From Bacteroidales bacterium (GTDB lineage: Bacteria; Bacteroidota; Bacteroidia; Bacteroidales; B18-G4): a DNA stretch of 52,247 bases. The stretch is from the NCBI GenBank assembly GCA_021107535.1, contig JAIOSQ010000016.1, positions 1 to 52,247 on the forward strand. Reading direction: 5' to 3'. Of this stretch, positions 1-52,247 are shown piece by piece. The first letter of the stretch is position 1. The number at the start of each line of letters is the position of its first letter. A program made the position numbers and the translations under genes. Below the pieces are notes generated by a model that did not search any database, was not told the origin of the DNA, and was given only the letters and a program-made list of their open reading frames with translations.

Positions 1-52
1 CGAGGACTCGGGGTCGAAATGACAAGGTTTAATTTTTAAAGGGGGGAATGGC

Positions 53-73
53 GGGGCGCGCACAGCGCGCCCC
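53..73. repeat. GC-only stem-loop ggggcgcgc-aca-gcgcgcccc
   Basis: Perfect 9-bp G/C stem with a 3-nt loop, read directly; intergenic at the left window edge. Confidence 0.6.
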
Positions 74-105
74 GATGGGGCTCCTGTTTTTGTTCTATCC
101 AATTT

Positions 106-168
106 CTATAAACATGTCGCCTCTCCGAGGCTGAATATTGTAGCACCGGAGGTGCGACATGTTTATAG
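106..168. repeat. Long imperfect inverted repeat (REP/MITE-like hairpin)
   Basis: The left arm ctataaacatgtcgcctctccg (106-127) pairs with the right arm cggaggtgcgacatgtttatag (147-168). Arms are 22 nt with 2 mismatches and the loop is 19 nt. Confidence 0.7.
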
Positions 169-250
169 CACAGGGATTTATAAGCTTCTTTAAGTGCCGT
201 AGGTACGGTCTGTGTGTGTTACATTTTACCGGACAACAGTGGTTTCTTCA

Positions 251-286
251 TTGTTCGGTGTTCGTTCTTCGTTGTTCGTTCCTCGG
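251..286. repeat. Short-period degenerate tandem repeat (gttcgtt-like units)
   Basis: The run ttgttcggtgttcgttcttcgttgttcgttcctcgg lies immediately 3' of the rsmI stop (290-292 on the minus strand). Confidence 0.55.
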
Positions 287-289
287 TCT

Positions 290-958
290 TCATTTCTCCT
301 TCCCGGCCACCACTATAACAAACTCTCCCTTTACAGGATGTGAAGAAAAATGATCAATGATCTCTGCCAGGCTTCCTCTGATGGTTTCCTCATATATTTT
401 ACTGATCTCCCGTGAAACTGAGGCCTGCCTGTCACCCCCGAATATTTCAGAAAACTGATTGAGGGTTTTGATCAGCCGATGCGGAGATTCATAGAAAATC
501 ATTGTACGGTTCTCTTCTGCCAATGACAATAATCTTGTTTGTCTCCCTTTTTTATGTGGCAGGAATCCCTCAAAAATAAAACGCTCGCATGGGAGGCCGG
601 AGCATACCAGAGCCGGAATGAATGCCGTCGGGCCGGGAAGACAGTTGACCTCCACATTTTCTCTGATGCATTCCCTGATGATAAGGTAACCCGGGTCGGA
701 AATCCCCGGTGTGCCGGCATCACTTACCAATGCAGCCGTTTCACCGGCCTTCAGCCTGTCCATGATCCTCGGCAATGCCTTGTGTTCATTGTGCAGATGA
801 TAGGCTTGCAGGGGTTTGGAAATTTCAAGATGCTTCAACAGTATACCGGAAGTCCTGGTGTCTTCAGCCATGATAAAGTCAACATTACGCAGCACCTCAA
901 CTGCTCTCCTGGTAATATCTGAAAGGTTTCCGATGGGTGTTGGTACAATATACAGCAT
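290..958 (-). CDS. rsmI: 16S rRNA (cytidine1402-2'-O)-methyltransferase RsmI
   Basis: N-terminus MLYIVPTPIGNLSDIT...AEDTR, then VSDAGTPGISDPGY and FYESPHR. It is collinear with E. coli RsmI over its full length. Confidence 0.9.
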   Translation of the reverse strand: MLYIVPTPIGNLSDITRRAVEVLRNVDFIMAEDTRTSGILLKHLEISKPLQAYHLHNEHKALPRIMDRLKAGETAALVSDAGTPGISDPGYLIIRECIRENVEVNCLPGPTAFIPALVCSGLPCERFIFEGFLPHKKGRQTRLLSLAEENRTMIFYESPHRLIKTLNQFSEIFGGDRQASVSREISKIYEETIRGSLAEIIDHFSSHPVKGEFVIVVAGKEK

Positions 959-981
959 GAAGAAATCCTATAAATGAATAA

Positions 982-2259
982 TTATTCTATTGTAAATCCG
1001 GGTTCATATGATGCCACAAAGTCAAGTAATAATTTGAAGACGTCATTATATTCTGTTAAAGGTAAAACTTCGGGCTTGTCATCGACAGTATGATATTCCT
1101 GGTGTTCCTTTCCCATGGTATAGATAAAAAAGGCCTTCACCCCTGCTTCATAAAACGGACAATGGTCACTGTTGCATGATTCCCCGCGTATCTTCACTTT
1201 TTTCAGATAAGCACCTTTTTCATTCAGTTGTACAAGACGTTCATAATCATCCATAAATACTTTCCCATTTACCAGGGTGATGCCATCACTACCGGTTCCA
1301 ACCATATCAAGATTAATAAGTGCTTTTACATTTTCCAATGGGAATAAAGGATTTTCAGCAAAATATTCAGAGCCGTTCAAGCCTGTCTCTTCTCCGCTAA
1401 GCGTGATAAATACCATTGAATACCAGGGCTGTGGGTTGCTGTGTGCGTAGTGTCGGGCCAGGTCCATAACCATAGCCGTTCCGCTGGCATTATCATTCGC
1501 TCCCGGGAAATAAGCCTGCTGCCCCATCATACCGAGGTGATCATAATGGGCTGTAAACACGATAAATGTATCAGGCTGTACGATGCCCTGTACATAAGCA
1601 GCAACATTATTGGTTTTATGATCTTCAATGTATTTGTTCTTAATGTCGAGGCTAATATGTTCGGTGCCGGGGGGCAGTTTTGATCTCCGTATATCCAGCG
1701 CCACAAAGTCAAGTACATCATGGCCGTTTGATACATGCCACCAGAGGTTTGCATCATCATCCTTCAGAAAGATGACGCCTTTCGAGCCAAAATAATTATC
1801 TTTTTTCAGGTTTTTATGATACTTGTCTGTGACGATAAATTTATCAGAAACAGACAATCCTTCAAAGCGAATATCTTTTTCGGGATCAAAGACAGAATCG
1901 TTGAGCAACCAGATGAGTTCATATGTCCCTTTCAGGGAAGGCGAAGCGCAGGAAACGAGAAACTCCGTACCGGGTTTCAATTCATTTCCGTCAACAATGA
2001 CTGTGAGCTTATAAGGAAAGGTGTTGATCCCAAAACTATACTCCTGCATATAAGCTCCCTTAAAAGCAGAAAGTTTATTAGTTTCAAACTCCCGGTTAAT
2101 ATATTTTGCTGCTTCCAGGTCTCCATTCTTCACGTAACCCCTGCCGTGCATTGCTTCTCCTGCCAGATCGTTTATCACTTTTCTGGCATAGTTCAAATCC
2201 TGTGAAAATACACATGAACCCAAAATCATTGCAGCGATCAGCGTAAATATATTCTTCAT
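982..2259 (-). CDS. Secreted M28 family metallopeptidase (aminopeptidase)
   Basis: M28 zinc-ligand blocks TAHYDHLG, NDNASG, SGEETGLNGS and NLDMVG are present. I moved the start to the ATG at 2257-2259 (MKNIFTLIAAMILGSCVFSQ signal peptide). The longer ORF start at 2466 would overlap the upstream gene. Confidence 0.85.
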   Translation of the reverse strand: MKNIFTLIAAMILGSCVFSQDLNYARKVINDLAGEAMHGRGYVKNGDLEAAKYINREFETNKLSAFKGAYMQEYSFGINTFPYKLTVIVDGNELKPGTEFLVSCASPSLKGTYELIWLLNDSVFDPEKDIRFEGLSVSDKFIVTDKYHKNLKKDNYFGSKGVIFLKDDDANLWWHVSNGHDVLDFVALDIRRSKLPPGTEHISLDIKNKYIEDHKTNNVAAYVQGIVQPDTFIVFTAHYDHLGMMGQQAYFPGANDNASGTAMVMDLARHYAHSNPQPWYSMVFITLSGEETGLNGSEYFAENPLFPLENVKALINLDMVGTGSDGITLVNGKVFMDDYERLVQLNEKGAYLKKVKIRGESCNSDHCPFYEAGVKAFFIYTMGKEHQEYHTVDDKPEVLPLTEYNDVFKLLLDFVASYEPGFTIE

Positions 2260-2266
2260 AATTCCA

Positions 2267-3040
2267 CTAATTGAATTTTTTCTCAATAAGTTGTTTAAGT
2301 CTGTTTGAGGCCTCCGAATTGCCATCCCATTTATGTTGTGTCTCGTAATCTGCCAGGGTATTTTCAGCTTCCGGCAATCCTTCCGCCAGGTTGAGTTTTT
2401 CAATGGCTTCATTATAATCAGATGGGCTACCCCCGAAAAGTTCATTGATGAACAGGAACTTATCATTGATCCCTATGGCCATTTTCAGATCCTGTACAGG
2501 CTGGTGTATCATATTTGCGGCAATAGATTTATCCTCCCCTTCCTGGAAAGAATCTGCAATGGTAGCGGTGCCGGAAAAAAGGTCTGCAGTGGTTTTGGCT
2601 TCGGGCATAATCGGTTCCTTCTCTTCCGGCCTTTTCTTTGCTTCAATTTCCGGTTCGACTTCAGGATCGGAAACTCTTGCAGTTTCTGTTTCGATTGGTT
2701 TTTCTTCAATAGTTTTATCCTCTTCTTCAGCACTAAGCACGGTTCCAGGCTCAGGTTCTTTCTCAGCGTGCGGGATATCTTCCTTAACATCAAAGTCCTG
2801 AGGTATTTCTGTGTTCTCGACTTCTTTTTCAGGCTCCATTTTCTCTGTTTCCGAAGCTGCTTCATAAGAAGTCTCAGATTGCAATTCATGGACCAATGCA
2901 TATATTTCTTTAAGCTTTCCACTCATAAGGTCGATATCAATTTCATGCAGTTGCCCCGGGTTTTTCATCACCCTTTTGATGTGTCCATCAAGAATGCTGG
3001 TAATTTTCCCTATTTCTTCTAATAATGCTGTGTTTTTCAT
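2267..3040 (-). CDS. Hypothetical protein with an acidic E/P/K-rich central linker
   Basis: 257-aa ORF with structured N- and C-terminal ends flanking a low-complexity acidic region. It is apparently co-oriented in one unit with the M28 gene and rsmI (7-nt and 23-nt gaps). No family recognised. Confidence 0.6.
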   Translation of the reverse strand: MKNTALLEEIGKITSILDGHIKRVMKNPGQLHEIDIDLMSGKLKEIYALVHELQSETSYEAASETEKMEPEKEVENTEIPQDFDVKEDIPHAEKEPEPGTVLSAEEEDKTIEEKPIETETARVSDPEVEPEIEAKKRPEEKEPIMPEAKTTADLFSGTATIADSFQEGEDKSIAANMIHQPVQDLKMAIGINDKFLFINELFGGSPSDYNEAIEKLNLAEGLPEAENTLADYETQHKWDGNSEASNRLKQLIEKKFN

Positions 3041-3157
3041 TCGGATTCTATTTTATTGTTGGCGTTGAGATTTGTTTTTACCTGCACTTTCCCCCTAAAA
3101 AAAATTAAATTTAAGTTAAGAGGGAGCCTCCGCATAAACTTTTTCATACTGTCTTTG

Positions 3158-3165
3158 TATATTTG
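3158..3165 (+). promoter_or_regulatory. Bacteroidota-type -7 promoter box TATATTTG (TAnnTTTG)
   Basis: Exact match to the TAnnTTTG consensus, 73 nt upstream of the tdk ATG. Confidence 0.45.
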
Positions 3166-3237
3166 CATAAAATATGTTTATGTCGGCTTGTATAAACAAC
3201 GAATAAAGGTATAAAAGATTGAGTTGAGTTTGCACCA

Positions 3238-3831
3238 ATGTTTTTAGAAAAATCAAAATATTCAGGACGAAGCGGTTGGATCGAAGTTATCTGTGGATCG
3301 ATGTTTTCAGGTAAGACCGAAGAGCTTATCAGACGTTTAAAGCGGGCAAAGATTGCACGGCAGAAAGTTGAAATCTTTAAACCAATGGTCGATACACGTT
3401 ATGATGAGGAAGATGTGGTTTCTCATGATGACAATTCCATTCGTTCCACCCCGGTCTATTCAGCAAACCAGATCTTATTATTGGCCAATGATTTTGATGT
3501 GGTCGGTATTGATGAAGCACAGTTTTTTGATGAGGAGCTTTCTGCTGTATGCAACATCCTGGCCAACAATGGTATTCGGGTAATTGTTGCCGGACTGGAT
3601 ATGGATTACCTGGGCAATCCATACGGCCCTATTCCGGTACTGCTTGCCACGGCAGAATATATTACAAAAGTACATGCTATATGCCCGATCTGTGGTGATC
3701 TTGCAAATTATTCACACAGAATGGTTGAGCAGGAAGGACAGCTTATGCTCGGTGAAACTGACGTTTATGAACCGCTGTGCAGAAAACATTTCCTTGAAAA
3801 ACTGAAGAATTCAAAGAAGAAACAGTCTTAG
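3238..3831 (+). CDS. tdk: Thymidine kinase
   Basis: P-loop [24 protein letters not shown], and C-terminal zinc-ribbon cysteines (CPICG ... CRKH). Confidence 0.92.
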
Positions 3832-3856
3832 ATTACGTTAATTCCTCTCAATTTCT

Positions 3857-3864
3857 TAATTTTG
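3857..3864 (+). promoter_or_regulatory. -7 promoter box TAATTTTG
   Basis: Exact TAnnTTTG match, 31 nt upstream of the ATG at 3895. Confidence 0.5.
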
Positions 3865-3894
3865 CACACTGTTTAATCTAAAATACTTATAGAA

Positions 3895-4521
3895 ATGAAG
3901 AAAGTAATTGTAATATTCATGATGAGCATGTTTCTCGGAAGCATGTCATATTCACAAAACGAAACTATGTTTGTAATTCACACTGATTACGGCGACATGA
4001 CAGGAATGTTATATAATGACACTCCCGGGCATCGCGACAATTTTATTAAACTTATCAATGAAGGATGGTTTAACGGTTCAACTTTTCACAGGGTGATCAA
4101 AAACTTTATGATCCAGGGAGGAGGCAAGGAGGGCGGAACTGTTGATGTGGGTTATACCATCCCGGCAGAGTTTGTTCCTGAATATTTTCATAAAAAAGGA
4201 GCCCTTGCCGCTGCCCGTACGGCTGATCAGGTCAATCCTGAGAAACGCTCAAGCGGATCACAATTTTATATTGTTCAGGGTAAACGCTATGGTGACAAGG
4301 AACTTGGTGACCTTGAAATGCGCAAGAATTGTGAGTGGACTGCTGAACAAAAAGAGACTTACAAAACTGTTGGGGGTGTAGCATTTCTCGATTACGATTA
4401 TACGGTTTTCGGAGAAATTATTGATGGCTTAGACGTGATTGATAAGATCGCCGCTGTTCAGACAGCCCGTGGCGACAAACCGCTTAAAGATGTCACGATG
4501 ACTGTTGAGATCATCGACTAA
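3895..4521 (+). CDS. Peptidyl-prolyl cis-trans isomerase, cyclophilin type, secreted
   Basis: Signal peptide followed by [20 protein letters not shown] and TVFGEIIDG cyclophilin blocks. Confidence 0.9.
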
Positions 4522-4532
4522 AGAGATCCTGT

Positions 4533-5567
4533 ATGAAGGACAAAATCATACAACTGCGTGAAGAACTTGACCGCCTGGTAGCAGAAAACCATGAGCAACT
4601 TGAGCAATTTCGCATTCGTTTTCTAAGCAAAAAAGGAGTGATCCCGGGCTTGTTCTCTGAATTTAGAAATGTTGCCCCGGATCAGCGGAGAGAGATTGGC
4701 CAGGCTTTGAATCTGTTGAAACAAAAGGCTGTAGAAAAGATTGCTGCACTTAAAGATCAGCTGGATCGCTCCAGTATTCGTGATAAAACAGAAACTGACC
4801 TGAGTCGGCCTGCTGAAGAGATCAGCATTGGTTCAAGGCATCCCATTTCCCTGGTTAAAGACCGTATTACAGGGATCTTCCAGAACATAGGCTTCAATAT
4901 TTCTGATGGTCCTGAAATTGAGGATGACTGGCACAATTTCTCAGCATTGAATTTTCCTCCCGACCATCCGGCCCGCGATATGCAGGATACGTTTTTTATC
5001 GAGAAGAGTGAAGATTATCAGAAACAGGTGGCACTTCGCACGCACACCTCTTCTGTACAGGTAAGGGTGATGGAAACAACAAAACCGCCTATCCGTACAC
5101 TTTCACCGGGGAGAGTATTCAGAAACGAAGCTATTTCTGCCCGTTCACATTGCATATTCCACCAGGTGGAAGGCTTGTATGTTGACAAAGGAGTGTCCTT
5201 TGCTGATCTTAAGCAAACCTTGTTTTACTTTGCCAGGGAAATGTTTGGCGAAGAAACAGAGATACGCTTCCGTCCTTCATATTTCCCATTCACCGAGCCT
5301 TCGGCTGAGATGGATATTTCATGTAATATCTGTAATGGAGAGGGCTGCAATGTATGTAAATATAGTGGATGGCTGGAGATCATGGGATGCGGCATGGTTG
5401 ATCCTGCCGTACTAAAAAATTGCGGAATCGATCCGGAGACCTATTCAGGTTATGCTTTTGGAATGGGTGTTGAACGCATCGCCATGATGCTTTACTCGGT
5501 CAGGGATATCAGGTATTTCTTTGAAAATGACCAGCGATTTCTGAAGCAGTTTACTTCTGCATTATAA
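4533..5567 (+). CDS. pheS: Phenylalanine--tRNA ligase alpha subunit
   Basis: [37 protein letters not shown] and GMGVERIAM class II motifs. Confidence 0.93.
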
Positions 5568-5583
5568 GAGAAATTCACATGCC

Positions 5584-6093
5584 TTATTCCAGGTCGGCAT
5601 CGTAAGGAACTGACAGGTGTCCCTGAACCAGTACCCATTTACCATCCCTCTTCTCAAGAACTCCCGTGAAACGGATACCTTCAAATGACATATTCTCATC
5701 CTGGTAAATAAAGTTATAGTTGAGTATTTGAGAAAACCAGGCTGTGGTCCCTGACTTATTGATCTTGATCTTTTGATCACGTATACTGATCAGGATATTT
5801 TCAAATTCATCAAACTGCCGGACCATTGCTTTCTTTATAGCTGCAAAGCCTACCAATTGTTCATCACCTTCACTGCCAAACAAAACAATATCTTCATCCG
5901 GAGCCCATATCTGTTCAATTGTGGCGAAGTCTTCACTTTCACGGGCCAACTCAAATTGTTCAATCACCGATCTGATCTCTGATAATTCCTTATCAAAGTC
6001 TACTTCGGGGCATTCTTCTTTTTGTGGCTCACATCCGATCATTCCTATCAGCAAGACAGGGATCAATAATCTGAATAAATTTTTCATTTTCAT
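5584..6093 (-). CDS. SnoaL/NTF2-like (DUF4440-like) lipoprotein
   Basis: Lipobox LLIGMIGC, about 150 aa, alpha+beta barrel-type sequence ending ...KRDGKWVLVQGHLS, which is typical of NTF2-like folds. The family call is from memory. Confidence 0.6.
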   Translation of the reverse strand: MKMKNLFRLLIPVLLIGMIGCEPQKEECPEVDFDKELSEIRSVIEQFELARESEDFATIEQIWAPDEDIVLFGSEGDEQLVGFAAIKKAMVRQFDEFENILISIRDQKIKINKSGTTAWFSQILNYNFIYQDENMSFEGIRFTGVLEKRDGKWVLVQGHLSVPYDADLE

Positions 6094-6237
6094 TGGTTTT
6101 TTTAGACGGCGGATTTTTCTATCGCCTGATTATGGTTTTGCATATATTGCTTTACGGGGGTTTCAATTATACCTGCTGTGAATATACGGCAATTTTTTCA
6201 GGAAATCAAGATTTGGTTCAATTTTATTCCGGTATAG

Positions 6238-6316
6238 AGGCGGGACGCGGAGTGTGGGATGCGGGATGTGGGATGTGGGACGTGGGGTGCGGGACGTGGG
6301 GTGCGAGATGTGGGAT
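6238..6316 (+). repeat. G-rich degenerate 7-8 nt tandem repeat (GGGATGT/GGGACGT units); G-quadruplex-type motif on the + strand
   Basis: Sequence: gggacgcggagtgtgggatgcgggatgtgggatgtgggacgtggggtgcgggacgtggggtgcgagatgtggga. There are more than 4 consecutive G3+ runs with 3-4 nt loops. Confidence 0.75.
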
Positions 6317-6446
6317 ACTGTTTATGCGAGGGTGGGCGCAAGCAAGCTTTATCTCTCTATAAGAATAAGTTATTTAGAGAAATTCTGTATTAATATGGTA
6401 TATTATTCGTAAATTCGCACCCGATAAAATATACAGTATTTGTTAT

Positions 6447-7616
6447 ATGAATTCCACTTCAATTCTTAAAAAATTCAAGACTGTTTTTTTTGTTGTGATC
6501 CTTGCCGCAGTAATGGTATTGTCGGCAATTATTACCTCTGCTGATGTGTTTTCTCAGCATCATAAAACCAGGCAGGATGAAATAGAATTGATCAAAGAAG
6601 AAGTAACTGAAGGTGAAGTAGATGCCGGAAAGATGATCAATGATCATTTGATTGACTCTCATGAGTGGCATCTCTGGACATACAAAGGTCATCATGTCGC
6701 AATTCCCTTGCCTGTCTTTCTGATCCACAACGGTGAATTTCATGCTTTCTGGTCAAGCAAACTGGCACATGGCCACCATCATAAAGGTTTCTATATAGAA
6801 GTGCAGGGTGATAACAAGGGTAAGATCCTCCGAACCATACAGGATGATATGCTGAATGATGAAATTCTCAGAGAAGAAGGTACAACTGACCTTCCCACTG
6901 ACCTTTCGATAACAAAAAACGTGCTGGCCATCATGATCAGTTCCATCTTTCTGATCCTCATCTTCACATCAGTAGCCAGGGCATATAAAAGAAGAAAGGA
7001 CCAGGCACCGAAAGGACTGCAGTCCTTTATGGAACCTATCATTGTTTTTGTCCGGGACGATATTGCAAAGTCATCCATCGGGGAGAAAAAATATGAAAAA
7101 TACATGCCTTTTTTGCTCACTGTATTCTTCTTTATTTTCCTGAACAACCTGATGGGGATTGTTCCTTTCTTCCCGGGTGGGGCCAATGTAACAGGTAATA
7201 TTGCCGTTACCGGGGTGATGGCTCTTTTCACCTTTCTGATCACATCATTCAGTGGTAATCGTGGATACTGGACACATATCATCAACACACCGGGAGTTCC
7301 CTGGTGGCTGAAGTTTCCCTTACCCCTGATGCCCGTTGTGGAAATCGTGGGAATATTTACCAAACCCTTCGTGTTGATGATCAGGCTCTTTGCAAATATT
7401 ACGGCAGGACATACCATCATCCTCGGATTTATCAGCCTGATATTTATTTTTGGAAATATTAACGAATTCCTGGGCCTGGGTATAGGCATAGGATTTTCAA
7501 TCCCATTCGCAGTTTTTATGAGCCTGCTTGAATTGCTGGTTGCATTTATTCAGGCTTACGTATTCACCCTCTTATCCGCCTTGTATTTTGGCATGGCTGT
7601 GGAGGAGTATCATTGA
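6447..7616 (+). CDS. atpB: F0F1 ATP synthase subunit a
   Basis: C-terminal LMIRLFANITAGH (conserved Arg), multiple TM helices, long N-terminal extension, first gene of the atp cluster. Confidence 0.9.
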   Translation: MNSTSILKKFKTVFFVVILAAVMVLSAIITSADVFSQHHKTRQDEIELIKEEVTEGEVDAGKMINDHLIDSHEWHLWTYKGHHVAIPLPVFLIHNGEFHAFWSSKLAHGHHHKGFYIEVQGDNKGKILRTIQDDMLNDEILREEGTTDLPTDLSITKNVLAIMISSIFLILIFTSVARAYKRRKDQAPKGLQSFMEPIIVFVRDDIAKSSIGEKKYEKYMPFLLTVFFFIFLNNLMGIVPFFPGGANVTGNIAVTGVMALFTFLITSFSGNRGYWTHIINTPGVPWWLKFPLPLMPVVEIVGIFTKPFVLMIRLFANITAGHTIILGFISLIFIFGNINEFLGLGIGIGFSIPFAVFMSLLELLVAFIQAYVFTLLSALYFGMAVEEYH

Positions 7617-7639
7617 CGAAACCTTATAATAATCACTAA

Positions 7640-7912
<273 letters not shown>

Positions 7913-7926
7913 AAAGGAAGAGCATG

Positions 7927-7971
7927 GTTCCAGGGATCTTAACGGTTGGTTAAGATCCCCGGAACTTTTTT
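7927..7971 (+). terminator. Strong stem-loop plus T6 between atpE and atpF (intra-operon terminator/attenuator)
   Basis: 7927-7943 pairs with 7949-7965 (17 positions, 1 mismatch), the loop is ggttg, followed by tttttt at 7966-7971. Confidence 0.6.
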
Positions 7972-7992
7972 AAAAACCAAAAGAAAAAATAA

Positions 7993-8487
7993 ATGGAAAT
8001 AGTTAGTCCCGGAATAGGCCTGATCTTATGGATGACCCTCTCATTTACAGCCCTGGTATTCATTCTTCGCCGCTATGCATGGAAGCCCATTTTGAAATCG
8101 CTTCACGACAGGGAAGATACCATTGAAGAAGCCCTGAATACTGCTAATAAAGCAAGGGAAGAGATGAAAGATCTCAAAGCGGATAATGAAATACTTCTGA
8201 AAGAAGCACAGGAAGAGCGTAATATTATACTGCGTGAAGCCAGGAAAGTGAAAGAGTCGATCATTGAGGAGGCAAAATACAAAGCCAACGAAGAGGCGGA
8301 CAACATTGTTGAAAATGCCAAGGAACGGATCGAATATGAGAAGATGGCTGCGATGACGGACCTGAAAAACCAAATTGCTTCTATCTCCATCGAGGTTGCT
8401 GAAAAAATCCTTGAAAAAGAGCTTTCTAAGGAAAGCAAGCAGGAGGATTATATTAAGAAACTGATCGGAGACGCTCAACTCAATTAA
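7993..8487 (+). CDS. atpF: F0F1 ATP synthase subunit b
   Basis: One N-terminal TM helix followed by a long charged coiled coil; position in the operon. Confidence 0.85.
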   Translation: MEIVSPGIGLILWMTLSFTALVFILRRYAWKPILKSLHDREDTIEEALNTANKAREEMKDLKADNEILLKEAQEERNIILREARKVKESIIEEAKYKANEEADNIVENAKERIEYEKMAAMTDLKNQIASISIEVAEKILEKELSKESKQEDYIKKLIGDAQLN

Positions 8488-8497
8488 GAACTGGATC

Positions 8498-9058
8498 ATG
8501 CATAACACAATCATCGCGCAACGCTATGCAAAGGCAGTCTTCGAATTGGCCCTGGAAATGAATTTACTGGAAGAAATAAAGGCCGATATGGAACTCATTT
8601 CTTCGATTTGTGCTGATAATAAAGACTTTATCCGTATGCTTAACAGCCCCGTTATCCGTACAGATAAAAAAATAAAGATCCTGAAGTCTGTTTTTGAAAA
8701 AGAGATCAGCGATATCAGCATGCGCTACCTGGTGATCATCACCAACAAAATGAGAGAAAAGTATATCCGTGATATTGCTGATGAATTTCTTAGCGTTTAC
8801 AAGAAATTCAAGAACATTTTTACGGTACATTTTGCAAGTGCCCGGGAGATCACTGATGAGATCCGTAAAAAGGTCATAAAGCTTCTCGAGGATCAAACCA
8901 AAGGAAACATTGAGCTTATTGAAGAAGTGAAAGAAGACCTTATCGGAGGATTTGTAATGAATTATGATGATTATAAATACGATGCGAGCATTGCATACCA
9001 GCTCAAGAAATTAAAACACACTGCAGCTGAGATCAATCTATACGTCAGAGGAATTTAA
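8498..9058 (+). CDS. atpH: F0F1 ATP synthase subunit delta (OSCP)
   Basis: N-terminus [13 protein letters not shown], about 186 aa, located between atpF and atpA. Confidence 0.85.
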
Positions 9059-9072
9059 AAAACACAAATGAT

Positions 9073-10656
9073 ATGGCATCAATAAAACCAGCAGAAGTAT
9101 CCGCCATTTTACGACAGGAATTATCAGGATACAAAAATGAAACAGAACTTCAGGAGGTCGGCACTGTGTTGCAGGTAGGTGACGGGATTGCCCGCATTTA
9201 CGGACTGAACAACGTTGGTTCAGGAGAATTGATCGAATTTGAAAAAACCGGTTTAAAAGGCATCGTGCTGAACCTTGAACAGGATAATGTTGGTGTAGTG
9301 TTATTGGGAGAACCTGAAGATATCAAAGAAGGAGACAGTGTAAAGCGTACCGGACAGATAGCATCCATTAATGTTAGCGAAGGTATGCTTGGAAGGGTGA
9401 TCAATACCCTTGGAGAGCCTATCGACGGAAAAGGAGAAATAGAAGGAGAATCTTTCCTGATCCCCCTTGAAAGGAAAGCCCCGGGTGTTATTTATCGCCA
9501 GCCTGTAAATGAGCCTTTGCAAACCGGGATTAAAGCCATTGATGCCATGATCCCGATCGGCCGTGGACAGCGTGAGCTGATCATTGGTGACCGGCAAACC
9601 GGGAAGACCGCGATTGCCATTGACACTATCATCAACCAGAAAAAAAACTTCGATAAAGGTGAACCGGTGTATTGTATTTATGTGGCTATCGGACAAAAAG
9701 GTTCAACAGTGGCTAATATCTTGAAGATCCTTGAGGATAAAGGTGCAATGGAATATACTGTTATCATCACTGCCACAGCTTCCGATCCGGCTGCCATGCA
9801 ATTTTATGCTCCTTTTGCCGGTGCTGCCATCGGAGAGTATTTCAGGGATACAGGAAGGTCTGCATTGGTGATTTATGATGACCTTTCAAAGCAAGCTGTT
9901 GCCTACCGTGAAGTTTCACTCCTTCTCAGAAGGCCTCCCGGACGCGAAGCCTACCCCGGAGATGTCTTTTACCTCCATTCCCGCCTGCTGGAAAGGGCTG
10001 CCAAGATTATTTCATCCAACGATATTGCCAAAAACATGAATGACCTACCGGCTTCCTTAAAAGGAAAAGTGAAAGGAGGTGGTTCCTTAACGGCTCTTCC
10101 AATTATAGAAACACAATCCGGTGATGTTTCAGCATATATTCCTACCAATGTGATTTCCATTACCGACGGCCAGATCTTCCTCGAATCCAACTTATTCAAC
10201 GCAGGGGTTCGGCCCGCTATCAATGTGGGTATTTCGGTATCGAGGGTAGGAGGAAATGCCCAGGTGAAGGCAATGAAAAAAGTAGCCGGGACACTCAAAC
10301 TCGACCAGGCACAATACAGGGAGCTGGAAGCATTTTCCAAATTCGGCTCCGATCTGGATGCTGCTACCATAGCAGTATTGGAAAAAGGGAAGCGAAATGT
10401 TGAGATCCTGAAACAGAATCAATACTCACCCATGAGTGTGGATAAGCAAATTGCTATTATATACTGTGGTGCCACAGGCCTATTAAAAAATGTTCCTGTT
10501 GCCCGGATACATGATTTTCAAGAAGAATTTCTCCATTTCATGGAAGAAAAACATTCAAAAACACTGAAAGACCTGAGAAAAGGGATCTTCAATGATGATA
10601 TTGCCAAGATTCTGGATGTTGCTGCTCAGAACATCTCCGGACGCTATACAGCATAA
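9073..10656 (+). CDS. atpA: F0F1 ATP synthase subunit alpha
   Basis: Walker A GDRQTGKT, plus [26 protein letters not shown]. Confidence 0.95.
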
Positions 10657-10680
10657 GACGAAAAAAATAAGTGAGAGATC

Positions 10681-11559
10681 ATGTCCAACCTTAAGGAAGT
10701 AAGAACAAGGATAGAATCTGTAAAATCAACACAGCAGATCACCAGTGCGATGAAACTCGTTGCTGCCTCCAAGCTCAGAAAGGCTCAGCGTGCCATCCTG
10801 CAGCTACGTCCTTATGCACAGAAATTGCAGGAGTTCCTGCAGGGGATGAGTACAGACCTCGACCAGACTGATGAAGCCGTGTATGCAAAAGAAAGAGAAG
10901 TAAAAAAGGTTCTGATCGTGCTTGTAACTTCAAACCGTGGTCTATGTGGGGCATTTAACGCCAATGTTGTAAAACTGGCTAATAATCTCATTCATACCAC
11001 TTACAAGGATGCATATGAACGCGAAGATCTGTCGCTGTACTGTATCGGTAAAAAGGGCGCAGAATATTTTAGCAAACATCAATACCCTGTCATAAAAGAA
11101 AATCTTGTTCTGTTCGATGATCTTAACTATGAAAATGCACTCCCCATCGCTGAAGAGTTGATGCAAAACTTCGCCGAAAAGAAATACGATCGCATTGATA
11201 TCATTTACAACCAGTTTAAGAATGCAGCAGTACAGGTCCTTTTGACAGAACAGTTCCTTCCCATACTCCCTCCGGAAGATGATGGTTCTGGTTTGCAGGT
11301 CGATTATATTTTCGAACCCAATAAGGAACAGATCATTGAAGAGCTTATACCCAAAAGCCTGAAAATCCAATTTTTCAAAGTGGTACTGGATTCCTTTGCT
11401 TCGGAACATGGTGCCCGTATGACTGCCATGCATATGGCTACCGACAATGCCAGTGAGCTTTTGAAAGAGCTTAAGCTTTCCTACAACAAAGCACGGCAGG
11501 CCTCTATCACAAATGATATCCTTGAGATTGTAAGCGGGGCAGAAGCTCTTAAGAATTGA
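10681..11559 (+). CDS. atpG: F0F1 ATP synthase subunit gamma
   Basis: N-terminus LKEVRTRIESVKSTQQITSAMKLVAASKLRKAQ and C-terminus ARQASITNDILEIVSGAEAL. No atpD/atpC follows. Confidence 0.93.
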   Translation: MSNLKEVRTRIESVKSTQQITSAMKLVAASKLRKAQRAILQLRPYAQKLQEFLQGMSTDLDQTDEAVYAKEREVKKVLIVLVTSNRGLCGAFNANVVKLANNLIHTTYKDAYEREDLSLYCIGKKGAEYFSKHQYPVIKENLVLFDDLNYENALPIAEELMQNFAEKKYDRIDIIYNQFKNAAVQVLLTEQFLPILPPEDDGSGLQVDYIFEPNKEQIIEELIPKSLKIQFFKVVLDSFASEHGARMTAMHMATDNASELLKELKLSYNKARQASITNDILEIVSGAEALKN

Positions 11560-11632
11560 GAACAAGGATTAAGAATAGAGAACAAGGAATAAGAATAAGA
11601 ATATAGAAGTGGAACTTTGAATTCTTAAATCA

Positions 11633-11715
11633 CGTACCCCGTATCTCGTACCCCGTACCCCGTACCCCGTACCTCGCACCCCGCACCACGCACCACGCAC
11701 CACGCACCACGCACC
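11633..11715 (-). repeat. C-rich (+ strand) degenerate 7-8 nt tandem repeat; G-rich with G4-type motif on the minus strand
   Basis: cgtaccccgtatctcgtaccccgtaccccgtaccccgtacctcgcaccccgcaccacgcaccacgcaccacgcaccacgcacc. Its reverse complement resembles the 6238-6316 tract (both contain ggggtgcgag). Confidence 0.75.
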
Positions 11716-11774
11716 TATTCGACTAAACGAATCAACATTTTTTCCAGGCATTTGTTACTATTCCAAAGGATCAT

Positions 11775-11782
11775 TACCTTTG
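11775..11782 (+). promoter_or_regulatory. -7 promoter box TACCTTTG
   Basis: Exact TAnnTTTG match, 36 nt upstream of the ferritin ATG. Confidence 0.5.
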
Positions 11783-11817
11783 TAAAACCATATTATTAAA
11801 CCTGAAACTTTATTGCT

Positions 11818-12330
11818 ATGTTACCAGAAAGACTCGAAAAGGCTATTATCGACCAGATCAAAGCCGAAGAGGAATCATCCAGATTATATTTATCCATGGC
11901 CTCATGGTGCGAGGTGAACGGCTTTGCCGGTGCAGCCCAATTCCTTTTTGAACATGCCACAGAGGAACGCATGCATGCATTGAAACTCCTCAGCTATGTC
12001 AATGACAGGGGCGGACATGCCAACTTGCTTGCCCTCGAAGAACCCCGTGCAGAATTTGATTCTCTGCATCAGGTTTTTGAGCAGGTACTCGAGCATGAGA
12101 TTCTGGTCACCAGTCTCATCAACATGCTGGTTGAAATTGCCATGGAAGAAAAAGATTTCACTACACTGAATTTTCTGCAGTGGTTCGTTACCGAGCAGAT
12201 CGAAGAGGAAAGCCTTGCACGCTCTATCATCGACAAGTTCAATCTTGCTGCAGGTGAAAAAGGCGGATTGTTCCATATTGATAAGGAACTTGCAGCAATG
12301 GCAGCCGCTGAAGCAGCATCCCCGGAATAA
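11818..12330 (+). CDS. ftnA: Ferritin (non-heme)
   Basis: Ferroxidase-centre blocks EEESSRLYLSMASW, EERMHALKL and LEHE; about 170 aa. Confidence 0.9.
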   Translation: MLPERLEKAIIDQIKAEEESSRLYLSMASWCEVNGFAGAAQFLFEHATEERMHALKLLSYVNDRGGHANLLALEEPRAEFDSLHQVFEQVLEHEILVTSLINMLVEIAMEEKDFTTLNFLQWFVTEQIEEESLARSIIDKFNLAAGEKGGLFHIDKELAAMAAAEAASPE

Positions 12331-12355
12331 AACGGACATTATGGACAAACACTAA

Positions 12356-14800
12356 TTAGTTTGCAAATCGCAAGCCTGAATGATCAAACACTTTATAAGC
12401 CAGTAATTTCACCCTGTCGGTAATGAGCATCTGCACAATGGCATAACCCCATACAAGCAGGATGTACCAGCCGATGGGAGCAATGATCCAGCCAAAAGCA
12501 CAAATCAGCGAAACCAGGATCTTTGATAAGAGCGTTGACCAGACCAATCCCTTCCCAGGTGCAATAGACCAGAGCGGACCGGATGTCCTGGCAAGGAAGA
12601 TGGTCAGGTTGCCGGCAATGGCCAGCTCTGCAAAGACAAGGGTCTGAACCTGCTCAAATTCCATCTTGAAATAGTGCTTTCCAAGGTAGAACATCCCAAA
12701 TGTAAACAGCACATTGGTAAATCCAAGTACCGAAGCAATGCTGATCACTTTCCGCATGTTCCAGCTTTCCGGTTTCATTGTATAGCGAACCTTATCGTAG
12801 GCAATGGTCATAATGGGAAAGTCGTTGAAGACTGCCAGCATTACGATCATTACAGCCGTGACCGGATATTCATGGAAGAAAAGTATCGCCAGCACAGTAA
12901 AAAACAGCACATCAATGGTTTCCGAGATCCTGTAGATGGCATAACTCTGCATGCGCTGGAAAATTCGCCGGCTCTCCTTGATGGCATCTACTATGACGGA
13001 CAGGCCCGGTTTAGTTAAAACAATGTCGGCGGCAGACTTGGCCGCATCCGTTGCTCCGTCGACGGCAATCCCGGCATCTGCTTTCTTCAGTGCCGGTGCA
13101 TCATTCACTCCATCGCCGGTCATCCCCACAATGTGATTGCTCTCCTGTAACAATTGTACGATCTCATATTTGTGCTCCGGGAAGACCTGGCTAAATCCAT
13201 CGGCCTCTTCAATCATGGTTTTGGCTTTCCTGTCGGGAAGGTCAATAAATTCGCTGGCCGGGATGATGTTCTTACCGATATTCACCTGTTGCGCAATTTC
13301 TATGGCTATGGCAGTGTGGTCACCGGTAATCATTTCTACCTTGACACCCATCGCCTGGGCCTGCCTGATGGTTTCTGCAGAATCTTCCCTCGGCGGATCA
13401 TTTAGCGCAATCAGGCCGACATATTGCCATTTTCCGGCTTCATTTGTTCTGGCCACACCCAGGGTTCTGTATCCATGAGTTCCGGTCTCATTAACGATAT
13501 TCTCAACCTCTTCTTGTCTTGATTCCTTGTCTTCAAGCAGTTCCAGGATCATCTGGGGAGCACCTTTGCTCACCTTAATCTCATTGGATTCCATATTGAT
13601 TAATGCTTCCGTTCTTTTTGATACCGGATCGAAAGGCTTGAAGTCTTTCTGAATAAAAGATGTAATTTTCGTCCATAATCCGGGATCCTTTTCAGCCAGC
13701 TCCAATACAGCATTGTCCAGGGGATCGTTATTCTCGGCTTTGGATGCCATAGCTCCGAACATGAGAATGTCATCCTCACTGTAATTGCCAATGGGATGCA
13801 AGCCTTTCACGCCAAGCTTATTTTGTGTAATAGTGCCTGTTTTATCAGAGCAGAGAATGTTCATGCCTGCCATTTCTTCAACGGCAACCAGTTTTCTGAT
13901 AATGGCTTTCTTCCTTGAAAGTTTGAGTGCCCCCACGGCCATGGTTACACTGAGCACAGCCGGCAGGGCAGCCGGAATAGATGCTACTGTAAGCACCAAA
14001 GCAAATTGTAACAGGTCTATCAGCCTTTCCTGCCGGAATAGTCCGGACAGGATCACGATCAGCACCAATATAAAATTGAGTATGATGAGGTAGTCGCCGA
14101 TGCGGATGACCGCTTTCTGAAAATGGCTCTTTGTTTTTGCCTCAGCTACAAGTTTTGCTGTTTTTCCGAAGAAAGTATTTAAAGCGGTACCATAAACCAC
14201 GGCATTCATCTCACCCTGCCTGGCAATGGATCCGGAAAAAGCTATGTCGCCAGCATATTTTTCAACCGGCAGGGATTCGCCTGTGAGAGCAGACTCGTCA
14301 AGGATAAGATACTCACCATCCAATAACTTTACATCTGCAGGTATAATATCGCCAAGCCGTATGCGGATAATATCGCCCGGCAACAGCTCACGGGCTTCCA
14401 TTTCATGCCACTGGCCTTCCCTCAACACCCTGGACTTACTCGCCAGGCTTTTTTTAAGCATAGCCATGGCATTGTCGGCTTTATAGCTCTGCACAAATTC
14501 AATCAGGGCGTTGATCAGAAGCAAACTTCCAATGATGATCACATCTTTCCAATCCTTGTCGATGATGCTCAAAATAACTGCGGCTTCTATCATCCACGGG
14601 ATAGGCCCCCAGAAATTCTTCAGAAACCTGAGCAGGAGGCTTTCCTTCTTCTCTACGATCTCATTAAATCCAAATTTATCCCTTCGGGTACTGATTTCTT
14701 TCTCAGCCAGCCCTGTTTTGGGATCAACATGTAAATCCTTGAGCAGTTCTCCCACCTCTATGGTTTTGGCCTGCTCGCTTTCGTAGATCATCTCAGCCAT
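12356..14800 (-). CDS. P-type ATPase, plasma-membrane H+-ATPase-like (P3A-type)
   Basis: CSDKTGTITQN phosphorylation site, MITGDH, MTGDGVNDAPALKKAD. The N-terminal region GLAEKEISTRRDKFGFNEIVEKKESLLLRFLKNFWGPIPWMIEAAVILS closely resembles plant/fungal AHA/PMA1 N-termini. Confidence 0.85.
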   Translation of the reverse strand: MAEMIYESEQAKTIEVGELLKDLHVDPKTGLAEKEISTRRDKFGFNEIVEKKESLLLRFLKNFWGPIPWMIEAAVILSIIDKDWKDVIIIGSLLLINALIEFVQSYKADNAMAMLKKSLASKSRVLREGQWHEMEARELLPGDIIRIRLGDIIPADVKLLDGEYLILDESALTGESLPVEKYAGDIAFSGSIARQGEMNAVVYGTALNTFFGKTAKLVAEAKTKSHFQKAVIRIGDYLIILNFILVLIVILSGLFRQERLIDLLQFALVLTVASIPAALPAVLSVTMAVGALKLSRKKAIIRKLVAVEEMAGMNILCSDKTGTITQNKLGVKGLHPIGNYSEDDILMFGAMASKAENNDPLDNAVLELAEKDPGLWTKITSFIQKDFKPFDPVSKRTEALINMESNEIKVSKGAPQMILELLEDKESRQEEVENIVNETGTHGYRTLGVARTNEAGKWQYVGLIALNDPPREDSAETIRQAQAMGVKVEMITGDHTAIAIEIAQQVNIGKNIIPASEFIDLPDRKAKTMIEEADGFSQVFPEHKYEIVQLLQESNHIVGMTGDGVNDAPALKKADAGIAVDGATDAAKSAADIVLTKPGLSVIVDAIKESRRIFQRMQSYAIYRISETIDVLFFTVLAILFFHEYPVTAVMIVMLAVFNDFPIMTIAYDKVRYTMKPESWNMRKVISIASVLGFTNVLFTFGMFYLGKHYFKMEFEQVQTLVFAELAIAGNLTIFLARTSGPLWSIAPGKGLVWSTLLSKILVSLICAFGWIIAPIGWYILLVWGYAIVQMLITDRVKLLAYKVFDHSGLRFAN

Positions 14801-14830
14801 AATAAATATTTTGATTTATTGTTTCCAGTG

Positions 14831-15397
14831 TTAATGCCGTATTTTACTGGTCTCCTCCAATAGTTTATCATACCAGCTTTGCCCGTATTTCCTGATCAGG
14901 GCATCTTTCAGGAATACGTATAGTGGTATACCTTCTTCATTCCCTTTTTCAAGGGCCACATTGCAGATCTGCCAGCGATGATAGTTCACAGCTTCGCTTT
15001 CACCGACTTTCGAGATTCGTACAGGGTAAAGGTGACAGGAGAGCGGTTTCCCGAATGGGATCTTCCCCTTTTCGTATGCCTTTTCTATCGCACACCATGC
15101 AATCTTATCAGTGAAGTTAATAAAGGCACAATCACCACCACGGATCAGGGGTGTAACATATGTACCTTCAATATCATAATCGAAGACACCGCTTTGTTTC
15201 ACCGCTTCAATTCCTTCAGGGATCATATATTCCATGATCTGATCCAGGTAGTCCTCCATCAGGGAGATTTCTTCCTCTTCAAGGGGTGCACCAGCATCAC
15301 CCTCAACACAGCAGGCACCGAGGCATTTCTCCATCGGGCAAACAAAATTTACCAGGTAGAGGTCGTCAGACACCATGATATTGTCGATGATGAGCAT
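14831..15397 (-). CDS. DUF3109-like Cys-rich protein
   Basis: N-terminus MLIIDNIMVSDDLYLVNFVCPMEKCLGACCVEGDAGAPL matches the DUF3109 pattern as I remember it. I chose the start at the ATG at 15397 rather than the ORF-track start at 15454. Confidence 0.7.
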   Translation of the reverse strand: MLIIDNIMVSDDLYLVNFVCPMEKCLGACCVEGDAGAPLEEEEISLMEDYLDQIMEYMIPEGIEAVKQSGVFDYDIEGTYVTPLIRGGDCAFINFTDKIAWCAIEKAYEKGKIPFGKPLSCHLYPVRISKVGESEAVNYHRWQICNVALEKGNEEGIPLYVFLKDALIRKYGQSWYDKLLEETSKIRH

Positions 15398-15467
15398 AGA
15401 TGCAAATATAGTATAAAGTGAGTGACACTGGCTAAGGCTGAAACCCGAATACATGGTGGAATTGATA

Positions 15468-15506
15468 TCGGTTATCGGTAAACGGCTACCGGTTACCGGC
15501 TACCGG
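15468..15506. repeat. Short-period tandem repeat (taccggy units)
   Basis: The intergenic run atcggttatcggtaaacggctaccggttaccggctaccgg. Confidence 0.55.
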
Positions 15507-15655
15507 AGGCGTGAAGATGAGGAATATGACCCTGAGATCCCCCTGAGTCCTTAAAGGGATCAATTGGGCTTTGAATTTTCAATTCACTTTGTTCTTGAAA
15601 ATTTAGTCTTATGGATTTAAAACAATTGATTATTTTTTCCTGACAGGAAAATCTC

Positions 15656-15663
15656 TAATTTTG
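15656..15663 (+). promoter_or_regulatory. -7 promoter box TAATTTTG
   Basis: Exact TAnnTTTG match, 58 nt upstream of the OTC ATG. Confidence 0.5.
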
Positions 15664-15720
15664 CATTGCATTAAGCCCTTGAAATAAAATTTATTACTAA
15701 TAAATAAAAGAACCACTCCG

Positions 15721-16722
15721 ATGGCATTTAACCTCAGAAACAGGAATTTCCTGAAATTGCTCGACTTCACACCAAAAGAGATCCATTTTCTTCTTGAGCT
15801 CTCGATGGATCTTAAAAAGGCCAAATATGCAGGTACTGAACAGCAGCGTTTGAAAGGCAAGAACATTGCCCTGATCTTTGAAAAAGCTTCGACCCGTACG
15901 CGTTGTGCTTTTGAAGTAGCAGCTTTCGACCAGGGGGCACAGGTCACCTATCTTGGGCCCTCAGGAACCCAGATCGGGAAAAAAGAGAGCATGAAAGATA
16001 CCGCCAGGGTGCTGGGTCGTATGTATGATGGCATCGAATACCGTGGTTTCGGACAGGACATCGTTGAAGAACTGGGTAAATATGCAGGTGTACCTGTATG
16101 GAACGGACTCACCAATGAATATCACCCGACGCAGATCCTTGCCGACTTCCTGACCATAATGGAACACAGCGACAAACCCCTCCACCAGGTTTCTTTTTGC
16201 TACCTCGGTGATGCCCGTAACAATATGGGAAACTCATTAATGGTAGGAGCTGCCAAGATGGGCATGGATTTCAGGGCAGCAGCGCCGAAAGAATTTCATC
16301 CTTCAGAAGAGCTGATAAAACAATGTGAAGAAATTGCAAGGGAAACAGGTGCAAAGATTCTGATCACTGAAGATGTCGACAGGGCAGTAAAAGGAGCTGA
16401 TTTCCTTTATACCGATGTCTGGGTATCGATGGGAGAGCCGGATTCGGAATTTGAAAAGAGGATCAGGATGATGATGCCCTACCAGGTCAACAAAGAACTG
16501 ATGCAGAAGACCGGAAACCCAAAAACCAAATTTCTCCACTGTCTGCCTTCTTTTCATAACCGTGAAACCAAAGTTGGCAAAGAGATCTACGAGAAATTTG
16601 GAGTTGAAGCCATGGAAGCCACTGATGATATATTTGAATCAGAAGCATCCATTGTGTTTGATGAAGCCGAAAACCGGCTGCATACGATCAAGGCCGTGAT
16701 GGTGGCAACTTTAGGCAGCTAA
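15721..16722 (+). CDS. argF: Ornithine carbamoyltransferase (ArgF/ArgI type)
   Basis: STRTR, HPTQ, DVWVSMG and HCLP motifs; near full-length collinearity with E. coli ArgI (FLKLLDFTP...[54 protein letters not shown]). Confidence 0.92.
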
Positions 16723-16745
16723 GAACAGTATTATCCTTTCAAGCG

Positions 16746-16783
16746 AAAGCCCTGTTGGTGCATCTTCACCTTCAGGGTTTTTC
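16746..16783 (+). terminator. Rho-independent terminator candidate after argF
   Basis: aaagccctg (16746-16754) pairs with cagggtttt (16773-16781), with an inner ggtg/cacc extension and a T-run at 16778-16782. Confidence 0.55.
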
Positions 16784-16858
16784 TTATAACAAAAAATGTA
16801 TTATCTTTATTGCGATATGTCTTTAGTCCAATTAATCATTATCTAAAATTTTTTAATC

Positions 16859-17218
16859 ATGACAACTGCAATTTATGTTTACCTATTTATCGTTATTGCT
16901 CTGAGTCTGCTGGTGATTGTTGCAGAGTGGAGGATCTATGAAAAGGCCGGAAAACCCGGATGGGCCTGTATCATTCCCATTTACAATATCCTTGTCTTGC
17001 TGGAAATCGTAGGAAAACCCTGGTGGTGGCTGTTTCTGCTAATGATTCCTTTCCTTAACATTATCATCGGCATCTGGATGGTAAACCTGCTTTCGAAAAG
17101 TTTTGGAAAGGATGTTGGATTCACCGTCGGACTGATATTGCTATCCGTAGTGTTCTATCCTATCCTCGGTTTTGGGGCTTCAAAATATATCGGCCCTGCA
17201 GGAGCACCGCCAGTTTAG
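16859..17218 (+). CDS. Small multi-pass membrane protein (DUF5684-like)
   Basis: 119 aa, 3-4 TM helices, motif WRIYEKAGKPGWACIIPIYN. The family call is from memory. Confidence 0.7.
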   Translation: MTTAIYVYLFIVIALSLLVIVAEWRIYEKAGKPGWACIIPIYNILVLLEIVGKPWWWLFLLMIPFLNIIIGIWMVNLLSKSFGKDVGFTVGLILLSVVFYPILGFGASKYIGPAGAPPV

Positions 17219-17268
17219 GATTTGACAGTTTCTGCCTTTGTGCTCTTGAAGAGCATGCTTAACAGCGT

Positions 17269-17913
17269 TTATTGACTCTGAGGAACAGGGACTACATCAC
17301 TCTTGATGAAGTCTTCGACAATTACATCTGCAAATTGTTCTGCCATTTTATGGATGCTTGAAACATCTACTGTTTTGGTCTGCGCAGACCAGAGCAGTTC
17401 TCCGCTTTCAAAATCAAAGAAGTTGGCTTCGAGGTATACCTGGAATGAACCGGTGTAATAGCCAGGCGAATAGTAATAATTATTGAATCCGCCATAATAA
17501 TCATAAAATGGCACATTGTAATAATAAGGCATATAATATCCCTGTCCCGGAACGTAGCGCCTTGTATCTTCCATGTGCCGCATACTCATGGTAAAGACAG
17601 CATCTATATCTGCTGAAATAAAAATATCTCTGACGATCTCCCTGCTGATGGTACCGATAGCAGCTTTAGGCGGTAAAAGATCAAGGGCTGCAATCACAGG
17701 ATAGCCTTTGCTTTCCAGCCTTGTTTCTACCTGATCTTCGAATATCCGGCGGTTTTCTGAGTTATGGGCAATCCCCAGAATCACAATTTTTTTAAAGCTT
17801 TCAGGCTGGTGCTCAAGCCTGGTCCATGATCCGGTTACCTTGGTTCCTGTACTGCATGCCATCATCAGTGACAGCAATACCAATACGCCTATTCCTTGTT
17901 TATAACTCATCAT
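17269..17913 (-). CDS. Lipoprotein with Tyr/Gly/Pro-rich segment (DUF4136-like)
   Basis: Lipobox LSLMMAC, aromatic low-complexity segment GYYMPYYYNVPFYDYYGGFNNYYYSPGYYTG, and C-terminal ...GELLWSAQTKT. Confidence 0.7.
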   Translation of the reverse strand: MMSYKQGIGVLVLLSLMMACSTGTKVTGSWTRLEHQPESFKKIVILGIAHNSENRRIFEDQVETRLESKGYPVIAALDLLPPKAAIGTISREIVRDIFISADIDAVFTMSMRHMEDTRRYVPGQGYYMPYYYNVPFYDYYGGFNNYYYSPGYYTGSFQVYLEANFFDFESGELLWSAQTKTVDVSSIHKMAEQFADVIVEDFIKSDVVPVPQSQ

Positions 17914-17952
17914 AATTATGCTCTAATAAATAAATGGTATTAGCAAATGAAA

Positions 17953-18561
17953 TTAAAAGCCAAAGATCATCCCGAGGCCAATGGTGAGGTAATTCAGATT
18001 TTCGAGATCATTTCCGTAGTTGAATACAGTATTGTATTTGGCATTTACGATGAAACCTACTCCGGAATTGGGCACCTCAATAAGTGCACCAATCTCGGGC
18101 CGTAGGCCAAAGTCCCAGCTTTCATCTTTCCAGTAAAGCAATCCAATTTGCACGATCTGTTCTGTATAATATGCGCCAATGCCTATCCTGGCATAAGGAG
18201 AAATGAAGAAATCCGACTGATAGGCATAACCGCCTTCAACAAGGAAATAATAGCTGTAAAGGTCCCTGAAATGAATCGCAGTAATTGTGTTATTATTGTA
18301 CTCAACGGTTATTCTGTCGGTCTTTTTAAAGAATGCACCGTAGCCGACAGCACCGCCAAGCATTACGTTGGTTTCGAAGTGGTAATTCCCTCCGAATTCA
18401 AGCCCGCGGATGCTGGTTTCGTCAATATAATCTTTAAAATCACTGGTGGGTATACTAATGTTCCACTGCAGTTCCCAATGTGTTTCTAACTGTGCTGCAG
18501 CCGGTTTTGTAATTACTACTGCAAGCATGACTAATATAGTTATGAGAATATATTTTTTCAT
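17953..18561 (-). CDS. Small outer-membrane beta-barrel protein
   Basis: Signal peptide ending AAAQ, alternating hydrophobic beta-strand pattern, C-terminal aromatic residue (..MIFGF). Confidence 0.7.
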   Translation of the reverse strand: MKKYILITILVMLAVVITKPAAAQLETHWELQWNISIPTSDFKDYIDETSIRGLEFGGNYHFETNVMLGGAVGYGAFFKKTDRITVEYNNNTITAIHFRDLYSYYFLVEGGYAYQSDFFISPYARIGIGAYYTEQIVQIGLLYWKDESWDFGLRPEIGALIEVPNSGVGFIVNAKYNTVFNYGNDLENLNYLTIGLGMIFGF

Positions 18562-18592
18562 GATCTGATTTTTTACTGATTGTAAAATATAA

Positions 18593-19237
18593 TTAATTTG
18601 TAAGCAGGTAAGGAGATTGCTCGAAGGCCTGATCGATCTGGTCGATCAAGCGCTTGTCGATCAATCCGTCATTATTGCTCAATACTCCTCCGATCATGGC
18701 TGCCCAGAGGGCATCGATCAGCTTATTGCTCTGATCAATATTTTTAAGGTCAGCAAGGTCAATGATAAGCGCACCTTCTTCATATGAACCCATGTAGGTA
18801 CCCCAGGGATAATAGTAAGAATATCCAGGGTATCCCCAGTACCCGGGATAATAATACCACCAGCTATAGGAATACACATAGGTTGTGCGTGTGATAATGG
18901 AAACCCCCATTCCGAGATCCGGATTGTCGGATGAATCAACTTTCACAAAATTTCTCGCCTGCATATTTGAATTGATCTTGTCCAGGATGGTTTGATAATA
19001 CTCCTGCATATAGGCAATTTCTTCCGCAGTTGCATTACTGTCCATCAAGATAGAATCCGGTATGTAATAGGTTTTATACTGTGTAAAGTCAGCAGTCTCT
19101 TTGTACTGTGTCCACACCATGTCCAGATCGCTTGTATTCACTGTGTAAGTAGGATACTTACTGCAGGAAGCGATCATCAGTCCCATAAATGCTATCAGCA
19201 TTACTGGGAAGAGAAATCTCTTGATTGATTTTTTCAT
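18593..19237 (-). CDS. DUF4136-like lipoprotein with Tyr/Trp/Gly/Pro-rich segment
   Basis: Start chosen at MKKSIKRFLFPVMLIAFMGLMIASC (lipobox). Contains FTQYKTYYIP, YSYSWWYYYPGYWGYPGYSYYYPWGTY and EEGALIIDLADLK, as in DUF4136 proteins. Confidence 0.7.
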   Translation of the reverse strand: MKKSIKRFLFPVMLIAFMGLMIASCSKYPTYTVNTSDLDMVWTQYKETADFTQYKTYYIPDSILMDSNATAEEIAYMQEYYQTILDKINSNMQARNFVKVDSSDNPDLGMGVSIITRTTYVYSYSWWYYYPGYWGYPGYSYYYPWGTYMGSYEEGALIIDLADLKNIDQSNKLIDALWAAMIGGVLSNNDGLIDKRLIDQIDQAFEQSPYLLTN

Positions 19238-19477
19238 ATTCGCTAAATAAAGGTTTAAACTAATTTCCATATACAGAACAACACAGGCTTATATTTGTTC
19301 AGGCGTTATTCGTATTGCAAATATATAAATCAAACCTTCTGACCGCAAGAAAAAATGTAATTATAATGATCCGGGATGCAAATGCATGATGCACACAAAC
19401 TTGAGTGCTCCGTTCAGCTACTCCAACAGGAAGATTCCTCCTACTCACTACGTCCCTCAGTCTTTCTGTCACTTAGT

Positions 19478-20542
19478 CTATTTTCCGGGTCTGCTTAAAA
19501 ACCTTATATCTTTTTTGAGCCGGAACCTGTAAACAATGTTCAGGCGAAATATGCCTGTATCATAGCCCAACCAGGTTTGGGGCACGGGTGACTGATTCCT
19601 GAGAAATATCCCCAGATAAGACACCCCCGCATAAAATCTTTTGCTGTTATATCCTACGGCTATCCTTCCCGTGAGATTGGCAGCAGCTGTAAAACCAGAA
19701 CGGTCAGGTTCTCCTTCCTCACTGGTGTATACCCATGATCCTCCCCCTGATAATCCGCCAATCAGCGATAATGTTAAGAAGAAATGCTGCTTAACTACAA
19801 ATGTCTGGGCATAACCTGCGGTCACCCCGATATTGGCAATACGAGACTGATTGAAGTGCAATCCCCCGAAAAAGTTAGAATCAGCAAGGCCTCTGGGGAT
19901 AAAGGAGGAATCTCCCTGTGTATCCTCAAAAAACAGGTTGCCGCCAAGAAGAAAGGATCCTGAACTCTTTTTTTGCCATTCGTTCTGCAAATAAGAAGCC
20001 CGATAGGAAAAGCGCTTGTGGTTGAAGACATACTGCCCGTTCAGACCCAGGCTGATAGAACGGATATCAGGCCTTTTGGGTAGCGTATCATGTGTTGGCC
20101 AGTCTATGATCCAGTCATTGGGCTGGGTAAGGTGATACCCCTTATAGAGTTGCAGATAAATATCCAGTACGAGCACAGGCATGTAAATATGTGTTTGGAG
20201 GTCGAGATAATCTGTTTTACCATATTTATCATCATCATTATTTACAAAGGGGAAATTAAACCCGATATTCAGCCCGAGGATGCCATAGTTGAATCCGAAT
20301 CCAAGGATGAGGGCCTCATTGGGATGATAGATCAGGTCTTTCCCAAGTTTATTATCCATAAAGGAAACTTCTGCCGACTTAATTGAAGCATACAAACGGG
20401 TAGTCAGATGATCCAGGTAAGATGCAATATAATTAGTATCAGGATTGCCCGACAGCTTTTGCAGTATGCCCTGTGCATGAGTGCCGGGAGCACTTAAAAG
20501 CAAAACAATTACAAGAGGCAGAAATCTGACAAAGCGGGTCAT
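19478..20542 (-). CDS. Outer-membrane beta-barrel protein (DUF4421-like)
   Basis: Signal peptide, 354 aa, beta-strand periodicity. The family assignment is tentative and from memory. Confidence 0.6.
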   Translation of the reverse strand: MTRFVRFLPLVIVLLLSAPGTHAQGILQKLSGNPDTNYIASYLDHLTTRLYASIKSAEVSFMDNKLGKDLIYHPNEALILGFGFNYGILGLNIGFNFPFVNNDDDKYGKTDYLDLQTHIYMPVLVLDIYLQLYKGYHLTQPNDWIIDWPTHDTLPKRPDIRSISLGLNGQYVFNHKRFSYRASYLQNEWQKKSSGSFLLGGNLFFEDTQGDSSFIPRGLADSNFFGGLHFNQSRIANIGVTAGYAQTFVVKQHFFLTLSLIGGLSGGGSWVYTSEEGEPDRSGFTAAANLTGRIAVGYNSKRFYAGVSYLGIFLRNQSPVPQTWLGYDTGIFRLNIVYRFRLKKDIRFLSRPGK

Positions 20543-20561
20543 TCTTTATGATCAATATTGA

Positions 20562-21263
20562 TCAATATTTATATTTTAGTTCTTCTTTGGAATAGCTAAA
20601 ATGGGCACCCCGGAATAGATTAATATTCAAGGAGACATAAAAGATCCTAACATCGATATCCTTGAAAGGTTGTTCTGTTATCCCGTCATTATTCACTTCC
20701 GTATATGATTGATTGAAGAAGTTCGTCAGGTAATACTTGAACTTGAGGTTAATACCGTAACGGAATTGTATCCCCACAAAGACAGTATTGTAAATTGTTG
20801 GCACCCTGCTGGTGAACCAGACGTTGAATTTGTCATCCTTCCTTTCATTATGAAAAGTTTTTTCCTTGTAATTGGTAGGGAATTCTATCTCGTAACCGGC
20901 ATACAGGTGGGTCTTGTTCATGGCACCCAGCTTGAAGCCAACAGGGATCCCTATATTATACGTGCGGTATTTTTTCTTCAGTCCTGTTTCCGGATTATTA
21001 TAAATGAATCCAACATTCCGAATGGCCAGGCCGGTAAATATTCCAAGAGTATTATTAAAATCATGGTTAAGCATACCCTGCAGATTCAGAAAAGCGTTAA
21101 ACCTCATCACATTGCCTCCTTCATCTCCCTTATTATCAATAGATGCAAAGGAGAATATGAACTCGCCACCCGTTGTGAAATAAGTTTTGGAATTGTTTTG
21201 AGCCCGGGCATTCATAATAAATACGATGCTCAATATGAGATATAGAATAATTGATTTTTTCAT
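20562..21263 (-). CDS. Outer-membrane beta-barrel protein, hypothetical
   Basis: Signal peptide MKKSIILYLILSIVFIMNARAQ and alternating beta pattern. It lies 19 nt downstream of the preceding gene. Confidence 0.65.
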   Translation of the reverse strand: MKKSIILYLILSIVFIMNARAQNNSKTYFTTGGEFIFSFASIDNKGDEGGNVMRFNAFLNLQGMLNHDFNNTLGIFTGLAIRNVGFIYNNPETGLKKKYRTYNIGIPVGFKLGAMNKTHLYAGYEIEFPTNYKEKTFHNERKDDKFNVWFTSRVPTIYNTVFVGIQFRYGINLKFKYYLTNFFNQSYTEVNNDGITEQPFKDIDVRIFYVSLNINLFRGAHFSYSKEELKYKY

Positions 21264-21333
21264 GCAATATAAATTTATGCTTAAGCTATACTTTACTTAC
21301 ATTGAACACTTGGATAACATAAGAATTTATACA

Positions 21334-21341
21334 CAAATGTA
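21334..21341 (-). promoter_or_regulatory. -7 promoter box (TACATTTG on the minus strand)
   Basis: caaatgta on the + strand equals TACATTTG on the minus strand, 71 nt upstream of the start at 21263. Confidence 0.45.
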
Positions 21342-21379
21342 TGAAATAATTAACATGTTTTGGGGAAACACTTTTTAAG

Positions 21380-21387
21380 TACATTTG
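21380..21387 (+). promoter_or_regulatory. -7 promoter box TACATTTG
   Basis: Exact TAnnTTTG match, 46 nt upstream of the ATG at 21433. It forms a divergent pair with 21334-21341. Confidence 0.5.
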
Positions 21388-21432
21388 TTAATCATGTAAT
21401 ACCATCCTTAAATAAAAATATAATGCTTTTTT

Positions 21433-22866
21433 ATGCGGTGGATCTTTCTCATACTTTTCCTAACACTTCTGTCATTTTCAGCCAATGGCCAGTATGGTTC
21501 TTTCGGAGTAACTGATGCGCGCAGCCTTGGGATGGGAAATACCTATACCGCTACCACTTATGATATTTATGCTATCGGGAAAAATCCAGGTTTACTTCCC
21601 ATGCGACATGGGAATGAAAAAGTTTCTTTTATCTTCCCCAATTTAACTGCACAGCAATATGGCATTGGTAACATGCTGAGTACCTTTGATTACTATTCTA
21701 CAAATAAACTACGAAGTGATGGCATCATTGAACTAACGAAGGATAAATTTAAGCTTGCCATAGAGAATAATGGTAAAATCTTTGTTGATGGTCTGATCGG
21801 GTTTTTCTCTGCTGCCTACCATCCCGGAGAGCATATAGGTAGCTTTGCTTTTTCCATGTCCGATTACATCACCGCCTATATGGACATCCCGGATATCATT
21901 CTCGAAGTTAACTATGGCGACGAAATAAAAGACGGCACCTTTAATCTGGATGATTTTACCTTTAAATCCTGGTGGATCAGGAGTTATGCTATATCATACG
22001 GAAGATACCTGTATAAAAACGACAACAGCCTGCTAAAAAATATTTCAGGAGGGATCACTCTTAAATACATGACCGGCTATGCTTACACAGATGTTGGACT
22101 GTCAGCAAATGCCACTTATTCAACGGCCACACAAACCCTGTCGGGATCTTACCAGGCAAGATCGGTTCATGCGTTCTCGGAAGACCTTTCGAGTATAAAT
22201 TCTTTTAACCAGGAGGACAGTAAACCACGAGGGTTTCTCCGCCTGCGACCTGCTGCCTATGGATATGCTGTTGACCTGGGTTTTGGTGCTGAGTTGCAGA
22301 ACGGATTCATCTTCGGCCTCGCTATTACTGATTTAGGCAATCTGAAATGGACCGGAGTTGCCAAAACATCTAATTTCGATGGCTATATTGATATCAGCGG
22401 TGTGATCGATCATGAAACCATCGATTCGCTGGCACATGAAATTAATCTCGAAAATGAAGTAAGCGAATCATTCAGCACACCGACTCCAACTGCCCTGCGT
22501 CTTGGGCTTGCCTTGCAGTTTGAAAAGATGTTCGACCGTTTCCCTGGAGAGTTGCTTGTCGGATTTGATTATAACCAGGGACTGAATAATGAACCTTCCA
22601 ATTTCACAGCTTCCCGCTTTTCACTTGGGTTTGAATATCGTTACAAACCGAAATGGCCATCACTTCTTGGTGGATACACTTATGATTTACTCAAAATCGG
22701 CCGTGGAGCGATCGGCCTGGGCTATCAAACCCATTTCATGGATATTTATGTTAGTACCATCGATATTTTTTCAATTGTTGTTGGAGGTGACCGCTTCTCA
22801 GGTTCACTGGTAATCCGGTGGAAAATTCTTTCCGGCAGGAAAAAGAATCATGACGGTACGTGGTAA
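21433..22866 (+). CDS. Large outer-membrane beta-barrel protein (PorV/FadL/TraF-like N-terminal motif)
   Basis: Signal peptide, then ...DARSLGMGNTYTA...AIGKNPGLL, which is reminiscent of the PorV/TraF-like OMP signature. 477 aa. Confidence 0.6.
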   Translation: MRWIFLILFLTLLSFSANGQYGSFGVTDARSLGMGNTYTATTYDIYAIGKNPGLLPMRHGNEKVSFIFPNLTAQQYGIGNMLSTFDYYSTNKLRSDGIIELTKDKFKLAIENNGKIFVDGLIGFFSAAYHPGEHIGSFAFSMSDYITAYMDIPDIILEVNYGDEIKDGTFNLDDFTFKSWWIRSYAISYGRYLYKNDNSLLKNISGGITLKYMTGYAYTDVGLSANATYSTATQTLSGSYQARSVHAFSEDLSSINSFNQEDSKPRGFLRLRPAAYGYAVDLGFGAELQNGFIFGLAITDLGNLKWTGVAKTSNFDGYIDISGVIDHETIDSLAHEINLENEVSESFSTPTPTALRLGLALQFEKMFDRFPGELLVGFDYNQGLNNEPSNFTASRFSLGFEYRYKPKWPSLLGGYTYDLLKIGRGAIGLGYQTHFMDIYVSTIDIFSIVVGGDRFSGSLVIRWKILSGRKKNHDGTW

Positions 22867-22900
22867 TGCAGTACCGATATTCTTTGAGTTCTTGGATACT

Positions 22901-23107
22901 GTTAAGTGTTGGGTGTTGAGTGTTGGGTGGATTTTAGAGTGCTGAGTTTCGAATTCTGAATTATTTTAAAGCCACTTATGTGCTAAGGCACAAAAATCAC
23001 GAGACATTTAAAATTTAAAATTCAAAACTTATAATTTAACCCAACATCCATAATCCATAATTCAAAATACACACCAACCCAACACTCAACACCCAACACC
23101 CAAAACT
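22901..23107. repeat. Long-range inverted repeat built from gtgttgg-type short-period repeats
   Basis: gtgttgggtgttgagtgttgggt in the left arm (22901-22930) is the exact reverse complement of a 23-nt stretch within 23074-23107. The spacer is about 145 nt, with an inner weaker pairing and a central tgtgc-taag-gcaca hairpin. Confidence 0.75.
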
Positions 23108-23142
23108 TACTACCCTCATTTGCTGAAGCGGGAAAAATCACT

Positions 23143-23150
23143 TAAATTTG
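23143..23150 (+). promoter_or_regulatory. -7 promoter box TAAATTTG
   Basis: Exact TAnnTTTG match, 44 nt upstream of the ATG at 23194. Confidence 0.5.
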
Positions 23151-23193
23151 ATCTTACTATAAGAAAATATCAGTATTCAATAAAATTCTCATC

Positions 23194-23880
23194 ATGAAAG
23201 AACGGAGTAAAATCGACAGGCACTTATACGAATATAGGTTCCCTTATTTATTGCTCGCTACAGTTCTACAGGTATTTCTCGTCTCGCTTTTCCCTGGCAG
23301 GCATAACATTTTGATCAACGAAATAACTTTTTCAATATTCATGCTGGCCAATATTAACCTGGTCAGGCATAGCCGAAGAATTATTATCGTAATGCTGTTC
23401 TTTGCACTTTTAAGCATTTTCCTTGTATGGATCCCTGACGAGTCTGAACCAGGAAAGGCATTCTACCCGTTAGAAAAGCTAATCGTGATATTATTCATTG
23501 GAGTGATCATTTATCATATAATCATTCTGATTATAAGGAGCAAAGAGGTTAATGCAAATATGATTTTCGGAGTTATTACGATCTATATCCTGTTTGGCCT
23601 TATAGCCGGAGAATCCAATCTGCTCATTTATTTCTTTGATAATACTGCATTTAGTGGAAACTTTGACCCAACGGATAAATCAGATTTACGATATTTTAGC
23701 TATGTAACCATCACTACATTAGGATATGGGGATATTATCCCGGTTTCCCGGGTCGCCAGGGCTGGAGCAGTGTTTTTCAGCCTGACAGGACAAATATACC
23801 TGGCTGTGATCATTGCACTGATTGTTGGAAAATATATTTCCCATTCCGACAGGAAGCATCTTAAAAAGGAAAAGCATTGA
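23194..23880 (+). CDS. Potassium channel family protein
   Basis: Selectivity filter TITTLGYGD between two C-terminal TM helices, with additional N-terminal TM helices. Confidence 0.85.
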   Translation: MKERSKIDRHLYEYRFPYLLLATVLQVFLVSLFPGRHNILINEITFSIFMLANINLVRHSRRIIIVMLFFALLSIFLVWIPDESEPGKAFYPLEKLIVILFIGVIIYHIIILIIRSKEVNANMIFGVITIYILFGLIAGESNLLIYFFDNTAFSGNFDPTDKSDLRYFSYVTITTLGYGDIIPVSRVARAGAVFFSLTGQIYLAVIIALIVGKYISHSDRKHLKKEKH

Positions 23881-24008
23881 AAAAGAAACTTAAAGACTGG
23901 ATGTATTATGACGGGAAGACGGGATGACTTTAAGACGGGTCATTACATTCTACACCAGGCACTCTGAACTCCTGCATACATCTCCATTTAAGAATTCGTA
24001 TTTTTTTT

Positions 24009-24016
24009 TAATTTTG
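24009..24016 (+). promoter_or_regulatory. -7 promoter box TAATTTTG
   Basis: Exact TAnnTTTG match, 40 nt upstream of the ATG at 24056. This argues against the GTG start at 24032. Confidence 0.5.
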
Positions 24017-24055
24017 TACATCTTTTAAATCGTGGAAAATCCAATACCTAACATT

Positions 24056-24868
24056 ATGACCAAGCCAATAAACTCACTTTTAATTGTCCTTATCCTGGTA
24101 TTCGTTTCATCTGCCGGATGTAAAAAGGGCAGTGATGAAAGCATTATCAACCTTTTCTCAGTTGATGATGATATCGCATTCGGAGAAGCCATGGAGGAAG
24201 AGATTGCTGCCAACCCACAAGACTTCCCCATCCTGGATCCTGTTGCCTACCCTGAAGCATACCAGCACCTGAACCGCATACGTGATTCCATTCTCGGCAC
24301 CGGCTTGATCCATTACGAAGACCGCTTTGAATGGAAGGTGCAGATTATCCAAAACGACAGTATGCTGAATGCATTTGCCACACCGGGCGGTTTTCTGTAT
24401 TTTTATACCGGCATCATCAAATACCTGGACAATGAAGCCCAATTTGCAGGAGTAATGGGACATGAGATGGCTCATTCCGACCTACGCCACAGCACCAATA
24501 CGCTTACCAAGGTTTATGGTGTCCAGATCCTTCTGTCTATATTGCTGGGGCAGTCTCCCGGACAGCTAACTGAGATCATTGCCAGTCTGGCTTACGGCCT
24601 GGGTACCCTTGCCTTTAGCCGCGACCATGAATATAAGGCCGATGAGTATTCAGTAAAGTACCTCTACCAGACATCCTATGATGCCCGCGGCATCGCCGAT
24701 TTTTTTATTAAACTCGAAGATGCTCCACGCCCGCCCGAATTCCTGAGCACCCATCCATCTCCCGAAAACCGTATCGAAAAGATCAATGAAGTATGGCAGA
24801 GCCTTGGCGGCAAGGAAGGAAATCTTTATGTTGACAGTTACATGCAGTTTAAAGCAAGCTTGCCTTAA
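24056..24868 (+). CDS. M48 family metalloprotease lipoprotein
   Basis: HEMAHSDLRH (HExxH), lipobox VSSAGC, TPGGFLYFYTG. ATG at 24056 preferred over GTG at 24032. Confidence 0.85.
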   Translation: MTKPINSLLIVLILVFVSSAGCKKGSDESIINLFSVDDDIAFGEAMEEEIAANPQDFPILDPVAYPEAYQHLNRIRDSILGTGLIHYEDRFEWKVQIIQNDSMLNAFATPGGFLYFYTGIIKYLDNEAQFAGVMGHEMAHSDLRHSTNTLTKVYGVQILLSILLGQSPGQLTEIIASLAYGLGTLAFSRDHEYKADEYSVKYLYQTSYDARGIADFFIKLEDAPRPPEFLSTHPSPENRIEKINEVWQSLGGKEGNLYVDSYMQFKASLP

Positions 24869-24893
24869 GGAACATTAAATATAAACCGACATC

Positions 24894-25622
24894 ATGAAAT
24901 CAAAGCTATTTTTTAGACTTTTCGCCCTCCTTTTTCTTATTAACACATTTACCAATACGGCCAGGTCCCAGATACTGATATCAATTTTGCTGGGAGACAA
25001 GCTCAATTCCGGTGCCATCGAATTCGGCCTGACCGGCGGATATAACTACACTCATCTTATCGGATTGAAAGATGCTGAAGGAGCTAATAATTTCAACCTG
25101 GGATTTTATTTCGACTTCCGAATAAAAAACAACTGGTTCGTTTATACAGGAGTACTGGTGAAATCAACCATGGGAGCCTCCGGAGTTCCTGTTTATTCTC
25201 TCAACGATCTTAATCTCGACAGCACTATGGTTGGCGGAAGCATTAACAGAAAAATAAGCTACTTCAATGTTCCGGCTACCATAAAGTACAGGTTTAAAAG
25301 CAATGTTTTTGTGCTTGGTGGTTTTCAGTTTGGCCTCAGGACCAGGGCAACAGATGAATTCACCAATACAGTTAATTCTGATGATGATCTTGTTTATAAA
25401 CACAAAACAAAAGATAATTACAAGCGGCTTGATGCCGGGCTTTCTGCCGGCTTAGGCTATAAATTTCGTTATGGCGCCATGATGAATATTGGCGTACGTT
25501 ATTATTACGGGCTCGTGGATGTTTTTAAAACCGGTCCCGACTACGGCACGAATTCCTCCCTCTATCTATTTGCCGAGATCCCCATAGGGGTCGATAGAAA
25601 GAAAAGACCGGAGAAAGAATAA
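24894..25622 (+). CDS. Porin-family outer-membrane beta-barrel protein
   Basis: Signal peptide plus GLTGGYNY..., NLGFYFDF and GVRYYYGL beta-barrel repeats. It sits 25 nt after the M48 gene and is probably co-transcribed. Confidence 0.7.
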   Translation: MKSKLFFRLFALLFLINTFTNTARSQILISILLGDKLNSGAIEFGLTGGYNYTHLIGLKDAEGANNFNLGFYFDFRIKNNWFVYTGVLVKSTMGASGVPVYSLNDLNLDSTMVGGSINRKISYFNVPATIKYRFKSNVFVLGGFQFGLRTRATDEFTNTVNSDDDLVYKHKTKDNYKRLDAGLSAGLGYKFRYGAMMNIGVRYYYGLVDVFKTGPDYGTNSSLYLFAEIPIGVDRKKRPEKE

Positions 25623-25640
25623 TTCTGGAGTAATGAACCT

Positions 25641-25722
25641 CCCCGCCGTGCTCCTACGCTGAAGCTTACGCTTGCGCCGAAGCTTCAGCGTAGGAGCATG
25701 GCGCAAGCGACAAGCAGCGGGG
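25641..25722. repeat. REP-like GC-rich hairpin element, copy A
   Basis: ccccgccgtgctcctacgctgaagctt...aagcttcagcgtaggagc...gcgcaagcgacaagcagcgggg. It has perfect 18-nt inner arms and shares ccccgccgtgctcc and gcgcaagcgacaagc with 50810-50890. Confidence 0.75.
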
Positions 25723-25875
25723 TATCTCAAAGGAATATTGAGAAAACACACTGGTAGATAGTGAATTAGACTACATCATATACGCTGGGTGGGCATAAGT
25801 AAAAACATGTAAAGTAAGAGATCTATCTATTTTGATAAACAGATATGTCAGGAAATATCAATTTATTTTGGTTCA

Positions 25876-26844
25876 CTAATTAATAGGCTCACCATCTATA
25901 TATTTGATCACTTTCAGTTCCCCCGTTTCGTCCCAGTACTTCCATTTCCCATTTTTTTTCCCATTACTATAGTTGCCCTGAAACTTCTTTTTACCATTCG
26001 GATAATTTTCAATCCATTTGCCATTGGGTACAGTATCATTTTTAAAATACTTCAGGTATTCTATGCCTCCGCTGGGATAATAGCGATATGCCATAATATT
26101 TGAGGGATCGCCCTCGAGATACAGATACTTTTCCGTTAACATTTCATTTATATAAATCTCTTTTCTGTATAGGATCTCCTTTTCCCAGGACTGATATACT
26201 TTGCTAACGATTTTACCGCTGTCATAAATTTCGTATAATTTCAATTTGTTATATAATGTCCAGAATTTAAGTTCAGCTTTTTGCTTGCTTTTCAGTAACT
26301 CAGTCCTGATCATAGGAAGTATTCGCGACTGTATACTTTCAAGTGATTCTCCAAATTCAGGTGTATAGGTTTTTCCTGATGTCCTGCGAAAAGAATTTTC
26401 AAATGCTTCATCCAGGCGGCGTAATTCGCTGACATAGGGTTCTCCAAGACCATCTTCGAAAGTAAGCAATAAATTATTCTGCCCCATTTTAAATCGGTAT
26501 AGTTTACCTTCTTTCCAGGCTTCAGACGACCTTGGCATATTATAATTTTCCGTAAATCCCGGCGGAGGTATCAAAGCATAATTCTGCCAGATCCCTGTTT
26601 TTTCCCCATGCTCATAATTACCTTTATAATACATCAGGTTGTGGTTATAAGATAAATAATATACCCACTTTCCGTGTGGTTTGCCATCAATATATTCCCC
26701 CTCACCGACTACCTCCCCCCTCATCTCTTTAGATTCATAATTTTGGAACTCCAAAATAATCAATGCTTCTCTTGACTGAGGCAGCATGCTCAGAGACTGG
26801 ATCAGGCAAATACCGGTCATTAAAAGTTTGAAAGGGCTTTTCAT
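25876..26844 (-). CDS. MORN-variant repeat (YwqK-like) protein, secreted
   Basis: Repeated G-x-W/K units are present: DGKPHGKWVYY, GEKTGIWQNY, PNGKWIENYPNGKKKFQGNYSNGKKNGKWKYWDETG. Confidence 0.7.
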   Translation of the reverse strand: MKSPFKLLMTGICLIQSLSMLPQSREALIILEFQNYESKEMRGEVVGEGEYIDGKPHGKWVYYLSYNHNLMYYKGNYEHGEKTGIWQNYALIPPPGFTENYNMPRSSEAWKEGKLYRFKMGQNNLLLTFEDGLGEPYVSELRRLDEAFENSFRRTSGKTYTPEFGESLESIQSRILPMIRTELLKSKQKAELKFWTLYNKLKLYEIYDSGKIVSKVYQSWEKEILYRKEIYINEMLTEKYLYLEGDPSNIMAYRYYPSGGIEYLKYFKNDTVPNGKWIENYPNGKKKFQGNYSNGKKNGKWKYWDETGELKVIKYIDGEPIN

Positions 26845-26885
26845 TTATATCTTCGTGATTAATCAGGCATTGATAATAGTATTGT

Positions 26886-27776
26886 TTAATTAATAAGATT
26901 AAGCCTGATTCCAACACTTAAGCTAATGTTACTGAATGAATACGCATTTTTTAAAAGCTTTGTCGGTGAGGTTTCTGACTCGTTTTCAGTTGAATAATAC
27001 GTATCCTCAAATTCAATATATCTTTCATTAATAGTTAATGTATTTAACATATCCTTTCCCCTGTATTTATACTCAGTATACTCTCCGGAAGTCGGGATGT
27101 AGCTTATTGCTGTATATGAGCATTCGCTAAAGAATTTCAGGTCTTTTGCGAGAATAATTTCAAATCCCACAGAAACCATATACCCAAGGTTTAGATGGCT
27201 CTTATATTCAAAAACCCAGGTATAATCTTCTGTGGGGTAGTAATTGGGGTGAGTATTATAAATTCTTATTTGGGATTCCCTGGTCATTGATGCTATTCCA
27301 ATAACTCCCCCAAGTTTAATATATGGCCGGAAATTATCCCCCCCGCCCCAAAATACGAGATTAGGTTTCAGTCCATACATTTTACCGGTATATACTTCCT
27401 CTGTATGGAAATCAACCTGGTATTGCGAATATAGCGTGTTGAGCTCCTCATAATTCAGCGTATGCTTACTGCTTTTATGATAAAAGCCTGTTATCTCAAC
27501 TGAAATATGCTTTCCAAGAAAACTTCCCAGGCTTGCTTCAACATTTAGCCCCTGCCCGAGTGAAAAACTTTTCAATTCATACTTTGAATATCCTTCAATC
27601 GAATCTAAATAGATTTGGTTATAGTCTGATCTGAGTTTGTAATCGTCTTTGTTTATTCCTAAACCGTAACCAATGTTGGCCTTGATGTATAGCTTTTGTG
27701 AGAAGGTATCCGTATGGAAAAAGACAGATGTCGTTAAGAGTATGATAACTCCAAATTTATATGCAATCTGATTCAT
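26886..27776 (-). CDS. Outer-membrane beta-barrel protein, hypothetical
   Basis: Start moved to MNQIAYKFGVIILLTTSVFF (signal peptide). Beta-strand periodicity and a C-terminal ...GIRLNLIN. Confidence 0.6.
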   Translation of the reverse strand: MNQIAYKFGVIILLTTSVFFHTDTFSQKLYIKANIGYGLGINKDDYKLRSDYNQIYLDSIEGYSKYELKSFSLGQGLNVEASLGSFLGKHISVEITGFYHKSSKHTLNYEELNTLYSQYQVDFHTEEVYTGKMYGLKPNLVFWGGGDNFRPYIKLGGVIGIASMTRESQIRIYNTHPNYYPTEDYTWVFEYKSHLNLGYMVSVGFEIILAKDLKFFSECSYTAISYIPTSGEYTEYKYRGKDMLNTLTINERYIEFEDTYYSTENESETSPTKLLKNAYSFSNISLSVGIRLNLIN

Positions 27777-27894
27777 TATGAAAATTTTGGTTTTTTTCCG
27801 TGAATTATACGCAGCCCAAATATAGAAATTAATAATCAAAAAAAAGAGGCTGTCTCAAAAGTTTTTCCCAGGGTCATTTACTTGTTGTGCTCAT

Positions 27895-28119
27895 TTAGAA
27901 GGGTGAAGATTCAAGCGCTCCCGGCATACTGTTATTACGGAAATTACCAAAGCTGTTCCTGCTACTGTTACCAAACAAGTGCACTTCACCCAGTTCGAAG
28001 ATGAGGGTCAACTCATGGGAACCACTCGTAGCCCTGGTAATATCGGTTAGCATGATATCATAGCTGTAGACCAGATTCATGCGGGCATTGTCGCCAAAGT
28101 TCGTGTTAAGACCCAGCAT
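27895..28119 (-). pseudogene. C-terminal remnant of a PorP/SprF-family T9SS membrane protein
   Basis: NLVYSYDIMLTDITRATSGSHELTLIF matches the PorP/SprF C-terminal signature (..SYD....GSHE..L). Only about 74 codons are open, and an in-frame TAG lies 8 codons upstream of the Met. Full-length family members are about 300 aa or more. Confidence 0.6.
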
Positions 28120-28325
28120 AAAAAAAATATATGCCTGTTTTGGCTATTGAAACAAAATATTGCAAATTTTACTAAAGTGAGTGATGTTCACGATGATTTT
28201 TATCAAAAAATCCAAAAACACACTGCATAATAAAGCATTTTATTAAAAATTGACACCATTGCTTGTTTTTACATATGCCTCAGTCATATTATGCATAAAA
28301 TCATTCTTCGTTCTGATTTTTTCGG

Positions 28326-28356
28326 TTGACAATCAATCATGTATTGCTTAATTTTA
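28326..28356 (+). promoter_or_regulatory. Candidate promoter of the nine-gene operon (TTGACA-N17-TAATTTTA)
   Basis: TTGACA at 28326-28331 and TAATTTTA (one mismatch to TAnnTTTG) at 28349-28356, 43 nt upstream of the ATG at 28399. Confidence 0.35.
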
Positions 28357-28398
28357 TCAGTTAAACACACGAATGATGATTTAAAACGGGGTTGAAAA

Positions 28399-29400
28399 AT
28401 GCTTACAGAAAAAGAAATAATCTGCCTATTTTTAAAAAAATTACCAAAGAATGAGCATCATTGTAATAAGTTTTTTGAATCGGATGCTGAAATAATAATT
28501 TATAATGGGAAAAAACTTCTTTTTACAACTGATGAATTTTCTCAAGAAGACCTGTTCAGGGATCACGATCCTTATGTTCTGGGATGGAATGTGGTTGTTT
28601 GCACTATAAGCGATATTCTGGCCAGTGGAGGTCAACCGAAGTTTTATGCGCAGACCGTTCAGATAGCAAAGCATTGGAATAAAAATTATATTGAAGAGTT
28701 TGCCCGGGGGATAAGTGAAGCAATGATTAAATCCCATGTTACATTTATTGGTGGAGATCTTGGGTCGGGAACCAACTGGCACTATACTGGTATTTGCATT
28801 GGCGAGGCAAAGAATGCTATTACCAGAAAGGGGGCCAGTCCCGGTGATACAATATTTATTACCGGTAAAGTAGGTGCCGGAAACCTGGAGGCAGCCTTAT
28901 CCCTTTATTCCGAAAATAAAAGTATCACCGAACTTTCAACAGGTCTTAGTGGCACTTTTAAGTTGAGGTTGAACGAATCTGCCCTTATCAAAGATTTTGC
29001 CTCAAGCTGTATTGATACCAGCGACGGTGTACTCAGCGGTATAAATACATTGGCTGATATCAATAAAGTCGGTTACCGGATGACCAATATTCCCTACATT
29101 TATGAAGGGAAATTGGTATGCACACTATTATCTAAGCCCACAACACTATTATTTATGGGCGAATGTGGAGAATATGAATTGCTTTTTACGGTTCCTGAAG
29201 AGAAAAAAAATATTTTTCTAAATCTTGTTGATAAGTACAATTACCCCATTCATGAAATTGGCCTGATCACCAAAGCTAAGGAAAGGACCTTAGAGGAAGA
29301 TCGCAAGCTTATTCATTTTCAAGATTTTAATATTTCTGCCAGAAGCTTTGAAAATGTTAAAGACTATTTAAATGAACTGTTTAAATATGTATCCTCATGA
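28399..29400 (+). CDS. AIR synthase-related (PurM/ThiL superfamily) ATP-dependent enzyme
   Basis: ThiL/PurM N-domain pattern SDAEIIIY..KLLFTTDEFSQEDLF..DPYVLGW..VVCTISDILASGGQP, then a GGDLG block and a C-terminal PurM-C-like domain. Confidence 0.8.
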   Translation: MLTEKEIICLFLKKLPKNEHHCNKFFESDAEIIIYNGKKLLFTTDEFSQEDLFRDHDPYVLGWNVVVCTISDILASGGQPKFYAQTVQIAKHWNKNYIEEFARGISEAMIKSHVTFIGGDLGSGTNWHYTGICIGEAKNAITRKGASPGDTIFITGKVGAGNLEAALSLYSENKSITELSTGLSGTFKLRLNESALIKDFASSCIDTSDGVLSGINTLADINKVGYRMTNIPYIYEGKLVCTLLSKPTTLLFMGECGEYELLFTVPEEKKNIFLNLVDKYNYPIHEIGLITKAKERTLEEDRKLIHFQDFNISARSFENVKDYLNELFKYVSS

Positions 29401-30689
29401 AAACATCAATCCAAAAACGAGTAGTTGTAACAGGTATTGGCCCGGTAACTCCCATTGGTATTGGGAAAGATGATTTCTGGAATAACCTTTTTAACAAACA
29501 GAAAATTGTTCAAAAAATTCCTGAAAGCTTTACAAAGAATCACCATTTTCATTCAAGATTTTATATCCCCTACCCGAAGTTTTTTCTTGAAGATTATGGC
29601 TTCTCAAATAAGTATAATTCAGTTATGGAAGAGACCTCAAAATTATCAGTAATAGGCACAAAGCTGGCACTTGAGGATGCAGGTTTTCACATGACTGGGA
29701 ATTTGCCGGATGAGCCATGGCTTATAGAGAATTCTGCCATAATCCTTGGGATAGGCATATGCAGTTTGAAGGCAGCTTTCCAGGCCTATGTTGCTCATAG
29801 TTTTGGCACTGATACAGATTTTCTTGAGAAAAATGGAATAAATGCGAGGTATAACAGAATGGTTATTCCCACCATCATGCCTAATTCTGCCAGTAGCTGG
29901 ATTTCGGTTTTATTTAACATTCACGGTGCGGCATACACGATAAATGCTTCCTGTGCATCCGGCACTTATTCCGTAGTTGAAGCATTTCGTAAAATCAGGG
30001 ACGGATACCATGACCTTGTGATATGTGGTGGTGTAGAATGTTTGCAGGATGACAGCGGAACAATCATGCGAGGTTTTGATTCTTTAGGTGCATTGACAAA
30101 GTCTGAGAACGGCTTGCCCAAGCCTTTTTCCAAAGACAGAAGTGGCTTTTTGTTCTCTGAAGGAGGAGCTTGCATACTTATCCTCGAAGAATATGAATCA
30201 GCAATTAAGCGTGGCGCTGAAATTTATGCAGAAATTGATGCCTGTGAATTTAACAGTGATGCTTATAATATCGTTCAGATTGATCCGTCGGGAAGTAGGA
30301 TAAAAAGCATATTTAGCAAATTATCCGAAGGCAAATCCATCGATTACATTAACGCTCATGGGACAGCTACTTTTCATAATGATCAGGTTGAGAGAGAGGT
30401 AATTAAAGAGGTTTTTGGCGACAAAACCACTCAACCACTGATCAATTCAACAAAAAGTATTCTTGGTCATTCTATTGGTTCAAGCGGTGCCATTGAGGTT
30501 GGGGTTACAGCACTTTCGGTTAAAAACTCAAGCATTCATGCCAATATATCTGAAAACACATTTGAAGACCTTAACCTCGCCACTGAGAACACAGTTGGCA
30601 AAATCAGCTATGCTATTACTACATCATATGGATTTGGAGGTCATAATGTCGGTATACTTCTTAAACAACATCAGGATAAAAGAACATGA
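29397..30689 (+). CDS. Beta-ketoacyl-ACP synthase (KAS I/II type, Cys-His-His)
   Basis: VVVTGIGPVTPIG, active-site INASCASG, INAHGTAT, SILGHSIGSSG. ATGA overlap with the upstream gene. Confidence 0.88.
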   Translation: MKTSIQKRVVVTGIGPVTPIGIGKDDFWNNLFNKQKIVQKIPESFTKNHHFHSRFYIPYPKFFLEDYGFSNKYNSVMEETSKLSVIGTKLALEDAGFHMTGNLPDEPWLIENSAIILGIGICSLKAAFQAYVAHSFGTDTDFLEKNGINARYNRMVIPTIMPNSASSWISVLFNIHGAAYTINASCASGTYSVVEAFRKIRDGYHDLVICGGVECLQDDSGTIMRGFDSLGALTKSENGLPKPFSKDRSGFLFSEGGACILILEEYESAIKRGAEIYAEIDACEFNSDAYNIVQIDPSGSRIKSIFSKLSEGKSIDYINAHGTATFHNDQVEREVIKEVFGDKTTQPLINSTKSILGHSIGSSGAIEVGVTALSVKNSSIHANISENTFEDLNLATENTVGKISYAITTSYGFGGHNVGILLKQHQDKRT

Positions 30690-31732
30690 AGGGAAATGAT
30701 AAACATAGGGTATTTATTACCGGAGCAAATGGCCTGATTGGTAGTCATATTACTGAATACTTCAGTGATATGAAAATAAGCCTCGTTTGTGGGGTAAGAA
30801 AGTCAGCTGACATTTCACATATCAGCAATTTACCTGTTGAGTTCAGGTATATTGATATCAGGCATCTCGATTCGCTTATAACCAGCTTCAACGACTGCGA
30901 TTTTGTCATACATACAGCCGGGCTCACAAACGACTGGAGCAAATACAGGGATACATATGAAACAAATGTTGTCGGCACCTTAAATGTGCTGCGAGCATGT
31001 AAAATCAATGGTATTAAAAATGTAATTATTACAGGGTCTATTGCAAGCTATGGAGAAGAAAATTCAATTATTATCAAAGACGAAAACTCTCCTTTTAAGC
31101 CACGTCAACATTATTTTCTTGAAAAACTTATCCCCTCCCGGATGAACTTTTACAGGATTTCGAAGGCAGAGTGTACCAGACAAGCAACAGATTTTGGCAG
31201 TAAGAATAATCTTAACATAACAATTATTGAGCCTGTGTGGGTTTATGGGGAATATGAATTTTCGTCCGGCTTTTATGAATACTTAAAAATTATCAAGTCG
31301 GGTATCTCCTTTTTTCCCGGCAGTAAGAAAAATAAATTCCATGTCATATATGCCAGGGACCTGGCAAAAGCATATTACCTGGCCTACGATAAAAATCTTT
31401 CAGGAATTAATAGATTCATTATCGGCAATAATAATATAGATTCGATGGAGTACATCTATTCATTATTCTGCAAGCAAATTAACAGTAAAAAACCCCGAAA
31501 TATTCCACGCCTGCTTGCAAATCCTGTCGGTATAGCTCTTGAGTTCTTTGCCGAGATATTCAATTTAAAAAATCCTCCGGCTTTAACCAGGGCTCGCGTA
31601 GATATGATGTATGACAACATTGAATACAGTATAAAAAAAGCTGAACACATATTAGGATTTAAAAATGAATTTACCCTGGAAGAGGGTGTTCACCGGACAG
31701 TAAGCTGGTATATTAAAAACAAATATCTCTAA
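30686..31732 (+). CDS. NAD(P)-dependent epimerase/dehydratase-family SDR (probable ketoreductase)
   Basis: VFITGANGLIGSH Rossmann motif and YRISK catalytic Y-x3-K. ATGA overlap with the KS gene. Confidence 0.85.
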   Translation: MKGNDKHRVFITGANGLIGSHITEYFSDMKISLVCGVRKSADISHISNLPVEFRYIDIRHLDSLITSFNDCDFVIHTAGLTNDWSKYRDTYETNVVGTLNVLRACKINGIKNVIITGSIASYGEENSIIIKDENSPFKPRQHYFLEKLIPSRMNFYRISKAECTRQATDFGSKNNLNITIIEPVWVYGEYEFSSGFYEYLKIIKSGISFFPGSKKNKFHVIYARDLAKAYYLAYDKNLSGINRFIIGNNNIDSMEYIYSLFCKQINSKKPRNIPRLLANPVGIALEFFAEIFNLKNPPALTRARVDMMYDNIEYSIKKAEHILGFKNEFTLEEGVHRTVSWYIKNKYL

Positions 31733-33034
31733 ATGATGAAAATGCTAAGAGTTAAGAAGATAATTGGACAGAAAAAGAAATGGGTCGATCTACGGATCAT
31801 AATCATCACATTTCTGTTCTTTTTGTCACAAATTATAAGGGGAAATATCAGGCTTAAATATTTTTTAAGGGTATTAAAAAGACTATTATTTTTCTTGTCA
31901 ATGATGAAACACAATAAATACATTAGAATTGGGAGAAAGATAAAAATCAACTTGTATGTGCCTGCATTTCCAAGCAGGGCATTTTTCACTGCCTGCTATA
32001 AAGTTGCAGAATTTGAAAACAAAATGCCAAGTGTCACGGCATTGGTGTCCATTACATCCGCCTGTCGATTTAATTGTAAGCATTGTTATCAGAAGTTTGA
32101 TAAGGGTAAAGATATTGAGCTCAATTTATTGACAGACACTATCAATAAGTTACAGGATATGGGTATTGCTTTCTTTAATATTGAAGGAGGTGAGCCTTTC
32201 ATTGTTTTCGATCGATTGCTGGAAGTATGCAAAACTATCGACAACAGGTCTGAAATATTAATTAATTCCACAGGTGATGGTATGACATATGAAAAGCTGG
32301 CGGAATTGAAAAAACTTAAAAATTTATACGGGATCATGTTTTCCCTGCATACAAGTCATGCTGAAGGTTTGAATGAGTTCATGGGAAGCGATCATGCTTT
32401 TAATACCTTGGAAAACGGAATCGGCCTTTGCCACGAAGCAGGGATCCCTGTCACTTTCAATTCCTGCATTATGAAAGAAGAGTTTTATGATGGCACCTTT
32501 GAAAAAGTGATGGACCGGGCTAAAAAATTCAATGGTGCCATACTTCAATTGATCAAGCCAAAACCAGCCGGAGGCTGGCTGGAATCAGGTACAGATAATT
32601 TCTCTGAAGAAGACATAAAGGTGGTATATGAGAAAACAAGAAAATATAACCAGGACAAGGATTTTATGGATTATCCCTTCATCGTACCAATGGCTATTGA
32701 GGAAAGCAAGGAGTTGTTTGGTTGTACTGCCGGAGGTACTGACCGCTTCTATTTAAATGCCAAAGGTGATGTTCAGCCCTGCGAATTTCTGAATATATCA
32801 TTTGGGAACATTAATAATGAGCCTTTTGAAATGATATATGATAAAATGAGGCAACACTTTGAGGTTCCGGGCGATTGTTTGTTATGTGAAGAATACTCAA
32901 AAAATATCTATGATATATTTAAACAACATAAACTTGATTCGTTGCCATTGCCGCCTGATCTCTCGGCCAAAGTGTATGGGCAATGGAACAGAGGTGAGCC
33001 TTCTGACTTTTATAGAAAAATTGAAAAAATCTAA
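31733..33034 (+). CDS. Radical SAM enzyme with N-terminal hydrophobic segment and C-terminal auxiliary Cys-rich (SPASM/twitch-like) region
   Basis: CRFNCKHC (Cx3Cx2C), FNIEGGEPF, and C-terminal FGCTAGGTDRFYLNAKGDVQPCEF plus GDCLLCEE. The ATG abuts the upstream TAA. An alternative internal start (MMKHNKY) is possible. Confidence 0.85.
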   Translation: MMKMLRVKKIIGQKKKWVDLRIIIITFLFFLSQIIRGNIRLKYFLRVLKRLLFFLSMMKHNKYIRIGRKIKINLYVPAFPSRAFFTACYKVAEFENKMPSVTALVSITSACRFNCKHCYQKFDKGKDIELNLLTDTINKLQDMGIAFFNIEGGEPFIVFDRLLEVCKTIDNRSEILINSTGDGMTYEKLAELKKLKNLYGIMFSLHTSHAEGLNEFMGSDHAFNTLENGIGLCHEAGIPVTFNSCIMKEEFYDGTFEKVMDRAKKFNGAILQLIKPKPAGGWLESGTDNFSEEDIKVVYEKTRKYNQDKDFMDYPFIVPMAIEESKELFGCTAGGTDRFYLNAKGDVQPCEFLNISFGNINNEPFEMIYDKMRQHFEVPGDCLLCEEYSKNIYDIFKQHKLDSLPLPPDLSAKVYGQWNRGEPSDFYRKIEKI

Positions 33035-33039
33035 GATCA

Positions 33040-34074
33040 ATGAACTATTCTAGGATATATCAAAATAGCATTTATAGATTTCTTAAAGTCTATATAAAAT
33101 CCATGCGGCTGTATTATTCCTTCGTAACAGGTATTGCCGGATGGATTGGTGTAGCATTTTACCAATACATTGCTACCTCTGAAGGACCAAGAGGTACTTC
33201 GAATATGATAAAAACTATAGAAACCCCCACACAACTTGATAAAAAACTTCTAATACTGTTTATCCTATTCCTTGCCTGGGGAATAAATCAGATAATTAAT
33301 GATTTCCTTGGATACAAAGAAGACAAGATCAATGCACCCATGCGGCCGATGGTAAGTGGTGAACTTTCAAGGTATAAGGCTCTCATCCTTTCAATGTTCC
33401 TTATGCTTCTTATCCTTCTCGTAACCTGGTTTTACCTTGAGCCCATTGCAGTTATCCCCCTGGTGATTGGGGCCTCATTAAATGTTATTTATGAATATGC
33501 CAAAGGCTACGGCATCTGGGGAAATATATCTTTCGGTGTAATGATCAGTATGTGTGGATTATTTGGATTTTTTGCTTCAGGACCTATGGAAATATATTTC
33601 ACCCGAAGCAGGGTTAGTGCCCTCATATTCATTGCTGTTATTAACGGGTTGATGACTTATTATACCTATTTCAAAGATTATATGGGTGATAAGTTAACTG
33701 GCAAGAAAACTATTGTGGTAAAATTTGGGCTTGAAAAAAACAAAATTATTGCCATTATCGCGTCCTTTCTCCCCTCTATTTTTTTTCTAACTGGTTATTT
33801 CGGTTTCGGAGCTTTCCAGATAGAGCTAAACAACATCTTTATTATCCTTGGTTTTATGACCATCTTCCTACAGGTATGGACAGGAGTGTTGTATTACAGG
33901 AATCCCAGAGGAGAAATGACATATTATTCCCTCGTGACAAATTTCAGGGCATGCACCTGTGGTCAGGCAACGATTATAGCGCTATTCAATCCCACACTTG
34001 GGCTAATACTTTTTTTAATGTCTTATGTATTTGTTGGTTTCCTTTTTAACCTTCATACAAACATAAAAGCTTAA
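33040..34074 (+). CDS. UbiA-family prenyltransferase (integral membrane)
   Basis: About 8-9 TM helices. The first motif is NQIINDFLGYKEDKINAPMRPMVSG and the second is YFKDYMGDKLTGKKT. Confidence 0.85.
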   Translation: MNYSRIYQNSIYRFLKVYIKSMRLYYSFVTGIAGWIGVAFYQYIATSEGPRGTSNMIKTIETPTQLDKKLLILFILFLAWGINQIINDFLGYKEDKINAPMRPMVSGELSRYKALILSMFLMLLILLVTWFYLEPIAVIPLVIGASLNVIYEYAKGYGIWGNISFGVMISMCGLFGFFASGPMEIYFTRSRVSALIFIAVINGLMTYYTYFKDYMGDKLTGKKTIVVKFGLEKNKIIAIIASFLPSIFFLTGYFGFGAFQIELNNIFIILGFMTIFLQVWTGVLYYRNPRGEMTYYSLVTNFRACTCGQATIIALFNPTLGLILFLMSYVFVGFLFNLHTNIKA

Positions 34075-34084
34075 TTCCTGGAGT

Positions 34085-35290
34085 ATGGAAATTTTTGCGA
34101 AAGCAAGCATTGGCAATTGCATCTTAAAAAACAGGATCATTCGTTCTGGTACCTATGAAGGGATGTGTGATGATAAAGGATTCCCAGGCGCTCAATATTA
34201 TTCACTATATGAAACACTTGCAAAAAATGATATTGGCGGAATCATTACCGGTTTCGCATACATATCTGAAGAGGGGAAGGCAATGCAATCAGGACAGGCA
34301 GGAATTGATGAAAAGGCAAAGATTCAATACTATAAGAAGTTGACAGACATTGTTCACCATTATAATTCAAAAATCTTCCTACAGATTGCACATACGGGAA
34401 GACAAACTATTCAATCTGTCACCCAAAATACGGTTGTCGGATGCTCAAAGAAAAAGTCAATATATTTCAGGGAAACCCCGAAAATATTATCTACTTCTGA
34501 GATTTACACTCTTATCGAAAAATTCGGAAGATCTGCACTTTACGCAAAAGAAAGTGGTTTTGATGGTGTGCAACTGCAGGCCGCCCATGGGTACCTGATC
34601 CATCAATTCCTAATGCCATCAGTAAACAATCGGAATGATGAGTTTGGTATTGATCCTGAATATGGTATCGGATGCAGATTTCTCGGGCTCATTATTGATA
34701 ATATCAGAGAAAAATGCGGTATTGAGTTTCCCCTGCTGGTTAAAATCAGCGGAAGCGATGATTATAGGGTGAAATTCACAGAAAAGAACTTTAAAGACCT
34801 AATTGCATATCTTGATAAAAAAAGAGTAGATGCCATTGAGATCAGCTATGGATCAATGGATTACGCATTAAATATTTTTAGAGGGGATTTCCCAACTGAG
34901 TTGATATTGGCAAAAAATCCGTTTTTTAAAACACATAATCCATTGAGAAGAATTTTTCTCCGGAACATCTTGTTCCCATATATCCGGTCAAAACTATATG
35001 CTTTTTCACCCATATATAATCTAAAATATGCGATTATGGCTAAGCAGCATTCCGGGATACCGATTATATCAGTTGGGGGCTATAGAAACCTGGAAGAAAT
35101 TGAATTTGCAATAATGAAGAATCATATAGATTTTGTTGGCATTTGCAGACCATTTATTGCCGAACCGGATTATATAAAGAAGATCAGCAAAAATAAATCG
35201 CACCAATCATCATGCATTAACTGTAATTATTGCGCGATAATGTGCGATACTAAACACTATACTAAATGCTATAAAACTACAACATCATGA
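34085..35290 (+). CDS. Old-yellow-enzyme family NADH:flavin oxidoreductase with C-terminal Cys cluster
   Basis: LKNRIIRS, FLQIAHTGRQ, GFDGVQLQAAHGYLIHQFL, GICRPFIAEPD and C-terminal CINCNYCAIMC. Confidence 0.85.
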   Translation: MEIFAKASIGNCILKNRIIRSGTYEGMCDDKGFPGAQYYSLYETLAKNDIGGIITGFAYISEEGKAMQSGQAGIDEKAKIQYYKKLTDIVHHYNSKIFLQIAHTGRQTIQSVTQNTVVGCSKKKSIYFRETPKILSTSEIYTLIEKFGRSALYAKESGFDGVQLQAAHGYLIHQFLMPSVNNRNDEFGIDPEYGIGCRFLGLIIDNIREKCGIEFPLLVKISGSDDYRVKFTEKNFKDLIAYLDKKRVDAIEISYGSMDYALNIFRGDFPTELILAKNPFFKTHNPLRRIFLRNILFPYIRSKLYAFSPIYNLKYAIMAKQHSGIPIISVGGYRNLEEIEFAIMKNHIDFVGICRPFIAEPDYIKKISKNKSHQSSCINCNYCAIMCDTKHYTKCYKTTTS

Positions 35291-35529
35291 AAACAATTGA
35301 AGAAGCAGTAATCACTGCCCTGAAAGAAAATACCAGTTGGGACGGTGAGATCAAGATGGAACAAACACTCAGGGATGAACTGGGAATTGATTCATTTGGT
35401 GTTCTGATGATTATTAACACACTGGAAGATGAATTCGGTATTGAAATCAGCAATGAAGATATTGAAGGACTGGGTACTGTTGCTGATATTATTAACCGGC
35501 TAAATGAAATTCTTTCAGTAAATGCCTGA
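35287..35529 (+). CDS. Acyl carrier protein
   Basis: 80 aa, acidic, phosphopantetheine attachment motif LGIDSFGVL. ATGA overlap with the upstream gene. Confidence 0.88.
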   Translation: MKTIEEAVITALKENTSWDGEIKMEQTLRDELGIDSFGVLMIINTLEDEFGIEISNEDIEGLGTVADIINRLNEILSVNA

Positions 35530-36706
35530 AGACATGAACTTACAGCAATTCTATCAACGTTTTAACGTAGATTATGAACTTGTTCGGAAGGCAGGGTTCA
35601 ATCCTTATTACCCGGTGATCGAATCAGGCCTTGATGATATAATCATCGTTGAAGGAAAGAAATTTATTGACCTCGCATCGAACAATTACCTCGGCCTAGC
35701 CAATGATATACGCCTTAAAGATGCAGGAAAACTGGCAATAGAAAAATATGGCATGTCATTATGTGCTACTCCTATTGCTTCTGGATATTCTGAGTTGTAT
35801 GATATGGTAAGACACAAACTTTCAGAATTTGTAGGTTTGGAAAACACCATTTTATATCCATCCTGCTATCAAGCCAATAATGGTTTATTCAATGTGATAG
35901 CAGGCAGGGAGGATATTGCTATTATCGATCGATGCTCCCATTCTTCATTAATAGAAGGAGTTAAAAGTGCCGGATGCAAGATATGGCCCTTCCGGCATAA
36001 TGATATGACCCACCTGGAAAAAGGACTGAAAATATCGCAGAAATATCGTCAGGCCTATGTGATCACAGAATCCGTATTCTCAACCGAAGGAACCATTGTG
36101 CCATTTAATGAAATCGTTGCATTATGTGATAAGTATGGTGCACTTCCGGTTATTGATGATTCACATGGTATTGGTGTTATTGGCAAAACAGGCAGAGGAA
36201 TCCTTGAACATGCAGATATAAAAGACTATAACGGAATTTATACTGCATCCCTGGGTAAATCACTGGCCAATTCGGGCGGCATGATCAGCGGGAAAAAAGA
36301 GATTATTGATTTTCTGAAATACTATAGTTCACACCTGGTATATTCAACTTCAATAATTCCTTCATCTCTGGCAGGAATAGATGCTATTCTTGACATTATA
36401 GATAAAGAATTTCCGGAGAGAAGCAAAAAAATGTGGCATTATACAAAGCTAATTTGTGATACTCTTATTGAATTAGATTATAAGGTATCTAACAGTTCAA
36501 CAGCCATCACATCAATAAAATCAGGCAATCCCTTAGAGACATTGCAATTGACACGAAAAATCTTTGACAGGGGAATACTGGTAACTCCGTTTATCTATCC
36601 CTCTGTACAATATAATGAAGGTAGAATAAGATTAATTGCCGGTGCTAACCTGACCCAGCCAACATTGGATAAAGCCCTGAAAGCATTCCGGAATATCAAT
36701 GACTAA
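35522..36706 (+). CDS. PLP-dependent alpha-oxoamine synthase (serine palmitoyltransferase / AONS / KBL family)
   Basis: NNYLGL, DDSHGIGVIG and PLP-lysine block ASLGKSLANSGG. 8-nt overlap with the ACP gene. Confidence 0.88.
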   Translation: MPEDMNLQQFYQRFNVDYELVRKAGFNPYYPVIESGLDDIIIVEGKKFIDLASNNYLGLANDIRLKDAGKLAIEKYGMSLCATPIASGYSELYDMVRHKLSEFVGLENTILYPSCYQANNGLFNVIAGREDIAIIDRCSHSSLIEGVKSAGCKIWPFRHNDMTHLEKGLKISQKYRQAYVITESVFSTEGTIVPFNEIVALCDKYGALPVIDDSHGIGVIGKTGRGILEHADIKDYNGIYTASLGKSLANSGGMISGKKEIIDFLKYYSSHLVYSTSIIPSSLAGIDAILDIIDKEFPERSKKMWHYTKLICDTLIELDYKVSNSSTAITSIKSGNPLETLQLTRKIFDRGILVTPFIYPSVQYNEGRIRLIAGANLTQPTLDKALKAFRNIND

Positions 36707-37673
36707 ACATTTGAAATACATGTTCATAATAAATCCCTCTTCACATAGTGGGCGCAGCAGGAAAAAATTCCCTTTGCTGATCCGTTTGCTTGATGAAGCC
36801 GGAATAGATTATGAATATAAGATCACAAAAAATATAGATGATGCCTACAGGTATTCTTTAGAGGCCAACAAAAATAAACTCGATGTGATAACAGCTGTTG
36901 GGGGAGATGGAACAATCAATGCTGTTTTGAATGGGTTTTATGATACCTTCGGCAAAAGGATATCATCTTCTAAATTTGGAGTAATTTATACCGGTACCAG
37001 TCCAGATTTCTGTAAGAGCTATGGCATTCCGACGAATATTAAGCAAGCAGTGACCGTATTACTTGATAATAAATCCCGTTTTGTGAAAGTTGGGAAAATC
37101 ATACTTTCCAGACATAACAAAATTGAAAACCATGGTTTAAGTATTGATAAGATTCCGGATGCACAGGTGAAATATTTTGCCTGTTGTGCAAATATAGGCC
37201 TTGGTGCTTCCCTGGCCAGAATAGCAAACAAGGGTGTTCGAAAATATTTAGGCGATTTCGCCGGAACTTTTTTTTCTTTGCTAAAAGTGATCCTCAGCTA
37301 TAAACCCGGAAATATTACAGAAATAATTGATGGTCATACGGTCAATATTTCAAAATTCTATAACCTTTCCGTTGGGATAACACCTTTTATTGCCTCGGGC
37401 ATTAAAATACAGCATAAGCTGAATGAAGACGATGACAGGTTTTATTGTTTGCTTGTGAAGAATTTAAGTCTGCTGAAGCTGCCCGGTTTACTCAGAAAGG
37501 TATATAGCGGAAAACCAATAAAAACAACAAGTTATTTATTCCTTCATTATGCCCGCAACATAGAAATTGAAGGTAATTATAAAAATCCCGATGTAGAATT
37601 CGACGGTGACCCTGCAGGATTTCTTCCCTGCAGGATTGGTCCTGTTGAAGACAGGCTTGAATTAATTTCATGA
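36699..37673 (+). CDS. Diacylglycerol-kinase-catalytic-domain lipid kinase (YegS/sphingosine-kinase-like)
   Basis: FIINPSSHSGRS and VGGDGTINAV motifs. 8-nt overlap with the upstream gene; last gene of the operon. Confidence 0.85.
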   Translation: MTKHLKYMFIINPSSHSGRSRKKFPLLIRLLDEAGIDYEYKITKNIDDAYRYSLEANKNKLDVITAVGGDGTINAVLNGFYDTFGKRISSSKFGVIYTGTSPDFCKSYGIPTNIKQAVTVLLDNKSRFVKVGKIILSRHNKIENHGLSIDKIPDAQVKYFACCANIGLGASLARIANKGVRKYLGDFAGTFFSLLKVILSYKPGNITEIIDGHTVNISKFYNLSVGITPFIASGIKIQHKLNEDDDRFYCLLVKNLSLLKLPGLLRKVYSGKPIKTTSYLFLHYARNIEIEGNYKNPDVEFDGDPAGFLPCRIGPVEDRLELIS

Positions 37674-37746
37674 GGACCTGATTCCGGGACGAATTAGAAT
37701 ACATTAATTATTAAAGATGCGTAATAAGTAAACACATCTAAAGGTG

Positions 37747-38946
37747 TCATTTCGTCCAATCAAGCAAACGCTGTTCCCCCTCAATTTTACGGATCTCACT
37801 GATCTCCTGGGAAACCTCTACCACGCCACAATATTTATTCTTTTCATCACGCAGGGCAAAATACTGGATCAGGATATACACTTTGCCCATCTTGATCCAG
37901 AAACTGGCTTTATCCTGCCTCCCATTGCGGAATTCTTCGATGATCTCTTCCACGATATCGATGCTTTCGGGAGGATGGCAGTTCCTGACATCCCTTCCCA
38001 CGATCCCTTTTGCACGCGGAAAGATCCTGTGCTTCGGGGTCGAAAAGTACTTTACTTTATTATGCTCATCCACATAGGTAATATCCACCGGAAGATGGTT
38101 GAACAACAGCATAATTTGCTTTACACTAAGCAAGCCTGTTCCCAGGTTGACTTCGCCCCTGATCATTTTTGGTGGCTTTTCAAGATTTTCCACTTCGAAA
38201 TCAGGCTGTACATATGGAAATTTCAGGTCGCGGCTGTCATCAAGCATTTTCCTGAGCTCCCCTGCCGGAATGCTTTGTTGCATTAGCGGAAATAGTATCT
38301 TTTCCTCCCTGAATTTGATGGCAAGCATGTTAAAGAACAGGTCGCCGGCCAACTTGTTGAATTTCTTAAGGTCCAGTTCAACTTTTTTGAGAATATTGAT
38401 GATCCCTTTCCTGTTTCGCCGGATATCATCATGAAATGACCACATCACCTGAAGGCACCTGTAATCAGGCCAGTGCTTTTCAAGTACAGGGAAAAGTACA
38501 TTTTCCTTGATCACATAATGAGCATCAAAGATTTCCAGTCCGGAAAAAAGTTTCAAAAGTTTTTTCTTTACTTCCAGTTCATTTTTGTTTTGATTGATCT
38601 TTCTGATCAAAGGACGGATGGCTTTCAGGCGTATATCCATCTCAGCATTGTTCCTTACCAGATAGTCGGTAAAGCTGTCCTTTTCCGGTTCCTGTCCCGG
38701 ATAATTTTTCAGGGATGTATGAAAGAGGTTCAGAAGCTTATTTACACCCGTTTTCAATACAGGCATAGGAATGTTGAGTTGCACCAGGTGATCCACCAGG
38801 GCAAGGACTGCCGAAGGTGTGATTTCATCCATCAGGTGCCGGTTTTTCCGAACGGTGTCAGCTGGACTTTCTGCATGGATAATAGCCAGGCTGAAATCAA
38901 TCAGCTCCTGCGGAATATTCTCTTTACGGCTTCTCTTTTCGGACAT
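37747..38946 (-). CDS. DUF438 / hemerythrin-like / PAS-type domain protein
   Basis: The C-terminal LPVDITYVDEHNKVKYFS...IFPRAKGIVGRDVRNCHPPES...FWIKMG is the DUF438-protein PAS-like module. The central region has H-rich hemerythrin-like helices (HYVIKENVLFPVLEKHWPD, WSFHDDIRR). Confidence 0.75.
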   Translation of the reverse strand: MSEKRSRKENIPQELIDFSLAIIHAESPADTVRKNRHLMDEITPSAVLALVDHLVQLNIPMPVLKTGVNKLLNLFHTSLKNYPGQEPEKDSFTDYLVRNNAEMDIRLKAIRPLIRKINQNKNELEVKKKLLKLFSGLEIFDAHYVIKENVLFPVLEKHWPDYRCLQVMWSFHDDIRRNRKGIINILKKVELDLKKFNKLAGDLFFNMLAIKFREEKILFPLMQQSIPAGELRKMLDDSRDLKFPYVQPDFEVENLEKPPKMIRGEVNLGTGLLSVKQIMLLFNHLPVDITYVDEHNKVKYFSTPKHRIFPRAKGIVGRDVRNCHPPESIDIVEEIIEEFRNGRQDKASFWIKMGKVYILIQYFALRDEKNKYCGVVEVSQEISEIRKIEGEQRLLDWTK

Positions 38947-39041
38947 GGAAATTCATTCTTGTATTAGAATGCAAAGATATCACAATATAATTGAGCGATT
39001 GAGCGATATGGTTTATTACGGTCTGCTCTGAGAAAAATATT

Positions 39042-39049
39042 TAGTTTTG
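39042..39049 (+). promoter_or_regulatory. -7 promoter box TAGTTTTG
   Basis: Exact TAnnTTTG match, 20 nt upstream of the Rrf2 ATG. A tandem attgagcg-attgagcg direct repeat lies about 40 nt further upstream. Confidence 0.45.
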
Positions 39050-39068
39050 TCAAATTAATCCTAATTAT

Positions 39069-39482
39069 ATGTTCCTGAATAAAACTACAAAATACGCATT
39101 GAGTATCCTTGCCTTTATGGCCAACGAACCTATGACACTGTACTCATCCGAATTTCTTCACGAGAAATTGAATATTCCCAGGAGATACCTGCGGCAACTG
39201 CTCACCGATCTCTCTAAACACGGATTTATCACAAGCAGCCGTGGAAGAAGTGGCGGCTTCCGGCTTAGCAAGGATGCCAAAAAGCTAAGCGTAGCTGATG
39301 TGATTGATAGCCTTGAAGGACTTGAGAACTATGAAAGTTGTTTCTTCGGAATTAAAAATTGCATCAATGACAAGTCCTGTGCCATGCATAAACCATGGCT
39401 TGATATTCGTGAGGAATTGTTTAAAACCCTTCATAACACAACATTATATGACCTTGGGCGTGATATTATTATAAAATTTTGA
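39069..39482 (+). CDS. Rrf2-family transcriptional regulator with Fe-S-type Cys triad
   Basis: N-terminal wHTH (TKYALSILAFMA...) and three cysteines in CFFGIKNCINDKSC (C-x6-C-x5-C), similar to the IscR/NsrR cluster ligands. Confidence 0.85.
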   Translation: MFLNKTTKYALSILAFMANEPMTLYSSEFLHEKLNIPRRYLRQLLTDLSKHGFITSSRGRSGGFRLSKDAKKLSVADVIDSLEGLENYESCFFGIKNCINDKSCAMHKPWLDIREELFKTLHNTTLYDLGRDIIIKF

Positions 39483-39544
39483 TTTTTTTTAAATTTATAT
39501 ACTACTTTTGGGTGGTATTTTATTATTAACTAAAAAAATTAACC

Positions 39545-40099
39545 ATGACCGACTCTTCACTAGTTTTGTATGGACAAACCATTGCATACACGTGCTATGC
39601 CATTGTGATCATACTTGTGATCGCATGGTTCGGGTTTGTTGTTACCCGCAAGGGAAAGGGAAACAAGGTAAGCAAGACCTTATTTTATTCTTTTGTAACC
39701 ATGCTGGTCATTCTCGGAGTATCTCTTCACATTGTGACCTTCAACACCATTCCATGGGTATCCATGGATCTCGACAGGAAAAATATCCAGGCTGACCAGG
39801 TATTCGACATCACCATGGAAAATCATCAGTTCATACTTCCTCAAGAGAAATTTGTTATTAACTGCGGCGAAAAAGTGATGTTCAATGTAACATCCAACGA
39901 TCTTACTTATGGCTTCGGCCTCTTCAGGAAAGACAATTCAATGATGTTCCAGATGCAGGTAGTGCCGGGGCATGTGAACGATATTCTCTGGGAATTCAAT
40001 GAGAATGGTATTTATACCATCCGATCTACTGAATATTCCGGCCCGAAAGGGCATCAGATGATCATAAAAGATGTTGTTCATGTGATCGGATGTGAGTAA
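39545..40099 (+). CDS. Heme-copper oxidase superfamily subunit II-like cupredoxin protein lacking CuA ligands
   Basis: Two N-terminal TM helices plus a cupredoxin domain. The CuA positions read DLTYGF (His->Tyr) and STEYSGPKGHQM (both Cys->Ser). Confidence 0.75.
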   Translation: MTDSSLVLYGQTIAYTCYAIVIILVIAWFGFVVTRKGKGNKVSKTLFYSFVTMLVILGVSLHIVTFNTIPWVSMDLDRKNIQADQVFDITMENHQFILPQEKFVINCGEKVMFNVTSNDLTYGFGLFRKDNSMMFQMQVVPGHVNDILWEFNENGIYTIRSTEYSGPKGHQMIIKDVVHVIGCE

Positions 40100-40122
40100 A
40101 AAAGTTTTCAAACTAAAAATTA

Positions 40123-41760
40123 ATGATTATGAGTTATATAAAGACTTTAATGAATGGTGAGCAGTCGATATTCAACCCTCGCAAACTGACACCCATGCAA
40201 AGGATCACCCTGCGATTTGTAGTGGTCGGCGTGCTTTACTACGGCCTTGCTGCCATTGAGGGAATGATCATGCGGATTTATCAGATCGAGCCCATTACTT
40301 TTCTCGGGTCAGATCATTATTTCGCAATCCTTACCGCCCACCCGCTGGTAGGAATATTCGGCTCTACTTATTTAATTGTATTCGGTGCTTTTCTTTTCGT
40401 GGTACCTTTTATGATGAAGAAACCTTTGTGGAGTATTAAACTTGCAAATGCTACTTTCTGGTTGATCACGATTGGTACTTTTGTGTTCTGGTTCTCAGGT
40501 TTTCTTACCCATTATGCACCATTATATACACTTTACTGGCCACTTCCGGCTGATTTCAACCAGTTTGATCCACTTAGCGGAGCATTCTTTATTACCGGGA
40601 TTGCCATTGTGATGCTTGGAACTGTTTTCTTTGTGATCAACATTTTCAAAACCATCGCATATACACCCGAAGGATGGGAAAAACAGCCTTCCGGGGCGCT
40701 TCTTGCCGATGCCATCGGATACAGCGGCTTACGGAATATGTTTAGAAAAAAAACCAAACAAAAGGAGCATCTTGTTGATATTCCTGTTGCGGCCATTGCC
40801 CGTGGTACTGTTGATACCGCATTAAATGCAGGCATCATTCTTTTTACCGGGGTATTAATACTGGTTTACATGGTAGCAGCCATTATGGGTTACGACCTGA
40901 AAACAACAGTAATCGATGCACTTTTATATAAAAACTGGTTCTGGTGGGGACTTGACCTCATTGCCGATGGGCTTGTTCTGATCTTTGTTGCAGGGACATG
41001 GTATCTATTGGCCATGATGATCACCGGTAGAAAGATATTCATGCAAAACATTGCAAGGGCAGCCTTGCTGGTGGAACTGATCGTATCATGGACGGTCTGG
41101 TCTCATCATCTGCTATCCGACCAGGCACAGCCCGGTATCCTGAAAATCATTTCCGGAGAATTTGTTACAGCCTTTGAATTGATCACACAGGGCCTTGCTT
41201 TCTTTGTCACTCTTGCTACCCTATGGTTGGCCAGGCCACTGAAGATGACCAATGAGCTGAAGTTTTTACTTGGTGGGCTTCTCGGATTCGGACTTGCCGT
41301 TCCGGCCGGGATCATGCAGGCCGATATCGGACTCAACAGGATCCTTCACAATACACAATGGATCATGGGCCCGCATGTTCATGTGGCCATATTGGTTGGC
41401 TTAACCATGACCCTTTATGCAGCCATTTACCTGCTGTTCCCCATCGTAACCAACGGGGCTAAACTTTACAGCCAGAAACTGGCGAACTTCCATTTCTGGG
41501 CACATTTGATCGGTGGGATCGGCATGGGTGCCTTTATGGGCATGGCCGGACTACAGGGTATGCTCAGAAGAACCATTTATTACGAAGGAGAATTCAACCT
41601 TTACATGATCCTGGCAGGAATATGCGGATTGCTGCTCTTACTTGCCTTCTTCGCATTCCTGTATAATATCATTATGAGTGTAGGCATCAATGGCTTGCTG
41701 GGAATATTCAGGCCTTCGCCGAATAAAACCAAAGATCTTCTGCCTGCTGAAACGGAATAG
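40123..41760 (+). CDS. Heme-copper oxidase superfamily subunit I, NO-reductase-like (gNOR-like)
   Basis: 12+ TM helices. His73 (TAHP), His328-His329 (WSHHLL) and His418/His420 (GPHVHV) are present. The helix VI segment WFWWGLDLIADG has no His or Tyr, with Asp278 at the CuB-His position. Confidence 0.8.
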   Translation: MIMSYIKTLMNGEQSIFNPRKLTPMQRITLRFVVVGVLYYGLAAIEGMIMRIYQIEPITFLGSDHYFAILTAHPLVGIFGSTYLIVFGAFLFVVPFMMKKPLWSIKLANATFWLITIGTFVFWFSGFLTHYAPLYTLYWPLPADFNQFDPLSGAFFITGIAIVMLGTVFFVINIFKTIAYTPEGWEKQPSGALLADAIGYSGLRNMFRKKTKQKEHLVDIPVAAIARGTVDTALNAGIILFTGVLILVYMVAAIMGYDLKTTVIDALLYKNWFWWGLDLIADGLVLIFVAGTWYLLAMMITGRKIFMQNIARAALLVELIVSWTVWSHHLLSDQAQPGILKIISGEFVTAFELITQGLAFFVTLATLWLARPLKMTNELKFLLGGLLGFGLAVPAGIMQADIGLNRILHNTQWIMGPHVHVAILVGLTMTLYAAIYLLFPIVTNGAKLYSQKLANFHFWAHLIGGIGMGAFMGMAGLQGMLRRTIYYEGEFNLYMILAGICGLLLLLAFFAFLYNIIMSVGINGLLGIFRPSPNKTKDLLPAETE

Positions 41761-41773
41761 ACATTCATTACAT

Positions 41774-41804
41774 AAAAAAAGGCGCTGGTGGCGCCTTTTT
41801 TTTT
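41774..41804. terminator. Bidirectional rho-independent terminator
   Basis: aaaaaaa-ggcgc-tggtg-gcgcc-ttttttttt between convergent genes ending at 41760 (+) and 41815 (-). Confidence 0.75.
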
Positions 41805-41814
41805 AGTTTACAAA

Positions 41815-43470
41815 TTAAATACCAAAAATCATTTCCTCAAATATTAATTCTGCAACAGCCCTTGTTGTCATTCCATTGAAAGACATTTGCTCGTTATCAT
41901 CAATTACATTTGGTTGAATGACCAAATTAGTCATTTGAACATATGAACCTTTACTATTTGTACAATTATACATTTCTTTTAATATCTGACCGGGAATCCT
42001 GTCAGAGTCTTTGTCCTGAAGAATAATTATATGTTCGCTCTTTTCTTTTTCTTTATCAATTATTTTCTCTCCTGTGTTATCATCCGGACCAGAAAGATTT
42101 ATACTCCGCAATACCTCAATAGGAAATGATTTTTCTCTAAGTTTATTTAAAAGTAAATGACCTATACCATGATCGGTGTAAAGCAGGTCTCCGAATACCA
42201 ATAGTGAGACTTTTGTACCGTTTTTATTCGTGATGCGTATTCGACTGATCGATTTGGTTATAATACCAGACTGATAATAATCTATAACATCACTGGCTTG
42301 AACTGAACTAAAGACACTATAAAGTATATCTGAAATTTCTATTTCAAAAAGTGAATCGATACAGTAATAAGATATCTTATTTTTTCGATATGTTTCTTCA
42401 AATTTTGATTCGGGCATATCATGTACAAGGATTTTTGCATCAGGAACTTCCTGATTAATTCTATGCACGTATGCCGGTCCATTATCAGCCAGGCCTATTG
42501 CATCGATCAAAATAATACTCTTGGGATTTTTTTCCATTGCTTCTATAGCCTCCTCAACTGTATATACACAATCAATTGCACAGCCAAGATTAATAAGCCT
42601 GGGTATATATGCTTTTTTATATTTTATGTTTCTATTCAAATAATCTGCACTTTTACTAAGGATTATTATATCGCGTGTTTGAGTGCTTTCAAGGTCTACA
42701 TCAATATTGAATGGATCAATTTGGGCAATCCAACACTTCTCAAAAGAATTTCTCACAAACACTGAGGTATCTAAAGTTAACTCATTATTGATCTCTTCAA
42801 TTCTTCCTGTTGCCGGAGAAGGAAGCATGATTTTGGATCCATCATTTAAAATAGCCGTGGCGAATGGCAAGCCTCTAAATACTGTATCATTCACTGTTGG
42901 AAGTATTATTTCATCAATCCTGTTGGAAATGAAAAAGGGAATTTGACAACCTGCACGAAATTTTCCATCTTTATCCTGTTTTAGCCAGGCTATATCATAG
43001 AACTTGACAGGCCTGCCTTCAGTAATCCATTTTTGCAGGCTGGATTGTTCAATTGAAGGGGATAAAATCTTTTTATCAGACTGCAATTTTGCCGAAATTA
43101 CCTTATTTATTGATTTAAGGATTTCCAATGGAGTAAATGGTTTTAAAATATAATCTGCAGCCTGTAATCTTATAGATTCTATTGCTGTTTCCATGCTGGG
43201 ATTGCCTGTTACAATCACAACGGGTAAAACAGGATCTTTCTCTCTAAGATGAGTAAGTAAATCAATCCCATCCATTTCATCCATTTTTAAGTCAAGAAAA
43301 ACAAGATCATACTTTCTTGATAATGCCAGTTTTAGTCCTTCGCGAGGCTTGGTTTTAGTATCCACTTTATATCCTTCATTGGTTAAAATTCTTGTGAAAC
43401 TTTCACAAACCACATTCTCATCATCGATGACCAGTATTGAAGCGTTTGTTTTCATAATAGTACCCTCCAT
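41815..43470 (-). CDS. Atypical response regulator: REC + GcvH-like domain + second REC-like domain + unknown C-terminal domain
   Basis: N-terminal ILVIDDE...DLVFLDLKMDEMDG...KPF receiver. Residues about 150-255 align to the glycine-cleavage H fold (W.K.DKDG...LP.V...LPSPATGRIEEINNEL...CWIAQI). There is also a later IILIDAIGLADNG receiver-like block. An alternative start is the ATG at 43455. Confidence 0.75.
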   Translation of the reverse strand: MEGTIMKTNASILVIDDENVVCESFTRILTNEGYKVDTKTKPREGLKLALSRKYDLVFLDLKMDEMDGIDLLTHLREKDPVLPVVIVTGNPSMETAIESIRLQAADYILKPFTPLEILKSINKVISAKLQSDKKILSPSIEQSSLQKWITEGRPVKFYDIAWLKQDKDGKFRAGCQIPFFISNRIDEIILPTVNDTVFRGLPFATAILNDGSKIMLPSPATGRIEEINNELTLDTSVFVRNSFEKCWIAQIDPFNIDVDLESTQTRDIIILSKSADYLNRNIKYKKAYIPRLINLGCAIDCVYTVEEAIEAMEKNPKSIILIDAIGLADNGPAYVHRINQEVPDAKILVHDMPESKFEETYRKNKISYYCIDSLFEIEISDILYSVFSSVQASDVIDYYQSGIITKSISRIRITNKNGTKVSLLVFGDLLYTDHGIGHLLLNKLREKSFPIEVLRSINLSGPDDNTGEKIIDKEKEKSEHIIILQDKDSDRIPGQILKEMYNCTNSKGSYVQMTNLVIQPNVIDDNEQMSFNGMTTRAVAELIFEEMIFGI

Positions 43471-43523
43471 GTTATAATTTATTAATGAATTTTTTTAGCA
43501 TTCTGTAATTCATTTATATACTA

Positions 43524-43539
43524 TGCAACTTGCGTTCCA
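43524..43539 (-). promoter_or_regulatory. Sigma-54 (-24/-12) promoter TGGAACGCAAGTTGCA
   Basis: The reverse complement of 43524-43539 is TGGAAC-GCAAG-TTGCA. It has one mismatch to TGGCAC-N5-TTGCW with correct GG/GC spacing and lies about 55 nt upstream of the start at 43470. Confidence 0.7.
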
Positions 43540-43666
43540 TACTAGCAAAGGGCTGAAGTCTTAATTTTATTTTTTACTTATCTGATTGTTTATCAAGTGC
43601 TAATACAGACTTCTATTTATTCAAAGCAATTTGCCTTTTATTCTAAATATTGATTTTTTGTTCATG

Positions 43667-43689
43667 TAAACTATACAGTGTATAGTTTA
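43667..43689. promoter_or_regulatory. Perfect palindrome taaactataca-g-tgtatagttta; candidate enhancer (UAS) for the NtrC-type activator
   Basis: 11-nt perfect arms around a single central base, about 130-150 bp upstream of the sigma-54 promoter. Confidence 0.5.
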
Positions 43690-43817
43690 ATCATACACTT
43701 TTTAGTATAAAATTATCATGCTTAAAAACTTTATGGGGAATGAACTGAGGGTGTCTCAAAAGCTCTTCTCCAGGTGGGATATTATACTTTTAGGAATGGA
43801 TTGATAATATGAGGATT

Positions 43818-45248
43818 TTATTCAATAATGTCTTGTGATTTTATTCCATGGTTTTTTAATAACTGATGAAAATTAGTCCGTTGCATTCCCACATCTTTAG
43901 CAGCATGGCTTATATTTCCTTCAGCACGTCGTAATGCTTCAACAAGAAAGCGTCGTTCTATTTCCCGGACAGCATTTTCTTTTACCTGCTGTTTAAAGTC
44001 CTTGAATTCATCCCATTTTTGAGGTAGTCCGTATATGGCATCATGTAAATAAATATTCTTAAACTCCGGTGGAAGATGTGATGGTTCAATTATATCAGAA
44101 TCACAAAGAATAGCAAGTCTTTCAACAAGATTTTTTAATTCCCTTACATTTCCTGGCCAATGGTATTCTTCCATTAATTTGATTGTTTCCGGATCAAATA
44201 TTTTATCTTTTAAATTGTTTTTCTTTTTAACTCTTTCTAAAAAAGTTAAAGCCAATCTGAGAATATCTCCCTTCCGCTCCCGAAGTGGGGGAATATGAAT
44301 CGGAACTCCCTGTAAACGATAAAAAAGATCTTCACGGAAGGTTTTTTCTTTAATCATCCTGGATAGCTTCCTGTTTGTTGAAGTAATTAAACGGATATCA
44401 ATGGTGTGCTCAATAATATCCCCAACTTTTCTAATTACACAGGTTTCAAGAACTCTTAAGAGTTTACTTTGTATTTCAAGGCTAATATTTGAAATTTCAT
44501 CCAAAAATAAAGTCCCTTTATCTGCAATTTCAAACAGTCCTTTTTTAGTGGCAATAGACCCGGAAAACGAGCCTTTAACATGCCCAAACAGTTCGCTTTC
44601 TAAAAGTGTCGGAGCCAATGCACTGCAATCACATGCAATAAACGGTTTGCTATTTCGTAAACTAAGTCTGTGAATCGCTTTTGAAATAAGTTCTTTTCCT
44701 GTCCCGCTTTCTCCTGTAATCAGTACTGTAACATTTGTAGGTGCAACACGTTTTATCAATGAAAAGACTTTCTCCATTTCAGGACTTTCTCCAATTAACC
44801 CTTCAAATCCTTTATGCAGGTTTAACTCTTTTCTTAGTGCAATATTTTCTTTTAGCAAGGCAGAATGTTTAATTACTCTCTTAATTATTATTTTTAGTTC
44901 ATCAGGAGAAAAAGGCTTGCTAATATAATCGGCAGCTCCCAGTTTAATTGCTTCAACTGCAGTTTGAATGGTTGCATATCCTGTAATAATAACCACTTCA
45001 GAAGAAATTCCTGCTTCTTTAATTCTTCTTAATATTTCTATTCCATCCAATTCCGGCATAATAATATCGAGAAGGATCAGATCATAATTTCCTGTTAATG
45101 CTTCTTCAAGACCATGTTTAGGTTCTGATTCAATATTGACATCATATATTTTTTCTGAAGATAAAATTCGCTTACAGCTCAGTCCAACAACAGCTTCATC
45201 ATCGATAACTAATATGCGATACTTCACTATATTATTATCAATACTCAT
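43818..45248 (-). CDS. Sigma-54-dependent response regulator (NtrC/Fis family enhancer-binding protein)
   Basis: REC (ILVIDDE...LILLDIIMPELDG), AAA+ GESGTGKE, the ESELFGHVKGSFSGS loop, and a C-terminal Fis-type HTH (GNISHAAKDVGMQRTNFHQLLK). Confidence 0.92.
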   Translation of the reverse strand: MSIDNNIVKYRILVIDDEAVVGLSCKRILSSEKIYDVNIESEPKHGLEEALTGNYDLILLDIIMPELDGIEILRRIKEAGISSEVVIITGYATIQTAVEAIKLGAADYISKPFSPDELKIIIKRVIKHSALLKENIALRKELNLHKGFEGLIGESPEMEKVFSLIKRVAPTNVTVLITGESGTGKELISKAIHRLSLRNSKPFIACDCSALAPTLLESELFGHVKGSFSGSIATKKGLFEIADKGTLFLDEISNISLEIQSKLLRVLETCVIRKVGDIIEHTIDIRLITSTNRKLSRMIKEKTFREDLFYRLQGVPIHIPPLRERKGDILRLALTFLERVKKKNNLKDKIFDPETIKLMEEYHWPGNVRELKNLVERLAILCDSDIIEPSHLPPEFKNIYLHDAIYGLPQKWDEFKDFKQQVKENAVREIERRFLVEALRRAEGNISHAAKDVGMQRTNFHQLLKNHGIKSQDIIE

Positions 45249-45249
45249 A

Positions 45250-47169
45250 TTACGTTCTTGTTTTTATGGGTAAAAGAATATTAAAAACAGTTCCTTTGCC
45301 TGGTTCGCTTTCACATTCGATATCACCCCCATGTTGCTGAATAATTCCATAACTTATACTCAATCCCAGACCTGTTCCTTTACCAGGAGGTTTGCTTGTA
45401 TAAAAAGGATCGAAAATCTTATTTAAATCTTCCTTTTTTATTCCACAACCAGTATCTTCAATAGTTATAAGTATGTGATTTTCATTACTCGAAGTAGATA
45501 TTGTTATTTTACCACTCTTTGAAATTGCTTCCCCGGCATTTAGAAGAATATTAAGAAATACTTGTTGTAACTGATTTTTATCTCCATTAATGATCGGAAT
45601 ATTATTAGAGTAATTTTCTTCAATGGCAACATTCATAAATTCTTTTTGACGCCTGATCAATTTCAGAATCTGTTGTAATATGTCATTGACATTTATATCC
45701 CCTTTTTGGGCGGGAGTCTGTCGTGCAAAATCAAGAAGTCCTCTTACAATTTCACACACTCTTGTTGTTTCTCTAATAATTATATCAATATCTTCCAGGT
45801 CTTTTTCCGAATTATGTTCCTTTTGCTTAAGTAAATGTGCAAAAGTGAGTACCCCTGTGAGAGGATTATTTATCTCATGTGCTATTCCGGCAGATAAGCG
45901 TCCGATGGAAGCAAGTTTTTCACTTTGGATAATCTGTTGCTGGGTGGTTTTTTGCAATTCTTTTTCTCGTTGTTCAATTGCTTCAGCCATTTGATTAATT
46001 GTATTACAGAGCTTCCCTATTTCACCGGCAGATTGAACACAGCAACGGGCTGTTAAATCACCGTTAATAACTTTTTCGCTCATTACGATAATATTATCAA
46101 TAGGCTTAAGCAACTTTCTGGTGTAGAAAAACATAAGTAGCAAACTTGCTATTGCGCTTATACTCACCATAATTATAAAAAATACTATGATGATTTTTTG
46201 AGGTTCTTTAAAGGGTTCTTCGAGTAAGCCCACATAAAGTGAACCTATAATATTATTATCCGGATCCAGGATAGGTTCATAGGATGTGATGTACCAGTTA
46301 TTAACCACGAATGCCCGGTCAGCCCATACTTTCCCTTGGTTAATTACACAATCATAAACCTCTGAACTCATCCTGCTTCCAATGGCTCTTTGATTATCTT
46401 TTCTTTTTACATTCGTGGAAATTCGAAGATCATCAAAAAAAATAGTTGCTGTTCCTATGTCTTCGCCCTTATAACTTTGACCTTGAAAAGCTTCTGATTT
46501 TATTTTATCAACGATTTCAAAATAATTATTTAATAGATATCCACCAAGCAGCAGACCAAGCATCTTTTCATTATCATTAGTATCGAGGGATAGAAAAGGC
46601 ACAACGGCAGCTATAATCATACCCCTGTTTTCAATTTCTTTTGAAATGAGTCGGGCTTTTGGTGTTTCTTCAATATTAATAATTGCCCGACGGGCTAATT
46701 TTTCGCTTTCATTATTCAAATAATCCTGCGATACCACCATGGTTCCTTTTGTATAATTCTGATCGCTTAAGGCTTTCTTAATTATGGACATTTCTGATAT
46801 ATCATCCCCGTTTTTTAAAGTATTGTGTGCACGATATATTACCCGCCCATCGGGCCCGACAAGGGTAAGGAAGTCCATGCCACTTTCATGGTAAATATTT
46901 TGCAATACTATCCCAAGGTCTTTTTTAACCTCTTGTTCTATGGGTAATGATATTCTTCGACGAAAGGAAATCGCTTTTAATACTTGCTCAATCTGATCAA
47001 TAGAATTGTTATAGATAATACGGGCAGAATTTAAATCCAGACGGACACGGGTTTGTACTTCTGTAAAATAAACTTTTTTAACATAAATAGTCATTACAGC
47101 AGCCAATATGACATTGGATACCAGAATTATTATGATTAATCCTATCGATAATTTTAATCGAATTGACAT
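45250..47169 (-). CDS. Sensor histidine kinase (TM - periplasmic Cache-like sensor - TM - HAMP - HisKA - HATPase)
   Basis: H-box SAGIAHEINNPLTG, N-box LNILLNAGEA, G-boxes EDTGCGI and GTGLGLS. Two TM helices flank an extracytoplasmic domain of about 290 aa. There is a 1-nt gap to the NtrC gene. Confidence 0.9.
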   Translation of the reverse strand: MSIRLKLSIGLIIIILVSNVILAAVMTIYVKKVYFTEVQTRVRLDLNSARIIYNNSIDQIEQVLKAISFRRRISLPIEQEVKKDLGIVLQNIYHESGMDFLTLVGPDGRVIYRAHNTLKNGDDISEMSIIKKALSDQNYTKGTMVVSQDYLNNESEKLARRAIINIEETPKARLISKEIENRGMIIAAVVPFLSLDTNDNEKMLGLLLGGYLLNNYFEIVDKIKSEAFQGQSYKGEDIGTATIFFDDLRISTNVKRKDNQRAIGSRMSSEVYDCVINQGKVWADRAFVVNNWYITSYEPILDPDNNIIGSLYVGLLEEPFKEPQKIIIVFFIIMVSISAIASLLLMFFYTRKLLKPIDNIIVMSEKVINGDLTARCCVQSAGEIGKLCNTINQMAEAIEQREKELQKTTQQQIIQSEKLASIGRLSAGIAHEINNPLTGVLTFAHLLKQKEHNSEKDLEDIDIIIRETTRVCEIVRGLLDFARQTPAQKGDINVNDILQQILKLIRRQKEFMNVAIEENYSNNIPIINGDKNQLQQVFLNILLNAGEAISKSGKITISTSSNENHILITIEDTGCGIKKEDLNKIFDPFYTSKPPGKGTGLGLSISYGIIQQHGGDIECESEPGKGTVFNILLPIKTRT

Positions 47170-47314
47170 AATGATTTTCCTTACCTATATGGGGTAGTAA
47201 TATACGAAATTAAATTGATTAATCAAGTTCTTCGTAGCAAACTATAAGGTATGGCATGGAGTTACCGGCCTGCCACCGTCAGAGTTCAGGCAGACATCCC
47301 AGATAATTTTTGTA

Positions 47315-49048
47315 TCATCTCACCAGGATCATCTTTCCGTTTCCCGCCAGATCGCCGGATTGCAGCCGAATAAAATATATCCCGGGAGAAAGATCACTGA
47401 CATTAATTTCAAATTCATAGTTGCCCGGCATTTGCTCTTCATTTAACAGGCGTTTCATCCTCTTTCCTGTAATCGTATACAGATCATATATTATCAATTG
47501 CCTTTCAGATATTTCATATCTCAGATGCACAAGTTCTGAGCAAGGGTTAGGATATACATATAAACTGATCTCTTCTTCCTGCGGACTTATTGGATTATCG
47601 TTTATCCCAACCCAAACAGGTGCACCATACTCATAGGGGCCCATGTCGATGATAGCTGTTCCTCCACCGCTGCCATCCCAGACCCTGACATTTCCCATCA
47701 GGTCATATGGGGGCAGATCCATCCCGTTTGTATCTGGTGTCCCGGTATCAATACAGCCTGATGAAGATGATAATGCATAAGGATCTGCTCCACTTCCCAC
47801 AAATATTGGATCCTCATCAATATTAAAATCACCCCAGTTCAGCACTGAATTAGGATCCACGCGTATAGAATCAATCCCTTCCTCAACATCGCAATAGTCG
47901 ATCATCAGAGTGCCTCCATATACATCATAATCGATCAGGCTAATCTGATCCGGTTCATTCCCCCAGAAAATACAATTCAACGCTGTAGCCAATCCTCCAC
48001 CTCCGACAGTTAAACCGGCACCATATGATGCAGAATTATCAGTAAATGTGCAGTTTATAAAATCAACTTCAGCGCCACCCCAGACACTGGGGCCTCCGGC
48101 ATTCCAGTCATCACCTCCAGTAGCAGCAATGTTGTTGGCAAACAAGCAATTTATAAGCTCACCACTGCATGAATTATTAGCAGCAAGTGAGGCTGCATAG
48201 TTGACTACTTCATTTCCGATAAACCTGGTATTAATGAGACTGAAATATATACTATCGCCTCTTATTTGTAATGCACCATTACTGCCGCTCATATTATCTG
48301 AAAAATCGCTGTCTTCAATATGAACATCAATAATCTTATTTGTCCCGTCGTTCCTGATAAGGATACCTGCCGTTTGGTAGTCTGTTGAATTATTATTGAT
48401 GCTGCTTGATTCAATATTCAACATAAAGTTTTCTTCAATGGTCCCCATTGTAGAAAATCTCAGGGCAGCACCTCCCTGGACAGCTGTATTTTCAGAGATC
48501 GTACAAGCAATAAGAGATAAATTGGAATTGATTGCTCTGATTGCACCACCATGATGTGTTGCATTATTATTCCGTAATATCACATTATGGAGATTAAGCA
48601 TTGCATTATCGCAGTAAATACCTCCACCTTGTGCTGCAGTATTATTTCTGATGATCATAGCGGATATAATAGGATAAGCATTATTCAAATTTATACCACC
48701 GCCAAATTCTTCATGTGCATTCCCGTTTTTAAGTGTAAAGCCCACAAATTTCGTATCCTGACCAAGATTTTGCATATTCATCACCCTTCCTGAAGTATCA
48801 CCATCAATCACTGTCTGGGCAATATAGTTTGTATCCTGAGTGGTCAGAAAAAGGGAAGCCAGCGTAATATTCTTTCCATCCAGGTTAAGGTGTTCCATGT
48901 AGAGGTCGGGCTGCACCAGCACGGTATCACCCTCATTGGCAGCATCTATTCCCTCTTGAATTGTAGTGTAATCTGCAGGGATGTTAATGATTTGTCCAAA
49001 AACGATTATTGGTACAAAAATTAAGAGAGAAAAAGCTAATTTTTTCAT
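47315..49048 (-). CDS. Right-handed parallel beta-helix repeat protein with T9SS C-terminal sorting domain
   Basis: Signal peptide, many GG..x..N/C beta-helix-type repeats (NNTAAQGGGIYC, NNATHHGGAI, ENTAVQGGAAL), and a C-terminal VYPNP...GIYFIRL...KMILVR T9SS CTD. Confidence 0.85.
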   Translation of the reverse strand: MKKLAFSLLIFVPIIVFGQIINIPADYTTIQEGIDAANEGDTVLVQPDLYMEHLNLDGKNITLASLFLTTQDTNYIAQTVIDGDTSGRVMNMQNLGQDTKFVGFTLKNGNAHEEFGGGINLNNAYPIISAMIIRNNTAAQGGGIYCDNAMLNLHNVILRNNNATHHGGAIRAINSNLSLIACTISENTAVQGGAALRFSTMGTIEENFMLNIESSSINNNSTDYQTAGILIRNDGTNKIIDVHIEDSDFSDNMSGSNGALQIRGDSIYFSLINTRFIGNEVVNYAASLAANNSCSGELINCLFANNIAATGGDDWNAGGPSVWGGAEVDFINCTFTDNSASYGAGLTVGGGGLATALNCIFWGNEPDQISLIDYDVYGGTLMIDYCDVEEGIDSIRVDPNSVLNWGDFNIDEDPIFVGSGADPYALSSSSGCIDTGTPDTNGMDLPPYDLMGNVRVWDGSGGGTAIIDMGPYEYGAPVWVGINDNPISPQEEEISLYVYPNPCSELVHLRYEISERQLIIYDLYTITGKRMKRLLNEEQMPGNYEFEINVSDLSPGIYFIRLQSGDLAGNGKMILVR

Positions 49049-49387
49049 AATTTAATGAATTTGGGTTAATACTAATTAAGTTGAGAATCGGGCAGGAAGG
49101 GGCAGTCATGTGTCATATTAAAGCATAAATATACTGTATTTCAGGGCTGTAGTCAAGTTTTGCAGGGAAAATGTTACTGGTTGCTGGTTGCTGCATTGGG
49201 GCTGAATCTGTTAAATATTGACCTTGAAATAGGCTATCTAAATGAATTTGCCATGATATGCCTGAGCATACCTGGTGGGCTACTGGGAGGATATATCGTC
49301 AGATTAAAGCCAAGCTTGTACACAGGATTGTGAAATATTAGATTATCAAAGAAATTCACATACATTTACACTTTCTAATTTTGTTCT

Positions 49388-50803
49388 GTGAAGATATTAT
49401 TAATTGCACCTTGTCCACAAAATAATCAACGCCATGATTCAATGGCTATTCCTCAATTAACACTATCGTTACTTGCTGGGATGACCCCTGAAGAACATGA
49501 AGTAAATATAGTTGAAGAAGTTCATAACGAAATAATTGATTTTGACCAAGAAGTTGATGTTGTTGGAATTACAATTATGACTCAAACAGCAATACGTGGG
49601 TACGAAATTGCAAATGAGTTTAAAAAGCGAGATAAAGTAGTAATATTTGGAGGCATTCACGCCACTGTAATGCCAAAAGAGTCCATTATGTACGGTGATG
49701 CCGTTGTGATTGGTGAGGCTGAAAACGGTTTGTGGGAGCAGGTTCTTAATGATATTAAGACTCACAGTCTAAAAGAATTTTATAAACTTGATAAATTCCC
49801 GGAACTTAATCATCCTGTTGCCCCAAGACGAGATTTAGTTAAAAAAATCGCGGGAAAATTTAAAATTGCACCAATTGAAACAGGAAGAGGCTGTCCTTAT
49901 AATTGTGATTTTTGCACTGTCCCAGCATCTTTCGGAACAAAACAACGAAATAAACCAATTGATTTTATTATAAAAGATATTGAATCAATTGATGAAAATT
50001 TTCTCTTCTTTCTGGATGATAATATTACAATAAATAAGAAGTTTGCCAAAGAATTATTTGAAAGAATGATTCCATTTAAAAAAGGCTGGGTTGGCCAGGC
50101 ATCTATCAATATTGTGAACGATAAGGAATTAATGAAACTGGCTCGGAAATCAGGTTGTATAGGATTTCTTATTGGTTTTGAATCAATGACAGAAACAGGA
50201 ATAAGCAAATACAAAAAAACATTCTCTAGTTTTGAGAAAAATGTAGAAGCTATTAAAACATTACAAGACAATGGTATAATGACAATGGCTTCTTTAGTTT
50301 TTGGTTTAGATAATGATAATCAACAAGTTTTTGATAACGCTTATAATTTTCTCCGAAAAGCAAAACCCGCTTTTTTCCAGGCCTGTGCTTTAACTCCATA
50401 TCCGGGGACACAGGTTTTTGAAAAAATGAAGCAGGAAAACAGGATACTTACTGACGACTGGAGTCAGTTTGATGCAAAAAAAGTAATTATATCGCCAAAA
50501 AATATGACTCCTGAAGAGTTGCAAGAAGGATATACTCACATTAAAGATCAAGCATATAATTACAAATCAATATTTAGCAGAGCACTCCCCCATATCTTTA
50601 CAGGTGTAACAGAAACACTCCTCTATTTCTCTTTAAATAATGGTGCCCGAAAATGGCATAAAACAGGATTAACATCTGAAATTTACAAAAACAGAGAAGA
50701 AATGCCTGTTGATTTTGATGTCACAAAATATGTTAAACCAATAGAAAGTAAGGTGTTGGGTGTTCCTCCTTCGCTTCGCTACGGCGGACACAGTGAGTGT
50801 TAG
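49388..50803 (+). CDS. B12-binding-domain radical SAM protein (DUF4070-type C-terminus)
   Basis: MKILLIAP... Rossmann-like B12-binding N-domain, and GRGCPYNCDFC (Cx3Cx2C). GTG start per the ORF track. Confidence 0.85.
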   Translation: MKILLIAPCPQNNQRHDSMAIPQLTLSLLAGMTPEEHEVNIVEEVHNEIIDFDQEVDVVGITIMTQTAIRGYEIANEFKKRDKVVIFGGIHATVMPKESIMYGDAVVIGEAENGLWEQVLNDIKTHSLKEFYKLDKFPELNHPVAPRRDLVKKIAGKFKIAPIETGRGCPYNCDFCTVPASFGTKQRNKPIDFIIKDIESIDENFLFFLDDNITINKKFAKELFERMIPFKKGWVGQASINIVNDKELMKLARKSGCIGFLIGFESMTETGISKYKKTFSSFEKNVEAIKTLQDNGIMTMASLVFGLDNDNQQVFDNAYNFLRKAKPAFFQACALTPYPGTQVFEKMKQENRILTDDWSQFDAKKVIISPKNMTPEELQEGYTHIKDQAYNYKSIFSRALPHIFTGVTETLLYFSLNNGARKWHKTGLTSEIYKNREEMPVDFDVTKYVKPIESKVLGVPPSLRYGGHSEC

Positions 50804-50809
50804 GTTATT

Positions 50810-50890
50810 TCCCCGCCGTGCTCCATCGCTGAGGCCTCCGCCAAAGGCTATGGCCGCCGGTGGATGCTATAGCGCAAGCGACAAGCTGTG
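50810..50890. repeat. REP-like GC-rich element, copy B
   Basis: It shares ccccgccgtgctcc, cgctgaRgc and gcgcaagcgacaagc with 25641-25722. It also lies directly 3' of a + strand gene. Confidence 0.7.
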
Positions 50891-51055
50891 GGAAACCGCG
50901 TTTATATTGCCGAAAAAGACTTATAAAACAGCAAATACAAAATTCATTTGTAGGTAAAATCAAAAATACACATCTATTTTCATGTCATATTAAGTTTTTT
51001 TATAGTAGTTTTATAATCATATTTTTATAATCAATGCTAAACAAAGGGAAAACTT

Positions 51056-52247
51056 ATGAAAAATCAATACAAAAAAAATGAAAATCTGAGCAAATTTAAA
51101 ATACTTATCAGCGGAGTTGTATTTGCTTTGCTATTATCTGCCATGTCTGTAAATGCACAACAAATAATTAACGGTGATTTTGAGACAGGTGATTTTACCG
51201 GATGGACCGTTACAGGTCCGCACAATGCCGAGGTTATCCAATATCAGGGAAGCTGGAGTGCTCATATTCATATTAGTTCCGGTAATGCTTCTAATTCAAC
51301 AAGTGCAGGCCCTCCTAATGATAAATGGGAAATGGTATCACAATCTGTTTTTATTCCGGGTGTGGCAGATTCTCTAAATTTTTATATGGCAGTATCAGGT
51401 TCAAGCTGGCACGATGGTGGATTTGTGTGGATTATGGATGCCGATTCTGTCGGTACTTATACACGGCTTTTTTATACCGGCGGTGGCGGCGGAAACTCAC
51501 AATCTTATCCCTGGGAATATCACCATGTTAATGTAGAAACATGGGCAGGCAGACAAGCTACTTTTTATTTTGCAGGACATAACCGGAACGGATATAGCGA
51601 CCATCAATGTGATATTTATTTTGATGATATCAGTATATCTCCCGTAGTTCCTGATACAATTCCACCCACCGTGACTGTCGATATCCCCAATGGCGGGGAA
51701 GTCTGGACTGTGGGACAAACACAGTCAATTGAATGGACTGCCGAAGATGATATGGGCATTAGTTCCGATAGTGTGTTCTATTCTATTGATAATGGTTCTA
51801 ATTGGATATTTATAGCAAAGCATAATGGAAACCCTCAAAGTTGCGAATGGATTATACCAAATGCTCCTTCTGCACAGTGTCTTGTGAAAGTTGTAGTATA
51901 TGATGGAGGCGATAATTCAGCTAATGATGTTTCAGATGCAGTATTTACTATTGCTGCCGACGCATCTCCACCCACAGTCGGAGTTATTGAGCCAAACGGG
52001 GGCGAAGACTGGGGCACATTCGAATGGCATACTATTACATGGACAGCCGATGACAACGTAGGTGTTGTAGGTGACAGTGTTTTTTATTCTATAAATAATG
52101 GAGGTGAATGGACATTAATAGCAAGCCATACCGGAAATCCGCAAATTTATTCGTGGCAGGTTCCGAATATCCCATCCGATGAATGTCTTGTAAAAGTGAG
52201 AGTATTTGATGCCAGCAATAATAGCACCGAAGACATTTCAGACGGAA
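51056..52247 (+). CDS. Secreted repeat-domain protein, 3'-truncated by the window end
   Basis: I translated this frame by hand: ATG at 51056, signal peptide (..LLLSAMSVNAQQ), no stop up to 52247. After an N-terminal domain of about 200 aa come at least two ~95-aa repeats (PPTV..PNGGE.W.....I.WTA.D..G...DSVFYSI.NG..W..IA.H.GNPQ...W..PN.PS..CLVKV.V.D). It is absent from the ORF track because it has no stop. Confidence 0.75.
   Translation, partial: MKNQYKKNENLSKFKILISGVVFALLLSAMSVNAQQIINGDFETGDFTGWTVTGPHNAEVIQYQGSWSAHIHISSGNASNSTSAGPPNDKWEMVSQSVFIPGVADSLNFYMAVSGSSWHDGGFVWIMDADSVGTYTRLFYTGGGGGNSQSYPWEYHHVNVETWAGRQATFYFAGHNRNGYSDHQCDIYFDDISISPVVPDTIPPTVTVDIPNGGEVWTVGQTQSIEWTAEDDMGISSDSVFYSIDNGSNWIFIAKHNGNPQSCEWIIPNAPSAQCLVKVVVYDGGDNSANDVSDAVFTIAADASPPTVGVIEPNGGEDWGTFEWHTITWTADDNVGVVGDSVFYSINNGGEWTLIASHTGNPQIYSWQVPNIPSDECLVKVRVFDASNNSTEDISDG

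Follow-up and report, generated by a model that had tools for sequence, protein, structure and literature searches.

The Caulobacter-type sphingolipid locus reportedly consists of an alpha-oxoamine synthase (AOS), an ACP, an epimerase-fold SDR and a DAGK-fold kinase. Enzymes of the UbiA superfamily normally require an allylic or otherwise stabilised diphosphate, and most of those characterised prenylate aromatic rings; DGGGP synthase prenylates the free hydroxyl of GGGP with a polyprenyl diphosphate. In the canonical Spt locus of Parabacteroides a DAGK-family gene adjoins Spt, the same AOS-DAGK pairing as in the locus described here. The AOS genes of 33 Cloacimonadota MAGs were classed as 'Spt-like', with bCerS and CerR absent within ten ORFs (Ding et al. 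2024, PMC11334938).

The window, a stretch of 52,247 nucleotides from a Bacteroidales bacterium (contig JAIOSQ010000016.1), carries a genuine operon of nine genes at 28399-37673 (Table 1). Each pair of neighbours in the ORF list overlaps, abuts or lies at most 10 nt apart, as described in the original prediction. The junctions read from the sequence are ATGA overlaps at 29397-29400, 30686-30689 and 35287-35290, 8-nt overlaps at 35522-35529 (ATGCCTGA) and 36699-36706 (ATGACTAA), and a TAAATG stop/start abutment at 31730-31735; the remaining two pairs of neighbours lie 5 nt and 10 nt apart. Gene callers in public data place the AOS start at the second Met (35534); the choice of start codon is uncertain, so the overlap at 35522-35529 depends on the start chosen. 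In the leader no Rfam family reached the gathering score, and E<=1 gave just one chance-level match. The TAnnTTTG -7 box of Bacteroidota was sought upstream of the operon and not found, and a sigma-70-like match at 28392-28421 occurred at background frequency. In the domain search, ceramide synthase, thioesterase, PPTase and acyl-ACP synthetase were absent from the operon, as had been noted, and from its flanks.

Table 1. Positions and assignments of the leader and the nine operon genes in the window
Feature	Position	Strand	Length	Assignment	Basis
leader	28120-28398	+	279 nt	AT-rich leader/promoter region, 28% GC	intergenic per ORF list
g1	28399-29400	+	333 aa	ThiL-like PurM-superfamily ATP-dependent kinase	Pfam AIRS, AIRS_C
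g2	29397-30689	+	430 aa	FabF-like elongating ketosynthase (KS)	Pfam ketoacyl-synt N and C
g3	30686-31732	+	348 aa	extended (epimerase-fold) SDR, predicted ketoreductase	Pfam Epimerase/3Beta_HSD
g4	31733-33034	+	433 aa	radical SAM enzyme, SPASM/Twitch-type C-terminal domain	Pfam Radical_SAM, Fer4_12, SPASM
g5	33040-34074	+	344 aa	UbiA-superfamily membrane transferase, non-canonical first Asp motif	Pfam UbiA
g6	34085-35290	+	401 aa	OYE-family FMN ene-reductase, C-terminal Cys cluster	Pfam Oxidored_FMN
g7	35287-35529	+	80 aa	dedicated acyl carrier protein (ACP)	Pfam PP-binding
g8	35522-36706	+	394 aa, possibly 390 aa (Met at 35534)	alpha-oxoamine synthase (AOS)	Pfam Aminotran_1_2
g9	36699-37673	+	324 aa	DAGK-fold (YegS/BmrU/DgkB-like) lipid kinase	Pfam DAGK_cat, YegS_C

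The UbiA protein was employed to scan 185,579 species genomes. The 211 relatives found were patchily distributed, and the gene neighbourhoods of the best 80 loci were compared. At least six of the nine genes, the co-occurrence that the original prediction had asked about, were found together in 67 of these 80 loci from unrelated genomes, the seven-gene core (ThiL-like kinase, SDR, radical SAM, UbiA, OYE, AOS and DAGK) in 51, and all nine genes in 37. The loci span at least 11 phyla, namely Bacteroidota, Bacillota, Cloacimonadota, Omnitrophota and at least seven more. The named hosts belong as a rule to anaerobic taxa, among them Desulfosporosinus, Cloacimonadota and Omnitrophota. The KS is an accessory member of the cluster: 42 of 56 complete loci have its gene and about a quarter lack it, and a carbamoyltransferase takes its place in two loci (L029 and L032), a replacement seen in Mangrovibacterium. 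In 53 of the 56, OYE and AOS flank an ACP gene. The nine genes had been proposed as a unit; they are conserved as one, but the unit is really the seven-gene core, joined by an ACP that is nearly universal and by the KS as an accessory. Since the KS, and in three loci the ACP, are dispensable, the supply of the chain is not fixed.

Two modules of the cluster exchange order between FCB-type and other lineages, an XRE regulator is added to the Bacillota loci and the flanks are unlike in each genome. No further gene family was conserved within 10 kb on either side of the cluster in the best 80 loci. The GC3 of the cluster is below that of housekeeping genes. Its patchy distribution, XRE regulator and low GC3 suit a specialised metabolite equally with a membrane lipid. 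Catalytic residues are invariant among 50 to 77 orthologues, depending on the protein, and the gene families show correlated pairwise distances (rho 0.36-0.80), which together argue for selection on the cluster.

Pfam upheld the predicted domain assignments of all nine proteins. None of the nine reached an NCBIfam equivalog cut-off, and they are therefore not housekeeping thiL, fabF, acpP, bioF, kbl or spt. The KS scored 277 bits against the FabF model (cut-off 494) and the ACP fell under all ACP equivalog cut-offs, so that both stand apart from housekeeping FabF and AcpP, as had been supposed. The top matches of the SDR, HpnA (114 bits) and OleD-type 2-alkyl-3-oxoalkanoate reductase (89 bits), were both far under cut-off. 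The AOS scored 298 bits for Kbl (cut-off 460), 283 for BioF (426), 282 for Spt-CFB (640), and 202 (500) and 161 (670) for further Spt equivalog models; a verified Bacteroidales Spt scored 684 with the Spt-CFB model. In a neighbor-joining tree its subfamily was monophyletic with respect to E. coli BioF, E. coli Kbl and the verified P. distasonis Spt (100/100 bootstraps). Judged by sequence, the AOS is a distinct subfamily with a clade of its own; its expected place outside BioF and Kbl was borne out, but the description 'Spt-type' was rejected on both score and clade.

C186/H321/H358 of the KS are invariant in 50 orthologues; G13xxGxxG and Y156/K160 (Y156xxxK) of the SDR, and H140, D212, H215, S243 and K246 of the AOS (PLP-lysine motif SLGK246S), in 67. 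The ACP has a DSF motif with the serine at S36.

The ThiL-like kinase, labelled thiamine-monophosphate kinase by public pipelines, scored 149.7 bits against TIGR01379 (thiL, cut-off 184), and A. aeolicus ThiL is its closest structural match (94 bits). D29, D45, D72, D206 and D209 align with the ATP/Mg site and, with D120, are invariant in 67 orthologues. The DAGK-fold kinase scored 92.5 bits against TIGR00147 (cut-off 118.65), is closest in structure to DgkB and carries GGDGT at 68-72, invariant in 65 orthologues. The AOS and DAGK genes overlap in 44 of 60 loci and the DAGK and ThiL-like genes in 29 of 37, AOS-DAGK-ThiL being the tightest overlapping gene chain of the cluster.

The UbiA enzyme is the most conserved protein among the cluster members. 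Catalytic motifs had been called intact in all nine proteins, which holds for the other eight but not here: the first Asp-rich motif is N87-D88-x-x-G91-x-x-E94-D95 (NDxxGxxED), with Gly in place of the central Asp. This motif and the intact second motif, D213xxxD217, are invariant in 77 orthologues. Its closest relative, both in sequence (36 bits) and in fold as judged from an only moderate structural model (pLDDT 64.5), is archaeal DGGGP synthase 6m31, a lipid-alcohol prenyltransferase, rather than the aromatic prenyltransferases.

The radical SAM enzyme has a folded N-terminal domain of about 100 residues and the motif C111x3C115x2C118; these cysteines, together with C233, C245, C331, C350 and C385, are invariant in the orthologue alignment. 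The closest folds to its AF2 model (pLDDT 91.4) are SkfB, SuiB, CteB, PqqE, BlsE, viperin, MoaA and anSME, with a TM of about 0.5, and a profile search did not find Tes/GDGT-MAS at E<=1. The OYE enzyme has no NAD(P)H/FAD domain and is closest in structure to OYEs of the YqjM type and to the FMN domain of the 2,4-dienoyl-CoA reductase 1ps9. It carries HTGR and AHGYL, with H103, G105 and R106 (HxGR) invariant, and an Fe-S motif, C377xxC380xxC383xxxC387...C395, invariant in 69 orthologues.

No description of this gene set as a cluster or pathway was found in the literature searched, in keeping with the original prediction, and the product is thus probably a lipid not yet described. The reading we favor, with a probability of about 0.5, is that a self-contained, horizontally mobile operon of anaerobes would make a phosphorylated, sphingoid-like lipid of the long-chain amino-alcohol kind by way of UbiA Mg-diphosphate coupling and O2-independent tailoring. 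The steps are drawn from family chemistry and gene coupling, the characterised enzymes being 23-35% identical. A fatty acyl chain would be carried on the dedicated ACP and, in most lineages, extended or loaded by the KS. By decarboxylative condensation with a small amino acid, the AOS would turn it into an alpha-amino-ketone lipid, the SDR would reduce the ketone and the DAGK-fold kinase would phosphorylate a hydroxyl. The ThiL-like kinase would convert the monophosphate to a diphosphate, as ThiL does with thiamine phosphate, and the UbiA enzyme would carry out the coupling. The Fe-S/FMN ene-reductase may saturate a C=C conjugated to a keto group or thioester and the radical SAM enzyme may functionalise an unactivated C-H, the two standing in for O2-dependent lipid chemistry.

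The dedicated ACP and FabF-like KS, the DAGK-fold kinase, the polytopic UbiA enzyme nearest DGGGPS and the AOS-DAGK pairing of the Parabacteroides Spt locus point to a lipid. The two-kinase logic is suggested by the tight AOS-DAGK-ThiL overlap and the invariantly non-canonical diphosphate-binding motif of UbiA. Anaerobic chemistry is suggested by the invariant Fe-S motif of the OYE enzyme, its missing NAD(P)H domain, the radical SAM enzyme and the typically anaerobic hosts.

Two variants of the coupling step are about equally likely. In the first, which is tentatively and slightly preferred, the lipid diphosphate made by the two kinases would be the electrophile ionised by UbiA, and if so an isoprenoid need not take part; this stands on an equal footing with the hybrid acyl/isoprenoid amino lipid of the original prediction. 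A plain sphingoid diphosphate is unsuitable for UbiA unless an enol/enamine or double bond is present. In the second, itself tentative, UbiA would prenylate the free hydroxyl or amino group of the amino-lipid phosphate with an ordinary polyprenyl diphosphate, as DGGGPS does, giving a two-tailed acyl/isoprenoid phospholipid. In that variant no role readily suggests itself for the ThiL-like kinase.

The possibility was considered that the product is not a membrane lipid but a cofactor or specialised small molecule. What the AOS yields, possibly from a beta-ketoacyl-ACP supplied by the KS, would cyclise into a head group of heteroaromatic or enaminone type that the kinases activate and UbiA prenylates, giving a quinone-like redox lipid, signal or antibiotic. 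The HGT-like distribution, genome-specific flanks and low GC3, together with the dedicated regulator in Bacillota, are consistent with this reading, as are the preference of most characterised UbiA enzymes for aromatic rings and the likeness of the radical SAM fold to natural-product and RiPP maturases. The tailoring genes also vary (KS, carbamoyltransferase or none) as in natural-product clusters. However, the seven-gene core does not need KS, and the beta-ketoacyl route therefore cannot be general. Moreover, no conserved cyclase, aromatase, transporter or resistance gene accompanies the cluster in the best 80 loci, UbiA is closest to DGGGPS and the DAGK kinase has a lipid-kinase fold. We regard this explanation as unlikely.

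An ordinary ceramide or ceramide-phosphate route is less probable still. Here the AOS would be Spt, the SDR CerR-like and the DAGK a ceramide/sphingoid kinase, with the ceramide synthase unlinked and the other four enzymes as decoration. The make-up is that reported for the Caulobacter-type locus, DAGK adjoins Spt in Parabacteroides and the Cloacimonadota genes were classed as Spt-like. However, the AOS lies under every Spt cut-off and outside the clade of verified Spt, and ceramide synthase occurs in 0 of the best 80 loci. Furthermore, UbiA, radical SAM, OYE and the ThiL-like kinase are conserved as strictly as the sphingoid-like genes, UbiA most of all, and are therefore core genes. That housekeeping genes with no common function (thiL, fabF, acpP, bioF/kbl, an epimerase and others) lie side by side by chance, as public-pipeline names such as thiamine-monophosphate kinase and DGGGP synthase might suggest, is refuted by synteny over at least 11 phyla, sub-cut-off scores for all nine proteins, the separate AOS clade, translational coupling all along the operon and the absence of thiamine, biotin and fatty-acid genes nearby.

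The near-unchanged operon thus occurs in anaerobes of at least 11 phyla and joins sphingosine-like amino-alcohol enzymes to two kinases, a UbiA enzyme and O2-independent tailoring; on the favored reading it would make a phosphorylated sphingoid-like lipid.

The nine genes lie on the + strand as consecutive ORFs with exactly the limits given to them in the original prediction, and direct reading of the sequence at the junctions bore out three ATGA overlaps, a TAA-ATG abutment and two 8-nt overlaps (Table). The remaining gaps are 5 and 10 nt. The first 8-nt overlap, between the acyl carrier protein (ACP) gene and the alpha-oxoamine synthase (AOS) gene, depends on the AOS start, because public gene calls on the identical sequence use the second of two in-frame Met codons (at 35534, giving 390 aa). 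The operon is preceded by a leader of 279 nt with 28% GC and is followed by a convergent gene. Consensus promoter and terminator matches around the operon were no more frequent in a scan than the background, and no Rfam family that might have pointed to the ligand, such as a riboswitch or other leader RNA, was matched in the leader or in the whole window. The cluster genes have a GC3 of 0.31-0.39, below the 0.39-0.49 of the housekeeping genes around them in the window, a difference that would fit an acquisition by transfer.

Outside the operon, the window consists of ordinary chromosomal genes, among them those for ATP synthase, pheS, a thymidine kinase, an ornithine/aspartate carbamoyltransferase and outer-membrane proteins, and a Rrf2/hemerythrin/COX1-like group; it contains no genes of thiamine, biotin, fatty-acid, isoprenoid or sphingolipid metabolism. 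The group 3' of the operon looks like an NO/oxygen stress module with an NsrR-like regulator and a NorB-like oxidase/reductase. The tandem genes upstream have no Pfam match and are not kept beside the cluster in other genomes. In the ATP synthase region, a ferritin gene stands where the beta and epsilon subunits would follow, and the ATP synthase operon appears to be split in this genome.

Features of the cluster, its surroundings and loci in other genomes. Positions are those of the window; L-numbers denote homologous loci fetched from other genomes, with coordinates counted within each locus. Model scores are bits/cut-off.
Feature	Position	Pfam assignment or content	Curated models	Nearest solved structure
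Operon	28399-37673	nine ORFs, + strand		
ThiL-like kinase		AIRS/AIRS_C (ThiL-like)	thiL TIGR01379 149.7/184.15; other ThiL models far lower	Aquifex ThiL, 94 bits
Ketosynthase (KS)		ketosynthase	fabF TIGR03150 277/493.75	
Reductase (SDR)		epimerase-fold SDR		kavalactone reductase, 62 bits
Radical SAM enzyme		radical SAM + SPASM		SkfB, 28 bits
UbiA enzyme	33040-34074	UbiA, 86.9 bits; variant Asp-rich motif at residues 87-95	DGGGP synthase NF009521 61.7/296, NF009522 48.9/353	M. jannaschii DGGGP synthase, 36 bits
OYE reductase	34085-35290	Oxidored_FMN (OYE); Cys motif at residues 377-395		YqjM-type OYEs and FMN domain of 2,4-dienoyl-CoA reductase, about 110 bits
ACP		PP-binding	ACP models 50/71 or less	
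AOS		class I/II aminotransferase fold (alpha-oxoamine synthase)	Kbl NF005394 298/460; BioF TIGR00858 283/426; Spt CFB NF047600 282.5/640, beta NF047599 202.4/500, alpha NF047603 161.2/670	Kbl, 226 bits; Sphingobacterium Spt, 200 bits
DAGK-fold kinase		DAGK_cat + YegS_C	YegS-type lipid kinase 92.5/118.65	DgkB, 59 bits
ATGA overlaps	29397, 30686, 35287			
TAA-ATG abutment	31730-31735			
8-nt overlaps	35522-35529, 36699-36706			
AOS start codons	35522-35534	two in-frame Met codons, four codons apart		
Tandem genes	25876-27839	322 and 317 aa, - strand, adjoining the operon upstream, divergent		
Group 3' of operon	37747-41760	hemerythrin/PAS protein (- strand), then Rrf2-family regulator; also 184-aa protein without family and 545-aa COX1-superfamily protein		
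ATP synthase region	6447-11559	F-type a, b, delta, alpha, gamma, then ferritin		
XRE-family regulator	L034:9527-9970, L038:9535-10008	two examples		
Carbamoyltransferase, Mangrovibacterium	L029:4198-6405, L032:5401-7605	734 aa, NodU/CmcH type		
Lone UbiA orthologue, Peptoclostridium litorale DSM 5388	L064:9974-10999	57% identical		
Partial rearranged set, unclassified MAG	L033:3887-11035	DAGK-ThiL-SDR, UbiA about 3 kb downstream		
Spt and DAGK-family lipid kinase, Parabacteroides distasonis	L085:1771-4128	verified CFB-type Spt, divergently adjoining the kinase		

An alignment of UbiA homologues was employed to scan one genome per species across 185,579 species, and 211 loci encoding a relative were found. 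The best 80 of the 211 were fetched with 10 kb on either side, and their gene content was determined by tblastn with the nine window proteins and by independent ORF clustering. Co-occurrence of at least six of the nine genes, which the original prediction had proposed to look for, was found in 67 of the 80 loci; a seven-gene core (ThiL-like, SDR, radical SAM, UbiA, OYE, AOS, DAGK) was present in 51 and all nine genes in 37. Ten of the 13 loci with fewer than six genes are short or truncated by a contig end, the others being L033, L064 and L067. Bacteroidota contributed 34 of the 80 loci, Bacillota 21 (including 13 from Desulfosporosinus, as well as Petroclostridium sp. X23 and Anaerovorax), Cloacimonadota 7, Omnitrophota 4, Ignavibacteria 3, Proteobacteria-labelled MAGs 2, and Verrucomicrobiota, Auribacterota, Marinisomatota, Fibrobacterota, Calditrichota and Delongbacteria 1 each, with 3 unclassified. 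The breadth is thus at least 11 phyla and 211 species representatives, together with hundreds of metagenomic homologues at 55-83% identity.

No other gene family was common to more than a handful of loci except an XRE-family HTH regulator of about 150 aa, whose gene is found immediately upstream of that for UbiA in 18 loci. Almost all of these belong to Bacillota; the window and nearly every other Bacteroidota locus lack the regulator. The surroundings of the cluster are thus different in every case, and the gene set moves as one. The gene order is circularly permuted between lineages: ThiL-(KS)-SDR-rSAM-UbiA-OYE-ACP-AOS-DAGK in Bacteroidota, Ignavibacteria and one Chromatiales-labelled MAG, and UbiA-OYE-ACP-AOS-DAGK-ThiL-KS-SDR-rSAM in all other lineages. 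The tightest junctions are AOS to DAGK, overlapping in 44/60, and DAGK to ThiL, in 29/37. When the 56 loci covering the relevant stretch were compared, 42 had both KS and ACP, 11 had ACP only and 3 had neither, and in Mangrovibacterium the KS slot is occupied by a carbamoyltransferase. The unit is therefore best described as the seven-gene core, joined almost universally by an ACP and, as an accessory, by a KS. The carbamoyltransferase hints that the product carries a free hydroxyl or amine and that its tailoring is lineage-specific.

Two of the loci are atypical. The P. litorale UbiA orthologue stands alone, the other eight cluster genes being absent within 10 kb, and it lies among genes for carnitine O-acyltransferase, a BCCT transporter and class-III aminotransferase. 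The partial set in the unclassified MAG adjoins a Ser/Thr kinase-WD40 protein, has no AOS, OYE, KS or ACP in 21 kb, and may represent either a copy in decay or a pathway of a variant type. Neither locus gave a hint at function. No plasmid-borne cluster was found, the best plasmid AOS identity being 34% or less. The genomes compared show a cluster that is conserved and mobile as a unit in typically anaerobic taxa and whose nine enzymes look active.

The domain assignments made earlier were all confirmed by Pfam. However, none of the nine proteins reached a curated equivalog cut-off in NCBIfam, and the nearest solved structures were remote for all operon proteins compared; the cluster is distinct from housekeeping and characterised families. 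The list of catalytic motifs in the original prediction was correct except for the UbiA enzyme, whose first Asp-rich motif is non-canonical. All catalytic residues, a Cys motif of the OYE and the UbiA variant motif are invariant across 50-77 orthologues. The KS has the Cys-His-His triad and falls below the FabF/KAS II cut-off and, as had been anticipated, is not the housekeeping enzyme. The ThiL-like kinase aligned with A. aeolicus ThiL over 255 residues, and its PurM-fold ATP/Mg-binding aspartates (D29, D45, D72, D120, D206, D209) are invariant; its assignment as an equivalog of ThiL was rejected on the TIGR01379 score. By Pfam, the SDR has its class, the epimerase-fold SDRs, in common with the CerR-type ceramide reductase. 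A search for Rosetta-stone fusions among the 120 best ThiL-like, UbiA and radical SAM homologues found none.

The AOS retains the active site of its superfamily, with K246, H140, D212, H215 and S243 invariant in 67 orthologues. To our knowledge, there is no reliable sequence rule that reads the amino-acid specificity of an AOS from active-site residues. The window protein and its orthologues from Desulfosporosinus, Cloacimonadota and Ignavibacteria all scored below the BioF and Kbl cut-offs, in keeping with the earlier view that the enzyme lies outside these families, and no bioA/B/D or tdh gene is present in the window. The description of the AOS as Spt-type did not hold: all three Spt equivalog cut-offs were missed, and the orthologues from the three other phyla scored 242-262/640 against the Spt-CFB model, which the P. 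distasonis Spt, run as a control, passed (683.8/640). In a neighbour-joining tree with a small reference set (23 cluster AOS, E. coli BioF, E. coli Kbl and P. distasonis Spt), the cluster sequences were monophyletic to the exclusion of the verified Spt in 100/100 bootstraps, and the window protein fell outside the BioF and Kbl branches; the cluster AOS are 27-33% identical to the references. On the model scores and the tree, the AOS is a distinct subfamily that is 'Spt-like' only loosely. This loose likeness probably explains why Ding et al. 2024 listed 33 Cloacimonadota MAGs with an 'Spt-like' gene and no bCerS/CerR within ten ORFs (PMC11334938).

The UbiA protein is the most conserved of the cluster (median 61% identity), although it is a polytopic membrane protein. 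Its first Asp-rich motif reads N87-D88-x-x-G91-x-x-E94-D95 vs the canonical NDxxDxxxD. Gly takes the place of the central Asp (NDxxGxxED) without exception in 77 orthologues, which come from all phyla, and the second motif, DxxxD, is intact. The structural model, of moderate confidence (pLDDT 64.5), matched 6m31, 4tq4 and 4od5 with a Foldseek probability of 1.00 and ranked DGGGP synthase first and archaeal UbiA homologues second, ahead of the phosphoribosyltransferase Rv3806c and UBIAD1. The enzyme belongs to the UbiA superfamily, with a polytopic all-helical fold and two Asp-rich motifs, the first a variant. The archaeal DGGGP synthase (DGGGPS, 6m31) is its nearest solved relative by sequence and fold, but at only 23% identity. 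DGGGPS attaches a prenyl chain to the free hydroxyl of a lipid that has one chain and, on the adjacent carbon, a phosphate; a sphingoid-base phosphate would mimic this substrate topology. Assignment as DGGGPS itself was rejected on the scores below cut-off, the motif and the lack of a conserved partner, no GGGP synthase being among the families shared by the 80 loci. For the last reason, the cluster UbiA is also not the Cloacimonetes DGGGPS that Villanueva et al. 2020 found co-localised with GGGP synthase (PMC7852524).

In the radical SAM enzyme, the CxxxCxxC motif is invariant. The SPASM match in Pfam scored 27 bits. SPASM proper has a seven-Cys motif and two auxiliary clusters, but in the C-terminal domain of this enzyme only C331, C350 and C385 are invariant, C382 being a majority residue; the Cys set looks more Twitch-like, with one cluster. 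The confident model (pLDDT 91.4) also shows the first 100 residues or so folded into an N-terminal domain that matches no family, a feature overlooked in the original prediction. A transmembrane anchor in this region was rejected as a general feature, because a strongly hydrophobic 19-mer occurs in only 8/63 orthologues and the region is a confidently folded domain. The fold neighbours of the model, at TM about 0.5 (SkfB, SuiB, CteB, PqqE, BlsE, viperin, MoaA, anSME), are generic SPASM/Twitch enzymes.

The possibility was considered that this enzyme is one of the known lipid-modifying radical SAM enzymes. It resembles them in its auxiliary-cluster domain, its lipid-type operon and its occurrence in anaerobes. 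However, Tes/GDGT-MAS was not matched by sequence, was not matched in the PDB at E<=1 with a 23-sequence profile and was absent from the Foldseek top 50; the identities Tes, Gms and GrsA were all rejected. GrsA is a B12-radical SAM enzyme (10.1101/2025.10.20.683597), and the cluster enzyme is not GrsA-like because Pfam finds no B12 domain in it. The enzymes covered in a 2026 review include Tes, Gms, Mss, GrsA/B, Cds and HpnH, and none of those reviewed was tied to AOS/UbiA genes (PMC13459092).

The OYE combines an FMN barrel, with the HxGR and HGY catalytic residues present, with an invariant C-terminal motif, C377xxC380xxC383xxxC387...C395, that had also gone unnoticed. The arrangement of an FMN TIM barrel followed by CxxCxxCxxxC, a 4Fe-4S site, is that of FadH and the clostridial enoate reductases, and 1ps9 (2,4-dienoyl-CoA reductase FadH) is among its two best PDB matches. 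Unlike these enzymes, the protein ends at residue 401, right after the Cys motif. The FAD/NAD(P)H domains are absent and an external electron donor is therefore needed, presumably one such as ferredoxin.

A general scheme was drawn up from these assignments, to which we give a probability of about 0.5. An amino-alcohol lipid would be made, phosphorylated twice, coupled by the UbiA enzyme and tailored without O2. The AOS would condense an acyl-ACP (the KS being optional) with a small amino acid to an alpha-amino-ketone, the SDR would reduce this to the amino-alcohol, the DAGK-fold kinase would phosphorylate it and, by analogy with ThiL, the ThiL-like kinase would convert the monophosphate to the diphosphate. 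The Fe-S/FMN ene-reductase would act on a C=C in conjugation with a carbonyl or thioester group, and the radical SAM enzyme would contribute the O2-independent tailoring.

Within this scheme, a variant in which the two kinases make the diphosphate that the UbiA enzyme ionises is tentatively placed first. It explains why there are two kinases, why they are tightly coupled and why the diphosphate motif is altered, and would require a stabilised cation, such as the enol/enamine of a 3-keto-1-diphosphate or an allylic alcohol. Two-step phosphorylation has precedents in ThiD/ThiE (thiamine), HPPK/DHPS (folate) and MfnE/MfnF (methanofuran), and phytol kinase and phytyl-phosphate kinase feed the UbiA-family enzymes VTE2 and ChlG. 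As in these systems, genes for an alcohol kinase and a phosphate kinase stand beside the gene of an enzyme that uses a diphosphate leaving group, and the DAGK and ThiL-like genes are translationally coupled in most loci. In contrast to them, the cluster kinases have DAGK and PurM/ThiL folds, and the alcohol would be an AOS-made lipid. The variant of the original prediction, in which an amino-lipid phosphate is prenylated in a DGGGPS-like manner, is only slightly less probable; it accounts for the lack of a ceramide synthase and agrees with the nearest homologue, but leaves the ThiL-like kinase without a clear role. Other orders of the steps are about as probable as this second variant.

A further reading, and a rather unlikely one, is a novel class of membrane lipid in which an amino-alcohol backbone replaces glycerol, with an acyl-derived chain joined C-C by the AOS and an isoprenoid chain added by a DGGGPS-like UbiA enzyme. 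Such a 'sphingoid-archaeol hybrid' would have the isoprenoid as its second chain, with no ceramide synthase, and a phosphate or pyrophosphate head group from the DAGK-fold and ThiL-like kinases. The entire pathway would be oxygen-free, and gene transfer would have carried it to anaerobes in at least 11 phyla.

The possibility was also considered that the product is a non-membrane specialised metabolite or cofactor; this was judged unlikely.

An ordinary ceramide pathway with decorations is more improbable still. The Caulobacter-type sphingolipid core consists of Spt, a dedicated ACP, a CerR-type epimerase-fold reductase, bCerS and a DAGK-fold ceramide kinase. Likewise, in the cluster a dedicated ACP immediately precedes the PLP-dependent AOS and a DAGK_cat lipid kinase immediately follows it, and there is an SDR of the epimerase fold. 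The AOS/DAGK-fold pairing also marks the canonical sphingolipid locus of Bacteroidales, as in Parabacteroides, but despite the same pairing the two kinases are only 24% identical. Moreover, the cluster AOS forms a separate clade and fails the three Spt models, there is no ceramide synthase, four strictly co-conserved genes (UbiA, radical SAM, Fe-S OYE, ThiL-like) are added, and the hosts include monoderm Bacillota. The capnine/sulfonolipid pathway (CapB/SulA with CapC) is similar in its AOS and reductase, its use of acyl-ACP and its presence in Bacteroidota. However, CapB (28eh, 149 bits) and SulA (7u7h, 143 bits) are more distant from the window AOS than Kbl and Spt, no cysteate synthase gene is present, and the cluster also occurs outside Bacteroidota. 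Chance juxtaposition of the nine genes is effectively refuted. As a further sign of a functional unit, the distance matrices of the eight larger proteins are positively correlated pairwise (rho 0.36-0.80).

All the enzyme families of the cluster are known ones, and its AOS, ACP, SDR and kinase follow the logic of sphingoid-base synthesis. A full-text search by enzyme, organism and pathway, which covered papers open without subscription, returned no description of the gene set. The combination of genes, its breadth and the lack of a description in the papers searched make the cluster a strong lead that can be tested directly. In public databases, all nine genes are mis- or over-annotated (thiamine-monophosphate kinase, DGGGP synthase, BioF/Kbl/'Spt-like'). 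Metagenomic inferences on thiamine, sphingolipid producers and bacterial 'archaeal-type' lipids are therefore distorted, as in studies of the Black Sea (PMC11334938, PMC7852524). Since cultured hosts exist (Desulfosporosinus spp., Mangrovibacterium lignilyticum and Petroclostridium sp. X23), the question can be put to the test directly.

If the product is a lipid, the cluster would represent a new way of making amino-lipids, widespread among anaerobes. It would bring a PurM/ThiL-fold kinase into lipid metabolism, which is unprecedented, give equally unprecedented roles to a UbiA enzyme with an altered diphosphate motif and to an Fe-S OYE without a nucleotide domain, and add a new lipid-associated radical SAM family. 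If the hybrid structure is correct, it could explain some of the orphan N-containing lipids of anoxic waters and sediments, as well as the 'Spt-like' and 'DGGGPS-like' genes that are now taken as markers of sphingolipids and archaeal-type lipids.

Follow-up and report, generated by a model that had tools for sequence, protein, structure and literature searches.

We describe a three-gene unit at 39069-41802 of a 52,247-nucleotide contig from a Bacteroidales bacterium (JAIOSQ010000016.1; the whole stretch analyzed is hereafter called the window), which is probably an operon encoding a gNOR-type (norGH) NO-detoxification module. Its genes code, in order, for an Rrf2-family regulator, a subunit II and a heme-copper subunit I (Table 1), the last of which had been proposed in a first-pass annotation to be a gNOR-like NO reductase. 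The subunit I sequence supports placing its product, by the published description of the gNOR family rather than by named gNOR sequences, within that family, as a known kind and not a new family. What is new here is that in Bacteroidota-type relatives the two enzyme genes and a three-cysteine Rrf2 regulator form a portable cassette, with a conserved palindrome at its promoter.

The greenhouse gas N2O has NO reductases as its enzymatic source. Four NO reductase families have been predicted by bioinformatics; gNOR is among them, and to our knowledge none of its members has been purified. We also know of no other heme-copper family said to have lost a histidine ligand of its metal. The family (norGH) is said to be treated in Sievert et al. 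2008 and Hemp & Gennis 2008 as a putative quinol-dependent NO reductase. It is defined as a B-family-related heme-copper oxidase with Asp in place of a universal active-site His and no cross-link Tyr, accompanied by a cupredoxin subunit II without CuA ligands (Murali et al. 2024, PMC11214002); Table A4 of PMC8756737 gives 'D' as its active-site residue, and it is predicted to be quinol-oxidizing and non-electrogenic (PMC11214002; PMC8906906). The first-pass annotation had given the Asp-for-His replacement as the mark of gNOR, which agrees with the published definition (PMC11214002), and had described the family as biochemically uncharacterized, which was still so as of August 2026 (PMC13592168).

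Table 1. Features of the gNOR-type cassette and its surroundings (positions within the window)
Feature	Position	Strand	Description	Basis
Hemerythrin + PAS_10 protein	37747..38946	-	Divergently transcribed	PAS_10 E=1.2e-29, Hemerythrin E=3.6e-7 (Pfam)
Rrf2-family transcription regulator	39069..39482	+	137 aa; Cys C91/C98/C104; first gene of cassette	Pfam Rrf2
Inverted repeat ATACTAC-N6-GTGGTAT	39499..39518	.	Candidate operator between Rrf2 and subunit II genes	Conserved pattern
Subunit II (norH-like)	39545..40099	+	184 aa; two N-terminal hydrophobic helices and cupredoxin domain	CoxB, ba3 CuA-domain match
Subunit I (norG-like), gNOR-type heme-copper enzyme	40123..41760	+	545 aa	COX1 match, family alignment
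H73	40339..40341	+	Low-spin heme axial ligand, TAHP motif	Codon check and family alignment
Helix-VI motif W274-W-G-L-D278-L-I-A-D282-G283	40942..40971	+		Invariant 59/59; ungapped BLASTP to P0199
H328/H329	41104..41109	+	Two retained helix-VII non-heme metal ligands	Family alignment
H418-V-H420	41374..41382	+	High-spin heme proximal ligand and second low-spin heme ligand	Family alignment
Intrinsic-terminator-like hairpin	41774..41802	+	13-bp stem then T run, 14 nt past subunit I stop	Hairpin

Subunit I and its heme ligands

The subunit I reading frame is genuine and encodes a full-length heme-copper oxidase subunit I, with Pfam COX1 (PF00115) covering residues 27-503 (E=1.4e-55). Translation probably begins at ATG 40129, because homologues in the databases are 543 aa long and M3 is nearly invariant; the numbering of the first-pass annotation, kept here, therefore runs two residues ahead of that of deposited proteins. 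In an alignment of 59 subunit I sequences with identities down to 40%, residues H73, W274, W275, G276, L277, D278, A281, D282, G283, S322, H328, H329, H418 and H420 are invariant (59/59), and the motifs WWGLD..ADG and W.HHL are present in 85/85 subunit I ORFs from homologous loci. The histidines picked out earlier in TAHP (H73), in GPHVHV (H418 and H420) and in the helix-VII pair (H328/H329) are encoded at the codons then assigned to them, and all belong to this invariant set. As in gNOR, the subunit I fold is kept together with the His ligands of the low-spin heme (H73/H420) and the high-spin heme (H418).

An AF2 model of subunit I (pLDDT 82.6, pTM 0.87, with pLDDT only ~56-76 near the active site) matched subunit I of aa3 and bo3 oxidases in Foldseek at TM ~0.75. 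Foldseek and a profile-versus-PDB search both put A-family and bo3 enzymes slightly above ba3 for this subunit, and these PDB sequence and fold matches do not discriminate between the A and B families. The nearest subunit I relatives outside the family are GHPVVY proteins, at 25-29% identity; the best match of subunit II is ba3.

The helix-VI active site

The non-heme metal canonically has three His ligands, of which H328 and H329 alone are left. The first-pass annotation had read the helix-VI segment as W-G-L-D-L-I-A-D-G, with D278 (codon 40954-56) replacing the third His and neither His nor Tyr in the segment, and this reading is borne out: D278 is the same in all 59 family members, and residues 258-318 carry no His in any of them. 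Likewise, S322 lies six residues ahead of HH, at the C-family Tyr position, and a codon check finds Y269 and Y294 where they had been placed. A proper alignment had been named as a way to find a His at the CuB position; none was found, and the nearest His-bearing homologue, P0199 (WWGLHSYVN), which aligns in BLASTP without gaps and with equal spacing to HH, pairs its His with D278 and the Asn at its Tyr position with D282. D282 is a second invariant Asp and, on this alignment, lies at the position of the cross-link Tyr. The presence of D282 at this Tyr-equivalent position had been overlooked earlier.

The register of helix VI relative to GHPxVY depends on the method. D278 falls on the GHPxVY His in phmmer, in an ungapped alignment anchored on KN..WW and in BLASTP to P0199, whereas hmmsearch places L277 there and hhalign, with a 6-residue gap, places G283; the bridging homologue P0199 appears to settle the question best. 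Whatever the method, helix VI offers no His or Tyr candidate and carries a pair of invariant Asp, spaced i and i+4. In the register given by P0199, and not in those of hmmsearch and hhalign, subunit I has the gNOR replacement of one active-site metal His by Asp. The cross-link Tyr is missing as well, judged by sequence position (D282 at i+4 and S322 in helix VII), though another Tyr of the chain (Y269, Y294 or Y436) might in principle have moved into its place in space.

Subunit II

Subunit II matches NCBIfam CoxB over residues 14-178 (E=7.2e-9) and falls short of the cut-off with Pfam COX2 (E=0.0026); its best PDB matches include the CuA domain of the T. thermophilus ba3 oxidase (2cua, 1ehk_B; E ~5e-4 to 8e-4). 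In the alignment to that domain Y122 corresponds to H114, S161 to C149, S165 to C153 and H170 to H157, and all 80 relatives retain the segments DLTYGFG and RSTEYSG unchanged. Subunit II is, on this alignment, a ba3-like cupredoxin that has lost its CuA ligands, with a Tyr standing in for His and a Ser for each Cys, and a cupredoxin subunit II without CuA ligands is also part of the gNOR description. Together, the Asp, the missing Tyr and the features of subunit II support the gNOR-type assignment made in the first-pass annotation. We note that subunit II and the Rrf2 regulator had gone unnoticed there as parts of the unit.

The Rrf2 regulator and the promoter palindrome

The regulator scores E=7.9e-31 with Pfam Rrf2 and 107 bits with NCBIfam rrf2_super, and C91, C98 and C104 are conserved without exception across 61 sequences, giving it the Rrf2 fold and the three Cys for cluster binding that are features of NsrR. 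Its identification as NsrR itself was rejected, the equivalog NF008240 reaching 52 bits against a 182-bit cut-off. IscR ranks best among PDB entries (E=6.5e-10; NsrR 5n07, E=2e-5), and NsrR is no nearer to the protein than are IscR and CymR.

The inverted repeat between the regulator and subunit II genes contains a -7-like promoter element, TACTTTTG (39503-39510), which we take to be of the Bacteroidetes type, presuming a TAnnTTTG consensus. Promoter regions at 43 of the 53 related loci contain the pattern ATRMTAY-N6-RTAKYAT, whose density is 6.5 per kb there and 0.165 per kb in the remainder of those loci (~39-fold). Within the window alone the pattern is not significant (2 matches versus 1.0 expected), and the search for further copies that might indicate regulon members gave one other weak match in the window, at chance level. 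Beyond the subunit I stop codon, the hairpin marks the predicted end of the operon.

An Rrf2 gene lies ~1.0-1.1 kb upstream of subunit I on the same strand in 53 of the 54 loci with a match, and the order and spacing of the Rrf2, subunit II and subunit I genes are fixed across loci while the flanking genes vary. This association is limited to the Bacteroidota-type clade, and we did not find its Rrf2 cassette and palindromic operator described in the gNOR literature examined. A foreign origin of the DNA is unsupported, as the GC content of the cassette (0.43) is inside the spread of the window (0.40).

Neighborhood and distribution

The divergent hemerythrin/PAS_10 gene has a match in 5 of 80 genome loci, and its divergent placement is repeated in locus L081; another family member also adjoins a hemerythrin gene. 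Being a neighbor in the closest relatives only, the gene is possibly linked in function to the cassette. Searches with the window protein, its 47% identical sister P0123 and P0335 recovered homologues from MAGs of Bacteroidota, Ignavibacteria, KSB1, Anaerolineae, Dehalococcoidia, Actinobacteria, Thermoprotei and Methanomethylicia, and this bacterial and archaeal spread, with MAGs from sulfidic caves, agrees with the reported gNOR distribution. No protein from Sulfurimonas, Sulfurovum, Persephonella or Ca. M. oxyfera (Damo_1118) was among the homologues or clusters searched.

The clade is tight, with at least 74% identity across phyla, and the hosts of the cassette are mostly anaerobic Bacteroidota, Ignavibacteria and neighboring phyla. 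The species genomes of GTDB in which close relatives are present number at least 556.

Proposed function and alternatives

We propose that the active site holds a non-heme iron (FeB) in 2-His/carboxylate surroundings, and that the enzyme would catalyze the reaction 2 NO + 2 e- + 2 H+ -> N2O + H2O. The electron donor would be menaquinol directly, and not cytochrome c, because CuA is absent; four-electron reduction of O2 would be impossible because the redox-active Tyr is missing. In the Bacteroidota-type clade the enzyme would act as a self-contained NO-detoxification module, in which the three-Cys Fe-S Rrf2 protein is predicted to repress the promoter through the ATRMTAY-N6-RTAKYAT palindrome, the copy in the window overlapping the -7-like element. 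NO would damage the Fe-S cluster and so release repression, as in NsrR. In the CFB group, Rrf2 regulators are reported to precede clade II nosZ (PMC6264515). The Rrf2 cassette and its promoter palindrome suggest NO-responsive detoxification; NO reduction itself is a prediction for the gNOR family as a whole.

A B- or bo3-type terminal (quinol) oxidase that reduces O2 at an unusual CuB site would fit the top PDB sequence and fold matches, which are O2 reductases, and the bo3 quinol oxidase likewise has a CuA-less subunit II (PMC11214002). Nonetheless, we regard such an oxidase as highly improbable: all characterized O2-reducing heme-copper oxidases require three CuB His and the His-Tyr pair (PMC11214002), whereas every family member lacks His in 258-318, replaces the Tyr by Asp and has Ser where the C family has its Tyr, and NCBIfam oxidase equivalogs score far under their cut-offs (103 versus 671 and 65 versus 583 bits). 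A different substrate or chemistry, such as N2O reduction, NO dismutation, reduction of another small oxidant where sulfide is present or an NO-binding sink, is easier to entertain for a 2-His, two-carboxylate site that has no characterized counterpart. Proposals for other heme-copper offshoots include an NO dismutase and an N2O reductase insensitive to sulfide (PMC11214002), and M. oxyfera has three NORs yet makes little N2O (PMC6094997). However, a bioinorganic model that mimics the His/Asp site is reported to reduce NO (PMC11214002), the proposed NOD and N2O-reductase families are akin to qNOR/cNOR and not to the B family (PMC11214002), and the gene context gives no pointer to another substrate; we consider other chemistry unlikely. 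We also give only a small chance to the suggestion that the 2-His, two-Asp site is a new heme/non-heme center, with another metal or reaction, and the cassette, by its wide spread, a major unrecognized sink for N-oxides or source of N2O in organisms not regarded as denitrifiers. For such a center, the reactions that can be named are NO turnover tolerant of sulfide, N2O reduction and NO dismutation.

The enzyme could instead be a respiratory, energy-conserving NOR serving denitrification or DNRA, with the Rrf2 gene coding for an unrelated Fe-S/cysteine regulator that happens to lie upstream. Consistent with this, the gene pair of an Anaerolineae member is ~6 kb downstream of narH/J/I-like genes with a Crp/Fnr regulator nearby, a location that equally gives the enzyme an N-oxide context, and the Rrf2 protein scores higher with IscR and SUF-regulator models than with NsrR. 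We find a respiratory role quite doubtful, however, as the arrangement of the three genes holds despite differing flanks, the position of the palindrome is conserved at cassette promoters, and nir, nos and nar genes are absent from the window. The lack of nir and nos there, along with that of hcp and nrf, also tells against the NO-detoxification reading. Under the NO-detoxification reading that we prefer, the window leaves the prevailing view of the gNOR family unchanged; it points to a gNOR-type clade that is common in anaerobic Bacteroidota-type genomes and comes packaged with an Fe-S regulator and a recognizable operator. It also offers experimental handles: the three genes would make a compact expression construct, NO or nitrite is the predicted inducer, and D278 and D282 are residues to mutate.

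Comparison with known systems

The regulator resembles NsrR ([4Fe-4S], NO-sensing) in its Rrf2 winged helix and three conserved Cys, and in that its gene adjoins an N-oxide gene with a palindrome at the promoter; it differs in scoring below the equivalog cut-off and in being closer to IscR in the PDB. The palindrome itself differs from what we take to be NsrR sites. With gNOR the enzyme shares the Asp for an active-site His, the lack of a cross-link Tyr, the CuA-less cupredoxin subunit II, and a distribution that spans Bacteria and Archaea and extends to sulfidic habitats. A His-to-Glu heme-ligand change reported for gNOR in a preprint (10.1101/592808) is absent from the window protein.

Among the O2 reductases, the B-family ba3 oxidase of Thermus thermophilus (1ehk/1xme) is the one whose CuA domain is closest to subunit II, and subunit I has in common with it the frame KN..WW-x-x-[H/D] and the HH pair. 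Nevertheless, the defining features of an O2 reductase are lacking, because the equivalents of H233 and Y237 are both Asp and the CuA Cys are Ser; an A-, B- or C-family O2 reductase was accordingly rejected, the three CuB His and the His-Tyr cofactor being absent. The sNOR and bNOR (qCuANOR) enzymes are B-family offshoots that resemble the window protein in having no Tyr and a cupredoxin subunit II, and the homologue P0227 (GHTLVN) has the same frame. They retain all three His and carry Asn where the Tyr would be (Table A4 of PMC8756737), and sNOR is described as cytochrome c-oxidizing (PMC8906906), whereas the window protein has Asp at both positions (D278 and D282) and has lost CuA, and membership in these families was rejected. 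With cNOR and qNOR (NorB, NorZ) the enzyme would share the reaction of 2 NO to N2O and a carboxylate in the non-heme site, and with qNOR also quinol as the predicted donor. Those enzymes, however, belong to the C-family lineage, bind FeB with three His and a Glu, and have either a cytochrome c subunit or an N-terminal fusion domain, whereas the window protein is most similar to A- and B-type subunits.

Subunit I and its helix VI site

Translation of the ORF gives 545 aa, and these match Pfam PF00115 over residues 27-503 (E=1.4e-55), in agreement with the first-pass annotation of a heme-copper oxidase (HCO) subunit I, here of full length. Scores against the NCBI curated oxidase equivalogs CtaD (103 bits, cut-off 671) and CcoN (65 bits, cut-off 583) are far under the cut-offs, and subunit I therefore falls outside all routinely named oxidase types. 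Because deposited homologues are 543 aa long and M3 is nearly invariant among them, the true start is probably at 40129. The AF2 model has a pLDDT of 82.6 and a pTM of 0.87 overall, with confidence of ~56-76 around the active site, and Foldseek recovers the general fold with TM ~0.75 against aa3 and bo3 oxidases.

H73, D278, S322, H328/H329, and H418/H420 are each found where the first-pass annotation placed them, and its observation that the helix VI His and Tyr are absent extends to the whole family. An alignment of 59 sequences from Bacteroidota, Ignavibacteria, Chloroflexota, Actinobacteria, Thermoprotei, and Methanomethylicia, with identities down to 40%, has H73, W274, W275, G276, L277, D278, A281, D282, G283, S322, H328, H329, H418, H420, and the HNTQ motif invariant, and a His within residues 258-318 in none of the 59 members. 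The motif WWGLD..ADG is likewise present in all 85 subunit I ORFs of the fetched loci. Such invariance rules out a sequencing or alignment accident, and the loss of the helix VI His and Tyr is therefore fixed and selected.

Which residue replaces which is less easily read, as automatic alignments conflict: the ligand His is aligned with D278 by phmmer, with L277 by hmmsearch, and with G283 by hhalign, which opens a six-residue gap. Ungapped scoring with the invariant KN..WW anchor favors D278, and the downstream helix half alone favors L279. The clearest evidence comes from P0199, a distant HCO homologue (472 aa; 24% identity by BLASTP) that lies outside the window, came from the representative search, and has WWGLHSYVN at the site, with the His kept and Asn at the Tyr position. 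Its BLASTP alignment is gap-free over residues 265 to 333, and puts this His on D278, the i+4 Asn on D282, and its HH pair on H328/H329; in sNOR and bNOR, the i+4 position is also Asn where Tyr otherwise stands (PMC8756737). We conclude from these alignments that D278 probably occupies the ligand-His position, as first annotated, and D282 that of the cross-link Tyr, a placement that agrees with a published table giving 'D' as the gNOR active-site residue (PMC8756737).

Two homologues have unusual sites of their own. P0199 has G-Y-V-H in place of the HCO H-x-H, with Tyr for the proximal His of the high-spin heme and thus an unusual predicted heme ligation. P0241 (462 aa), from the representative search, has W-V-A-L-R-F-Y-L-Q at the helix VI site, where Arg takes the place of the His, and its HH pair is replaced by H-W-Q-H; it looks like another uncharacterised active-site variant.

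Subunit I homologues number more than 3000 proteins at E<=1e-10, the best 120 of which are 78-99% identical. Despite this abundance, the family is very isolated. Of 1.84 billion representatives at 50% identity, two full-length clusters alone bear the motif (P0121, 74% identity; P0123, 47%), and the next full-length relatives after P0123 share 22-30% identity and belong to ordinary HCO types, with GHPVVY or similar motifs. Across loci L001-L080, subunit I is 74-95% identical in MAGs labelled Bacteroidales, Prolixibacteraceae, Ignavibacteria, Chlorobiota, Saprospiraceae, Melioribacteraceae, and Acidobacteriota, which points to very strong constraint, lateral cassette spread, or both.

Subunit II and the three-gene cassette

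The gene directly upstream encodes a divergent HCO subunit II (NCBIfam CoxB, E=7.2e-9; Pfam COX2 under cut-off), whose best solved-structure matches include the CuA domain of T. thermophilus ba3. Relative to the ba3 CuA ligands, Y122 stands for H114, S161 for C149, and S165 for C153, and H170 is kept; the segments DLTYGFG and RSTEYSG are unchanged across 80 relatives. With both bridging Cys missing, a CuA centre cannot form, which excludes electron transfer from cytochrome c through such a centre.

Features of the window
Feature	Coordinates	Strand	Remarks
Ten co-directional genes	28399-37673	+	looks like lipid or sphingolipid-type biosynthetic cluster
Hemerythrin + PAS_10 protein	37747-38946	-	divergent from Rrf2 gene; match in 5/80 genome loci
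Rrf2 regulator	39069-39482	+	137 aa
Inverted repeat	39499-39518		encloses TACTTTTG
Subunit II (norH-like)	39545-40099	+	
Subunit I (norG-like)	40123-41760	+	
Response regulator	41815-43470	-	551 aa; receiver domain, weak glycine-cleavage-H-like (GCV_H) domain, long unassigned C-terminal half
Sigma-54 activator	43818-45248		adjoins response regulator
Cache/HAMP histidine kinase	45250-47169		adjoins sigma-54 activator/response regulator group

Subunit II lies ~0.6 kb upstream of subunit I in 75 of 80 loci. The Rrf2 gene was detected in 54 genome loci, and in 53 of these is on the same strand, ~1.0-1.1 kb upstream of subunit I. This fixed order, together with the lack of conservation of genes outside it and a strong terminator-like hairpin after the subunit I stop, makes the unit a portable three-gene cassette; its GC content of 0.43 in the window is unremarkable. 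C91, C98, and C104 of the regulator are invariant, three such Cys being a hallmark of cluster-binding Rrf2 proteins. Assignment as an NsrR orthologue was rejected by score. Rrf2 regulators adjoining clade II nosZ have been reported in the CFB group (PMC6264515).

In 43 of 53 loci, an inverted repeat, ATRMTAY-N6-RTAKYAT, is found either immediately ahead of the Rrf2 gene or in the gap separating it from the subunit II gene; its density in those promoter positions is 6.5 per kb, versus 0.165 per kb elsewhere. The pattern occurs at chance level in the window alone, and its weight comes from the conserved position across loci and not from the window count. The enclosed TACTTTTG matches TAnnTTTG, the consensus of the -7 promoter element in Bacteroidetes.

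Distant family members keep the subunit II-subunit I pair and lack the Rrf2 gene. In one (L085) a hemerythrin gene adjoins, and in an Anaerolineae MAG (L088 / L089 1-1566 and 7565-9638) the pair is ~6 kb downstream of narH/J/I-like nitrate reductase genes; that locus also has a NarL-type two-component pair upstream and a Crp/Fnr regulator downstream.

Beyond the cassette, the window is ordinary Bacteroidota chromosome, with an F-type ATPase, PheS, T9SS-tail proteins, and the lipid-type cluster, and lacks nir, nos, nrf, and hcp genes. The cluster includes AIR-synthase-like, beta-ketoacyl synthase, NAD epimerase/dehydratase, radical SAM/SPASM, UbiA prenyltransferase, OYE-type flavin oxidoreductase, class I/II aminotransferase (Kbl/Spt-like), and DAGK-type lipid kinase genes. 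The hemerythrin/PAS_10 protein may be an O2/NO-related sensor or repair protein. None of the response regulator, sigma-54 activator, and histidine kinase is kept beside the cassette in other loci.

Function and relation to known families

The enzyme has a two-heme HCO scaffold and a non-heme site of two His and two invariant Asp, with no Tyr cofactor and no CuA, and its cassette carries a regulator of Fe-S type together with a conserved palindrome. We favor a scheme in which menaquinol would drive the two-electron reduction of 2 NO to N2O at an active site containing non-heme iron, Rrf2 would repress the cassette until relieved by NO, and the role would be detoxification in anaerobes meeting NO from nitrite chemistry or neighbours. 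An atypical O2 reductase would share the fold similarity to aa3 and bo3 oxidases and would have to work at a site stripped of His and Tyr in helix VI, and is very unlikely. Some different chemistry at this novel site is rather unlikely. A respiratory rather than protective role, for which the Anaerolineae nitrate reductase neighborhood might be cited, is improbable, and we retain NO detoxification as the preferred reading.

Murali, Hemp, Gennis and co-workers give gNOR four defining features: relation to the B family of HCOs, an Asp in place of one active-site His, absence of the Tyr, and a cupredoxin subunit II without CuA residues. It is a predicted quinol oxidiser of Bacteria and Archaea, chiefly in sulfidic settings (PMC11214002). 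Its genes are named norGH and the enzyme is termed 'quinone-oxidizing non-electrogenic' (PMC8906906). The published sequence features compared here, B-family descent aside, are all present in the window proteins, and several fetched relatives come from sulfidic-cave MAGs. The gNOR assignment made at first pass is thus supported by defining features and not by a tree, the homologue searches having yielded no named gNOR sequence (Sulfurimonas, Persephonella, Damo_1118-1119). As of August 2026, eNOR alone among the new families has confirmed activity, so that gNOR is still without biochemical characterisation, as the annotation stated (PMC13592168).

The family has been described before, and databases contain thousands of nearly identical entries, of which this ORF is one. 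Modest additions are the second invariant Asp, D282, at the probable Tyr position, which was absent from the first-pass annotation; the Rrf2-norH-norG cassette and the operator-like palindrome that goes with it; and the breadth of the clade, at least 556 GTDB species genomes having close relatives. The enzyme class is uncharacterised and relevant to N2O production; heme-copper oxidoreductase specialists would find nothing unexpected in these results.

A deep-learning preprint describes gNOR as having a His-to-Glu heme-ligand substitution (10.1101/592808). In the window family, by contrast, none of the three heme His varies, and the only invariant Glu are E46 (helix I) and E352. As for the electron donor, bo3 oxidizes quinol directly, and the same would be the natural reading for the window enzyme.
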